DNA of 64,000 nt, taken from positions 148,243-212,242 of the forward strand of contig JACQXK010000004.1 in NCBI GenBank assembly GCA_016208765.1. The letters are read 5' to 3'. A model generated the notes under the pieces. It saw only the letters and a program-made list of their open reading frames with translations. It had not been told where the DNA came from and searched no databases. This document shows positions 1 to 64,000 of this stretch, in pieces (position 1 is the stretch's first letter; every line of letters starts with the position of its first letter). Source of the DNA: Candidatus Omnitrophota bacterium (GTDB taxonomy: Bacteria > Omnitrophota > Gorgyraeia > Gygaellales > Profunditerraquicolaceae). The translations under genes were made by a program, and so were the position numbers.

Positions 1-330
1 ATACATGGCAAGCGTACGCAAAACCTTATGGCCGCATTTGTCATACCATGGTGGATTTGAAAAGATCCTATGAAATCTTTCATTAGGCCCCAAGCAATCA
101 TAAAGATCTCCGCAGCAGACCTTCACATTTTTAAATCCACTCAAGTTGGAAACAGCATCATCAAAAGCATCTCTATTAATATCAGTGGCAACAAAACGGA
201 CACCCTCAACGTTCTTACTGCTCATAGCTATAGCAGCAGTCAATATTCCGCTTCCTGTGCCAATCTCAAGCAAACGGCATCCAGTGTGAATATTTTGGCC
301 TATTACATCAACAGCCATATCTGCCAATTG
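1..330 (-). other. HemK/PrmC-type (NPPW motif IV) SAM methyltransferase domain, truncated by the window edge (LEIGTGSG ... DINRDA ... NPPWYDK)
   Basis: Motif I at about 235..260 and NPPW at about 25..45. Confidence 0.55.
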
Positions 331-3300
331 CGGCTCATTATTAGGGAAAGTCGTTTTGGTAGCACGTATTCTTAGCGGGCTTGAACTTAGAGTAGAAATA
401 TGAAACAATTCTATTCTTGCTCTCACAGCCGAAGAGGCGCTGTAGATAGAACCGTCATAATTATTTGTTAACCACATGGGAGAAACCGCCGAAGAAGCTG
501 AAAAGTTTCCCCAGTTATCAGATATAATAGCTATGTCCGGTAAGCAACAATGTTCAAGATAATGCATAAACGACGGAGTATTTATTCTCCAGAATATTTC
601 TTTTACCCTTGATGTACCCTTATAATTATCCAGAGGCATGCTTCTCTGAAGGCCGACTAACGGATTAACCAACATCTGTATTTTAAGATCAAAATATTTA
701 CGCCATTGCCTCACTAAAAGATAATTCCTTTCAATAATCACCACGCTCCTCTGGCGATTAATCGTTAATAATTGCGGTGGCAAAGTCAACTCTCCGCAGC
801 CATCTTCATCATAGAGATCCTTTAATTCATAAATTAATTCATTTTCCCTGCCTTTATTAAAATTCCTTATACTCCTTAGCAATCCTCGTAATACAATCTT
901 TCTTGAAGAAATTTTATTATCATTTACGCTAATTTCATTATGCGACAACTCGTGATCCTGCCAACGATGGCGTTGCATTCTTACACGTGTAAGCAAATCT
1001 CCGTGAATTAACACTACATTAATACCCTCTAACCCTAACGCATATTTAATTTTTTCTGCAGTTGCAGTCTCAAATACAGAATTACCATCTAAAGCCACAA
1101 CTAAGGCTTTATCAGGATTCAGCCTCATAGCAGAAAGAATTTTCTCTTTCAACATATGTATAGTAGAAATATTGTAACCATATCTATCCACCCGCTTATA
1201 TCTCATCTTTTCTAAGAATTGCCTGTACTTGTCATTAAAATATAGGCCCAGTCTTTCTAATTCATCTTTCGGTTGAGCCGGGATTCTGGAAATACCTTGC
1301 CAATCTTCATCCTGCCATACTGCCGATTCTCTTTCATTAAGCCTCTTTCCGATACAGTTATGAACAATTAAGTCGTAGTCTGGGGATATCTTATGCACTT
1401 GATAGAATTCTCTAATTCGCGGCTCGCCAAAACAAACATTCCCTCTCTGCTTAAGATTATAATACCGGGTTTTCTCATCTGCCCAGACATAAACCGTAAT
1501 ATCAAACTTGATACCCAATAAATCTTGCAGTAACAATATAAATATACTATCAATAACAATTACCCGGCGGCGATTCTGCAGCAATAGCGATTCAACATGA
1601 CGCTTGAATGACTCGGTAGTTAATTCATCAAAAAAAACCCAAAGAAATTCTTCTCCATACGGCCGAGCAAAGTCATCAACACGTAAATGTAGTGTTCCAT
1701 CTATTTTCATTAACTTTACAAGTTCCTTACAAAATTCGGATTTTCCAACGCCTGACTCTCCGTCAACAGCCACAAGAATCGGGCGGTAAAAATCTGTCTC
1801 AAGCATTTTATCTTCAATTAACTCTTTCAATAAAGAAACAGCCTGAGCAGGGAAAATTGTGGCTTTAGCATCTGGAAAGATAGGTGAGACTTCCATTCTT
1901 CCTTGCGTGGTCACTAATGCTGCCGAGGTGGCGCTGCGCTTACCCACTGTCCCGAACGAATCGGAAACAGTTTCCGAGTTGTTAGGGAAACTGGGACCTT
2001 TTAGCACCACCGATGATGCGCCGTTTTCGGAATTAAATTTTGAATTAAGTATTGTGTCCCCGGAATTGCCGACAGAAAAACTTGAAGGATTTTTTTGCGG
2101 ATTAAAAGGTATTAGAACGATTCCTTCCTCCGGCGGACCGGTTTCCAAAACCACTGAAGAAAATTGGCTTACTTTTAATATGGCCTGTTTTGCAGCAGCT
2201 TTTAATTTAAAAGGATAGTCGCCGCGCAATATCTCCCCTATTTCTCCCAACACCCACAATGGATCAGAATAACAATTTAAATCATAAAAAAGCCAGAAAA
2301 TCGGAACAGGATTGCATGAGCCTGAATCTTCATTCATTTCTGAGAAATAGATATATTTCAGAAGGCGCAATGATTCTGCATACTTGCTTCTCTTATCAAG
2401 TTGCATGCACAAATAACTATAGAGCTCAAAAGCGCAAAATGACAACTGATTCGTCACAAAATTCTTTCTTTTATTTTCTCTGGCCCACAAACAAAAGGCA
2501 AATTTCATACATCTTGAGAGGCCTTCATTCTCAGCCAATTTAGCATACCAAAATAAAGCCAAAATGAGCTCTTCAGGAGATGCTTCCTTAGCGCGCTTAC
2601 CATTTGAATCTTTAATTTTGGAATAACAATTATTAATTTTTGTTTGGCTGGAATATTTTGGATTTAAAATAAAGGACATAAAATCAATGAACCTGTTCGC
2701 TTTAACAGCAGCCTTCAGACGATGATACAAACTAAGAGAAAATTCAAGCGGCATACTTAATTGTTCTAAGCATTCTATCAGCAAACCAATTCCATCAATT
2801 TTGTCTTTCAGCGCAGAAGAACACATTTTCTCAGGATCAAAACCAGGCTCATTATTTCCCACTAAGTTTATTCTTTTTAAGAAAAATTTATGCATATAAG
2901 CAAAAAAGTTTCTTTTTCTATAAGCATCGTGCGCCTCGTAAGGAATACGAGAGAACTGATCTTTCCCATTAAAAGCTTCCGGATCGCGGCCGCTTTGTGA
3001 TAGAAAATATTCCGATTCTTCCAAACTATCTTCTTTAAGCTCAAATTTAGGCATACCCCATCTATTCAGGAATATATTCATTACCCCTCTTATCGTATGG
3101 CCATTTTTGTCCCAAAAAGGATGTAACTCCATAATAAAACGCCAATGAGCCTCGGAGATTAAATCAATTATCCCAAGTTTATCAGGATTATTATTTAACA
3201 AATCAAGGATACTTTTGACGCCCTCTGAAATTTCTTTTCCGGTAAAAATTGGGAAAGTCTTAACAATATCACCTTGGCAACCTTCATCTAAAACAATATC

Positions 3301-6300
3301 TCTAATCTTACAGGAAAGGCCACTCCGGTATTTTCCTGCCAGGTCTGATCTCAAATCATACTCTCTGAAATATAAACAATTTAGCAATATTACATCTTCT
3401 TCAGTAAGTGGCCTGTTCGCACAAACTAAATAATTAATTAATTCACAGGAAGTGGCAATTTCAGGGCCGTTTACTTCTTTCTCTATGGCAGAGCTGGAGT
3501 TATGATAAAAATGTCCACTGTTTTTCACCGACGAGTGAGCTCCACGTTTACCCACTGTCCCGATTGATTTGGAAACAGTTTCCAAGTTGTTCGGGAAACT
3601 GGGCTCTTTTAGCACCGCCGAGGATGTGCCCTCATCGGAATCAAGTATTGCGCTGCTGCCGGAATTCCCCTTCCTGCGTTCTTCCTTTCTCCTGGCAGTA
3701 GCAATAATAAATTCATTGACTGATGCACATATGCCTCCAACGCCTAAGCCGCTATCTTTGATTGTAGCTTCAGGATCCCTGTCTCCATTAGCTGCACCCC
3801 AATTATTTATACCTAACGCCAAAACTGGATTCCTTGTCTCCGGGAAAGAAGTAACGATGCCGCTAACAGTATCTGCCAGAATCTCCTTCTTGGCGTCATG
3901 TATTGTGATAATAGGAACACCGTCGATAATCAATCTCTTAAGATTTTCTTTTAATGATTCGTTATCTAATCTTGTAACATTAATAATCCGAGCCGTAATA
4001 TTTTGGCGCCTGAGCCACGATGTTGCCTCTAATACGTTCTTCATTATTGCGCCCGTTGCTATAATAATTACATCCGGATGTTCAATATCTTCCCCTTTTA
4101 TAACATAGGCCCCCTTGCTGGGCTGAGAGGAACAACCTCTGTCTAATAAGGGGATGCTTAATCTTGAGGTCCGGAAATATACCGGCCCCTGCCTGTTTAA
4201 TGCTAGCTTCACAAGTTGATAGGTCTCATTCTGGTCAGATGGCTCAAAGTATGCCAATCCTGGAATATATTTATATAAAGCAGGTTCGTAAGAAGATTGG
4301 TGGCTGCGCCCCCCCATAGCCGAAGTTACCCCTCCAACTGCCCCCCAAACAATTACAGGTAAATTATCCTGTGCAATAAATCTGATTTGCTCTGCCATAA
4401 GATTAACCATGGCCTCATAGACCACAATGACCGGCCTCTTTCCTGAATCAGCTAAGCCAGCGGAAATGTTGGCCATACATTGTTCACGAATCCCGATATC
4501 ATAATATCTCCCAGGAAACTCCTTTTTGAAGACATGAATCCCCAAAGAATGAGAACCGGTAAGATCAGAGGTCAATAAAATAATCCTCGTATCGCTATTG
4601 GCCAGTTGGATCAATGATTGAATAAAGGCCGAAGTATTATTTTCGGGAATCATTTTTTCAGAGCTGAAGAACATTGCCTCAGCCTCAACTGAATCTGTGG
4701 CATCTTCAGGCATCTTCCTTATTGGTTCTTTTGGCCGATCAGAATTACATTTATGAATAAGCTGCTCAAGAGTAAGCCTGGTTTGCTTTTCTAATAAATT
4801 TATCTTTGCAATCAATTCGGCTTCCCCTTGCCGGAATAATCGTGGACTGGGCTGGCCATGGTGCCAACGTGAATTACCCTTCAAAGAATCCTTCTCCATA
4901 TAGGATATACCCTTGCCCATGATGGTATTGGCTATGATAATGGTAGGCATCTTTGTTTGCTTTCTTGCCTGTCTCAAGGCTTTGCCTAACGCCGCAAAAT
5001 CATGTCCATCAGTTTCTATAACGCGCCAACCACTCATTCTCCAAAAAGCCGAATTACAGGTCCTTGTATTTTTGGATGTTGGGCCGCTCAGCTGCAGATT
5101 ATTTTTGTCCATAATGGCGATCAAATTCGACAGCCCCAAGAAAGGCGCGACAGCTGCCGCTTCGCTAATCTGCCCCTCTTCTGATTCTCCGTCTCCGAAA
5201 ATCACATACGTATGACGCGATCTTCCGTCAATTTTATCAGCAAGGGCCATTCCGATACCTCGGCCAAGCCCTTGCCCTAAGGATCCAGTAGAAGCCTCTA
5301 TGCCGGGAGTCAAATAAGCGCAAGGATGGGCATTTAATATAGAACCGTACTTGCGAAAGTTATTAAGCTCTCTGCGCTCAAAGAAACCAAATATAGAGAG
5401 TATTGAATACAGGGAGGCTGCAGCGTGGCCTTCGGATAAGATCAATCGATCGCGATTTTGCCAATCATCAATTATTAAATGCCCATCGAAATATAGAGAA
5501 ACTAAAATATCTGTAACACTATAGGTCGCGCCAAAATGGCCGGCGCCGGACATTCTTATCATATCAAAAGCATCTTTTCTTACCCATGCGGCGACCAATT
5601 CTAAATCCTTTTGAGTAAATAGAATTTTAGGGCCGTTTCCTTTTATCCTTATGGCAGAGCTGGAGTTATGATGGAAGCGTCCCTTGTCTTCTGCCGCCGA
5701 GGAGGTATCATTTCTTGAATTAAATATTGCATCACCGGAATTATCCGAGATTTTCTTTATCATTAAATCACGCAGCAGAGTTTCGCCACCCATATAAAAA
5801 GCAAGAGAATTATGACTTCTAAAATATGTATCAAGCTCTTCCATCTTGATAATTGTTTCTTCTCCAAACAACTCAATAAAAGCTGGCATATCGCCTCTCA
5901 TATAGATACTCAAGAACTCTTTTATCGTAATACCATAGTCTGACAATATTAATCTTATTATTCCCCCAATCAAACTTCCTGCCGGAGACGGAAATTCTGG
6001 CTTAAATCCGGTCTCAAAGCTCGAAAAAAGCATAAAAACTGTTTTTGAACGAGCAAGCTGTAAGCTAATTGCTTGGTTAGAGAACTCCATATAGGCAGTG
6101 ATAGCCAGCCATTCTACAACACCTTCATTAACCCAAGTAATACCGTTACCCTGAGCAATATAATGGAAGGCTTCATGGAGAATCATCATTATTTTTCTAT
6201 TTGTATTACAGGCCTGAAACTTATTTTCATTTAAAATTATCTTATGATAAAATGGCGTTAACATTCCATCCGCTGTAGGCATATGCTGTAAAATTCTACC

Positions 6301-9300
6301 AAATAATACATCCTTGGAGAAATCTTGAAAAGAAAAACCATATTTATCGCAAAAACTCCTAGAAATCTGAACAGCTATTTTAATCAATGCCTCTTCGTCT
6401 TTATTTGGCTTTCTTGAATACTCTATTTCTCTTAGGATGACCTCAAAGAGTCCTTTAAAAACCCGCAAAAGAACCTGTTCCTTGGTTTTGGCTTCCCAAT
6501 CTCTCCTAATTTCTAGAATCCTTGCTGTGCCGTAAATAAAACTTGCTGAAAGGGCAATCTCAGAACTAAGTACTGTTTTCTTAAACTTCCTAAAAACTTT
6601 ATTTACTGACTCAATATATTCTCTCGCGTATATTCTATTTGATTTACTGACCGCCGCCGAGGAAGCACCCTGCTTACCCACTGTCCCGATTGATTTGGAA
6701 ACAGTTTCCGAGCTGTTAGGGAAACTGGGCCCTTTCTCCTGCGCCAAAGAAGCATCTGTTGCTGGCGAGCTGGATTGATTTTTAGGCTTAAATATTATTC
6801 TTTGCGGCAAATAGTTCCCATCTCCTCTTCCGCTAAGAACAGCTATGTAAATTCTTGTTCCCACCTGTTCGAGATGAATTTCTTTTCTAGTAAATAAGAT
6901 TTCGGCGCAAGCTTGATTATAATTAAATTCGTAACTATCCCTTATCCCCTTAGCCTCAACAAAAAGAACGGCTGCATCAAACCAAATTAATAAATTGTAT
7001 AAATTCGCAAAACCACAACCCCGGCGAGGACGAGTTCGCTCAAAAAGGTCAGCCGGAAACACGATTCTCTTATCAATGCCCAAGCCGTTATCAACTGCTA
7101 AAAGCTCAAAAATATTCCCCTTATCACTATTTCTGCCTTGAACCATCCTGCAAAGAATAATCATATTTCTATCTGCGGGGATATATTCGGTATTCAAAGC
7201 TAATTCGTGAGCAACTTTGCCTGCTGCCTCCTCAAGAGAAGTTGGTTGCTTATAGGCTTCTCTTACAGTGTCTTCAGCCATAAATTTACATCTACCCGAG
7301 AGAGGACTAACCAAACCATCATCGTATTCAAATGTTTCACGCGGCTCATCAAAAGTAGAAACGAATTTATAATCTTTAAACGGAAACCTATTCACAAAAC
7401 CTTGTCTATCACCGGAATCAAGATATCGCATTAGAACAGCAAATAAATCATTAGATTCTGACAAACCTGGTTTAGATTTCTCCTCAACAACAGAAGAAAC
7501 TCCTGCCAACGATGAACTTGCGCTACTTCTTGGCCGAGTTAATGAAATGAACGCTAAACCGATGAGAACTGAATAAGATAATGGTTTCGGCATAAAAAAA
7601 TCAGCGCCTGCATCAAAAACATCTCTTCTGTATAAATCTGAATCAGAGCTCATAGCTATAATCGGGATAGTCAAGCCTATGTTTCTGGCCCGCCGAATCA
7701 ATACCGGGCCGGTCATGCCCGGCATACAGCAATCAGTAATCAGAATATCAAAACTTTTCTTTGAATCTAATAAGCGCGAGGCTTCCAAGCCATTTGACAC
7801 CATTACATATTCAATTAGAACTCCTTTACCCTTTTTTCTAACCCAGCTATTATAATGCTCAAAATGGCCCTTAATTGTCATTTGTAAATCATCATCATCT
7901 TCTGCCACCAGCACTCTTTTCTGGATAATTTCATCGGGAAGACGAATATTACAGCCTTTTTTATTATTCTCAGGCACTGGGGAAGAAACAGTTACTTCAA
8001 CAAAAGGATTAAATCCCAAATCGCTCCAAAGAAGAACCCTCTGTATCCATAATTCCTTTGCAGAAAAGGTTGAAGAATTTTGCCTGATATAAGCAATGCC
8101 ATGCTGCGGAGAGATCAAAAAATTATAGCTCCACAACCTGCTATAAGTTAAAACAGAAATATCTGATGCCTTGCTTATAAAACCATTGCCGCGGCCTGAA
8201 GCAATCTTTAAAATTTCCTCATATTCTTTAAGATAATCTGCCCTGCAGATTAGATACCCCCTGGCATTACGATAATCAAAATTATCCGGCAAGGTCTTGA
8301 GATAATAATTCCGAGTGCTGTAAACCGGCAGGTTATCGTGAATCAAAACAATCTTCTCGCCTTTAGTGGTCAAAACTACGATAATTAAAAATGTGCAGCC
8401 GTTAAAAAACTCCAGAGAATCATAGAGGAAATTTCCGGATATTAACGGTGAAATCCTCGTATGCCCCTTCACCCGGAATAAACGACGGCCCCCCAGCTTT
8501 CTTGAAGATTCCCTGCTGCTGATAAGTTTACCTGTAATGGCATTATAGCTATGCACTAAGCCGGGGAATTTTGATGCAGAAAGTCTGGCCCGCGGTAACC
8601 ATGGTTTCGTGTTTAAAATACTGTTATATTCTTCAATAATCCTTATAAAATCAGCTTTTTCTTCCAACGCCGATGAGGCAGGTAAAATATCCTGAGGGAT
8701 CCAATATTTCTTAATCTGCCCCAACAAATCTTTTTCCACAAGCTTATTTAATCTTTCAAGATTATCGGAAAAATGCTTAATCTGCTCTTCTATTGCCTCT
8801 TTTCTTAACCTAAACTCTTTGGTTTTCATAAGCAATGCTGCGGGCTGACCAAAAACATCTTTAAAAACATTCACAAAATCCATATCAAATGAGCAAGCGC
8901 CTTCTATTAAATAAACCAGTTGTAGTAATTCATTTCCGTAATCTATAATCAGGCCCTTTTCTTCTTCCCCAAATTCCTGCTTGCCTGCACAAACTAATAA
9001 TTGCTCAATTATTCTACGAGATGATCCAATAAAATTAAAAACAGCTGCCTGCTTTATTTGAGCGGATTCTTTATTGTCTTCTATCGGAGATGCTGAGCCT
9101 TTTGCAGGATGAACAGAAACATCCTTTTTTACAGGAGAAATCACGCTTTCTTTTGGAATCTGTAGTAAAAGAAACCGGCCATTTATTTTAAATGCCCTAA
9201 GGCCTAGCCTTAAAGAATATTTCTCAATCTGTCCGCCAAGAAAACGCATCGCAGCCTCAGTACAAAACATACCACCATCTCTAAAACCAGAATTATTAAC

Positions 9301-11259
9301 TTCCAAAGTAGCCAAAGCACTAACATTAACGAGGATCAGGCTTCTTTTTTTACCTGAAATCAAATCATCATAATAGCAAACACCTCCTGTCCAAGAACAG
9401 CATGGATAATCTTTGCAAATTTGAGGCTTGCAATCATTATGCAAACAACAGTGGCTTAACCAAGTCAATCTCCCGGATGCATCCATATCCAATACAACCG
9501 CCATTGCGCGGCAAGCAAATGTTTTATAAAGATAAACAAACAAATCTTCCGGAAGGATCTCGTTGCCACAAAATGATCCTAAACTATCTATATCATCAGC
9601 ATGAGCTAAAATCACATCCTTGTTCAAATATCTGCCATCGGCATATTCTTTATTTAATGCACCGGATATTTCAACAGGATGCATAGAGAAGTCATTATGG
9701 TAAGGAAAGAAACAACACAATCCATCTGCGCACTGCTTGCTGCCATCTGGCCTTTCCCCATAAATAAAAGGCAGCAAATCTATTTTTCCATTATTTAGCG
9801 ACGAAGAACTCTCGGCTGGTTTACTATGAACCTGCGCAAACTCAATCTGAAATCTTTCAGAGATGGATAAAGGAGATGAAACGCCTTCTGCGCGAGAAAC
9901 AGAAACGTCAGCTGTTTTACGAAGCACATCCTTAGTTCCAAAAACAAAGAAAGCTGTCTCCCCCCAGCTGGCCAAATAATAATTATTGGTTAGCCCCAAT
10001 TCTCTATTTAAATTAAGCATGCCTCTCTCACCGGCCTTCTTCTCTAGATAATCTAATCCCCACATCCCAAAGAAAATAATCACAGACCTATCTTGAGCAA
10101 GAATTTTAAAAGCATTATTTATGGCTTTTCGCATTTCTACCCGTTTAAATTTGAAATAAACATCACAAAGCATAAAAATCGCAGAAACTGAATTCATTTT
10201 AAAAGGAAGCTTGTTCAAGAAGCTTTCTTTTAAAATATGAAAGTTATTTAAGGGCTTATTTTTGAGATTACTTAGAATAGAATGAATATTCTGAGCATCC
10301 GGCTCAATGCCATAAGTTTGCAAATGGGGATAAATCTCTGCTATTAAACGGGAATCCGCAGCTTCACCACAACCAAAATCAACAACTAAGCTATCTTTTC
10401 TTAAATCAAGTTGCGATAAAATCTTTAGCATTTTATCCCCGCAGAAAATCCTTAAATCAAAAAAATCATTTTTACCCCCGGAATATACATCAGTACAAAA
10501 CGAATACCCATGCTCAGCATCAGCAAATCTTAGCGGGTCGCTCAATTGTCCGGTTACTACCAAATAGTCTCTTAGGCTTTGCATATCCGGATCAAGGACT
10601 TCTTCCACATGAAAATCTATTACAAATTTAGGATATCTTACATTTAGATGCGTTAACTTCGTCAATTCTTGCTCGCTATAAACACCGTATCTTAAAAGCA
10701 ATTCGTCAGGAATAATAATTCTTTCCTTTTCGTTAATCGGGCTAAAAGATTTTCCATAAAGAGGTCCAGATACTTCTATTATTTGACTGACAAGATCCGA
10801 GAATTCCCCTTCCATTGCCGAAGAAGAACAATTCCGGATAGACATAAAATACTTTCCCCTCACAGGGTCACCAGGAATAACAACTCGCGGCATTTCAAAG
10901 ATACGTTCTTTTTCTAGAGAGAAATACTCAACTCTTTCTACCATTAGCGCATTACCGTCAATACCATGAATGGCTGCCCTGATAGTTATTTCGCTTGCTC
11001 CTCTTGCATGGCACCATTGATGAAAGTTTAATGGATTAGCATAATCAATAATCAAGATCTTTCCATACTTATTCAAAAGTGAAAACGCCTGTCTTAAAAC
11101 AAGCTCAATTCCCCTCATGCTGTTTAAAGATTCATTGAACAACACTAAATCAAAACCTCCGGGGGCCGCAATTTCAGGGCAGTTCAAAGCAACACGCTGC
11201 ATAATCTCAATAGCTGCATAAGCACTTCCGACATAAGCACCAGACCAAAAACCACACAT
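1..11259 (-). CDS. Second very long minus-strand ORF (plus coordinates congruent to 1 mod 3), 3'-partial (runs off the left edge, at least 3,750 codons). Very likely the continuation of the giant gene after a -1 frameshift.
   Basis: Manual reverse-complement codon-by-codon translation from the ATG at 11257..11259 (frame opens after TAA at 11266..11268) down to position 1 found no stop and gave coherent domains (methyltransferase motifs, REC, GHKL, transketolase, Fic-like, P-loop kinase, NPPW methyltransferase). Frame consistency was verified at 9259. It is not in the ORF track because it has no in-window stop. The off-frame minus ORF density is consistent with a single open frame. Confidence 0.75.
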   Translation of the reverse strand, partial: MCGFWSGAYVGSAYAAIEIMQRVALNCPEIAAPGGFDLVLFNESLNSMRGIELVLRQAFSLLNKYGKILIIDYANPLNFHQWCHARGASEITIRAAIHGIDGNALMVERVEYFSLEKERIFEMPRVVIPGDPVRGKYFMSIRNCSSSAMEGEFSDLVSQIIEVSGPLYGKSFSPINEKERIIIPDELLLRYGVYSEQELTKLTHLNVRYPKFVIDFHVEEVLDPDMQSLRDYLVVTGQLSDPLRFADAEHGYSFCTDVYSGGKNDFFDLRIFCGDKMLKILSQLDLRKDSLVVDFGCGEAADSRLIAEIYPHLQTYGIEPDAQNIHSILSNLKNKPLNNFHILKESFLNKLPFKMNSVSAIFMLCDVYFKFKRVEMRKAINNAFKILAQDRSVIIFFGMWGLDYLEKKAGERGMLNLNRELGLTNNYYLASWGETAFFVFGTKDVLRKTADVSVSRAEGVSSPLSISERFQIEFAQVHSKPAESSSSLNNGKIDLLPFIYGERPDGSKQCADGLCCFFPYHNDFSMHPVEISGALNKEYADGRYLNKDVILAHADDIDSLGSFCGNEILPEDLFVYLYKTFACRAMAVVLDMDASGRLTWLSHCCLHNDCKPQICKDYPCCSWTGGVCYYDDLISGKKRSLILVNVSALATLEVNNSGFRDGGMFCTEAAMRFLGGQIEKYSLRLGLRAFKINGRFLLLQIPKESVISPVKKDVSVHPAKGSASPIEDNKESAQIKQAAVFNFIGSSRRIIEQLLVCAGKQEFGEEEKGLIIDYGNELLQLVYLIEGACSFDMDFVNVFKDVFGQPAALLMKTKEFRLRKEAIEEQIKHFSDNLERLNKLVEKDLLGQIKKYWIPQDILPASSALEEKADFIRIIEEYNSILNTKPWLPRARLSASKFPGLVHSYNAITGKLISSRESSRKLGGRRLFRVKGHTRISPLISGNFLYDSLEFFNGCTFLIIVVLTTKGEKIVLIHDNLPVYSTRNYYLKTLPDNFDYRNARGYLICRADYLKEYEEILKIASGRGNGFISKASDISVLTYSRLWSYNFLISPQHGIAYIRQNSSTFSAKELWIQRVLLWSDLGFNPFVEVTVSSPVPENNKKGCNIRLPDEIIQKRVLVAEDDDDLQMTIKGHFEHYNSWVRKKGKGVLIEYVMVSNGLEASRLLDSKKSFDILITDCCMPGMTGPVLIRRARNIGLTIPIIAMSSDSDLYRRDVFDAGADFFMPKPLSYSVLIGLAFISLTRPRSSASSSLAGVSSVVEEKSKPGLSESNDLFAVLMRYLDSGDRQGFVNRFPFKDYKFVSTFDEPRETFEYDDGLVSPLSGRCKFMAEDTVREAYKQPTSLEEAAGKVAHELALNTEYIPADRNMIILCRMVQGRNSDKGNIFELLAVDNGLGIDKRIVFPADLFERTRPRRGCGFANLYNLLIWFDAAVLFVEAKGIRDSYEFNYNQACAEILFTRKEIHLEQVGTRIYIAVLSGRGDGNYLPQRIIFKPKNQSSSPATDASLAQEKGPSFPNSSETVSKSIGTVGKQGASSAAVSKSNRIYAREYIESVNKVFRKFKKTVLSSEIALSASFIYGTARILEIRRDWEAKTKEQVLLRVFKGLFEVILREIEYSRKPNKDEEALIKIAVQISRSFCDKYGFSFQDFSKDVLFGRILQHMPTADGMLTPFYHKIILNENKFQACNTNRKIMMILHEAFHYIAQGNGITWVNEGVVEWLAITAYMEFSNQAISLQLARSKTVFMLFSSFETGFKPEFPSPAGSLIGGIIRLILSDYGITIKEFLSIYMRGDMPAFIELFGEETIIKMEELDTYFRSHNSLAFYMGGETLLRDLMIKKISDNSGDAIFNSRNDTSSAAEDKGRFHHNSSSAIRIKGNGPKILFTQKDLELVAAWVRKDAFDMIRMSGAGHFGATYSVTDILVSLYFDGHLIIDDWQNRDRLILSEGHAAASLYSILSIFGFFERRELNNFRKYGSILNAHPCAYLTPGIEASTGSLGQGLGRGIGMALADKIDGRSRHTYVIFGDGESEEGQISEAAAVAPFLGLSNLIAIMDKNNLQLSGPTSKNTRTCNSAFWRMSGWRVIETDGHDFAALGKALRQARKQTKMPTIIIANTIMGKGISYMEKDSLKGNSRWHHGQPSPRLFRQGEAELIAKINLLEKQTRLTLEQLIHKCNSDRPKEPIRKMPEDATDSVEAEAMFFSSEKMIPENNTSAFIQSLIQLANSDTRIILLTSDLTGSHSLGIHVFKKEFPGRYYDIGIREQCMANISAGLADSGKRPVIVVYEAMVNLMAEQIRFIAQDNLPVIVWGAVGGVTSAMGGRSHQSSYEPALYKYIPGLAYFEPSDQNETYQLVKLALNRQGPVYFRTSRLSIPLLDRGCSSQPSKGAYVIKGEDIEHPDVIIIATGAIMKNVLEATSWLRRQNITARIINVTRLDNESLKENLKRLIIDGVPIITIHDAKKEILADTVSGIVTSFPETRNPVLALGINNWGAANGDRDPEATIKDSGLGVGGICASVNEFIIATARRKEERRKGNSGSSAILDSDEGTSSAVLKEPSFPNNLETVSKSIGTVGKRGAHSSVKNSGHFYHNSSSAIEKEVNGPEIATSCELINYLVCANRPLTEEDVILLNCLYFREYDLRSDLAGKYRSGLSCKIRDIVLDEGCQGDIVKTFPIFTGKEISEGVKSILDLLNNNPDKLGIIDLISEAHWRFIMELHPFWDKNGHTIRGVMNIFLNRWGMPKFELKEDSLEESEYFLSQSGRDPEAFNGKDQFSRIPYEAHDAYRKRNFFAYMHKFFLKRINLVGNNEPGFDPEKMCSSALKDKIDGIGLLIECLEQLSMPLEFSLSLYHRLKAAVKANRFIDFMSFILNPKYSSQTKINNCYSKIKDSNGKRAKEASPEELILALFWYAKLAENEGLSRCMKFAFCLWARENKRKNFVTNQLSFCAFELYSYLCMQLDKRSKYAESLRLLKYIYFSEMNEDSGSCNPVPIFWLFYDLNCYSDPLWVLGEIGEILRGDYPFKLKAAAKQAILKVSQFSSVVLETGPPEEGIVLIPFNPQKNPSSFSVGNSGDTILNSKFNSENGASSVVLKGPSFPNNSETVSDSFGTVGKRSATSAALVTTQGRMEVSPIFPDAKATIFPAQAVSLLKELIEDKMLETDFYRPILVAVDGESGVGKSEFCKELVKLMKIDGTLHLRVDDFARPYGEEFLWVFFDELTTESFKRHVESLLLQNRRRVIVIDSIFILLLQDLLGIKFDITVYVWADEKTRYYNLKQRGNVCFGEPRIREFYQVHKISPDYDLIVHNCIGKRLNERESAVWQDEDWQGISRIPAQPKDELERLGLYFNDKYRQFLEKMRYKRVDRYGYNISTIHMLKEKILSAMRLNPDKALVVALDGNSVFETATAEKIKYALGLEGINVVLIHGDLLTRVRMQRHRWQDHELSHNEISVNDNKISSRKIVLRGLLRSIRNFNKGRENELIYELKDLYDEDGCGELTLPPQLLTINRQRSVVIIERNYLLVRQWRKYFDLKIQMLVNPLVGLQRSMPLDNYKGTSRVKEIFWRINTPSFMHYLEHCCLPDIAIISDNWGNFSASSAVSPMWLTNNYDGSIYSASSAVRARIELFHISTLSSSPLRIRATKTTFPNNEPQLADMAVDVIGQNIHTGCRLLEIGTGSGILTAAIAMSSKNVEGVRFVATDINRDAFDDAVSNLSGFKNVKVCCGDLYDCLGPNERFHRIFSNPPWYDKCGHKVLRTLAMY
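600..1130 (-). other. Degenerate PRK-like (pseudokinase) domain: Walker A replaced by ALDGNSVFETAT, family tail retained (VVIIERNYLLVRQWRKYFDLKIQMLVNP)
   Basis: Fold-level motif order retained; the P-loop lysine is lost. Confidence 0.3.
1350..1800 (-). other. PRK/uridine-kinase-family P-loop kinase domain, second copy (VAVDGESGVGKSEF ... VIVIDSIFIL ... DITVYVWADEKTRYYNLKQRG)
   Basis: Walker A GESGVGKS anchored at about 1740..1795. Confidence 0.5.
1918..2030. repeat. Linker cassette copy L1 (core CCCACTGTCCCG at 1943..1954, palindrome GGAAACAGTTTCC; peptide ASSVVLKGPSFPNNSETVSDSFGTVGKRSATSAA)
   Basis: Direct nucleotide-level similarity to copies L2, L4 and L5. Confidence 0.8.
2880..3420 (-). 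other. Fic/Doc-like domain with a variant motif HPFWDKNGHTIR (canonical HPFx[DE]GNGRxxR)
   Basis: Motif at about 3090..3130; the Gly-to-Lys and Arg-to-His changes suggest altered or no AMPylation activity. Confidence 0.35.
3484..3670. repeat. Linker cassette copy L2 (ATGGCAGAGCTGGAGTTATGAT, then the CCCACTGTCCCGATTGATTTGGAAACAGTTTCC core at about 3550, then CACCGCCGAGGATG; peptide SSAVLKEPSFPNNLETVSKSIGTVGKRGAHSSV...HNSSSAI)
   Basis: Read directly. Confidence 0.85.
3750..5640 (-). other. Complete transketolase-like unit: TPP-binding N domain (GHAAASLYSIL; GDGESEEGQISEAA), pyrimidine-binding domain and C-terminal domain
   Basis: Signature transketolase motifs in the correct order over about 620 aa; bracketed by linker cassettes at 5650..5750 and 3484..3670. 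Confidence 0.65.
5650..5750. repeat. Linker cassette copy L3, partial (ATGGCAGAGCTGGAGTTATGATGG ... CTGCCGCCGAGGAGG; peptide TSSAAEDKGRFHHNSSSAI), without the PIGTVGK core
   Basis: The 24-nt ATGGCAGAGCTGGAGTTATGAT is identical to that in L2. Confidence 0.7.
6140..6200 (-). other. HExxH zincin-like motif with a downstream Glu (MMILHEAFHYIAQGNGITWVNEG)
   Basis: HExxH plus NEG 14 residues later (gluzincin-like spacing); domain limits unknown. Confidence 0.3.
6650..6780. repeat. Linker cassette copy L4 (CTTACCCACTGTCCCGATTGATTTGGAAACAGTTTCCGAGCTGTTAGGGAAACTGGGCCC; peptide GPSFPNSSETVSKSIGTVGKQGASSAAV)
   Basis: Nearly identical to L2 over about 60 nt. Confidence 0.85.
6960..7170 (-). other. GHKL/HATPase_c-like domain 3 (LAVDNGLGIDK; GCGFANLYNLL) immediately after the REC domain
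   Basis: D-box and G-box motifs. Confidence 0.4.
7560..7930 (-). other. Response-regulator receiver (REC) domain, canonical (VLVAEDDDD ... DILITDCCMPGMTG ... AMSSD ... MPKP)
   Basis: Acidic pocket, phospho-acceptor Asp, Thr/Ser and Lys positions all present. Confidence 0.6.
10130..10480 (-). other. Class-I SAM methyltransferase domain (VVDFGCGEAADSRLIAEIYPHLQTYGIEPDAQN)
   Basis: Motif I plus an acidic residue in the GIEPD stretch; in the downstream frame. Confidence 0.5.
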
Positions 11260-11268
11260 CCATTTTTA
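11184..11268 (-). other. Frameshift junction splitting a class-I SAM methyltransferase domain (motif I, VGCGDGS, is in the upstream frame; post-I and motif II/III, FDLVLFNESL...LLNKYGKILIID, are in the -1 frame). Candidate one-nucleotide indel near the TTTTT/GGTCTGG run at 11238..11250.
   Basis: The giant frame reads ...ILSVGCGDGSLEKLLLKNGCVVFG then nonsense and a stop. The overlapping -1 frame reads ...GAYVGSAYAAIEIMQRVALNCPEIAAPGGFDLVLFNESLNSMRGIELVLRQAFSLLNKYGKILIIDYANP, matching the equivalent stretch of the two other methyltransferase copies in this gene (GISVEGWELDRQLY / GINVFGCEFNNSLY). Confidence 0.6.
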
Positions 11269-14200
11269 AGCAAAAGTTTTTCTAAGCTTCCATCTCCACA
11301 GCCTACTGAAAGAATCCTGGTTTTATTCCCGGCACAAGACTCTAATATTAATCCAAGAATGAATTTTCTGTATCCTAAGCATGATATCGTATCCGTACTC
11401 ATTGTTTTCCTATCTATGTTGTCATAAATTTGCCGCAATACCTGGGAGTAAACCCTCTCCAAGAAAGAACTCCAATTATCAATCGGAGCCAAAAACGCAC
11501 TAATAATTGCCTCGTTTAAAGGAAACTTAGTTACACTTCCTTCCTTTTGATAGGCTTCAGCGCTTTTCAAATCTTCAAAATATAAATAAAGCAGAATGAA
11601 AAAACGCAATAAATCCTGATAGCTTAATAAATTAGCAGAAAAATAGCTGACAACTTCTCTCAGGAAAACGCATATTTTCAGTTCCACTTCTTCTCCAAAC
11701 ATGGAAGATAATCTAAGAATAAGAATTCTATCCGCTTCAGCATCATTAACCATGCCAGAAAAATTTTCGTTATCAACCATGCAAGATACTTTCTTAACCA
11801 AGCCACTATGCTTTCCATCATCGGATAATAACTGCAAAAGGCTATTTAAGTCATATTTACTTACTGTCTTACTCCCAAGCGCAGAAGACACACAAGAATT
11901 ATCCATGTAAACTTCACATAAATTTCCATTAGCAAGAGATTTAAGAACGGAGGAAGAACTATATCCATTGTTAACGATAGAGAATTTTGTTCCCAGATTC
12001 ATTCGGCACCAAAAACTATTGTTGATTATTAAATCGTACTCTGGAGTAAAAGCGTAAATATGCGGCAGCTTGATAGACATCTGTATTGCTTTCTCATTAG
12101 AAACTCCCCTTGATATAAGATTCCTTCGGCGAGTGGCCGGACTGGCGCGAATATTTAATTTTATATCAAACTGCGCACCCAACTTAAGAAGATATTCTTC
12201 AAGATACAATGCTTTGAACCCCTCAACAATAAGCACCTCTGTCCGGACATCTTTCAAAACCAAAGATACCTTATCTCTCAAACTATACCAATCAATTATT
12301 TCACATAACTGTTTAGATTCATTTTTATAATTTACGACAAAGTCATCAATATGCAAAACTTGCACCCTATAATCTTCTCTTAAAAGCGCATAAGAAATAG
12401 TTGTTTTACCCACAGCCTTCTTCCCATCAATGCAAACTAACACTGTTGTCCCTAAGGAAAGCTGGCCTTTTTTAAAATCAATTACCTCTTTTAAATATCC
12501 AAATGCCCATTTTGCCGGAACCGGTATTCCTAAAAAGTTCATAAATAATGAGGCTAATAATTTCAGGAAATTAATCGTTCTATAGATAACTGGCGACGCT
12601 TTAATATTTTGACCCACCGCAGAAGAAGAAATTGAGTCAATTTTAAACATTAGCTTCTCGCGAAAATCCCTATATCCTTTTTGCTTATTTATAAAATCAT
12701 AATAAACAACATTCCTGCTAATATTGTCGCGGAATGTTTCATCAAACCCTATCAATAACGTTGGAACAAGTATTCCTTGTTTCTCAATATCTCTTATCAA
12801 TCCAAGCCCCTGATTGTCTTTTAATTCGCAATCAATAATAAACACATTAAATTTTTTAGTTCTTAACAAGCATAAAGCCGCATCTTTGTCGCTAACAAAA
12901 CTACGCTCAATTTCAATTGATCTTCCTTGGTCATTTAAGAAATAGTTAAACGAATCAAAATACTGAATTATATCTCTACGCAATGGAGCAAAATCAGTTA
13001 CAACTAATACCTCCACAGTTATACTACTAGAGCTCGCTCTGCCTCTAATCTTAACCGCAGATGAAACGCTCCTCTCTTTGTTAATATTACCTAAAGTTTT
13101 TCTTAGTTTATTTTTAAGCTCCTCTGGGCCTTTTACCAATATCGCCTTTATTCCGATTGCCTTTGCCGGTTCAATATCAGTTTGCTTGTTATCCCCCAGA
13201 GAAACACATAAATCAGCAGAAACTCCCAGCTGATTAAGAAGCCACACAAAATCCTTAACACCGGCAGAACCCTGAGCAGAATAAACCGCGTTAAATAAAT
13301 CATAAATTTCTAATATTCTAAGCACCTCTTCAGCAGTTATTTTTGCGGAACTTGTATACAGAATAAATTTATACCTGCCGGTGGCTTTAAGCTCAGCAAG
13401 AAGCATTTTTAATTCCTGGTCAGGAGTTTTTAAATATTTGCTAACTTGAATACCGGCTTGAGCCATAAATTTCTCTTCAGCAGATATCCCAAGAGCTTTT
13501 AAAACTTCTACATCCTGCACCCAACTGTTGCTTTTACCCTTTAATTCATTTCTAACAACACTAAACTTCCTCTTTGCGTGATTTATTGCAGGCAATTTTA
13601 ATTGTGCTTGGATTAGCGCATAAACTAAATTCATATATGCAGCGATAAGGCTGCGGCAATTATGCAAGGTTTTGTCTAAATCAAAAATTAGATAATAAAT
13701 CGGGCTGGATGAAGTTGGGAAGTTATAAATAGCAGGAGCTGTGGCAGCTATTTGTGCCGGCGGTGCCCTGCCACGCACAGCTAAATCCCAACCTGAAATA
13801 TTAGTGATGTTTCTATTTTCCTTATCCAGCGCTGAAGACGCCCGGCTGATTATTGCGTTAGCAGCAGCATCCGGACTAATCTGCCAGAAATATTCTGCGG
13901 GTTTTTTCCTAAAATCACTGCGATATCTTGACCATGCTCTATCTAATTTATTCTGCGGTATACTTTTTGTAAGGCGCAAAAAACAATCAGCTTGTATTTG
14001 CGACCACGTCCGCCATAACGGCTTGGGAAGGCCCGCAAACCTTTCCCAGTATATATCCGGAATAATTGCCGCGTTTATTCTTCCAAGCCCTTGGCGCTTT
14101 GCAGTTAACCCAGTAACAAAGAAACCAACGGAAGAATAATACTCTGTTAACCCGTTCTTCAATTTTGCTTCTTCTTCATCCAAACCGCAAATAGCCCAAA

Positions 14201-17200
14201 GCACAAAATGGTGTATCTTGATCATAAAATTTCCCAAATTACTTATTTCTTGAACTCTCTTTGACTCGTAATTATTCCTTTCAGCGAATGCATAGGCAAA
14301 GTTCAACTCTTTACCGGCGGCTACGCGAAAATCAGGCCCATAATCCTGCAGCTTGAATTTCAAGCTATCCCAGCGATCTTTGGTTACAGGAAAAAAGAAT
14401 TTAGTTTCCTCACCTTTCAAGAGTTTTAAAATATCAAACCCATATGCCTGCTTAAGATAAAATAAAGCCGACAGATCATCCATAGAAAGAGGCTCGCCAA
14501 AATCACTGATATTAATCCCAACGCCCTTCCCATTCTTTTCCCGGAGGGAATATATAATTTGAATAAGCTCATTAATGAATTCTGCTATTTTTATAGTTAT
14601 ATTACTCCTAATATTTAAATCTTGCTGCAACTCTAAAACGATTTTTCCTGCTATAATTTCACCAAAATTTTCCGGCGGGCTTGCAGAATGCTCCATATAC
14701 ACCAATGCTTTTTCTGCTCTGGCGGCTGCTGGAGAAGAAACGACATCATCATTTCCTACTTCTGTCAGAAACTCCCGCAAAAGTTTTGTATAACCTCCTA
14801 ACATGTGAACTTCGTGCCCGCGATAAAAATCTACAAAACCACAAACCTTAACACCATTATATTCTAATTTCTCTACAATCTTTTGCTGACAATCAAATAC
14901 AACTATAGGATCCCGAGTGCCTCCCATCCAAAATACCGGACAAGTAATTTTAGAAATTATATCCCCATCAAACACGCTGCCTTCTTTTTCCAAATCCATA
15001 TCTCTTATCATTAAAATATCCCAAATAATTGTAGAAACTGGAGTTTGCTTACCACGAAAAAATAAATCATCAAAAAACTTTTCAGGAATAGGATTAAATA
15101 AATGTGCAATTCTGCCGAATATTTTCTTCACAATACTGCCTGATAATTTAGAATTTAAAACTCCGTCACGATAAAGCTTGTCAGCAAAACTAAGCATCAT
15201 TAAATAAGCCTTAAGGCTCTTTTGGTTATTCCTAGAGGCATTATCAATCGCCTTAACCGCGCCAAGAAAATACTTCTCAAATAAATAATAAAACTTCTTC
15301 AATGATTTCGGGTATAAAGAATGCAAGAAATTAGCTGAACCCGCAGAAATAACCAGCGCTCTGACTAATCCCGGTTTTAAAGCAGCGAAGCACATTGAAA
15401 GCGCAGCACCCATACTGTGTCCAAAAACAAAAGCTTTTTCTATATTTAACTTCTCAAAAACCAATAATAAATCATTTGCCCTTACTTTTGCCTGAGGAGG
15501 TGCTGTGCCTAATGTTGAACCGTTATACCCACGCCAAGAAACACAAACGATCCTAAATCCGTCTTCAAGTAAAGCCCGAATCTGACAAGCCCAGTCTTTT
15601 AAAGGATCTCCCACGAGAAAACCATGCAAAAATACAGCTGTTGGGCCATTATCATTGCCGCCATACATAAATTTTATTTTGGCACCATCACTAGTAATAA
15701 TTTCGCTGTGACAAAAATTAAGAGACCTTAAGAAATGCACTGCTCCTTCCCATTCCGAAAAACCGCCAGCATAATCCCCAAATACTTCTTCAGGCTTCAT
15801 TTCAATTGGCGATGAAGAAAAATCTCCATTTTTAAAAATAACTCCGGCATCTTTCTGGCTAAAACCACCATCAATAGTAAAAAAGCGATGCGAGAATTTA
15901 TTTCTTAATAAATCCCAAGGATAATATTCAGGCATAAAAACTACAAAACAAGCGCCTTCTTTTAATGTCTGGGCAACATAGGCCTCCAATAAATCCAAAC
16001 GATCAGTACCACAACCGCCATAATAATGGTAAAGCAGATTATAATCTCCCAAAGGCGCCTTTAAGAAATCTCCTTGCATGAACCTAACCTGTCCTTCTCT
16101 TATCGTTCGTCTCTTATTTGGCGATAGATACAGAGATTGCCACGAAAGAGCAAGTTGATACAAAGAGTTGTTAAATTCACAGCCGAAAACATTAATGCCG
16201 AATAAACAAGCCGCCATAACATCAAAGAATCCATTTCCTGAACCAAGATCAAACAAATTAATCTCGGAAGGATTCAAATGAATTTCTCTTATTGCCTTAG
16301 ACAATAAAACAATTGCTTCCGGCCCGGAGGGCCAATGCAGGCCCTTTTCAGTTTTCTTTTTTAAACCTGAGAAATATTTCTTAAAGAAATCAGACGCGTT
16401 TTCTCTGCTTATCAGCTCATCAAATTGCCAATTTAAGAAACTTATAATAAAATCTAATGCTCTTTCCCAAGCCTGCTTGTCATATTCATCGGCGCTTAAA
16501 GGCAGGCGATTATTTTCTATGACCGCCGAGGAGGCGCGGGTTTTGATTGCTTGGGTTAACGCAGATGAGGAGCCGTTAGAAGGATTACAGCGGTTATCAG
16601 ATTTAACTTCCTCCCAAATCTTATAGAAGAATTTCTTAAATTCTGAGCTTAAGTTTTCAGGAGACGTAAAATTGACTCTGAGCATTTGCTCAAAATCTTC
16701 ATTAGAGCTTTCCTGGAGATAATACCGGAATTGATTATAAAATGCTTCTCTCTCATAAGCTGAAGCTAAATATTCTTGAGATGAACGATAGGCGCCTAAT
16801 TTTATATCGGGATTACTAACCCACTGCTTGTGATGTGTTAATACGTGTACTAAAATCAGGGGCAATTTAGATGAATTAACATAATTTTGGTTAATAATAA
16901 TTGCGTAGCCCTGCTCAGAATTAAGTTTTGTTTTCAATCCTTGCTCAAATACAACAAATTCCTCAAGAATAACTGGTTTTGAATAAAAAGTTGCGCCAAA
17001 AATATACGTGCCAAGCTTTTCAAAATAGTAATCCGGCATGGTAATAATATTTAGCGCTCCTGCCTCTTCTTGCGTTATCCCGAAGTACTTAACAACATCC
17101 GGGGAAACTTTATTAATATCTAAACTCCTGGAATCATTCCTATAAGAATTAACAAATGTCCGATAAAAATCATCTCTATATAAAGATTCAATCGTGCTGC

Positions 17201-20200
17201 ATCCGGAGAAAATAATAAAGAAAGCACTGAGAATAAAAATGGTAAAAATAAGAAGAAGTGTTGAGGATTTATGTTTGAGGTTTGATAAAATGCTAAAGAA
17301 TCTATAAGGAACCCAACGCGGACGTCTTTCTAACCTACCGTTAATTGACATTGATTCTTCATAACTAATTATGGCATCACGGGTATTACGGACATACTCA
17401 ACAAATCTATCCCATTTTGCGTCTGCTTCCGGATCTCCAAACCTGGGAATTTCAAAATAATATTCACTAAAGTCAAAATAACGCGGTTTCTGCTCCTTTG
17501 GTTTAACCTGAAACCCATCCGGCAAAACCAGATAAATAGCAATAAGGTAGCCATCGCTGTTATATAAAAGTTCAAATTCAGCAGTATTTAACAATTCAAA
17601 CGGAAGAATATCCAGCCCTTGCGGAGCATTAAACCTATCCTCCAACTCAGGAACCTGAATCCTGTGTATAGTGAGGTTATTTGGCCCCTTCCTGATAGAA
17701 ACCCAATAAGCCTGCTCCAGATCTAGAACAGACAAAAGTTCCCATGCTGGCATTCTCTGAACTTTTTCTGCAATTTCTCCCGAGATAACCCGAGGGACAA
17801 GATGAGAAATATCTGTTGCGATTTTTTCATTAGCTTCTTTTGCTACCGCGGATGATGCGCCCCGCTTACCCACTGTCCCGATTGGGTTGGAAACTGTTTC
17901 CCGATTGGGTTGGAAACTGTTTCCTTTCTCGTTTCGTAATGAATGCAATGCCACTTCTAAGAAATCAGGGTTATTCGTCAAGTATTCTACAATTCCAACA
18001 TTTAGCCCAAATCCTGTTGGTCGTGAAAACCTCTTATCAGTACATAATAAACATGAAACGAGCCACGTCCACTCATGATCTTTTCTTACCACACGGACAT
18101 ATTTATTTATTACCAACCTGATAGTTTCGTAAGAGAGGTTAAAATCACCGTTAAATTTCCGGTATCCTTTACCTGTAATTCTAATTTGAATTATTTTCCA
18201 ATCGCGCTCCCTTTGCTCGTTGCTTCTATACCGCAGGTGATTACAAACACCTGCTAAATAATTAATTAAATACTCCTTTAATTTTAAAAGCTCCCCACCA
18301 AGTATTGATTCTAATGCAAGTTCCTCGGAAGACTTGCCACTTGCAGGAATGCTGTCTATTTTATTTTCATCTTCTCTTCCGGGATTGGGGGCATCTAATG
18401 TCAATATTTCCCTTTTTGCTTTGTTGAGTTCAGTTAAAGCCTCGGCCTTTACTCTTCTTGCGATATAACGCTCCAAGGCGTAATCTAACCTTAACCCATG
18501 AAGGACTTTTTCCGGGTCAAAACATTCTATTGATCTGTATAACGCCTTTAGCCCGGCCTTATCAAACCTATCATTCTTTTCCTCGTTCCCAGGGAAAATC
18601 ACTCTTTTTATTGTTTTTGCAATCACATAATTATAGATATTTGCTAAAACTATTCGCGCTGCGGCATTGCCTCTTTTTACTTCAATAATCAACTGACGAA
18701 TTTCGTCATTTCTTAAATCCGGTGTTCTACTTGTATTCTGCGACTTCACAACTAATTCATCTATCTTTTCCTTACCGATAATCCTATAAACAGCATCTGG
18801 GTCATCACAAGATTGGCTCCATGGAGGATAACAACTTTGAGCTCTTGGATTATACAAACCCTGCTCCTGAACCGTATCAATTATCTTAAGCATTTTCTTA
18901 AGGGCTATTACTTTTTCAGTAAGGCTATTTCCTTTCATTAATGCCAAAGTCGGAGTAAATCTCCTTGGATAGCAATCCCACAGAGAAATTTCTCTCAAAA
19001 AATGAGTAGGAAGCAAGCTTCCAGGGCCTTCTAACTCACAAGTTTTTGAGATTTCAATCAAAATAGCCAACAATGCTTCTTTTGATACAGTCTTCCATCT
19101 GATCAAAATACAGTTTTCTAAACAGCTCCGCACAAAATCCAAATCTTGATAACACCTACCCTCACCAATAAACCCTGTTTCTCTTTCCGCAGACGAGGAA
19201 TAATTCTCTACAGCAGAACTTGAGCTGCTTGGAGTAACATTTTTCCACCATTCATAAAGCGCATGATAATGCAAAGCATTCTCCCGCTCTACACCAAAAT
19301 CTATGTAGCTAGATAATATGTAACGCGCGTTTTCGTTAATTAATATGGGAACCCACGCTTTATGCTCTTTAGACAAACCTACCCAAAGCCTAATAATGTT
19401 TTCTTTACTAAACCTATGATCCACCAACAAACACTGGATAAGATAGGCAAGAAATTCCGGATGGATAGTCTTTAATGAACCTCCGATATTTAAATAATCA
19501 GCCTGAAATAATTTCAACAGCGCTTCCCATAGCAGATCAGGGCGATGATAGTAAACAAACTCAATATACTCAGCTGAATCTTCGCCATAACTCACCATTT
19601 CTAACATTTTCATCTCAACATGCCGAAAATCATCAAGGCTCTTAGTTCCCCAGACAATTGACATCATCCCGGATGGCAATTTCCAACCCACCTGCCAATG
19701 AGGGCATGAATCAAGATAAATCTCACAAAGCCCATCCTCAAATAATCTTTGTTTAAGCCTGTGCTCAATATACCCGCCAAAATATTGATCTACATAGTTC
19801 TCAAAGATATCATTCATGCCGAAAGAACGATTTAAATTAATTGCATACACATTCATATTTTGCTTTTTTAAGAAATGAATAAACACCAAGACATCATTAA
19901 TAGATACATCAATTTCTGAAAAATCACGCGGCGTGTAACTGGGAACTTTTGTGCACTGGAAATAATCATAATCAATTGTAACAATTACGGGAGTTGTTAT
20001 TTCTTTAGCTAATAATTTATTTTTAACTCTCGTAATATCATTATCCAAAATAAATTGAATATCCTGTTTTGCCTTGGCATCCTCACATCCTGTATTCCAA
20101 TATGGATATATTTGTATAATATCCTTAACAGTCCCTCTATTAAGTGCAGCTGCCAACCAATTATTATTATAAACCTCTACTCCACAGAAGGCCGTGTCTC

Positions 20201-23200
20201 CGTGATTATCAAAATTAACAACTACAAATGGAGCATCCGGATTTTCCCTCATCCAATAAAATAAATTTTTATGTTCATCTGTTAACAATAAAGTGGGTTT
20301 TCCTGCGCTTGATTTTGTCTCCTGCAATAGCGGGCTTGAAACACGAATTTCTCTTCTATGTTTCTTAAAACAATTTCTAAACTGTTTAACATCACGATAT
20401 AAATATACTGAAAGCATATTTTTCTGGCGGGGATCAGCGATAATTCGTAAATAACCAAGGCAAAATACAACTGTGGCATTAATTTGAAAGCTTTTAGTTA
20501 CAGTTAAATACGGCTCAAAATCATAATAATTATTAATGCTCTCTATGGCCCCTAAAACAAGAACTATTTCTAGTTTAACACCATCAATTAATACTAAATT
20601 AATTGCCTGCTCAAAAGCGTCACGAATACAGCATTCCCATAAACCGCCGGTTAAAAATAATGTAACTTTGCCGGTAGAATAATTACTCTTGAGCAAACTA
20701 GCAAAATCAACAAGATTGCTAAAATCAGACGATAGCTTATAAAAATCAGTTTCTCCTTCAATAATAAAACCCATTTTTTCTATTGCTTCAATCATCCTGC
20801 GCCTGGCATTATTATGCTCAGCCTTGCAATCCTTAAAACCAAACATACATACTTTTTCTTTTCTTATTGCTGAGGAAACGCCATCAGCTTTCTTGGCTTC
20901 TTCAGGAATAAAGCGTGTTTCTATTCTCTCCACCGCCGAGGAGACGCGGTTCTGCTGCTTAAGGTTTAATTTGTAATGTTTAGTGTTTAGACCAGCGGCT
21001 AATAACTCCGTTGGAGAAGAAATAACAGGGCTGCTGGAATCATCACAACCTTCTTCCTCGGAATCAACGCTGGGAAATTCTAATCTCTCAGACTCTTTTT
21101 CAATACGTTCAGCAACTTTAACCAACAATTTCTTGACCTTGTTACATACTAAAGAAATTCTAATTCTTTCTCTTCCCGGTAAATCATCAATTGCTTTTTT
21201 ATTCTGACTGCGGAAAGAAGCCAAATCTGTAGACAAGGATTCTAATTGTGATAAAACACCTTCTAATTGATCTTTATCAAAAGAGTTTATCTCTTCGCTG
21301 ATAGTGGCAAGATCTGTTTCGGCATCAGAAACAATACTAAGATCTAAGAGTGAAATTCCTAGTGCAGGAGGCAATGGAACAGTTTTCTTTAGAAAAGATT
21401 TTCTGGGTTTATTTTCCGGGGAAGCATGCGGTGCAGGCTGATAATTTTCTAATATCTTCTTATATGTCCTGCACCCGAAGAGGATCGGGAAAACCCTTTC
21501 TCCAAAAATGTCAATTGTTGGTGAAATACCCTGCCTGAGCACACTCTCTAACGGCAAGCTGTACCTGATATTGCCGTGCTTCCCTACTAAATCATACAAT
21601 TCCTGTTCCAACTCATCTTTTAAGTCATTGCGCAGAAAAAAGAAATCAATTATTGCCTTGGCAAGTCCGGCCAAGTCATCTACTTTGCTCTGGATAGTAC
21701 AGCCACGAAATCCGATATAATTAAATACCCTCTGTACGGGCTCAAGCGCAGCAAATTCTTTAAGGCGCGCCTGCTCTATTTGTCCGGCGGTAATTTTATC
21801 CTGCAGATCACACCAATCATCATCATTCTTTGGCTCCGGAATACTAAATATTCTGGCTACTTGGCCGCGGCTCAAAGCAACCCTGCCCAGATCTTTCCAT
21901 AATAGTTCCTCATTAATTATAGGAGGCGCTAAGATTTTCGCCGGAGGCTTAGCTCCCGGCACAAGTTTAGCTGCCGGCGCAGGAATACCAGGCTGACTAT
22001 CCGGTTGAGATAAAAGCTTTCTTGCCCGGCTAATGTTGCGCTCTACAGCCGAACGCTTCATTCCCAATGCCCGCGCAATCTCATCAACAAAAGGAACTCC
22101 TTGATCCAGATTAACTTCGGCTAAGCCTCTAAGGTGTTCGGCAATTTCTTTGGGGTAATTCCGCACTCTGCTTCTTTTCGCCTCTGCTTTAGACTGAAAG
22201 ATAGCAACAGCTGTTTTCACTCTCTCATCACTGGAGCCTTGTAATAAAGTTAAGGCTCTTTTTAAATGCGTAGAAAAACTCCTGCCGGTCAAACTTAAAG
22301 CCTTGCCGATCTCTTGCCGCGAAGGAAGAGCCTGGCGCAAAGGATCTTCTCTAAATAAACCAGAGACATAATCATATATTTCCCGGGTGTAATCTCGTGC
22401 AGTTCTTCTTTGGCGCCGCTTCTCCACCTTCCAGGTTAAAATTGCTCCCAAGATTCTTTTATCTTGCGTAGCCTCCAATAAATCCAGGGCTTCATTAAAA
22501 TATGCATAAACCGTAGAAACACTGCAAATCAACTTCTCTGCAATCTGTGCAACAGCAGGAAAAACATTAAGCTCCGGATTATCCGCAAATAATTTTTGCA
22601 GATAATCTGCGATTGCCTGCGGAAAGTTCTCCTGCCTGATGCCAGATTCCGGATGAGCCCTTCTCCATGATAAAACTGCCGTATTTATCCGCTCTCCCTC
22701 TTCGGATTCAAGGATCTTTAAAGCAGCTTCCATGAATTTATAAACTGTATCTTCCGTTATATCCAAAGCTTGGGCGATTTCCGCTTTTTCCGGCAGCTGT
22801 TTACGTTCAGGGTCATTTGAAAAAAGTTTTAGAATAAAATTAGCGATTTCCCGAGGGCAATCTGCATACTCCACCTTTGGCTTATCCTGTAAATACGGCC
22901 ATTGCGCGACCGCCATGTTTATCCTTTGATCGCCGAGCGCACTCAAAATTGCTAATGCCTCCGGCAAATGATCCGTGGCATTACCATGATCCATATGTAA
23001 TACCTGAGCAATATCTAATAAAGAAGGAAATGTTTTTAAATCCGGATTGTCACTCAACAGGCCCTGCATATGATTCGCCAGATCCTGGCTGTAATCACGC
23101 TGGGTGGCAGCACTTCTTTTATGTTTATACCAATGGGTTAAAGCAGTTTGTATCCGCCCATCTGGATTAGCTTTAAGTAAACCGAGCGCCTCTGAGAAAT

Positions 23201-26200
23201 TCCTGCCAACCATCACTCGGCCGGCTGCGATTCCTACGGAGATCTCCTCCTGAGAAGGCAGGTATATTTTCTCCGGGTCATGCTCAAATAGCCCTTCCAC
23301 AAATGCCGCGATCTCTATAGCATAATCCCTGGCCTTGCTCCTTCTTCTTCCCATGTGCGTTCCGAGATTTTTAATTGCCCGGTTTATTGCAGGATTACCT
23401 AATGCCTGTAATCTGACTAAAACCTTGGGAAAATAAGCAGCGATATAATCTTCTTCTAATCTTAGCGCTTCAGCGATTTCAACCTTCAACGGCATAATCC
23501 TGCGCTCAGGTTCCATCCCAAATAAATCTACAAGATAATCCACGACCATCTGGATACCTCTATTTTGACAGTCCAGATAATTTTTTTCGTGTTTCTGACG
23601 CCAGCTGCTAACAGCATTCTTTATCCGGAGATGATCCAGCCTATCCAATAAAATTAATACTTCATCAAAATAAAGAAATACTGTCAGCTTGTTCACCTCT
23701 AAGGCCTTGGATATTTGCCCGATATTCGGCAAACCAATAACATCAGGATTATCTGCAAAATACTTTATGATATAAGGGCTGACTTTCGCTAATAATTTAT
23801 CTTTTGACCTGGAGGGAGTAAACTTTTGCCCAAAACCTTCTCCATGTTCTTTTAACAAATCTGCGGCTATTGCCGCAACAATCCTTTGATCTCCTTCTTT
23901 TAATAATGCTCGTAAGGCCTGTTTGAAATCGCGATGAACAGTTGAGATGCTAATAGTTAACGCAGCAGCAATCTCGCTTCCTGCCGGCAGTTCCGTGCGT
24001 CCGGCGTCTTGGCTGAAACACCCCCTGATATGATCAACAATCATTTGCACGTAATCTTTGCTCTCTCTTCTGCTTCTATTTTCATACCGATTAACAGCTT
24101 GTAATAGTCTTTCATTCCCGGAATTCTTTGCCAATCCCAGCGCCTCTTCGTAATTTCCCTGTATATTTGCTATGGTTAAGGTAAGAGCTTGGCTAATCTC
24201 TTCTTGATAAGGCAATTCCGTACAAGAAACATCTGCCTCAAAAACCTGCCTAAAATACTCTGCTATTCTTGGCGCGTGATTTGTTCTTTTACGCCCGAGA
24301 GAAACACTCTTTGTCTTGGTTGCTCCACTCCAGCAGGCGCCTAAAATTGCCGCATTAATCCGGGGATCGGCCAATTCTTCAAGCAATGCGATTATCCGGC
24401 CTGAATTATGGCTAACTGTTTCTCTGCTCATACCCAAAGCTGCTGCGATTTCTGTTTGTAACGGAAGGGTCTCTCGTTCGGGTTCATTTCTAAATAAACC
24501 TTGCAGGTAATTCGCAGCTTCCCGAGCATAGCACCTTTCTTGATGCGCCGCTCTCCACCCTGCTACTGCTTCTCTTACTCTTTGATTTTCTGAATCCTCT
24601 AATAATCCCAGTGCTGTAGAGAAATGCTTACTCACGCCTCCAACACTCATCTTTAAGTCTGCTGCAATCTGCGGCTGAAATGGCAATTCTTTACGGTCCT
24701 TTCTGATCCGAAATGAATCTTCAATGTACCCTGCAATTTCAACGGCAAAATTACGCTGCCTGCGTGAATTTTGATCGCCAAAACTCTTACGCCATAAAGC
24801 TACAGCGTGCTTAATTCTTTCCTCGCCTACACTCACTAATAGGCACAACGCTGCTTCATAATGCCCGGATACCGTCATCACATTTAAAGAAAGCTGCCTA
24901 CCGATTTCTGCCTGCGTAGGTAAATTTTCTCTCCTTGGCTGCTGACTGAATAAATTTTTCACGCACTCTGCTATTGCTTGTGGGGTTTTCTCTTTGGCTA
25001 TTAAAGTTGCTATACGTATACGAACATCATTAATTTGCATTAATCTCATAAGCAAATCTGCCCAATAATTAACAGAAATGGTTTCCTGACAATATCCTAC
25101 TTCTAAACCAATCTCTCTTTGCGTGGGCAATCTTATAGCTTCCGGGTTCTTCACAAAATAATCCAAAATATATGCCAATATTCTTTGTATAATTTCCTCC
25201 TTACGCGCATCCTCCTGAGATAATGGCGCAGGTTTTCTTGCAGGCGCCGGGTATAACGCAGGTGCAGGTTTTACAGGTGCCACAGGCCTGGCATCCGGCA
25301 CAGGACCAGCCAAGATTCTCTTTGCTAATTCAAGATTTAACAGATTCATTTGGTCAGTTAAGCTTCTATCAGCGCTTAACACTGCCTCCGCTACTTCTAA
25401 TGCAAGCCCGCTCTCTTCAGCAATTTCCCGAGGATTAACCATCAGCCCTTTTGCTTCGATAACTACCATTGCGTCAACAACTGCTCTCCTTGCTTCCGAT
25501 GTTTGTATCGGTTTACCTTCATTCCCTGTGCCCTGCGCTGGCTGAGCTTGTGCGCCTCTGAATATCGTTTCTAATTCAGGTTCTTTATTCATAAGCCTAA
25601 AGAAAAGTGACCTGTTGAGACCAACCTTAGCCACCAGTGCATCAATAGTTACTGGCTCTTGATTAGACACCATTGCATCAATAGCTTTCTTCAGCGTGCG
25701 GCACTGACTCAGGGCAATTTCTTTTTTTAACTCAGGGCTATCCCGTAAAACATCAAATAAATTATGGCGATCCAAAACTCCCAGTTCATTCGCAAGCCTA
25801 TGCGTAGTAACAGGTAAACAACACCCTTTCTCTTCATATCTATGAAGCGCATTCCTTATCTGATCTTCCTGGGCATTCCTTAAAGTACTTCTGACAAGAT
25901 CAAGCCCCAGGCACGCCTGCAAATCATCAGGGCGCAATCCGGTAGCTGTTAACAATACCCGATTACTGATAAAAGCCCCATTCAGCAGATTCGGGATTAT
26001 ATTCTCAACCACCCATTTACCTCGGGCAAGCTCAACTGCTTTTCTTTGAACAGGATTCATCATGATAATCTCAGAAATAGTCCTGCGGTCTATGCCTGAA
26101 TAATCTGAAATTGCCATAATACAGGGAAAGGCATTTTCCGGAAGCGGCAGAAGTTCATTTATTAATACTGATAGGGCATACCAAGCATGCTCATCAATAT

Positions 26201-29200
26201 ATAATCCCAAAACCTGAAGCATCCTTATCCAGTTGCGCCAGATAACTAACTCGGATTTTCCCAAATCATTTCCCGCCACTTTTTTATCTAAATTAATTCC
26301 CGGCTCAGAAAAGTATTTAAATTTGTAGGTAAAGTAAGCTGCCATTGCTTCAGAATTACTATCTTCAAACGCTAAAAGCGCAATATTAATTCTTTCTGCC
26401 AAGGGGCCTGCCTGTGTATCCCGGTAAATTCTGAGGATCTCTACCACAGGCATTCTGCCTGTGCTGATACGTTTGCGTAATTTTCTTTCACTTCCCAAGG
26501 CCTCTGCCTTACCAGGAAAATAATAACGCTGCGGTTCTCTTTCAAAAAATTCAAGAATTTCCTCAGCCACTGGCACAGAGTTTCTAAGCGCGGCCTGTTG
26601 CCTGAATTCATCTGGTAGAATTTCTAAAAGTTCTTCTAAGCGAGATTTCTTTTCTTGCTGGGGCGGGGATCCATGTTCTGCTCCAGTGCCGACTTTCTTA
26701 TAGAAAAACGAATATAAGGTAGGGGAAATTATTCCGAGCTCTTCGGCTATCTTTTTTACACCACGGCCTTCACATAATCTTAAATGAACTGCCTGCTTTA
26801 TTTGGAATGATTTATAAACACCACAAAGCCTTGATAATTGAACTTGTTCTAGTGCCGGGAAAATGTGATCTTCTATCTCCTGATTGCTAAATTTTCCTGT
26901 CAATGAGCCGAGGCTAAAAGATGAGTTTTGCCTGATTAAACATTCAATAAGCCTGTCATAAATACTATTTGTTTTTGAAATAGTAATAAATTGTTCCTTG
27001 GCATTGCTTAATCTTCTGGCAACAGTAACAATCCCAAAACCTAATTTCTTGCCGACCTGGCCACGCTCCTGCCTTGGGTTAGAATAAAAAAGTTCTAAAA
27101 CGATTTTGATTTCACGCATCCGCCAGTCATCAACCGGCCACTGATACAAAACCTGCCTAAATATTTGCCGTACTTCTGGATTGCCATCCTTTAATGACTC
27201 CAAAATAAAATCCATCAAGTTTGTTTCAATCTCAATTCTTAGTTTATTAAGAACTATTTGCTGTGCCTCGGGAGAAAGCAGGGAATAAAGAATTCCGCTA
27301 AATAGGCCTTCTTTGGCAGATATTTGCTTAGGTTCTTTTGGATCTGCCTTTACAAAAGACGCATCTGTGGATAAATCTTCTTTAGGGCTCACTGGAAGAG
27401 TATTCCCTGCCGTCGCTTGAGTAGGCAACAAATCTTCCGGTTTTATTATTTTTACTTTTCCCGGCCGCCGAAATTTATCCGTAGGCCTTCTATAATAAAA
27501 TGCCCTCTTAGGTTTTTCTACCGGCCTTTCGGGGTCTTTTGGAGTTGGTTTTGCTGCAGCTGCAGGCAGAGATGGAATTTCTGATTTTGCTTTTGCCTGG
27601 CTCTTTGATGGCTTTAACGATTCTATATGCCTATCTGCTTCTGTTGAATATACAAATCTGGTAGCTGGCTCTTGTTTGGATGGGGCAGGCTGTCTATTTT
27701 TCTGAACAAGCGGAGGAACGGTTGTAACTTGTGCCTGCGATAGCTGAGGTTCTGATTCGGTTACTGCTGGATTCACCGGAGGTTCTGATTTAATTGTTTG
27801 TTGCGGCTGTGTTGGGGCTTGCGACTTTGGCGATGCGAGAAGCATAGGCATTTCCACAGGCTCTGAAACTTCAAAACGCAGCTTAGCGCCGTATTCTCTT
27901 AGCGCAAGGAATGCTTTATATCTTTTCCAAAGCTGCTGCTCTTGATCCTGACAAAATGCTTTTAGCGTTTCTATCTCTGTAGAGTAATGAGCTCTGATTT
28001 GTGCTGCTAAGTTTTTCTCTGAAAACAAAAGATTACTATCAGTAATAAATCTAGCAATATCTTCATAATCAGCTTCAACCTTAACTGTAGATAGAGCTTG
28101 TTTAGCCTGGTGTGGTTGAGACGGAGCAACTGGTTGAAATTTAATATCTTGCGGCTTTGTTGTTGAAGGCGCTGCTGGTTTAACCGTTGTTGGCGCTGGC
28201 GGAGGCCGGGGAGCTTGTGCTGGGATTACCGGCTTTTCAATAACCGGTGGTTGAATTGTTTTAGGCTGTTCATCAACTAGTTCTTCCGACCCTTGTAACT
28301 GGTGAGCTACTGGTTTTGCTGCCGGTTCTGGTTTAGGTAAAGTCTTTTCTACTTCTGCCCCTGGAGCTGGTACAAATGGCGCTGTCGGTTTAGGCGTTGC
28401 TGCTTCTTTTTCTGCCTCAGAAGCTAATTCCATAAACATGTCTTTTTTACCTTTCAACTGCGAATGCCCGGGGATTCTATTTTCTTCACACTCTTCTAAA
28501 ACTCCAGCTATTTCAAAATATATTTCAGCCCTATCCGGGTTCTTTGATATTTCTCCGGTATTATGCGCCTTAAAATAATATAATGCCGCCGAGCGTAAAT
28601 TTCCTTGCTGATAATGCTCTCTTGCCATCTCAAGATTTGTTTGGGTAGCTGGCTGCACTGCACTGCTTGCTTTTCCATGCTTAACCTTACAGAAAGAATT
28701 AGGCAGGCGGCCGGAAGGATACTGGTTCAGCCCTACAACATCGCAGAACTTGCCGACTTTTGCTATATATATTCCGTTTTCTATTTCTAATACAAAATAT
28801 AATTTATTCGGTATTTGCCCACTATCATTCTTAACACAACATACATCGCCATGTTGAAGAACTTCTCTGATTAATAAAAGCACGTCTCTTGTATTGGTAA
28901 TTTTGCCACCTTTAACGACCGCGCCAAAAAATCCTTTTCCAATACGATCATAACTACTCTTTTGAATTATATGTTCACTGATCTCTCCCCAGCCAAAAGC
29001 AGGGCGCTCTCCTGAACCAACCGACTTACAACCCATAGGCAACACAATCAAATCCATAAAGTCTGCTCGACGGCCATGATGGGACATGCGCCATCCTAAT
29101 TCTAGTCCTTCTCTTTCAACAATTAACAGCGGCCTAAACCAATCATCAAATTTTGTAGGGGGAATACCCGCCTTTTCTGCAATCGCAAAGAACTTTGTTA

Positions 29201-32200
29201 ACAGTCTAGCATCAATGATCGAATCATTTGTAAAACCGCTTTCTTCTTTTATGGCAGAGCTGGAATTTTGAAGAAGCTGTCCGCAAACCTTCTTCCCCGC
29301 CGTGGTAATCGCAGAAGAAGATGCGCCTTGCTGCAATCTTTTCAGTTCTTCTCTTACAGTTTGGAGAAATTTTTCAGGTGCAGTTAACGGATTGTTAACA
29401 AGACCTGCTAAGGTTAATCTTGCCTCTTCTCTTCTTGTTTTTGATAACGACCCTGCCACTTCACCATAATGGTGTATTGCCAGCCGCCGTAAATTACATG
29501 ATTGATTTGGATCCTTGAATATCTTAGAACACAAAAATAGCCTCTTAACAGGATTATTCTCTCTTCCAAATGTAGCAAGGAAAATATCTATATCATCTTC
29601 TGTTTTCTGTGGAAGAGATTTGCGGCCATAATTTCCTTTCTTACTCCGAGGGATAACCACTCTTGGGTCATCTGTCCTCTTTTTAGAATCTTCAACTTCA
29701 ACCTCAGCCTGCCAATCTGCAAAAATTACAGGCAAAATAGCCTTGATCTCCAGCTCAAGAGAAGCCCTGAACGCGTTATCACATAATAAAGCCGTTTCAT
29801 TAACAACATTAACATGCTTTAAAAGCCCGAGAATATCGCCTATCAATTCTTCTTTTTCAGAATTAAATATACTGAGCAACCTTTCCTCAGTGCACGTCTG
29901 GACTGCTAAACATTCAATAATCAACCTGTTATCAATTATCCTTGCCCTGAATGTTTTTTGAGTAAGTAATAATTCTCTAACTGTTGTTAAGCGCCTCGCC
30001 ATGGAACTGGTTAATATTTCTTTTATTCTATTTGAGTTTAAATTGGGAAATTCGCTCAGGCTTAGATCATTAGCAAGTAAGAGGACGGCTTCTTGACGTA
30101 AATTCTTTAAATCAGCAAATATTTCAGCTGGATCATTTGTTATCGTCATAGTATCTGTATCAACAACCTCAAAAACTCTTAAGGCATAATCCAGCCCAAA
30201 ATATTCAAGATAAAAAGGCATATACCTTGATATGCAGTCTAAAACTAAATGCGGCAGAACTTCCGATAAAATATTTTCTTCATTATCGCCCTTGTTATAA
30301 GCTTGCGCAACCAATACGCCGGCAAAGTCTTCATTTCGCCAGCCGAAGAAATTATGCAATCCATTGATAAATGGCGCCAAGGCCTGCCAGGCTGCATTAT
30401 GATATGATTCCCATGTTTTAATCTCCTCTTGAGACTGCTTGTCAAGATCAACTTTATTTACCGCTTCCTTCTTTTTTTCTTCTTCTTTGGTTTGATCAAA
30501 TAACTGCTCTAATGCCGCTCTTGATCCCTCTTCCTGTCTTTTCCGGCTTAGCATATATCTTTCCATTTCCTGGTCAGCTTGTGCAAGAAATTCTGCAGCA
30601 GTAGGCCTGCTTTCTTTCTCTAAATAGGCCCTTTCTGCTGCTTCTGCATAAGCCAAAAACTCTGCTTCCTGCGCCCGAAGCTTCAGCCAACAATCATTAA
30701 ACAAATTATCAAGGCCCTCTCTAATTTGTGCTGCTTGCTGTGCTCTTAGGTATTTCGCTTCTGCCAAAGCCTTTTGCTGTGCATTTCTCAACTGCTCTAA
30801 TTTTGCCTGTAATTCCACAAATCGCCTGCCTAACTCCGGCATCTCGGCAAGAATTTTCCTGGCCTTTTTGCCATTACCCTTACTTGAAGGCGCAATTTTC
30901 AAAGCTTCATTCGCCAAGTCAAGAGCGTCTATCTGATCAAATTTTGCCAATTGCTCTAAAGCATTAAACAAAGGATCCAACTGCCTGGCTTTCCATTCTT
31001 TCTTCTTTCTTAAAACCCCTATTTCCTCCTGGGCAACCCTTGATAATTCATCAACCAAAAGCCTTGTTTCTATATTGGCTGCCTGCTCCGGAGTCAGAAG
31101 CGCAATTCCTGAAACAACTATCTCGCGCGAAATCTCATTTTGCCGCAGCCGCTTAAATAAATTTTCAGCGCTGGTGCCGGTGACTAATTCTATATGGATC
31201 ATATTGGTGATTGTCGGGCCTAAGTCCAAAGTTATTTCTCCATCCTTTTTAATAACCTTCTTCCCCTGAGATGCAAATACAAACTCCAAACCTTCTTCAT
31301 CGCGCCCAATGGTTTTAAATAAAGAATACTTTAGAAAATAGTAAGTTGTTAAATAGGGAGCATCATTTATAAGTGCATCAACGATAATTAACCCCTCTTC
31401 ACATTTTTTATTCTCACGACAATAATCAAGAAGGCTGGCGATAGCCAGATGCAGATGGCCGTCAAGGTTCTGGATTGATTTTGCCGGCTGCTCAACCCGA
31501 TACAAGAATAATAATGCCCTTAACATGGCGCTGCTCCTGGTGACGGAAGAAACAGGCCTTGCCAGGCTTAAGGCCAAATCAAAAATCTGCGTAGCAAGGG
31601 TTTTTCTTCTCAGAGGATCTACGATCTCATCCAAACCATGATTCAAGAAGCCGCCAAATTTCCCTGCCTGAAAGAATACCGTCAGATACGGCAAACGGCC
31701 ATTAGAATCAGAACTTAACTCTGCCAGCAAATCATTTGCTTCTTTTTGCAAAATTGAATCACACGGATAACCTTTTAATATCGCCTCTTGCACTGTTAAC
31801 AAAGCATCCTTGTATCTTCCAAGCAGTTTCAGGGCCTCAAATTTATTCAAATATATTGCAAAACCTGGCCCTGCAGCTAAAGCCAAATCATAATGTTTCA
31901 GGGCTTCTTCATAACAGCCATAAACAGAGTAGGCATACCCTATGGCATCCTGAAGGCTGGCGCGGATCTGCGGATCATTCACTAATGCCTGCATCCTGCT
32001 AAATGTTACTATTGTGTTAAGATTCCTCCCTTGCTGGCGATAGATTGTGGCCTGAAATTCTAATAAAGCGATAATAATTGTGCCTGCTCCTTGCTTTACC
32101 CTGACTTTCGCGGTTAGGCCTTCTGCAAAAACAAGAGCCTCAGCAGGCATTCTCATTGCTACGAAATGCCGGCACAAGTTTTCAAGCATCCTTGCCAGGA

Positions 32201-35200
32201 ATATTGAATTCTCCGTAGAAAACGGATAGTTTCCTTCTATAAATTTGGCCACTGCGCGGGAACAAAAATCACGCGCCTCCTGTAGCAAACCTAATTCTGC
32301 AAGATGAATTGCCGTATGTTGTAAGGCCATAAAATCGCCGTGTTTAAAAGAATGCCCGATTGCTTCATTGAATAACCTCAATGCATCTTGAATAAACTCC
32401 GGTTTATTTTCAAGCAGCGCCCTCTTAAGAATAAATTTAGCCTCCCAGATAAAACGATATGCAAAACCTGCTTGATCTTGCTTAAAAGAACGTAAAATAT
32501 TTTCCACATCTTGATTTACAAAATCATTACTCAGGTAAAACCACAGCAGTAAATAACGTAAATCATTATTGTTAAACCGGCCTGCCCTAAAATCTGCAAA
32601 TCTCCTGGCAAAGAAACTTGACATCTCTGCATCTGAACGATAACCTTCAACAATATAACTGCCATCTGCTGCCTTCTTTTGTTTTTGATGATAAGCAATC
32701 TTCTCAATACTAAGATGTGTAAAAATAAGCATCTCTTGAATACGCTTGCGGGAATTTTCATCTACCACTTCCAACAAATCAAGTAAGCCGGCTATATTTG
32801 TTTCAGTATCAGCCCCGATTAACGACCGGAAGATATTAAAAGAAGCGGCAAGGTCACCGGCCTCAAATGATCTTTTTGCCTGTTCAAAACGCTGGCTTAA
32901 ATCTTCAAACAAGCCCGATCTCTGTACCATAAGTTCTTTTTCTCTTTGCCTTAAAGCAGACTCTAACCCTGCAACATCCAAACCCTTTTCTTTAGCCCTG
33001 ATAATCACATCCCTTGAAGAAGGCGCATCTAAGATCATTCCGCTGTATTTTGCGGTTTCCTCCCCAAGGATAATCTCAGAAACAACCTTACCCCTATCCT
33101 CCTGACTATTGGCTCCTAGAAGATTGAATATTTCCACTTTCTCATCTGGCACAACGCCAATACCAAATCCTGCCAAAGCTTCTTCTGCCTGTTCGCAGCT
33201 AATATACATCGGCCCGCATTCCTGTGCATATTTTTGAACAAACTCTTCTATCTTGCTTACTGCTGAAGACGAGATACCTTGAATAGCAAAAATGTTTCTG
33301 TCTTCTTCTTTCCCGGCTGATAAGGCAGGTGAAGCAGCAGAATTTACATTAAGCAGCTCTTGAACAATAAACGAATCCTTCCATACCTTTAAAAATACAC
33401 AATCAAGCCCAATTCTCTTACGCCAATCTGAAAATGGTATTTCGTATTTATAATAAGTATACTCCCCGTCTTTGCTTGCTATCTTGCCATCCACAACACA
33501 GAGCCAAATTAATTGCTCGCGCTCGTACGGCTGAAGCTTAGAAAGAAAATTTAGACTAAGCATTTTTTTAAATTCTCCTATACGCACATTCACAGGCAGC
33601 CTGCTGGCGCGATTCCAGAGTAAATCTGACTCAAATACCGGCTCAATATCCAAACAACAGAATCTACGGTTTTTCCAAAAATATACTCCGGGGCCAAAGC
33701 TCGGATACATAGTAATTACTTGCCCATCCTCATCGCCGACTATAATTACTCTCATCAACCCATAGGCGCTATCTAAATAAGAAACAAAAGCCTCTCCCGG
33801 CCACCAGTCTAAAACATTGCCATCGGGCAAATCACGTATTGAGCGCGCGGACTTGACTGCTTTATCTAATACTGGGCCTATCGTTTCCGGAGAATAATTG
33901 GAAGGGAAATATATGGTGGGCAATTTCTGCAAATTTCCATCACGAGGAAAAACGTGCCTTCTTATGACATGGCTTCTGTTTTGTGCGCTCAGAGTTACCG
34001 GCAAAGGCGTTGCCTTTAATTCGTTATTATTAAGCCGGGTTAACAAACGCGACAAAACTCTGGAATAAATTCCAATGCCATAGCCATCTGAAAGCGATAC
34101 AGAATGCTCGCAAAATTCCCTTGCCTTGTCAGCGCCGTCTAAAACAATAATCCTGAATAAAACATTAAGCATGGTTTGATATTTCAAGATAAACCCGGTA
34201 CTGTCCCCGGGCGCAAGCCGTATAAGCTCCTGGGTATAGGCTATCGCATTTTCAAAATCTCCCTTTTGGATGCAAATCTTTGCCTGACGGCTCAGAAGAT
34301 TTTGATTTAAAGGATCAATTTTTAATACCGATAAGATTAATTCTGAAGCTTTCTCAAATTTCCCTTGGGCAGCCAAGCTTAAACTTAATAATAAATACCC
34401 GGCAATATCATCGGGGAATAAAGCGGCAGATTTCCGCGCAATCTCCAAAGCCTCGTCAAACCTTTCCATCACAAACAGTACCGCATGTTTTTGAGTATAC
34501 CCTACCGGGTTAAGAGGAGAAGTTTCTACACACATATTTGCTGCTTCAAGCGCATAACTAAATTGCACCTGCCTGAAATATACCTGTGACAATATCCAGT
34601 AACTAATAGCCAAAGATTTTAGGTAAAATGGAGCGCCCCTTCTTTGAAGGCGGGAATTGCTGATTTTAACTGCCTCATCAACAAATTCTTTTGCTTCGGA
34701 CAATCTTCCCAAGTCCACATACGCCTGCGCAAGCTTGTTTAAAACAACCACATTTTCAGGATTAAGGCGTAATGCCGACATCAATTTAGGAATTTGAGCT
34801 AATGGTAAAAGTTTACTTGCCTCTTGGCAAATCTGACGAATTTGATCATTAATGTCAGGCCTGCCTGTCACAGGCTTAGCAGTAACTGTTGTTTCTGAAC
34901 CTCCATTACAAATCAAAGATTTAAGATCAGTTAAAGCAACTCCGGCATTGGTTAGGCATACCTGCTTCACCTTTAAGATATCAGCTCCCGGGTGATTTAT
35001 TGAAATTGCCAGAAAGAACCCACCCAAAAACTCATCTATTAACTTAGGCAAGTTAGACTCTCCATTTGCATCTTGCGGGTGGCTGCTAAAAACGGCTAAC
35101 TTTCTTGAGAGATATGAATTTCCAAAATGCTCAACCAGGAAAGGAAACCTCATATGAATATAATTAGCTGCAAAAAGATTTAAGATACACCCGGGGGCTA

Positions 35201-38200
35201 CGTTATTCTCAAAAGCTATTAATAAAAACTGCCGGCATTCCACAGGATTAATTTTCAACACTTCCTGATGAGGGCTTAACACTGCAAGGCTATTTTCAAT
35301 GCAGGCCCTGCGATTAAGCCTGCTTACAAACATATCAAAAGTATCATTGGGGCTGTATTCAACATTATCTGATAATTCCATAAATAAATCTTCTTTTCCC
35401 AAAATCTGCAAAATACGGTAAATAATAAAAAACACTGCCGATAACTTATCGTAGCGTTTCTGGATTTTGCGCAACATTTTTTTGTTCTCAGGCTTGAGCG
35501 CAGACAGATCTTTCGCAATTAATTCCAACTCATCTTTTAATTCTGTAAAATAATCTTTTAACGCATTTATAAATCCTTCTTTGGGCTGCTCGTTTTCTAT
35601 CCCTGCGAGAAAAAGCTCAAACTTATTTTCACGGTTATCCTTGCTGAAATGGTTAACTAAACTTGGAACAACAATTTTATATATCTGGTTTGTTTCTTCC
35701 TGCGACAAAGAATCATCTTTGGAAAGATTTCCGGTAAGAGCCAAGAAGGAAACCAGCAGCTCTGCGCCAAAGCTTAAAATTCTGCACTGCATAAAATTTT
35801 CAGCCTCATCAAATTTACTATTGCGGATATAAATAAAGAATAAGACCATTAAAATTGAGTTTCCTAAATTAGACAAGCCGTGGCTTTTTATGGATTCTTG
35901 CAGGATTTTTTCTGATCTCTGTGAATCATGATTCAAGAAACACCCCCAAGCCAAAAGCCCCGAGATCACCTGATTGTCCTGTGGTATAAATTCCTGCCCG
36001 GACAGAAAATCTACGGCTTCAGAAACCCTGCCCAATTCAAACATGCTGGAGACTTTATAATAAATTACATCAAGAGCAACAAAATCTTCTGACTCAAAAC
36101 TAAGCGCCCTCTGCGCGAATTTCTCTGCTTCATTGTACCTATTCTGTTTAAAACGGATCCTGCTTAAAAGTGCAAAACCCAGGTTCTCTACCCCCTGCAC
36201 AAGAAGTAAATTCTGAGCCGCCTCTTCCGCACGAATAAAATCATTATTAGTCATAAAGTAAGAAAACAACGATGAGTACAGGCTCCTTGTCATAATCAAT
36301 CTTTCTTCTTGTTTCAGTTTTATATCACCTCCGGGAAGATTTAAATATTCCCTCATCTCAAATAATGATTTTTTGTAATGTTTTGCAGCCAGAAGATACT
36401 GGGCATTATTAAAATAGCAATCTGCAAGAACGCGCTGAAAAGGGGAAAAAAACTCTTTACAACCTTTCATCTTTTTTTGCAATATTCTTTGGCACATTTC
36501 TATGCCTTCTTTCCATCTTTCCTGATAAATTAATTTTTCCAATTCACTGGCTGATCGGCGAAACCTTATTAATTCTTGCTGGCTTAATGCTGAAGAAGCG
36601 CTTTCATCAGCTTTAGAAATGTTGCCTATTTGCTGCACTCCCACATAAGCTGATGACGATGAAATACGGACTACTGCGCCTACTGCAGAAGAAGCTTCAG
36701 GAGTTGATTCGTCTGAAGGTAAAATTAAATTGCCTGAAATACAATATTCAGGAATAACGCGTAAGGGTGATTTTCCGGCAATAACTTCTAATAAACCAAG
36801 ATTTTTTGACAAGTTTTCCCGGGCCTTAATTATTTCATTATAAGCAACGCCATTTAAACTTTGTTTTATGACTGAGATGTCTACGCCAAAAACCCGGTAA
36901 ATTACATCAACAAAACCTTTGCATGATGAACAATCTTCTTCAATTTTTAAGACCAGCTTCCATAAGCTCTGCCCAAGCGCCGCAAAGCACGTTGCAAGCG
37001 CAGCTCCCATACTATGCCCAAACAAACAAACTTTATTAATGCCTAATTCCTTAAAAACTAAATCTGGGTCATCCACTAATACGCGCGCACAAGGAGGCAT
37101 ATTACCTATTTTTGATCCGCCATATCCACGCCAGGTAACACACACGATTCTATAACCTTGCGCCAGCAATGCGTGTATCTGAATAGCCCAATCCAACAAA
37201 GAATCTCCCACCAGGAATCCATGCAAAAACACCGCAACCTTGGCATTTGCTTCTCCATAAGACCCAAGCTCACGACAAAATATCTGCGCCCCGTCAGGTG
37301 TTTCAATACAATTTGTTTTAAAGCTAAGGGTTAAGAGATGCCTTACTGCCATTTCCCATCCTGAAGAACCGGTTTCATCAGAAGGCGTAAAATCGTTTTC
37401 TATCGCTCCTATGGCAGAGCTGCCTTGCCGGCCCGCTGTCCCGATATTTGCTTGGGCTTCTACCGCCGAGGAAGAAAAAGCTCCGGCACCGAGGGAAGCA
37501 TTCTTAATTTGTTCTTCGCGCCCTTTAATAAAACCTAAATAGTAATCCGTAAAAATTTTTATTTCATCTGGATTAGTTTTCTCCTTCTGCTGCAAAGATC
37601 TTAACATTGCAAGGGCGTCTTTAACAACTCCCTGCTCATCAATAAGAACTATGCCCAAATCCAGTTTTTTTATAGTAAATTTTATCCCATCCATCTGCTT
37701 TTGATGACAAATAACCAGCGGCTCTTTCTTTGAAGATCCCCACTCTAACAACAAGCGACTATTAATTGCGCCAAATTGAGGCTGCTGCAGAAATTGTTCT
37801 TGCTCAACCATTTCCTGCGCCATTTCAAATAAAACATTAAAAACAAGCTCCACAGCAAGGATAGTCTCTTTATTAACCTCCAAGTGTAATTGCGTAATAA
37901 GCCCTTTAAGCTCAATAGCGAGTGAAAAAAATCCCCAAACCGGCTGCCTGGGAATTATCATTATTAAGTCCAACACGCATTCCAGGCATCTGATAAGCGG
38001 TAAAGTTCTTTGATATGCTAAATTAGGAAAAACTACTCCTTTTGGCGCAGAAGAAACAAACCCATCCTTTTTTACAGCACTACTGGACTTAAAATAGAAG
38101 ATTCCTGAATTTCCCGGAGAAATCTTGCGCCAGTTAATATACCTGGTATCTCCGTTTATGCTGTTATCCCCTAAAAGCAATCTCAGAGCTGCGATCGGGG

Positions 38201-41200
38201 TGCGGTGCGTAAAAATTACGGCTCTCTTACCTATATATTCCGGCGCAGACTCTGATTTTCTTAAAAACTGTGACATTCTAAGTAAAACATCAATAAAATT
38301 ATCCCCGCCACAAGGCTTAACCAATGCATTATTCCCAAAATAATATTTTTTGTATAATCTTTGCTCATCAGGAGTAAGCTCTTCAAATGATTTATTGCTA
38401 AAGTTTCCGGAAGACTTAGCAATAACTCTTTCATCGGTAACTAAATTTATATTCATACCTTTATTATTTAAATATTCAACAAATGCCTGTGCTGCTATTT
38501 TAGCCCGGCTCAAAGGGCTGGTAATTACTATGATATTTCCCCCTATTTCTTCTTGGCCCAAACCGCTCTCAAGCAACTTAAGCCAAATTCTATGAGCTAA
38601 GCCAGAAAGCCCTAATGCCGCTTGCTGCGTAGGCAGATTAATATCACTATTGCTCCTTCCCTGAGGGATCCTTTTTGCATTTGCCAGAGTTTCCGGATGG
38701 CTCACCAGACAAATCCCATTAAATCCCGTAGGATATGGAGAAAAATTATCAATTATAGTAAGCTTAGAAGTATCCCCGTGTACCAAAACCCCCGGCAGCC
38801 CAGAAACTTTTTTTAAAACCAGTGACTTGGCAACAGCCACTTTCACTTGTTTTATTAAAACATCATCTCGCGGAGCAAAAGCTAATGTAACCAGGGCCTT
38901 TTCAAATTCATCTAAAGTTATATAAATCTTAGCAAGAAAACTATAGGCATAAATATTTTTAGCCCAAGTTTCTATGGCAAGCATACTAAGAACAATTGCT
39001 TTGTTAGTGTCTTTTGGGAAATATATCTTTGCCAGACCAAGATACGCTTTAGATAAATAAGGCTGGTCATCAGCATTAATTTTCTTTTGCTTTGGTGATC
39101 TGTTTGTTATTGTCTGTATAACACTCTCAAAAAGTTTTCTTGCTTGGTTTTTCTTTCCCTTGGAAAACAATACCTCCGCCAGATTGACTATTCTTTGCGG
39201 GTCATGCGGATAATGCCCTTGGACGATACGGATCTGTTTGCCATCCGGACGATAATCACTCGCAGGCCTGCCTTTTTTCTTTCTGGTTTTCTGAAAATTA
39301 TCTGGATCATCACCAAAACTGCGGCCATTTTTCTTACCCTGCAGTGGCGAGGAAACAGCAGCTTCGGAATTGCCTAAAGGACTTTGCGCAGTAAACACTG
39401 CTACCAAAGCGCCTAATATTTCTTGAGTTTGTAGATGTGATTGTGAGTAAGATTTATTGGGATGGGCTTGATTTAAAATTACTATTATAAATACCTCGGG
39501 AGGAGCGCGGATCCCGTTTAGAAAAACAACTTGCCTATCTTTTAAAATAGAGGTTTCTTGTCCATACCTTAATATTGTAGATCTAACCATTGTTCTTGCC
39601 AGCAGAAATCCATTTAAACCTAAAGTAAATTTTAGGGTTGGTTGTTGCGAAAGGCTACTGTGTGCCGACACAGGAATCCGGGGAATATCTGCTGTTTTGG
39701 CTACTGCTGAAGAGGCATTTTCGCAAAGTCTGTCCAATCTTTCCCGGGGAGACTCAAACTCAGGCGCTAATACTAAAACCTCTTCAAGAAATTCTATTGC
39801 CTTTTTTCTATACGCGTGCATAGCGGCAATTTTGTTAAAAAACCGATAATGTATTGATCCTGCTTCAAAAATAGAAGCCACATTATTATATATGTATGCC
39901 AAAATCCAAGCCAGGGCTTCTCTTTGCTCATGCTTACGTTGAATTCCTTTCTCATAAACGATTCTTTCCAGGAACTGCGGATCCGGCATTAAAACCTTCC
40001 CATTTGGAGAGATGGAACCTACGCTAATATGCACATTTTTATAACCTTCGGAATCAACAGCAACTAAATTATTGAACCCTAATTCTTCTAATAAAAGATA
40101 CACAAAAAGAGACATCTGGCCACAGGCGCAAAGCTGCGAATTTAAAATCACAGAAAGAAACTCATTGCCTGAATCAACCATATTCTTAAACAGTTGCTCA
40201 AGCATTTCAATATCCGGCTTTTCAATAAACAGATAGCTGATTCTTTTAAAAGTTGGAGCAAACAACAAAGGCTTTTGGGAATCCATAGAAAAAACATCTT
40301 CTTCTTCGCGCCATTCATTTAACGCAACAAATACTTCTTCAACACTCCTGCCACGAAGATGCCTGCTTTCAATAAATGGCTGCACCAATAAAGTTCTAAT
40401 TTTGTGAAGATTACCTGAGTGCTTAAGTGGAGAAGAAGCGCAGCCTGGGATAATCCCTTTTAATCTATCTGTATTCCAAAATAAATACCCGTCCAAATCT
40501 GCGCAATAGTGAATCCAAGAAAAAGTTGCTTTTAATTTGTTGAACCCGCGCAATGTTGGCCCAAAAAGCACGAAGAATAAATCGTTTTTCAGTAATATCT
40601 GCGCAATTCTCTCTTCAAGTAATTTCTCTCCTTCACAAGATGCACCCATGCCATAATAATAAACAATTTTACGCCTGCTTGTTTGCGGCAATAAAGAAGC
40701 CTTCAAATAATCACCCCAGACAAAAGAAAGCTGTCCGGGCCTTACTAACCCTTTTTTTATACCAAATTCATTTATCCGCAAAGATTCCTTATATAGCTGC
40801 CTGTCTAATTCCCAACCTTCTACTGATATTCCAAATATATGTGCCAAGCCCAAAGCAAACACACCATTACCTGAACCTAAATCCAGAAGGCTTAAATCAA
40901 AATTGTTTCTAAGCTTAGCGATTGCCTTCGCCGCCAAAACAAATGCCTCATCACAAGAAAGATAATGGACCCCTCCAAAGGTTAAACGCCTCGGCCACAT
41001 ACCTGACAATTTCTCTCGCAAATATCCAGAAGCCCACTTTAAATCAGTATTGAATCTGTCAAAATAATACTGCTGCATTAAAGCCAAATAATTAGAAGCA
41101 AGCTCACAAATACGCTTATCGCGGTTTGTCTTAATTAAATCCACCTTAAGAGTTACTACGCTGCTAACCACAGAGCTTCTTTCTTCTCTTAATGTATATA

Positions 41201-44200
41201 GTGATGTTTCAATTTTTTCTTTAGCAGCCAAGGCTGAAGATGCGCTGTAACTTTTACCCACTGTCCCGATTGGGCTGCCGGAAGGCAGGGGAATAGTCTC
41301 TGGTTTGTTTTGTTTAGCTGCTCTTAATACTATTTTATCTAAAATCTGCTGATAAAAACCTGCACTTCTTTTCTGATCGCTTTCTGTCAAATACTGCCTT
41401 AATTGCTCAGGATTAATTTTACCCGGGTGATTTTCATCCTCAAAGCCAAATCTCTTATCATGAAACACCTTAATTAATGTATTATTAAAAATCATTACTG
41501 CACTTCTGATGCAAATCCTGAAGCTACGCCAAGAAATCTTTTTAGCATTAAGCGCATCTACAAGCTCAGGAATAAAAGTATCTAAGGTGGAGAAAAACAC
41601 CTTTCTCTGAAATGACGCAATATGCTCGGCATCACCATTATGCCCTTTAACCGGAATAGTGCGTAGATTGGAAACCCTGTCACCAAGTTTGTCTAATTTC
41701 ACAACAAAGCCTATAAAATCTGCCTCACCCGCTATTTCCCGAAGATATTCACATTCAGGCTCACCTTTTTGTTTTGATATCAGCTTTACTGCCCGGCAAA
41801 CATCCTTGCCAAAAAACTGCAACAATTCTTTTTCGCTCGCATCTTCCTCTTCAATGCTGTCATGCAATATGGCAACAATCAACATAAACCAAACATTTTT
41901 CCAGCTGAAATACCTTTGTATTTTAACCTCACGCAACAAAACATTGACTATATCAAAAACATGAATAATAGAAGGGGTTATGTTGTTCTTTCTCAAAACC
42001 CCCATTTGTTTCTTAGCTACAATCTGCACTGCCTTATTCAGCAGCTCCCTTTGCTCTAGTGTAAATTTAATATTTGTGCCTCTTAATACCCTCTTAATAA
42101 GATTATTAGACAACCTTCCGGAATAGAAATGAATATCTCGCTTTCTTATTTGCAGTTCTTTGGCAAACACGGTCCTTAAAGTCTCTATCTCCACATCAAC
42201 CGGGATCTCTACACCAAACAGATAGCGTAAATACCCATCACCTTTTGGCTGAGGATTCAAAAACGAAACAATGTTAATATTATTAACCTTAAAGAACCCT
42301 GTTATATCCACAAACTTTATTATTGAATACTTGGCAGAAAATTCTATTGTCCATACCTTCTTTGGCCGCCTTGCATATTCTTCATCATAATAATCTTCAA
42401 TGGAGGCTAAATCATTTTTCAGCATTTCTATGCTGTTAACGCACGAACGCTTAATCAGAATGTCTAAAAGCATTTCCCTCTGGTTATCCAGCCTTCTCAT
42501 CTGCAAGATAATCCCTACATCAAGCCCCAATGCTTCAAACACCGCAAAAAATATATCATGCAGAATTCCCGGGCGCTCATGCTCAAAGACAAGCTTGAGC
42601 TTAAGAGTGGCCCGCTCTGAAAGTGTCCTTCCAAGCTCAGATACCTGACAATTAGTACTGTCAACCGAAGAAGATGCAGCCATTCTATTCGTTTCCTCAC
42701 AAGAGCCTAATGCTTCCCTCTCTCTTTCAGCATTACCTGAAATATTAAACCTGAGTATTTCAATCTCTTTAAATATCCCGGAGAAATCCAGAATAGGATA
42801 TGCTGCCCTTAACCTATCAGCTTCTTCCTCTAAAGTTTTAATAACTTTATCTTCTTGTAAGTGCAATTTTAACACTTCCAATACCCGCTTCTTAAACATA
42901 TCAACCATCTGGATACTTAATTGTTCGTGTAATTTCTCTATTGCGCCTTTATAGTGCCGATTTGTTCTTTTACTTACATTAAAAAACTCATACACAGTAA
43001 CTTTATCATAACCAAAATGCTTTCCGAGGCCAGAATATTGCAGTCCATTGAAGATCCTTGAGCTTATAAGCCTGTTTATATCTACCGGGGAAAGCGGACC
43101 AAGATTTACTTTATAACTTAATCTTTTTATTGCGCTCTCTAATAATAATCCTTCTTCATAGTTAAAAAGTCCGCTCAAATATTTAAATGCCATTGGCTTA
43201 CAATCACGTAATAAGCTATTTAACACACCTTCATAACCAACTTCATTTTCTGCCAGCTTGGTTAATTTATCACAGGCCTCATTAAATCTGCGCAACACCT
43301 GAAAACGGCTGCAACCCAAAGCCTCGGCTATATCCGGATATTTCTTTCTTGAATCCGCAAGTTTAAGCGCTACTATTTTCTTGGCCAGGTCAAGCCCATT
43401 CCTCCCAACTTTGTCTAACCTGGTTAATAACGTTGCTATGAATTTATTATATTTAGCCCTTCTATAATCATCTAACTGCAAAATACAAGTAACAAGATTT
43501 TCTGTTAAGAATTCCCTGAGCCTGCGCTCTACCATATCTTTTGCCTTATGATTAAGCCCATTACCCAATCTTTGGTAAATTCCTCTTACACTAAAAGGCT
43601 TACAATTCCATCCTATTAATGCGCTGCCTATATACTCTTTATTTAACCCCTTTTCTACTGCAAATGGTACATCTAAATCTTGGACATTCACTACTATAAT
43701 TTTTATCGCGAACCTCAACAAATCTCTCTGGAGTTTATTCAAGATTCTCTCTTCATATGAACTCCGCACCACACTCAAAAGCAAATACTCGTCAAAAAGA
43801 TTGAATGCCATTCTTAACCAACAACGCCAATAACTGGCTGATAAAGCCTTAAGCTGCTCTTGAGATATTAAAATTATCGGGATAGGTTGATTATTGCATA
43901 TATGCCTGCGTAAAACACCCGCCGGAAGGCCCAATCCAATCTCAATCTTTCTTAATGTTTCAATCATCACAAAGCTTGTTCTTCCTGCTGCAATATCATA
44001 AATAGTGTTTTTATCAATGCCGGATGCGCGAGCAAGCCTCTCCAGATTAATTCCATCCTGAACAAGCTGCCGGAGGATCATCTGCAAAGCTTTTATATCT
44101 ACTGAAGATCGCGCTGAATACGTGCGTAACGATGAACTGCCTTTCCCGAGGCCATTTTCTTTTATCTTTAAAGGAAAATTGGCCCGCCTCCAAGACACCT

Positions 44201-47200
44201 TGCTATTCCTTAGTTTCCTATAAATCCCAACTCTACCGTAGCCAAACCTATCCCCCATATTCTCATAACTAATAACTTCACCGCTCTTTATATCAACAAA
44301 ACAATGCCTGCTTGATTCCAATATATTCAAGAGATCTCCTGAACCTTCTTTTTTAGCATCAACAACCGCAACTCCACCCAAGCCGAGCAAATTAGCTGCC
44401 TGCTCATAGATTCCAAAACCTTTTAAATCAACGTCACTAATATTAACAGATTTGGCAAAAAATACATGCGGATTGGCGCTGATTAAAGAGTAAGCTCCTT
44501 TTTCTTTTATATCCTGCTGGCTATAAAAGATTATTTTTCTTTCTCTTTCTATTCTTTCTGCAGGATGCCTCCAGATAAAAGAAAACTTAAAAACTTTTCC
44601 TAAGCAATTAATGTCCTCCACTCTGATTTCTTCTGCTCCCATAGCAAATAACTCCCAAATTAACAGATCTCCGCGGGGGGCCATATTTAAATCAAGGAAA
44701 GCGGTATGCGAATAGCTGCCTTGCTTACTTTTATCCATAATATAACCATACAATTTATCTGAATGATTAAGATAACGAAAATCAACCTTTGCAGAATCAA
44801 TAAAATCGGCCTCTGCTGCGTTTGTAGAATAAAATAGGGCAGCAGCATCTCCGGCTGAACAAATATACAACGCTGTCAAATAATCATTATCAGGATTTAC
44901 CACTTTGCAAATTGCCAGATAATAATTAATACATATATCAATTATTAAGCTTCTGAATAAATCAATTTCTGTGTCAATATAAGATTTATAATCACTATAC
45001 TTAAACACCTTTATTCCAAGGGCAGAAGAAACTAACCATTCCCTTTGATAAAAATCAGTTACACCCATACCGGCTTCGCTTAATGCCTCTTGACGCGGGC
45101 TAACCACTGATAATCCTGAGCTGGCACGATCTTTCATCCTGGCTTCTGCAACAAAACCACATAATTCATCTATTATTTTTAAATATAACCTGTTAACCGG
45201 GAACCCTTGCTTTGCAGCAGCGCTAATTTCCGTTTCTTTAAGCCTTTTTAAGTCCTCAAGAAAACGCTGTTTTTTAACAAGCCCCGCTTCACCAAAATCT
45301 CCATTTTCAACAAAATCCCTGATCCTCCTAAGAACAGCTATCTTTACCATCTTATTTTCATAGCTTAAATCAAGCAGGTGCTTCAACAACTCAAATTTAT
45401 CAATACCGGCATTCTCCACATATCTTATTCTCTCGGAAACATCAATGCCGACAGCGCAATACAGCAAGATCTCTTTGATTAATGGCCATATTACCTCAAC
45501 AACAAAAATTAAACCAAAGGTAGTTAGTAAAACACCTGCGATGTTTATGGGGCTTGAAGAATCTCCCGCTGGCTTGGGAGGGCAAAATTCATCATACATC
45601 GCCGCCAAAGTATCACCATCAAACTCTGGCTTTTTACTCTCCGCAGGCTGCGCAATAACCGGCTCTTCTATGCGCGTAGTTATGCCTGCGGCTGCAAGGA
45701 GAACATTCTTATCTTGAACCGGAATTATTTTCTGAAATGGCAGGCCGCGAGGAAAAGAAACATCAATCTCGGAATTATCGCTTCTCTTGAATTCATTATC
45801 AATAAACAAACCGAGCCACTCAGACAACTTATTAAACTGTTCTTTTGTGATGTTATCTATTCCCTTGATTCTAAACAAATAAAAGTGCGGACCACTGATA
45901 ATAACTGCATAATCTCTATATTCACAGAGAGGAATAAGTGCGTCTATAACCTTTTTTGCTTCTTTTGCAGACGAATCATCTTTATCCAACTGGCCAAGAG
46001 AATGCTTTGTCTGCGAGTATAAAATATTATTGTTTCCATCTATGATAGAAACATAGATTCTTATCCCCAGTTCGTTTTCAATGTATCGGGAAAGCTCACA
46101 AAGCAGCACAAGCGGCCTGACGTGCATGAACCATTTTGCATTAACGCAAATATTCATACCTTCCTGAGTAGTTTTCTTCTCTGGAATAACGCTAGAGGAA
46201 GTTTTTATCAAAGGCCTAAAATTACCGTTAAACCCGCCGCTATAGCTCATGGCTACCCCAAACGCCTCATTTAATATATTTAGATATTCCGAAGGCCAGC
46301 AAAAATAATAGCTTAGGTTATAAAACAGTACCTGTGACAAGAAATCCACCGCCCTTGCTTCATCCCCAAGGCTGGCATAACATAAACCAAGATGATAAGC
46401 AGCAGGTACAAAATCCAGTTGGCTAAATAAAGCGTTTGTTAAAAGCTCAATTGCCTCACATAATCTGCCTTGCAGCATATAAATTTTCCCAAGATTTAAA
46501 TACAGCCGGCTTGATCCCGGGCATAGTTTTATACCCTCCCGGTAACAGCAACAAGCAGCGTCAATTCTACCTTGAGATGTTAACAAATTACCTAAAGCAA
46601 GATAGTTATCTTCAAAATCAGGATCAAGCGCAATAGCTTTTTGATAAACAAGTTCCGCCTCCGGGGAATTGCCCTGCAAAAACAGGATATTCCCAAGATT
46701 ATGATGCCCCAGGAGATATTCAGGCCACACCTCAACTGCCCTGCGAAAATTAACCTCGGCCTTTACATAATTATGCAAATAAGCACATATGTTTCCTAAA
46801 CTGCCAAACAAGAATGGAGTAAGCGCCTGTTTTTCAAGCACCTGGATCACGGGATAATAAACACTAAGTATTTCTTTTGTGGGTGTATTTAAAGTAAGGC
46901 TGACCCTAAGCATGGCTTGTCTTACCTCCTCAGGGTTTAGTTTAAAATTATCCCTCAAAACAAACATATTATTTTCAGGAAGATACATGCTTGGGCTTAA
47001 CCCATCCAACCTAAAATAGATTTCCATGAAAATACTGTTATAAAAATCAACCAAGACACCCATGTTATTTGGCATTCTAACCATAACAAGAGTGCAGTTG
47101 CGAGTAACAACCCCGGTAATTTTGTAATCATCCCGGGGCATATTTCTTAAAGCATAACTTAACAATAAATATAATAATTGCGTAAGGCTGTCTTTATAAA

Positions 47201-50200
47201 GTTGTCTTTCAAAAGTTAACCTTGACTGTTCATCCATGCCGCTCATAGACATTTCTTCATATATATCTGTGCCGTTTAAGGCATTAACCAAGAGCCTGGT
47301 TAAAAGACTTTCTCTCCCTTGCGAATTAACGCCAATAACGCTTGAATAAATAATAAGATACTCTGCAATCTTACGGACATACTCAACCCCGGAGAAATGC
47401 TTAGTTAAATACATAATTCCATTATCTAAGTCTATTTGCTTTAATAACTTTGCAAACTCTATAGTTAAATGCATTATATAGAATTCCAGCTCATCACGGG
47501 AATAACCGATGCTAATAAGAGTGCGCCAAAGAAAAACGCTAATCTTCTTCTCCTCTTTGCTCATACATCCCACTCCGGAGCTTGATGAAAACACAATTTT
47601 ATGTTTTGGATCATACCTAACCGTAAAATTTCTGTTGAAATGACTAATCAACCGGCCAACCTTAGTTTGCGCAATCTGAGAATAGCTAAAAGATATACAG
47701 GCATCTTGCAATCCTGTTTTAATAAATTCCCGTAAATCCGCGTTTTCTTTCTCTTGAGCCTTCTCATCCATGAATAAACGAATATTCTTTTGGTTGTAGA
47801 ATTTAAGAATATAGTTTATTCTGTCGCTACGCTCGGCAACAGGAATAAGCCGTACAAGCTCAAGCAATGTCTCCATATTAGAAATCATTCTAAACTCTAA
47901 TTTCGGAACATCTTTTACTGCGTGAGCAAGGTTTTGCATAAGGAAAACAGCTGCTCCTTCACCCTCTCCTTTGAATATTTTAATATTATTACCATAAAAT
48001 GACGTGCCGTCTTTGGTAAATCCGCCAAAGAACTGGCCTACGAACTCTTTGCCAAGTTTAACAATTATCTCCACAGATTTTGCGCCATTAATATTAATTT
48101 CATCTCTTATTACCGGTAAAAAACGGAATTCCTTTCCTGTCCTGGAAATAAAACTAATGCCGCGATAATAACCAAATACATTATTAATCATATCCTCTAA
48201 ATCTATTGTACCAATGCATACAGCAGAAGAAGCCATGAGCGCCACGGGAAGAACATTACTCTTAAATAACCCGGTAACATCAATGCAATTTCTTTTCTTG
48301 CATGTTTTCTCAGACATTAAAGATGTCTCCAGAGAGAACGGTTCTTCAGTTAAGTCAAGAGAAAAACATTTCCCTCCGTTAAAAACATAAATTGCCTTGG
48401 CATTCTTATCAAAATAAGCCTTACTTTGCGAGTCAAGCTTAAAAACAAGCGCGGATTTTATTTGCTGGATAACTGCAGCTGTTAACTCAATCTGCAAAGC
48501 TGCGTGGTTTTTTAAAATATAAGAAGTTAATTTATCCGAAGCAATTACTTTAACCCCACTTACAAAACCATTGGCATCTACTATTACATCAATAAATCTA
48601 CTATCCCCGGAGGCAATAAAATGCCGAGTTTCGTTTTTATCCAAGAAAGCTGAGCCGCCCTCAATAATGCCGCTGATTCTTTCAGCATCCTGCACAAAAT
48701 CCTGTTGAATAATTATCACACCTGGAACAATAATTTGCGTTTTTCCGAAATTGCAAATCGCTTGCATGCCTTCTCGTCCTGCAATCTCTGCATCAAAATA
48801 CTGTTGTTTTGCCAAATCCTCCACCCCATTTTCTCTTGCAGCAACCAATAGCCTCTCCCAGGCAGGCTCAAAGACTCTACGCGCAAACCAAACCAGCTCA
48901 AACTCAACTGACTCTGATGCCCTTAATATTTTTTGCCCTAACTCCTCAAAACTTAACCCTTTATTTTTAGTCAAGATGGATAATATCTGATGGCCTGACA
49001 GCTTATCGTTAACAGCACACATATCAGAAGCAAATATTCCTAAGGCTTCTTGCATAACTTGCCTAATGGCTACAACTCTGTTATCATCCTTTTGCTCAGA
49101 TAATAACCCTGAGAGTGTATTTGATAAAAACTCCCCGCCATAATAATCCTTGAGCGCAGGGTAGAACTTTTCGGTCAATCTCAAAAGTAAAATCATTACA
49201 ATTTGTTGCGCATTCATTTGCGCGCGCGATTCTTCGCTTGTGACTGCCTCGCTAAGAAACTCGTCTACCACCTTACGATATCCTGGGCCAAATAATTCTG
49301 TAAATGCCATCAAATAAGGATTAAGAATTAATAAATACAACCCGCGGAGCTTATCCCGGGCCTGATTAAATAACTTATTTTCTTTTTTCTTAGCACTGCT
49401 TTTTTTCTTTTTTCCGTCTTTAAACACCGGGTACTGATCAAGCTTGCCTAACTCCTGTTTGGTTTCTGCTGAGGCTTCTTCCAAGGCTGCGGCAAACTCA
49501 GGCCTTGAGCAAAATACATCAGCCGCCTCTAAAAATGCTGGTATTCTTTCCGGGGCCAGCACAACCGCCAATTCTTCCACCATAACCCTAAACAACTTTT
49601 GTTTATTATCTGCATCGTCTAATAGATAAAGCGTGTACTCCTCATCCGGATAACGCACAAAACAAGTAACTCCTGACTTTTCAAACAATAAAAGATCATT
49701 GCGAATGATCTTATGCGCGTCGTCTAATTCATTGTTCACGATACTAATAAGAATAAGTATCTGGTAATCCAATGGCTGGACACCGGATTTTCCTTCCAGC
49801 TGGATCAATTTCCTGAGCATTTTAGCTGCATCGGCAAACCTTAATTCAAGAAGATACAGCCGGGATAAATGACGAAAATTATTTGGATATTGCGGGTAAA
49901 TATTAATTGCTGTTTCCAAGGTTCCGATCGCGTTCTTTCTGTCATTACTATAAATATACGCCTTTGCCCTCATTTCCATAATTTGCGCTTGTTCATGCAG
50001 ACTCTTCACCTGTGGCAGCAACTGTGCAGAAAGCTTAACTACATCAGCAAATCTTTCCTGTAAAAGCATTATCTGCATTAACTGCCTCAAAGAATTTAAT
50101 TCCTCCCCGGGGATTTTACTATTTCCTAACATTGTTGCTTCTGCTGCGGCATAATCTCCTACCTGCATAAAATACCCGGTACGCGCATAATTGATATTAA

Positions 50201-53200
50201 CTCCAATGTCAGTTCGCACATCCTCTCGCACATCGTCACAAAGCTTATCTGTTGCATTCACCACCTGAAGAAAATAATCTTCCGCCTCTTTATACCGGGA
50301 TTGCCTTAAGGAACAAAGACCGAGATTCTGCAGCGCATCAACCTTCAGCATGATTGAAAGCCCGGATATCGCCAAAACGCGGCTATAAATCGTAGCAGCA
50401 GAATCATAATCTCCTTTTTGCATAAAGTTATACGCGGCAATCATTTCATCTTCCGGATTTGGACGGAAATATTTTATCGCGGAACTGGCAGCTAACTTAC
50501 CCTCTTTAGGAATAATTATTAAGGTAACGGCTTTTTTATTCTTAATATCATTGTAAGCCCGAACACTCCAGCCATGTTCTGCGGCCACGCTATAAATTGT
50601 TTCTCCTCCAATTCCTGAATGCCCGGCAGAAGAATCTCCTGTTGAAATTCCTTTTACAAATACTAACTGCCTATTAAGCTTTGTATCTATTAACAACATT
50701 TCCTTAGGAAATTCTCCGCTGTTACTATATTTAACAACAATTGTTTTTGTATTTTCGTACAAAGCAAGAACGATTTCCCCAAACTGACCCGGAATGGCTT
50801 TTAACCCATTCTTTCCTAAATTGCGCATCAATAAATCCAGATGATGCCTATTCACCCAAACCATTGTTTCTGAACTAACACGGCTAATAAAACTAAAAAT
50901 AAAAGCCTTCTTATTCTCCGTTCCTTTAGGAGTCCTCCTGTTTATGCCCGTTTGTTCCCCTCCTTCATTAACATTCAAGTTTTGGCCAACAACAATTGTT
51001 GCCCTCATTAAATCAGCGAGAAAATAAGGTTCTTTCCGTACTTTCCCCTCTAAAGGAAAAATAACTTTTCTTTTTTGAGAAACACTGCGCAAAGCATCAA
51101 AATGCTCTCTTAATCCAGCCTCAATAAAATAACTGTCATTTACAAGCATATTTACAATATTTAAACGGTTTTTAACCCATGGCTCGTCTTTAATGTCATC
51201 AATCTTTATTCCACCGACCATTTCCCGCAACCTGACCAACGCCCCCAAAATAACTGAATCATAATAATAAAACATTAAGTCTAAATTTGAACTTTTAGGA
51301 GCAAATTTTGTAATAGTGTTAAGGTTACGATATAGTTCACTCAAAGCATCAAACAACCTCGCTTTTATTGAAGAGGCATCTGCAAAATACATCTGAACAT
51401 AAATACGATCCGTTCCTATAGGAGTCACATAATCATGCCTGATTTTTCTTAAAATATCTTTTATTTCATCAATCTCTTTCTCATTGAGTTGCCTTGAAAA
51501 GACAGAGCACAAGCAATAAGACAAAAACGCCTTAAAAGCAAATATAATTATATTATAATATCTTTTAATTAATGGAATTAGACTTATTTTCCTCTCAAAT
51601 ATCGGACTTGAAGCCACAGAACCATGAAGGGCTTTATTAAAGTCTTTAGTAAGTGGCATAATAAGAGGCACGGAGTTAGAAGAGGCCCTACTGGCACATG
51701 GGATAAACCAGCCACGCCCCGTTGCAAAGCTGCAAATGTCCCCCACCCCGTTAGAAATAAGTTTAACAAAAGCCCAGATAAAATTTCTAACGGGGTAAAC
51801 CAGCCACGCCCCGTTGCAAATGAACGGATTCTCCCCACCAGCCACGCCCCGTTGCAAATGAACGGATTCTCCCCACCAGCCACGGAAGGTAAAGAATCGC
51901 TCTTTGATGAAACATTTGCAACGGGGCACGGAAGGTAAAGAACCGCTCTGTGATAAGACATTTGCAACGGGGCACGGAAGGTAAAGAACCGCTCTGTGAT
52001 GAAACATTTGCAACGGGGCACGGAAGATAAGACTTTGCCATAAATCAAGACTATTAACAGCACTGCTTGCAGTAAACCCTCTCACCACCGCGCCGACTGG
52101 AGAACTAGAAGTAGCCTTATTTTTTCCTGCTCTTAAAGACACTGCCACTCCTCCAACTGCTAAAACCACTCCTGCGGCAGCTATCGGATGAGGAAACTGC
52201 AGATTTAAAATGCTTGAGAAAATCAAAACAAAAGCTGGGGATGTATTGGTAATACTTTTATTTAAGGAAGTATCGAGTTCAGCCAATGCACGATAGCTTA
52301 AAATCAAACTAACCAAGCTTAAAACAGTTACCATAAATATGCGATAATTAAAAACTATCACATCCCCACCTACAAATATCTTTGCCAAAATTACCATGAT
52401 CGGAAAAGATACAAAATAAGCCCAAGCCAACAGCTTTGTTATCGGCATAATATCCCCGGTCTTCTTTTTAATAATTTCTGCTATAGCATAGGTAAATGAT
52501 GAAGCTATTGCTAAATAAACCCCTACTGCGTTTATGTGTGCATCAATGGCTTTATTCGCAGAAAATACAGAAACAGCAATTACGCCTGCTACAGCCATAA
52601 GTACTCCAATTAACTTCTTTAATGTTACTGATTCTTTAATCAGTAACGGAGCGATGAACACTAAAAATATGGGAGAACTCTTAATAATCACTTCGTTAAC
52701 TAATATAGAATTATATTTAAGACCAAAATAATATAGCGGGGATGACAATATTTGAGAGAAAAATATGCCTAAGCAGATAATAAATACTTCTTTCTTTGAT
52801 ACTCTGGTGTTGTCAATGCTTGAAGTAACACTTGCAGGCTTTATTATTTTTTTCAGGTTAACCCATATTCGATAAGAAAGTAATATCAAAAAAGCATAAA
52901 GGTAGTAGCTAGTCTGGATCACTAATGGCTCTACTCCGGATTCAGTTAATTGCTTCCCGAAGAATGGCTTAACTGCTACTAACATTGCACAAAGCAAAGC
53001 CATAATTACGCATTTTTGCTTAGAAGTTAACTGCAGCGCGCTGGAGGCAATTGCATTAATAAATGACGCCGGCGGGCCGCGGGAGAAAATAATTTTACCA
53101 AATATAGAGCTTATAGTGGAAACCCGGCTTACCCGGGCATCATAAACAGGGCTGGAGGTTGTAATTATCAAAGCGTTTCCCTGTAATTCTGCCATTTCTA

Positions 53201-56200
53201 CAAGGCCGGGAGAAGAATGTAACACTCCGGCATTAGCATCAAAAAGGTAACTCCTTATTCTGTTAACCCTGCCTGAAGCAGTTTGCGAGGGGCGAAAAAC
53301 AAAAGTATCCAAGAATAAATCGCTCGCCATAACCAAATCTACGCTTTCATACATGAATTTACCAAACGACACTAACGCTGCGATAACTGAAAGATTAAAA
53401 TAATCACCTTCTAATAAAAGCGGCCTTTGGCCGTCTTTAGAGTTGAATGTTAAGCCATCCACAGTAAACACATCGTCTTGTTGTTCATGCACCCTGACAA
53501 ATAATTTCTTACCATCAGGACGGGTAAAAATTAGAGGATATGTCTCCCTGTCATCCCGACTCTTGGAAGCACGCCAGCCAAGAAAATTATCAATTTTAAG
53601 AGGGATATTGTGCCAAAAAGCGAATCCTGTCCTCAAAAGACCGAGCAGAGTAACACGGTTATTAGGAAAAATTAAGTATTCTTTTTTCTTCTGCACTGAA
53701 TTATCAAAGCTCCTGAATTCAACCGTATCATTGGGATAATAAACATCAATAACCGCACCATTCCTTGATGTTTTCGCCGTATGTTTAGGAATCAGTTTTT
53801 CCCCGCTTCCGGACAAAATTATCCCCTCCGGCCTAAGTTCAAAAACTACAAAATTGCTTTCATCCTCTCTATCACTAATAACCATAAACCTGCTGTGATG
53901 CGGCATATCTCTATAAATATTAAGCCGGTGATTCCCGGTTGTCCTGTAATAAGAAGCTAACGAAATAACATCTCCTCCAAAAAAAATATTTCTGCTGTTG
54001 TTAGTTTCGGGCACAGGGCAGATCCTTCTAAGGAGGCTAAACAAGATATTTTTTCTCTCTGAGCCGAATTTATGCGCAACGCCTAAGCAAGCGTCCCTAA
54101 ATGCAATAAACGCTTCAGAAATATCAATAAACAAATTCTCTTTATTATCTCCCTTGGCCACTTCACTGATAATCACACGGCCATCTAACTGAAATTCTAA
54201 AACTATCGCCTTTTCTGAATCGCGCAAAATAATCTCAATTTTTCGGTTTGTAATTAAATAAAGCGACATTTCAGAAGAGGTTGAATGCGGGCCGTTAATA
54301 TTTCTTGCGGAGATTCTACCAGAAAGCATATCAGGAATAGTGATTCTTACGTCGGAAAACCTGAAATTCCTACTAATAGGCTCATCTGTATATTCCACTA
54401 AAACAACCATACCTAAATCTGCTGACTTTAAGTCATGAGTTTTCATCCAAGAATACAAGGCTGCTAACTTTTTTGACGCTGTATCAGCAGTAATGCTGGG
54501 CATACGCAAAACAACTTCAGTAGGAGTGGGAGCTCGTCCAAATTCATTCTTAAAAGCAGTTACAATACCCATAATTTCTAATTTCCTCTGTTCTGTAAAG
54601 ACAGCGGATTTTGCCTTTCTTGCTGCAACACTCCTTTGTACTGCTAAACTGGGAAGTTTTTCTTCCGTGCCTTGCGCGTTAGTATTTGCAGCAGAAGAAG
54701 CGCTGTTAACTGCCACCACCGCGCCTACTGGAGAACTTGCATCTTGTTTATATAATGCTTGGTTTGCCTGCTGGAAATCTAATTTATGCGCGCCCTCAAT
54801 ATCAACAGACCTCCCCCCTAATTGCTTAATTAAATCCATTTGCCTGATTCTGCCGTGATTGACATAAAGCATCTGATTATGCCTGCCCCTAAAAAGATTC
54901 GCGATAGCTGCCAAGCCCAGCAGTTTACACATTTTTAAATCTTCAGGACAGGTATCTGCTGAACGATAAAAGTAATCCACTTTACCTGCCAAGCTTACGC
55001 CTAAGCCTGCAGCGGAAAAAACGTTTCCTATAAGCATGCCGGCATTCTCTAACTTTGGATGGCCAAAGGCATCAAGTTTTTTCGGGTCTGAGCCAGCTTC
55101 AAAAGCAGCTTTAGCTATAGGATTCTTTCCAAAGACCCTGGTTAATACAGCTGTATTTTCGCCATAATCCTTGTTTATCTTAACCCCTTCGGAAACAATT
55201 ACTATCGCCCAACCGTGCTTTTTATAATAAGCTCCGACATCAACGGTTAGTTTGTCCAAATCAAGGTTCGGCTCCTCAGGAATCAACGTACGGCTTGCCT
55301 GTATCTGCCTGCCGATTTCTAATGCTACGAACCCGGAATTCCTCCCAAAAACATCTACAACCAAGACTCTCTTGGTGCTGATTGCATCAACTTTTCCGTA
55401 AACTATAAGCGGTATTGCTGCCTGCACGAAGCTTAGAAATCCATAGGTAGTGGCAGTTGACTCAGGCAAAGCAATATCATTATCCATAGTCTTGGGTAAA
55501 CCGATAATCGGAAATTCCGGATGGTCTCTGTGTAAAAGATAAGAAACGCTATTCGTGTCATCGCCTCCGCAGGTAATCAGGCCGTCAAGCCTTAACGATC
55601 TAATATGTCTCCAGAGCAGGCCTGGAACACCCTTAGCAACATTTTCTTTACTATAGGGATTTGTTCGGCTGGTACGGATTACTGTCCCTCCCTGAGTGCG
55701 GTGCGGCTCGAGTTTATGCAATAAAAGAGGCTGAGCCTGGGAGATTAATTTTTCATCCACGAGCCCTTTCCAGCCTTCCCAAATACCGAATAATTCAATT
55801 CCAAACCTAGCTGCGGCTTTTGCCGCCCAATAAATTACCTGATTGTGCCCTGATGCCGGGCCGCCTCCGGTGAGAATACCGATACGCCTCATCGGGGGGA
55901 GGACGTCTGGAGTGACAGCGCTAGCAGCAACCAGTTTACCTGCCACCACCGCGCCTACTTTGTAGGGACGGTTCTGAACTGCGCTTGAAAGTGTCCCGCC
56001 CGGGGACGCTTCTAACCGTGTTTGAGAACCGTCCCTAATTATGGGGCTGGAACCATTTAATGTGTTTAAGAGTAATCCTAATATCTCTAATTTTTTGTTT
56101 TGCTCTAAGTAAAAGAAATACGGGTGAATGAAGATGGTGCCTTCAATAATTAGACAACCGGCAACTTTTGATTTGGTAAGTAAATTTCGCGAGGTAACTA

Positions 56201-59200
56201 AAAAATTAACCTCAAGCGGCGGAGCATTCTGTTGACAGCCGTTAGTTTGTTGAAACAATTTATTTAAAAGCGCTTCCAGATTTTCTTTACAAAATTCTGC
56301 GGATTGGCTGACTATTTGACCCGCCTCTTTCCCACATTCTACAATACTCAAAGATATTCTTCCTTGATCTTGATCAGGCTTTAGCGACAAAAACACATAA
56401 AAACCTTCAGGAAATGTTGCCGGCATACCAGACGGCAACTGCGATGGCACATCTAATGAATAACGTATCACTCCACCAAGCTCTGCGAGGCTGGATGATG
56501 CCTTACTCCGGCTAGCGGCGGATTCTTCTACAAGCCCCTTTGAAAACTCAATCTCAATATATGCGTAGCCATCTTCACTATTCCCGGCAACAATCTTGCC
56601 GCCTAAAATCTTCGTTACAATGTAATCCATGCTAAACATTCCCATGCCATGCCGGGTTTGCATCTTTTTTGAAGTTACTCCGTCTTTAAAAACCAACTGC
56701 CTGCCTCTTGCAAAATCATAGAGCAGGAATTCTTCAGGAAAAGCTCCGGTGTTACTGGCCCTAAAGATAATATTACCGGCATTATCTCTGCTGATATTTA
56801 CCTTAACTAATAATTTACTTCTATCTGCGGCCGCTGTAATTCCATATCCAACACCGCTAAACACGTCTTTAATATTACGCAGGATATTCTCAACTACTCT
56901 CTGCATCAGGCGATTATGCAAATTAATAATCAGATCCACGGCGCTCATGTCCTCAGAATAAATATTAAAGACAACAGCGCGGCCATTAAGATCAACAGTA
57001 ATACTCTGGCTGAATTGGCCCGCCTCCGGCAAAGTTACCGCGCAGCCAAGTTCTCTTTCTGCTGCCTGCGCAAATACCGTCTTGAGGCTTACCGGATCAC
57101 GATTGATCACCGTATTTGTCGCCATAGCAATATAATCCATTAATTTATCTGAAAGCGGTCCATCTTTGCCAAGGATATAAGCGCGCATATCCTGGATTAA
57201 TAATCTGGTTTCTACAGCAACTTCCGAAGGCTGGCTTAATTTTGTGCCTATGGCTTCTATTTCTGTTTCAAGTTTCTTTAATAAATTGACCACTCTGAAG
57301 AGCTTACCCGGAGAATCCAACGGCCCAACAAGCTCGGTATAACCTGATTCTAATTCTTCCAGAATTTTTGCTTTGACGCTCCTTGGAGTATTCATCAACC
57401 TCAAAAGATGATAACGAATCATTGCATAATTACGATGCCTAAAACTATTCAATACTATCTCTTTAACCTTCTTGTTATAAAGCCCCTTGAATCTTCTATA
57501 AACACCCAGATAAAAACTCAATTGCTGGTTCAATGCAAGTATGCTCGGCTCTAAGCTACTTACTTTTTGAATCGCGGCCAAAAGTTCTTCTCGGGCTGCC
57601 GATTCTTTTTCTACAGTATCAAGCATTTCATAATTTTGTCCGGCTTCCTGTAATGCCCTATTCGTATCAAGGGCCCAAGCATTATGCAAAATATCACCCA
57701 AAGTTTTTATCGCAGAAAACAGCTCTGTCTCAGGAAGAGATCTTGATAATCTAATTAATTTAGGAATAATATAACCTAAATCATGAACCGCTGCCCTTAA
57801 GATCCTGGAAAAATGCTCAATTCTCTCAATCAGAGAGCGCTCATTTAAGGCCTCTTGAGCCTGTAAGAGCTGCTCAGGAGTATTTATCCCAATAATTTCA
57901 TCAGCATCAGCGGTTTTAAGCAGCCTGACTATCTTGTTCGCAGTTATTAAAATATCAATTAAATAGGTAAACGGTTTATTTAATAACTCGGCGCATGCTA
58001 ACAAGTCTGCAAAAATGTTCTTTTGCAAGACACATATACCACCATTAAATAAACTTACTTTTTCCAGGTCTTGTGGGGTAAAGGTACGGCTGCCTTTTAA
58101 AACGAAACTTTGTTGTTCCAAAGCACGATCATAATCCCCTGACTCAATGATGCCAACAGCCCTGCCTTCTTCAACAGGTATAACCCCATATGTCCGGCAA
58201 GGCACAGAGTCTCTTTCCCGAGGCATATCAGCAACAATGATACTGGCATCGGCAACAGGATATTCAGGAAGATGATAACCTAAATGGCATTTGATCAATG
58301 AAAGCAAAGTCTCAGGCCTTATCCCCGGCACATCAGCAGGCATAATCATAATATGACCCTGGTTCTTCATCACTTCTAAAATTTTATCTTTAGACTGTTT
58401 TAAGACATCTGCGGTTTGAGAACCAATACATTCGTGAAATTGGATATTCAAATCTGTATAATTATTCCTGATATACTCACACACATAATCTTCTGCCACT
58501 CCAGTTAAGACCAAAATCGGAATATTATTGTCCGTGCCTTTTGAAACATTCCTTAAAGTATCCAAAATATAACCCAACATCGGTTTAATTTGCCCTGCAA
58601 CAGCAATACCTAATCCGAGTTTTATGCGAATGCCCATATCAACCAATAATTTCTTAATCCTTCCGCTCTTGCCACCGGCAAGTAATACTATGCCGACATT
58701 TTTAACTGCGCTGTGTTTATCAGTAGCTTGTTCATCATTAAAAATTTCTGACATAGATACAAGCCTTACACCACCGGGAGTGGAAGTTGCGGCGCTTGAA
58801 GCCGAATAAACTTTATTTTCTTTATATTTATCAAGCATTTGGTTTATTGTTGCGGCTTTTTCTCTGATTTCTCCTGAATTTTGAATAAAGTCTTTTGATG
58901 ATAATCTGGTAATTTCTTCTACTATGGGCCGTATTTGTTCTACAAAAGAGACAATATGCTTCCTCCTAAATTCCCCCCAAGTAACCCCTAATAATTTCAC
59001 ACGCTTAAATTTCATTTTATCAAACCCCTGCAGGCCCAAAAGAAAAAGGTGTTGTGTACTTTGAGTGCAAGCCAATACTGGATCGTCTATCTTAGTAATC
59101 TGCAAGAGCCTTAACAGAAATCTTTGCATTTCCCAAAGGACTTCTTCTCTGATTTCTGCAGGAGTATACTGATTAGTATTATTCATAAGAAAGTAAGTAT

Positions 59201-62200
59201 TAATTACCTGCATCCTGTTCTTGCAGATATGGCAAAACAGGTTGAATACCGTAAGCCTTAACTCTGCCTCAGTCATTTCTAAACTTGAACGCGGATTGAT
59301 AGATAAAAGAACGATCCTCTCTTTCTCACAACCACTTTGTGTTTGTAATACTGCTGCAAAAGGCCTGCCAAAACGGCTTAAAACTTTGCTCAATAATGAG
59401 TTATTTATTTCTTCAGGGGTGAAGTTAATTCCAAATTGCGCCATCAAATCTGCCAAATACCTGTTAAGCCTAGTTGTGACATTCTCCCTTAATCTTTCTT
59501 CTATATTAAAAGGGTTATTGGCTTTATGTTTCTTGTCTGCTGCAAATATCTTCTCTAATAATTTTTCTTCTTCGCGGTTCTTTCTCTTTGTCGCATTTAT
59601 CAGGCCGATCAAGAAAGTTACAGTCTCAAGATCAAGCGCTGTTCTAATCTCTACTCTTTCCACATCCGCAATAACCGGCTTTAATAAATCCGCCACCTTT
59701 GAGGCAATGCCAAGATACCTTGCCTGAGGGCTAAGGAACATGTCATCAATAAAAAATAATAACCCGTCTTTTGAGAAACCGCCCCTGAAACATCCCCATG
59801 CTCCGGAATTAACCAGGATTTTAAACCTTTCTTCGTTTTCTTTCTTTGAAGCTAAGAATTCTATTGCCAGAGAGTATTCAGTCTCTCTTTTGGGTTTTTC
59901 CAAAGCAAAGATCCCGGATAATCTTAACACCATCCTATTTATTACAGAAACACTAGTCTCCGGCAAGTTAATCCAGCGGTCATTAAACGCTTCTCTTAAT
60001 GTCTGCTCAAGCGACGATGAAACAGTCTGAGATAACCCTGCCACCACTGCGCCATAATTAGCAAAGCTGGATAAAAAATTAGAACCATCTCTATTGCTTA
60101 GAGCGCTACTTGCGGCAGGCCGAGTCACCTCAGCAGATTTTATGAGAATCTCTTCTAAAAACTCTAATGTTGCTTGTGGCGAACGCCCAATATGAATAGC
60201 CTCAGGAGTAACTGCTTTAAACTCATCATTAACTGCAAGAATATTACCTTTAGCTAAACATTCCTTGATTGGATCATCATTTCCGTTTTTATAAAATTCG
60301 TCACCAAAATAAAAGAAATTAATTTTATTTTCTTTCTTACCAACACCTAAAGAATCCGATATTGTGCTTATGAAATCCTCTAAGGCTACATTTTTTTGAG
60401 CAGTAGCACCGGTAATATCAATTGTTGTTCCTCCTCCAGTCCGGATATTAAAAGAAGCGCTTTTATCACCCAAACATCTACTGAAAGATACCATTAAGCT
60501 TTTCCTAGGGTCAGTTTTGTCAGACAATTCTGGGATAGGTTTTACAGCTAAGCTTCCATACATTGTTTGGCCATCATCAGTAACTATCACTCCTCTTGTT
60601 TCTACCCATGGAAATGCCATCTCTTTTTTTACTCCAGTATTTTTAGCTTCATCCTTAAAATCTTTAATATCTTGCGAAGGATAATATTGAATCGTAAATG
60701 GCGGATTCAGGCTTTCTTTCCAGGGTGTTTGCAGAACGAAATATTTATTGTTGCTTTGCGCCGAGTTTATAAACTCTTTCAAAGCTTCCCCCGTTAACCC
60801 AAAATTATTAGACGCTGCATTTTCTATAGCCTGATTGATAACTTTCTCTATAACCTCTTTATTCATCGCATGTTTTAGATTATATTTCCTAATATTACCA
60901 TCATTAAGATCTTCTTCTCCTCTATCAGTAAAACCTATTTTTGTTGCGCCTCCGCTAACATAAAATGTTAAATTTACGAAAGCTCGTTGATCATTTCTCA
61001 TCTGTTTCTTTATAGCATCAACAATCCTGCTCATTTGTTCCTCTTTTGAATTACCCGAAATAATAGCCACTTTCACGCCTTCTCGCAACAACCGCATAAA
61101 AACATAAGCAAGGCGCGTATAATTAGTAACCGATTCTGACTTCTTAGGAAGGATGGTTTTATCAACGTCAAATACAAACCCACCCTGCCGCCTGATTCTT
61201 GCCCAATTTCCTATGATATATGAAATAACTCCTCCAACAATAGGGTCATCTTTAAACAACCCTAATTGTCCATTTACCCACAACCTTCTATCAGCACTTA
61301 ATGTTGCAAGGACCAACCTTCCTGCATCTTTCTTCAGATCAACTATTTTAAAACCTGCCTTTTTAATTCCAAAAAGAGAAATAATTGCTTCCCGCAACTC
61401 AGTAGAAAACATTTCTATTTCATCTGACTCAGCCTTAACTGCAACACCGCTAACTCTGCCCATAGACACATCGGTAACCTCAGTTAAATCATTAAAGGTT
61501 CTCTCAACATCCTCATCCCTTAAATAACTATCTAAGACATAATCAACGTAACTGCTAATTTCTTTATCAAACTCAACTTGTGCATCACTTTGCATATCGC
61601 TTGCGATAAAACGATAAATTTGCTTCAGCTTTCTTAACAACTCATTGCCTCTTCCGTCACGCTCCCTTCTCATTACTCCAAGATTTATCTTTACCGCCGA
61701 TTTAGCATTTTCAATCGCTTCTTTAATTCCGGGAACAATGAGCACCGGAGCGATATTCTTTTCCAAAGAGACATTTGAATAAATAATTACATCAGCTGTT
61801 TCTATCGCTTCTTTTGCCTCTTGAGTGATGGAAACTGTTTTCGCACCCCGCGTTGAGGAAAAACTGCTAATAGCTTCCGCTACTTGGGGAACATGTTTTT
61901 TATCTATTTGCCTCGTTGAGATTTCTATATCTTTCTTTAATACCTGCATTTCTTTTGTAACCTCAAGTACTGTAAATCTATTTGGTAAACGATAAACAAT
62001 GTCTTCTGTTACCCTGGCTAATTCATCAATAAAGGATTGAACATTAAATTCATGAGTATCGTTATTAACCAACCACATACCAATAATTGGCGACTTAGAT
62101 TTATAATGCGTTAAACTTTCTTCTGAAAAGTGGATTGTTCCATCTTCCCTGATAGCAACCAGATGCTGCCTTTGCTCTGTCGGAAGAATTACCCGATCTC

Positions 62201-63917: not shown

Positions 63918-64000
63918 CCTTTCAATAACTGCCCCATCCCAAGTTACAAATGCAGCAAAGGCCGCATTAATTAAATATTTAAGGTACCCCGTAGGCCCTG

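Follow-up and report, generated by a model that had tools for sequence, protein, structure and literature searches.

A ten-helix EamA/DMT transporter module bracketed by junction motifs in a giant Omnitrophota reading frame

Inside a giant reading frame of a Candidatus Omnitrophota bacterium lies a full two-repeat, ten-helix EamA/DMT transporter that is under purifying selection. A short peptide motif, [ASV]SS[AP][VLIA], brackets this module within 7-8 residues of its first and last transmembrane (TM) helices (TM1 and TM10) and marks most module junctions of the frame, and the spacers between paired motifs evolve almost neutrally. Together with an internal lipoprotein-type signal, these motifs and spacers favour a polyprotein-style processing of the chain, although they do not prove it. 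The window, i.e. the whole stretch of DNA that we analysed, is 64,000 nucleotides (64 kb) long.

The transporter module and the frame that contains it

The frame and the module are located as follows.

11187..64000, minus strand: giant open reading frame (ORF1), 17,605 codons, running past the right end of the window
1..11265, minus strand: the same gene in another frame (ORF2), 3,756 codons, running past the left end of the window
52110..53033, minus strand: EamA/DMT transporter module, aa 3629-3936, 308 aa, ten TM helices, predicted N-in/C-in

Residues are numbered from nucleotide 63917 (aa 1), so that 52110..53040, where the original prediction had placed a polytopic EamA/DMT domain within a very large protein, corresponds to aa 3626-3936. 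The single open frame around it is indeed free of stops on the minus strand from 63998 to 11187, and no upstream stop lies within the window. All three stop codons are recognised under translation table 11, and the frame has none of them, against a stop density of 7-8% in the off-frames; on this account an alternative genetic code, or misread stops, was rejected. At the junction of the two ORFs (about 11187-11265), one SAM-methyltransferase domain is split across the two frames at a T5 run near 11245, so the break between ORF1 and ORF2 reflects a frameshift or a sequencing indel.

ORF1 encodes CofD, phosphofructokinase (PFK), EamA, TPR and His_Phos_1 modules, two alpha/beta-hydrolases, HTH repeats, a DOT1-like methyltransferase (MT), HAD, Response_reg and AAA_18 modules, and ORF2 encodes methyltransferases, Response_reg, a full transketolase and AAA_18. 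Each module is gene-sized, i.e. a complete enzyme, regulator or membrane protein. The soluble enzymes expected on the flanks (PFK, CofD, HAD, alpha/beta-hydrolases and methyltransferases) are among them, and the description of the remaining protein as soluble was essentially right, since further hydrophobic peaks are few in the 17.6-kaa translation (e.g. aa 4123-4141). The gene that fills the window is an Omnitrophota-type giant of the known "multi-enzyme" class, which the original prediction had not recognised, and is more than 21,000 codons long: set against a class minimum of at least 10,000 codons in a single ORF, it has 17,605, plus 3,756 after the frameshift, and its many distinct enzyme and regulator Pfam families include none that is dominant by copy number. 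In the window, searches found neither a SecA-DEAD, C39 or S8 domain nor a dockerin; Rfam and tRNA scans of it were empty, and it contains no marker gene, tRNA or rRNA. The Omnitrophota "multi-enzyme metabolic cluster" class is that of Nielsen & Lui 2026 (bioRxiv 10.64898/2026.06.07.730766), and the Archaeovorins are those of West-Roberts et al. 2023 (bioRxiv 10.1101/2023.11.21.568195). The published Omnitrophota giants are likewise ORFs of >10 kaa tiled with methyltransferases, HAD, kinases, response regulators and TPR/HEAT, with TM helices scattered along them (~2% of residues) and glycolytic enzymes inside.

The identity of the membrane module is clear from several sides. A Kyte-Doolittle scan gave about ten hydrophobic peaks across the EamA region. 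Pfam EamA (PF00892) matched the isolated 308-aa module twice (E=2.2e-20, 73.8 bits vs a cut-off of 28.2 bits), and there was also a weak full-length TPT match. AlphaFold from the single sequence was unusable (pLDDT 42.6), and we took the AlphaFold2 model based on an alignment of 33 sequences (pLDDT 88.7, pTM 0.86). This model has ten TM helices where their absence had been named as the finding that would speak against the prediction, and its TM4 and TM9 are interrupted, a trait of DMT proteins. All 39 Foldseek matches in the PDB at E<=0.001 were DMT-superfamily transporters (TM-scores 0.49-0.82), led by TPT 5y78, YddG 5i20, LicB 7paf, SLC35 and PfCRT at TM-scores of 0.61-0.82. A sequence search of the PDB returned no match. 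Stand-alone DMT transporters (YddG 5i20, TPT 5y78, LicB 7paf, SLC35) share the two-repeat 5+5 TM fold, at TM-scores of 0.66-0.82, as well as the EamA Pfam signature and the charge bias of an N-in/C-in topology. Identity to them is just 12-15% for solved structures and 21-30% for stand-alone library homologues, and unlike them the module here neither begins with its own start codon nor ends with its own stop.

The loops of the module follow the positive-inside rule, with 19 lysines and arginines in the inside loops vs 3 in the outside loops of the predicted topology. Together, the ten helices and this bias predict in silico an N-in/C-in orientation, in which both termini and hence both flanks would be cytoplasmic without any processing. 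On this topology, nothing about the EamA domain by itself is paradoxical, and the puzzle that the original prediction had seen in a membrane domain flanked by soluble enzymes was overstated for it. As regards the substrate, the enzymes adjoining EamA (PFK here, PGI at locus L003, FBPase and glucanotransferase in relatives, by NCBI names) act on sugar phosphates or glycans, and TPT is the best structural match; on these hints a sugar-phosphate or nucleotide-sugar substrate can be suggested speculatively.

Relatives of the module and selection

The EamA module matched 260 library proteins at E<=0.001, and the 28 that were fetched are stand-alone and DMT-like (~280-400 aa). Only six remained at E<1e-30. 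Five of these, the syntenic orthologue among them, come from Candidatus Omnitrophota MAGs, where they form part of ORFs of 1,914-7,452 aa, and our assignment of the window to Omnitrophota follows these nearest relatives. Close relatives are 37-76% identical to the module. The word-indexed homology search gave no match for the EamA region with its flanks, nor for the lipoprotein-like module. An exhaustive HMMER search later recovered an EamA relative of 74% identity, so these empty results are misses of the tool rather than absence of relatives. A scan of genome contigs with the window protein also gave no match.

The syntenic orthologue is MBI4981741.1 (P0001, at locus L002), an "EamA family transporter" of 7,452 aa from Candidatus Omnitrophota MAG NC_groundwater_1967, contig JACROS010000012.1. 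Its modules follow in the same order in one frame (upstream unassigned module, EamA, spacer, kinase-like module, TPR). Identity is 76% for EamA and 85% for the kinase-like module; across the synteny blocks given by blastp it is 59-65%. The SS[AP][VIL] motifs of the orthologue occupy the corresponding junctions, and its post-EamA spacer shares the hairpin core, there in a single copy. It differs in length, being a complete ORF that runs from its own start codon to its own stop codon in only 7,452 aa, and it has no PFK module at the corresponding position. About 1,070 extra aa (a small TM module, a PMT_2-type glycosyltransferase and an aldose 1-epimerase) are inserted exactly at its pre-EamA junction.

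The modules around EamA are the following.

54741..55973, minus strand: phosphofructokinase module, aa 2649-3059, between LSSAV and ASSPV junctions
53157..54686, minus strand: upstream module of unassigned function, aa 3078-3587, conserved in the orthologue
50490..51599, minus strand: GHKL/histidine-kinase-like ATPase by motif inspection, aa 4107-4476, next after the EamA spacer

Compared with the orthologue, EamA has a dN/dS of 0.17 and no indel across 308 codons, and 48 columns are invariant across six EamA homologues of 33-76% identity. The kinase-like module has a dN/dS of 0.18 and the upstream module one of 0.21 (aa identity 67% over aligned columns, 65% in the blastp block). The PFK module retains an ancestral-looking N-terminus, MRRIGILTGGG. 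These values bear on the question whether the continuity of the frame is an error of assembly or gene calling, or EamA a decaying remnant without function. We regard this as largely refuted and barely credible. The one frameshift in the window does mean that the sequence is not error-free or that the gene is not fully intact. Against an artefact, however, stand the lack of in-frame stops, the same module order in one frame in the independent MAG assembly, and an unrelated 218-kb metagenome contig in which EamA is embedded in an open frame of 6,889 codons that runs past both ends of the locus; against a relic stand the low dN/dS and the invariant columns.

Junction motifs and spacers

Around EamA, the junctions and spacers are arranged as follows, together with one junction further downstream.

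53049..53156, minus strand: pre-EamA spacer, translated, aa 3588-3623, opening with TSSPV
53034..53048, minus strand: N-side junction ASSAL, aa 3624-3628, 7 residues before TM1
52056..52109, minus strand: C-side bipartite junction SSSPVGAVVRGFTASSAV, aa 3937-3954, beginning 8 residues past TM10
51615..52055, minus strand: post-EamA spacer, translated, aa 3955-4101, with tandem repeats of 46 nt (x3.3) and 38 nt (x2.3)
51600..51614, minus strand: junction ASSPI (ASSPV in P0001), aa 4102-4106, opening the kinase-like module
45462..45560, minus strand: SSSPI junction (aa 6120-6124) and a single strong hydrophobic segment (aa 6129-6152)

The motif has 50 copies in the window vs about 0.9 expected. 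Forty of these lie in ORF1, for which shuffles gave 0.74-0.77 (maximum 3), and ORF2 adds ten. None falls inside any of the 13 Pfam envelopes (P=0.005), and motifs follow one another at a median interval of 260 aa. As in polyproteins, a short conserved motif recurs at module junctions. Its serine codons mix AGY and TCN, so the signal is one at the peptide level; for the same reason, and with Gly, Asn and Leu codons varying as well, a signal in DNA or RNA was rejected.

Junctions and motifs coincide across genomes as well. P0001 keeps the motif at the compared orthologous junctions, even where one flank is non-homologous, the sole difference being that the second half-site after EamA (ASSAV) is missing, and the synteny breaks between the two genes, including the 1,070-aa insertion, coincide exactly with junctions. 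The orthologous N-side junctions read SSSAL (P0001), VSSPV (P0002), ASSAL (P0006) and LDNGG (P0003 and L003). The type of motif is exclusive by lineage: the window has 50 copies of the SS type and none of DNGG, whereas L003 has none of the SS type and ten of DNGG. In another Omnitrophota lineage, xDNGG stands at the corresponding junctions, and the DNGG codons of L003 are varied. At L003, EamA is bracketed by HLDNGG before and TLDNGG after it, and full-length PGI, DHQ synthase and PFK each lie between DNGG-type motifs. After EamA the motif is missing in P0005 and P0006, and over 120 aa in P0003. Junction motifs are not reported in Nielsen & Lui 2026 or West-Roberts et al. 2023 and appear to be new for Omnitrophota giants.

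The spacers behave differently from the modules. The pre-EamA spacer contains a GC-rich near-palindrome, TTCTCCCGCGGCCCGCCGG, at 53069-53087. The repeats of the post-EamA spacer contain inverted cores (CCCCGTTGCAAATG / CATTTGCAACGGGG) and are free of stops in all three forward frames. This spacer has a dN/dS of 0.75 and large indels relative to the orthologue, and its length is 140 and 60 aa in two orthologues. Its RNA folds strongly (-160.8 kcal/mol, z=-7.65), and the linker before PFK also has a strong hairpin.

These hairpins, together with the methionine kept at the ancestral start of the PFK module, would suit separate expression of the modules, in which internal transcription or translation starts, or RNA processing at spacer hairpins, would mean that the long frame is not made as one chain. 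We consider this very improbable. Over 17,605 codons without a stop, ribosomes cannot terminate between modules, and cutting of the mRNA would yield non-stop messages. No in-frame start codon with a plausible context was found near the EamA N-terminus before TM1, and promoter- and terminator-like sites were not above those in shuffles, so internal promoters, terminators and starts for EamA were rejected. Hairpins as a general junction feature were rejected too: when RNA folding was scanned in sliding windows, 24% of the most structured ones lay near a junction, vs 21% of all windows.

One uncut chain or separate products

The original prediction had also pointed to isolated hydrophobic segments as odd in one continuous chain, and here its topological argument stands. 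TM calls outside the EamA module were made by hydropathy. By our count, the segment aa 6129-6152 (45462-45533) begins 9 residues past the SSSPI junction, and the segment aa 4123-4141 (51495-51551) in the kinase-like module lies 21 residues past its junction; hydrophobic N-terminal-like segments thus sit 9-21 residues past junctions. A further segment is the following.

17199..17276, minus strand: internal lipoprotein-type signal peptide, KHKSSTLLLIFTIFILSAFFIIFSG followed by C, aa 15548-15573

This segment, KHKSSTLLLIFTIFILSAFFIIFSGC, has the n-region, h-region and lipobox arrangement of a lipoprotein signal peptide (KHK, SSTLLLIFTIFILSAFFII and FSG followed by C, by inspection of the translation), although it is preceded in the frame by more than 15,500 residues and so does not stand at an N-terminus. 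No motif stands directly upstream of it, the nearest strict upstream copy being 200 residues away. It is followed by DOT1-like MT, hydrolase, HAD, AAA_18 and SAM-MT modules, with only weak hydrophobic peaks near aa 17115 and in the frameshifted C-terminus and no strong TM-like segment. Because SAM- and ATP-dependent modules follow the signal in this way, the topology of an uncut chain is implausible.

Nevertheless, a permanent tether has to be weighed carefully. Here the chain would never be cut, and EamA and the few hydrophobic segments would anchor a cytoplasmic multi-enzyme assembly to the inner membrane; the transported solute may even be channelled directly to the attached sugar-metabolising enzymes, with the motifs as hinges or docking sites. 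We hold this to be possible but rather doubtful. The predicted topology of EamA leaves both flanks cytoplasmic, and the module always adjoins sugar-phosphate or glycan enzymes. No peptidase family was found at E<=0.01 within the 64-kb window, beyond which most of the gene lies. The survey of Nielsen & Lui 2026 treats the multi-enzyme giants as single membrane-anchored chains and reads the TM-only giants (46%) as membrane-anchored proteins with cytoplasmic domains. On the other hand, SAM- and ATP-dependent modules would end up outside the cell through the lipoprotein-type signal and the single TM segments, and spacers made of palindromic DNA in arbitrary frames, with a dN/dS of 0.75, would persist as junk peptide. 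Hinges, moreover, are normally not five-residue motifs that are sequence-specific and exclusive to a lineage. The motif could still serve otherwise, e.g. for chaperone docking or as a flexible hinge. Published localisation predictions for embedded glycolytic enzymes are themselves acknowledged to be implausible (Nielsen & Lui 2026; West-Roberts et al. 2023), and the cleavage points of such giants are unknown according to West-Roberts et al. 2023. A Peptidase_M54 module occurs at L003, with no link to the motif.

Between cleavage and tethering, which the original prediction had left side by side, the in silico evidence settles neither and leans to cleavage, through the bracketing motifs, the near-neutral spacers and the lipoprotein-type signal. 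Our best explanation, to which we give about an even chance, is a giant multi-module chain from which EamA is inserted into the membrane and which is then cut at the junction motifs. The ribosome would translate the whole frame continuously. As TM1 emerges, SRP with SecYEG/YidC would bring the ten helices into the membrane during translation, as five hairpins in the N-in/C-in orientation, and the upstream glycolytic and other enzymes as well as the downstream modules would remain cytoplasmic. The junction motifs would then be recognised, most likely by an endopeptidase or through autoproteolysis, and cuts at them would divide the chain into individual proteins, among them a free transporter of ~310 aa, while the spacer peptides would be discarded. 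A wider reading, which we hold a little less firmly, is that Omnitrophota multi-enzyme giants are chromosomal polyproteins, in which entire metabolic pathways and membrane transporters would be made as one chain and parted at lineage-specific motifs (SS[A/P][V/I/L] here, xDNGG elsewhere). The cuts would be made by a co-evolving protease, or else autoproteolytically at Ser or Asn-Gly. On this reading the internal lipoprotein signal would gain its function once a new N-terminus is made.

Polytopic membrane segments are familiar from viral replicase polyproteins, such as nsp3/4/6 of coronavirus pp1a and NS2/NS4 of flaviviruses. These also combine, in one frame, soluble enzymes and multi-pass modules with a short junction motif, and their products are separately localised. 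Unlike them, the gene here lies on a bacterial chromosome and encodes housekeeping metabolic enzymes, and its cleavage is a candidate only.

The EamA module offers a clean test case: it has the size of a gene, is under purifying selection, is self-contained in its topology and has on either side a motif whose identity changes between lineages while its position is kept. If the motifs are processing sites, giant ORFs could be split computationally into their real products and the contradictions of topology would vanish; the EamA module would end as an ordinary free ten-TM transporter, and bacteria would employ, for their housekeeping metabolism, a polyprotein strategy like that of viruses. Otherwise, EamA would be the permanent anchor of a giant cytoplasmic chain, of megadalton scale as estimated from >21,000 residues, and this arrangement, too, would be unusual for a cell.

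The transporter module and its host frame

The minus strand of the window was found to be coding nearly end to end, with two giant open frames; stop codons make up 7-8% in the remaining frames.

Giant open frames
63998 to 11187, minus strand: open frame 1, 17,605 codons, without an upstream stop within the window
11265 to 1, minus strand: open frame 2, 3,756 codons

The two frames overlap (11187-11265, minus strand) within a single SAM-methyltransferase domain, and when fused at the T5 run close to 11245 (GGTTTTTGG) they gave one Methyltransf_23 match across the junction. They therefore form one gene, over 21,000 codons long, that runs beyond both window ends. The break in it may be a real frameshift or may stem from a sequencing indel. 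Pfam matches included CofD, PFK (1e-45), EamA, TPR blocks, His_Phos_1, two alpha/beta-hydrolases and many HTHs, together with a DOT1-like methyltransferase, HAD, Response_reg, AAA_18, a complete transketolase and more methyltransferases. The two alpha/beta-hydrolase modules (~36975-37250 and ~14900-15640; aa 8893-8983 and 16095-16340) are paralogous, and their identical peptides AVFLHGFLVGD and FGHSMGAAL point to module duplication within the gene. At ~22000-25200 (aa ~12,900-13,970) lies a row of repeated HTH-containing units, and the C-terminal 300 aa of the related giant protein P0001 align at no fewer than five successive positions in it (23-31% identity).

The original prediction of a polytopic EamA/DMT domain at 52110-53040 (aa 3626-3936, counting aa 1 from nt 63917) was borne out by about ten hydropathy peaks, a Pfam match and a ten-helix model. 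The isolated 308-aa segment (52110-53033) matched Pfam EamA twice (E=2.2e-20, 73.8 bits against a cut-off of 28.2 bits). AlphaFold modelled the module poorly from the single sequence alone; with a 33-sequence alignment it returned ten TM helices (pLDDT 88.7, pTM 0.86). All PDB fold matches at E<=0.001 (39/39) were DMT transporters, including TPT (5y78), YddG (5i20), LicB (7paf), SLC35 and PfCRT, the best being the triose-phosphate/phosphate translocator. The positive-inside rule, which the original prediction proposed for the flanks, was applied to the loops: these carry 19 K+R on the predicted cytoplasmic side versus 3 on the opposite side, so both termini are predicted inside (N-in/C-in).

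Sugar-phosphate or glycan enzymes adjoin the module in every lineage examined. By Pfam, the neighbours are PFK in the window, PGI in the metagenome piece L003, aldose epimerase in P0001 and phosphorylase in P0152; FBPase (P0002) and glucanotransferase (P0006) come from NCBI names only. Because of these neighbours and the translocator fold match, a sugar-phosphate or nucleotide-sugar is a reasonable, if speculative, guess at the putative substrate in a host-dependent bacterium.

Conservation of the embedded module

A word-indexed homology search with the module returned no match, and an exhaustive HMMER scan returned 260. Only six of these reached E<1e-30. Five sit inside ORFs that are 1,914-7,452 aa long, all from Candidatus Omnitrophota MAGs and named 'EamA family transporter', 'fructose-bisphosphatase class II' or '4-alpha-glucanotransferase' by NCBI. 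The sixth (485 aa, 37% identity; JAGYOO010000021.1, 5443-6900) stands alone amid normal-sized genes, so the clade occurs free as well as embedded. This protein, the closest stand-alone relative, possesses a Met of its own and an N-terminal extension resembling a signal peptide. In the comparison with stand-alone EamA proteins of other origin, also proposed originally, identity is only 21-30%.

The 7,452-aa protein (P0001, MBI4981741.1; contig piece L002) is a syntenic orthologue of the window. Between the two, the EamA module has a dN/dS of 0.17 over 308 versus 308 codons without indel, and the upstream and downstream modules have 0.21 and 0.18. For the spacer after EamA, dN/dS is 0.75 and the length 140 versus 60 aa. 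A metagenome scan further yielded L003 (Ga0268284_1000011), 20.7 kb of a 218-kb contig, open in one frame from end to end; its EamA module (37% identity) lies between a full-length PGI (1e-222) and other modules, namely CofD, DHQ synthase, PFK and a dehydrogenase. Placement of the transporter in giant frames is therefore conserved, not tied to one assembly and under selection. Independent assemblies and dN/dS rule out an artefact or relic.

Junction motifs, spacers and repeats

The 17,577-aa translation holds 40 copies of the motif [ASV]SS[AP][VLIA] versus 0.74-0.77 expected from shuffles (maximum 3), with 10 further copies in the second frame. AGY and TCN codons both encode its serines, which places the signal at the peptide level. 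None of the copies falls within 13 Pfam envelopes (P=0.005), and their median spacing of 260 aa is about gene size. The pattern is one enzyme domain alone per pair of copies.

Domains between motif copies, minus strand
aa 2644 and 3060: PFK
aa 16736 and 16951: HAD
aa 16034 and 16393: second alpha/beta-hydrolase
aa 1868 and 2590, second frame: transketolase

EamA is bracketed by AIASSAL/QLTSKQK-TM1 on its N-side and TM10-RAGKNKAT/SSSPVGAVVRGFTASSAV on its C-side, TM1 and TM10 being its first and last helices. P0001 keeps a copy at all orthologous junctions compared, even with one flank non-homologous; all that it lacks is ASSAV, the second half-site that follows EamA. Synteny breaks between the window and P0001 coincide exactly with junctions, among them a 1,070-aa insertion in P0001 that places PMT_2 and aldose-epimerase modules directly ahead of EamA. 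A motif search of P0003/P0152 and L003 found no SS-type copy; there, xDNGG, with varied codons, fills the junctions, in L003 on both EamA sides. Between two DNGG junctions of the L003 frame (aa 1562-1712) sits a Peptidase_M54 (archaemetzincin) module, a possible candidate for a processing protease, so far without a link to the motif.

Paired motifs enclose short translated spacers. The spacer after EamA (51615-52055) holds tandem repeats at 51700-52030, a 46-nt unit x3.3 (93% identical) and a 38-nt unit x2.3 (100% identical), with cores inverted relative to each other (CCCCGTTGCAAATG / CATTTGCAACGGGG). All three forward frames are stop-free across the repeats, and the hairpin array into which the RNA folds is very stable (-160.8 kcal/mol, z=-7.65). 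The same hairpin occurs just once in L002, so amplification of the arms in the window's lineage is recent. The spacer before EamA carries a GC-rich near-palindrome, TTCTCCCGCGGCCCGCCGG (53069-53087, minus strand), which is 100% conserved in L002 even though synonymous sites between the two approach saturation. L002 has two copies of it (7094-7112, 7946-7964), one per edge of the insertion, and the element may serve as a site of recombination or insertion. A fold scan of the window found no general enrichment of RNA structure at junctions.

Other repeats were also seen. An inverted repeat at 55963-56037 (35-nt arms, 77% complementary, 5-nt loop) sits exactly in the bipartite linker GSSPI...LSSAV before the PFK module and is the top-structured 90-nt window of the entire scan (z -4.0). 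The transketolase (N, pyrimidine-binding and C domains; 3868-5592, minus strand) is flanked by two 79-nt DNA repeats (3457-3535 and 5623-5701, 78% identical) encoding the linker variant HxNSSSAI(E/R)xKxNGP. A dispersed 119-nt family (66-80% identity) occurs at 1886-2042, 3494-3650, 6620-6776 and 17812-17930. At least three members, those near 3498, 6666 and 17855, overlap a junction motif, the last two with the linker variant (S/N)(P/S)IGTVGK...ASSA[VA], and a perfect 23-nt tandem lies at 17876-17924.

Topology and proposed processing

The topology puzzle originally raised dissolves for EamA alone, since ten helices with N-in/C-in termini keep both flanks cytoplasmic without paradox. SRP, Sec and YidC routinely insert internal TM bundles that follow a long cytosolic N-terminal part. 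The puzzle stands for the two isolated hydrophobic segments named alongside, both of which are present.

Isolated hydrophobic segments
45462-45533, minus strand: single hydrophobic segment, aa 6129-6152, by hydropathy
17199-17276, minus strand: lipoprotein-type signal peptide, aa 15548-15573, with n-region, h-region and FSG/C layout

Downstream of the lipoprotein-type signal lie only SAM- and ATP-dependent modules, and no strong TM-like segment follows, only weak peaks close to aa 17115 and in the frameshifted C-terminus. The single hydrophobic segments lie 9-21 residues past junctions, placed like N-terminal anchors of independent proteins.

Separate expression of the modules is unlikely: the frame has no stop codons, no usable start precedes TM1, and promoter or terminator sites show no excess. 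A single chain that is never cut, acting as a permanent tether, is a serious though less likely alternative, and giants have been interpreted as single membrane-anchored chains (Nielsen & Lui 2026, bioRxiv 10.64898/2026.06.07.730766). Against it, the lipoprotein-type signal precedes only SAM- and ATP-dependent modules, and the sequence-specific, lineage-exclusive motif and near-neutral spacers fit processing better. These features and the junction-proximal segments lead us to favour polyprotein-type processing, to which we give roughly an even chance; it is weakened because some junctions carry no motif, no protease was found by Pfam in the 64-kb window, and the candidate cut sites are inferred in silico.

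Omnitrophota giant genes are established, reaching 85,804 aa with numerous TM regions; glycolytic enzymes embedded in them have doubtful predicted localisation, and the cleavage points of the giants were stated to be unknown (West-Roberts et al. 2023, bioRxiv 10.1101/2023.11.21.568195). Nielsen & Lui (2026) also described a 'multi-enzyme metabolic cluster' class and a TM helix or signal peptide in 94% of giants surveyed. Neither study mentions EamA, linkers or junction motifs, and a literature search combining Omnitrophota with polyprotein or cleavage brought up no other work. The gene class is thus already known, and the junction-motif pattern is the addition of the present analysis. With this pattern, whether and at which points the giants are cut becomes testable.
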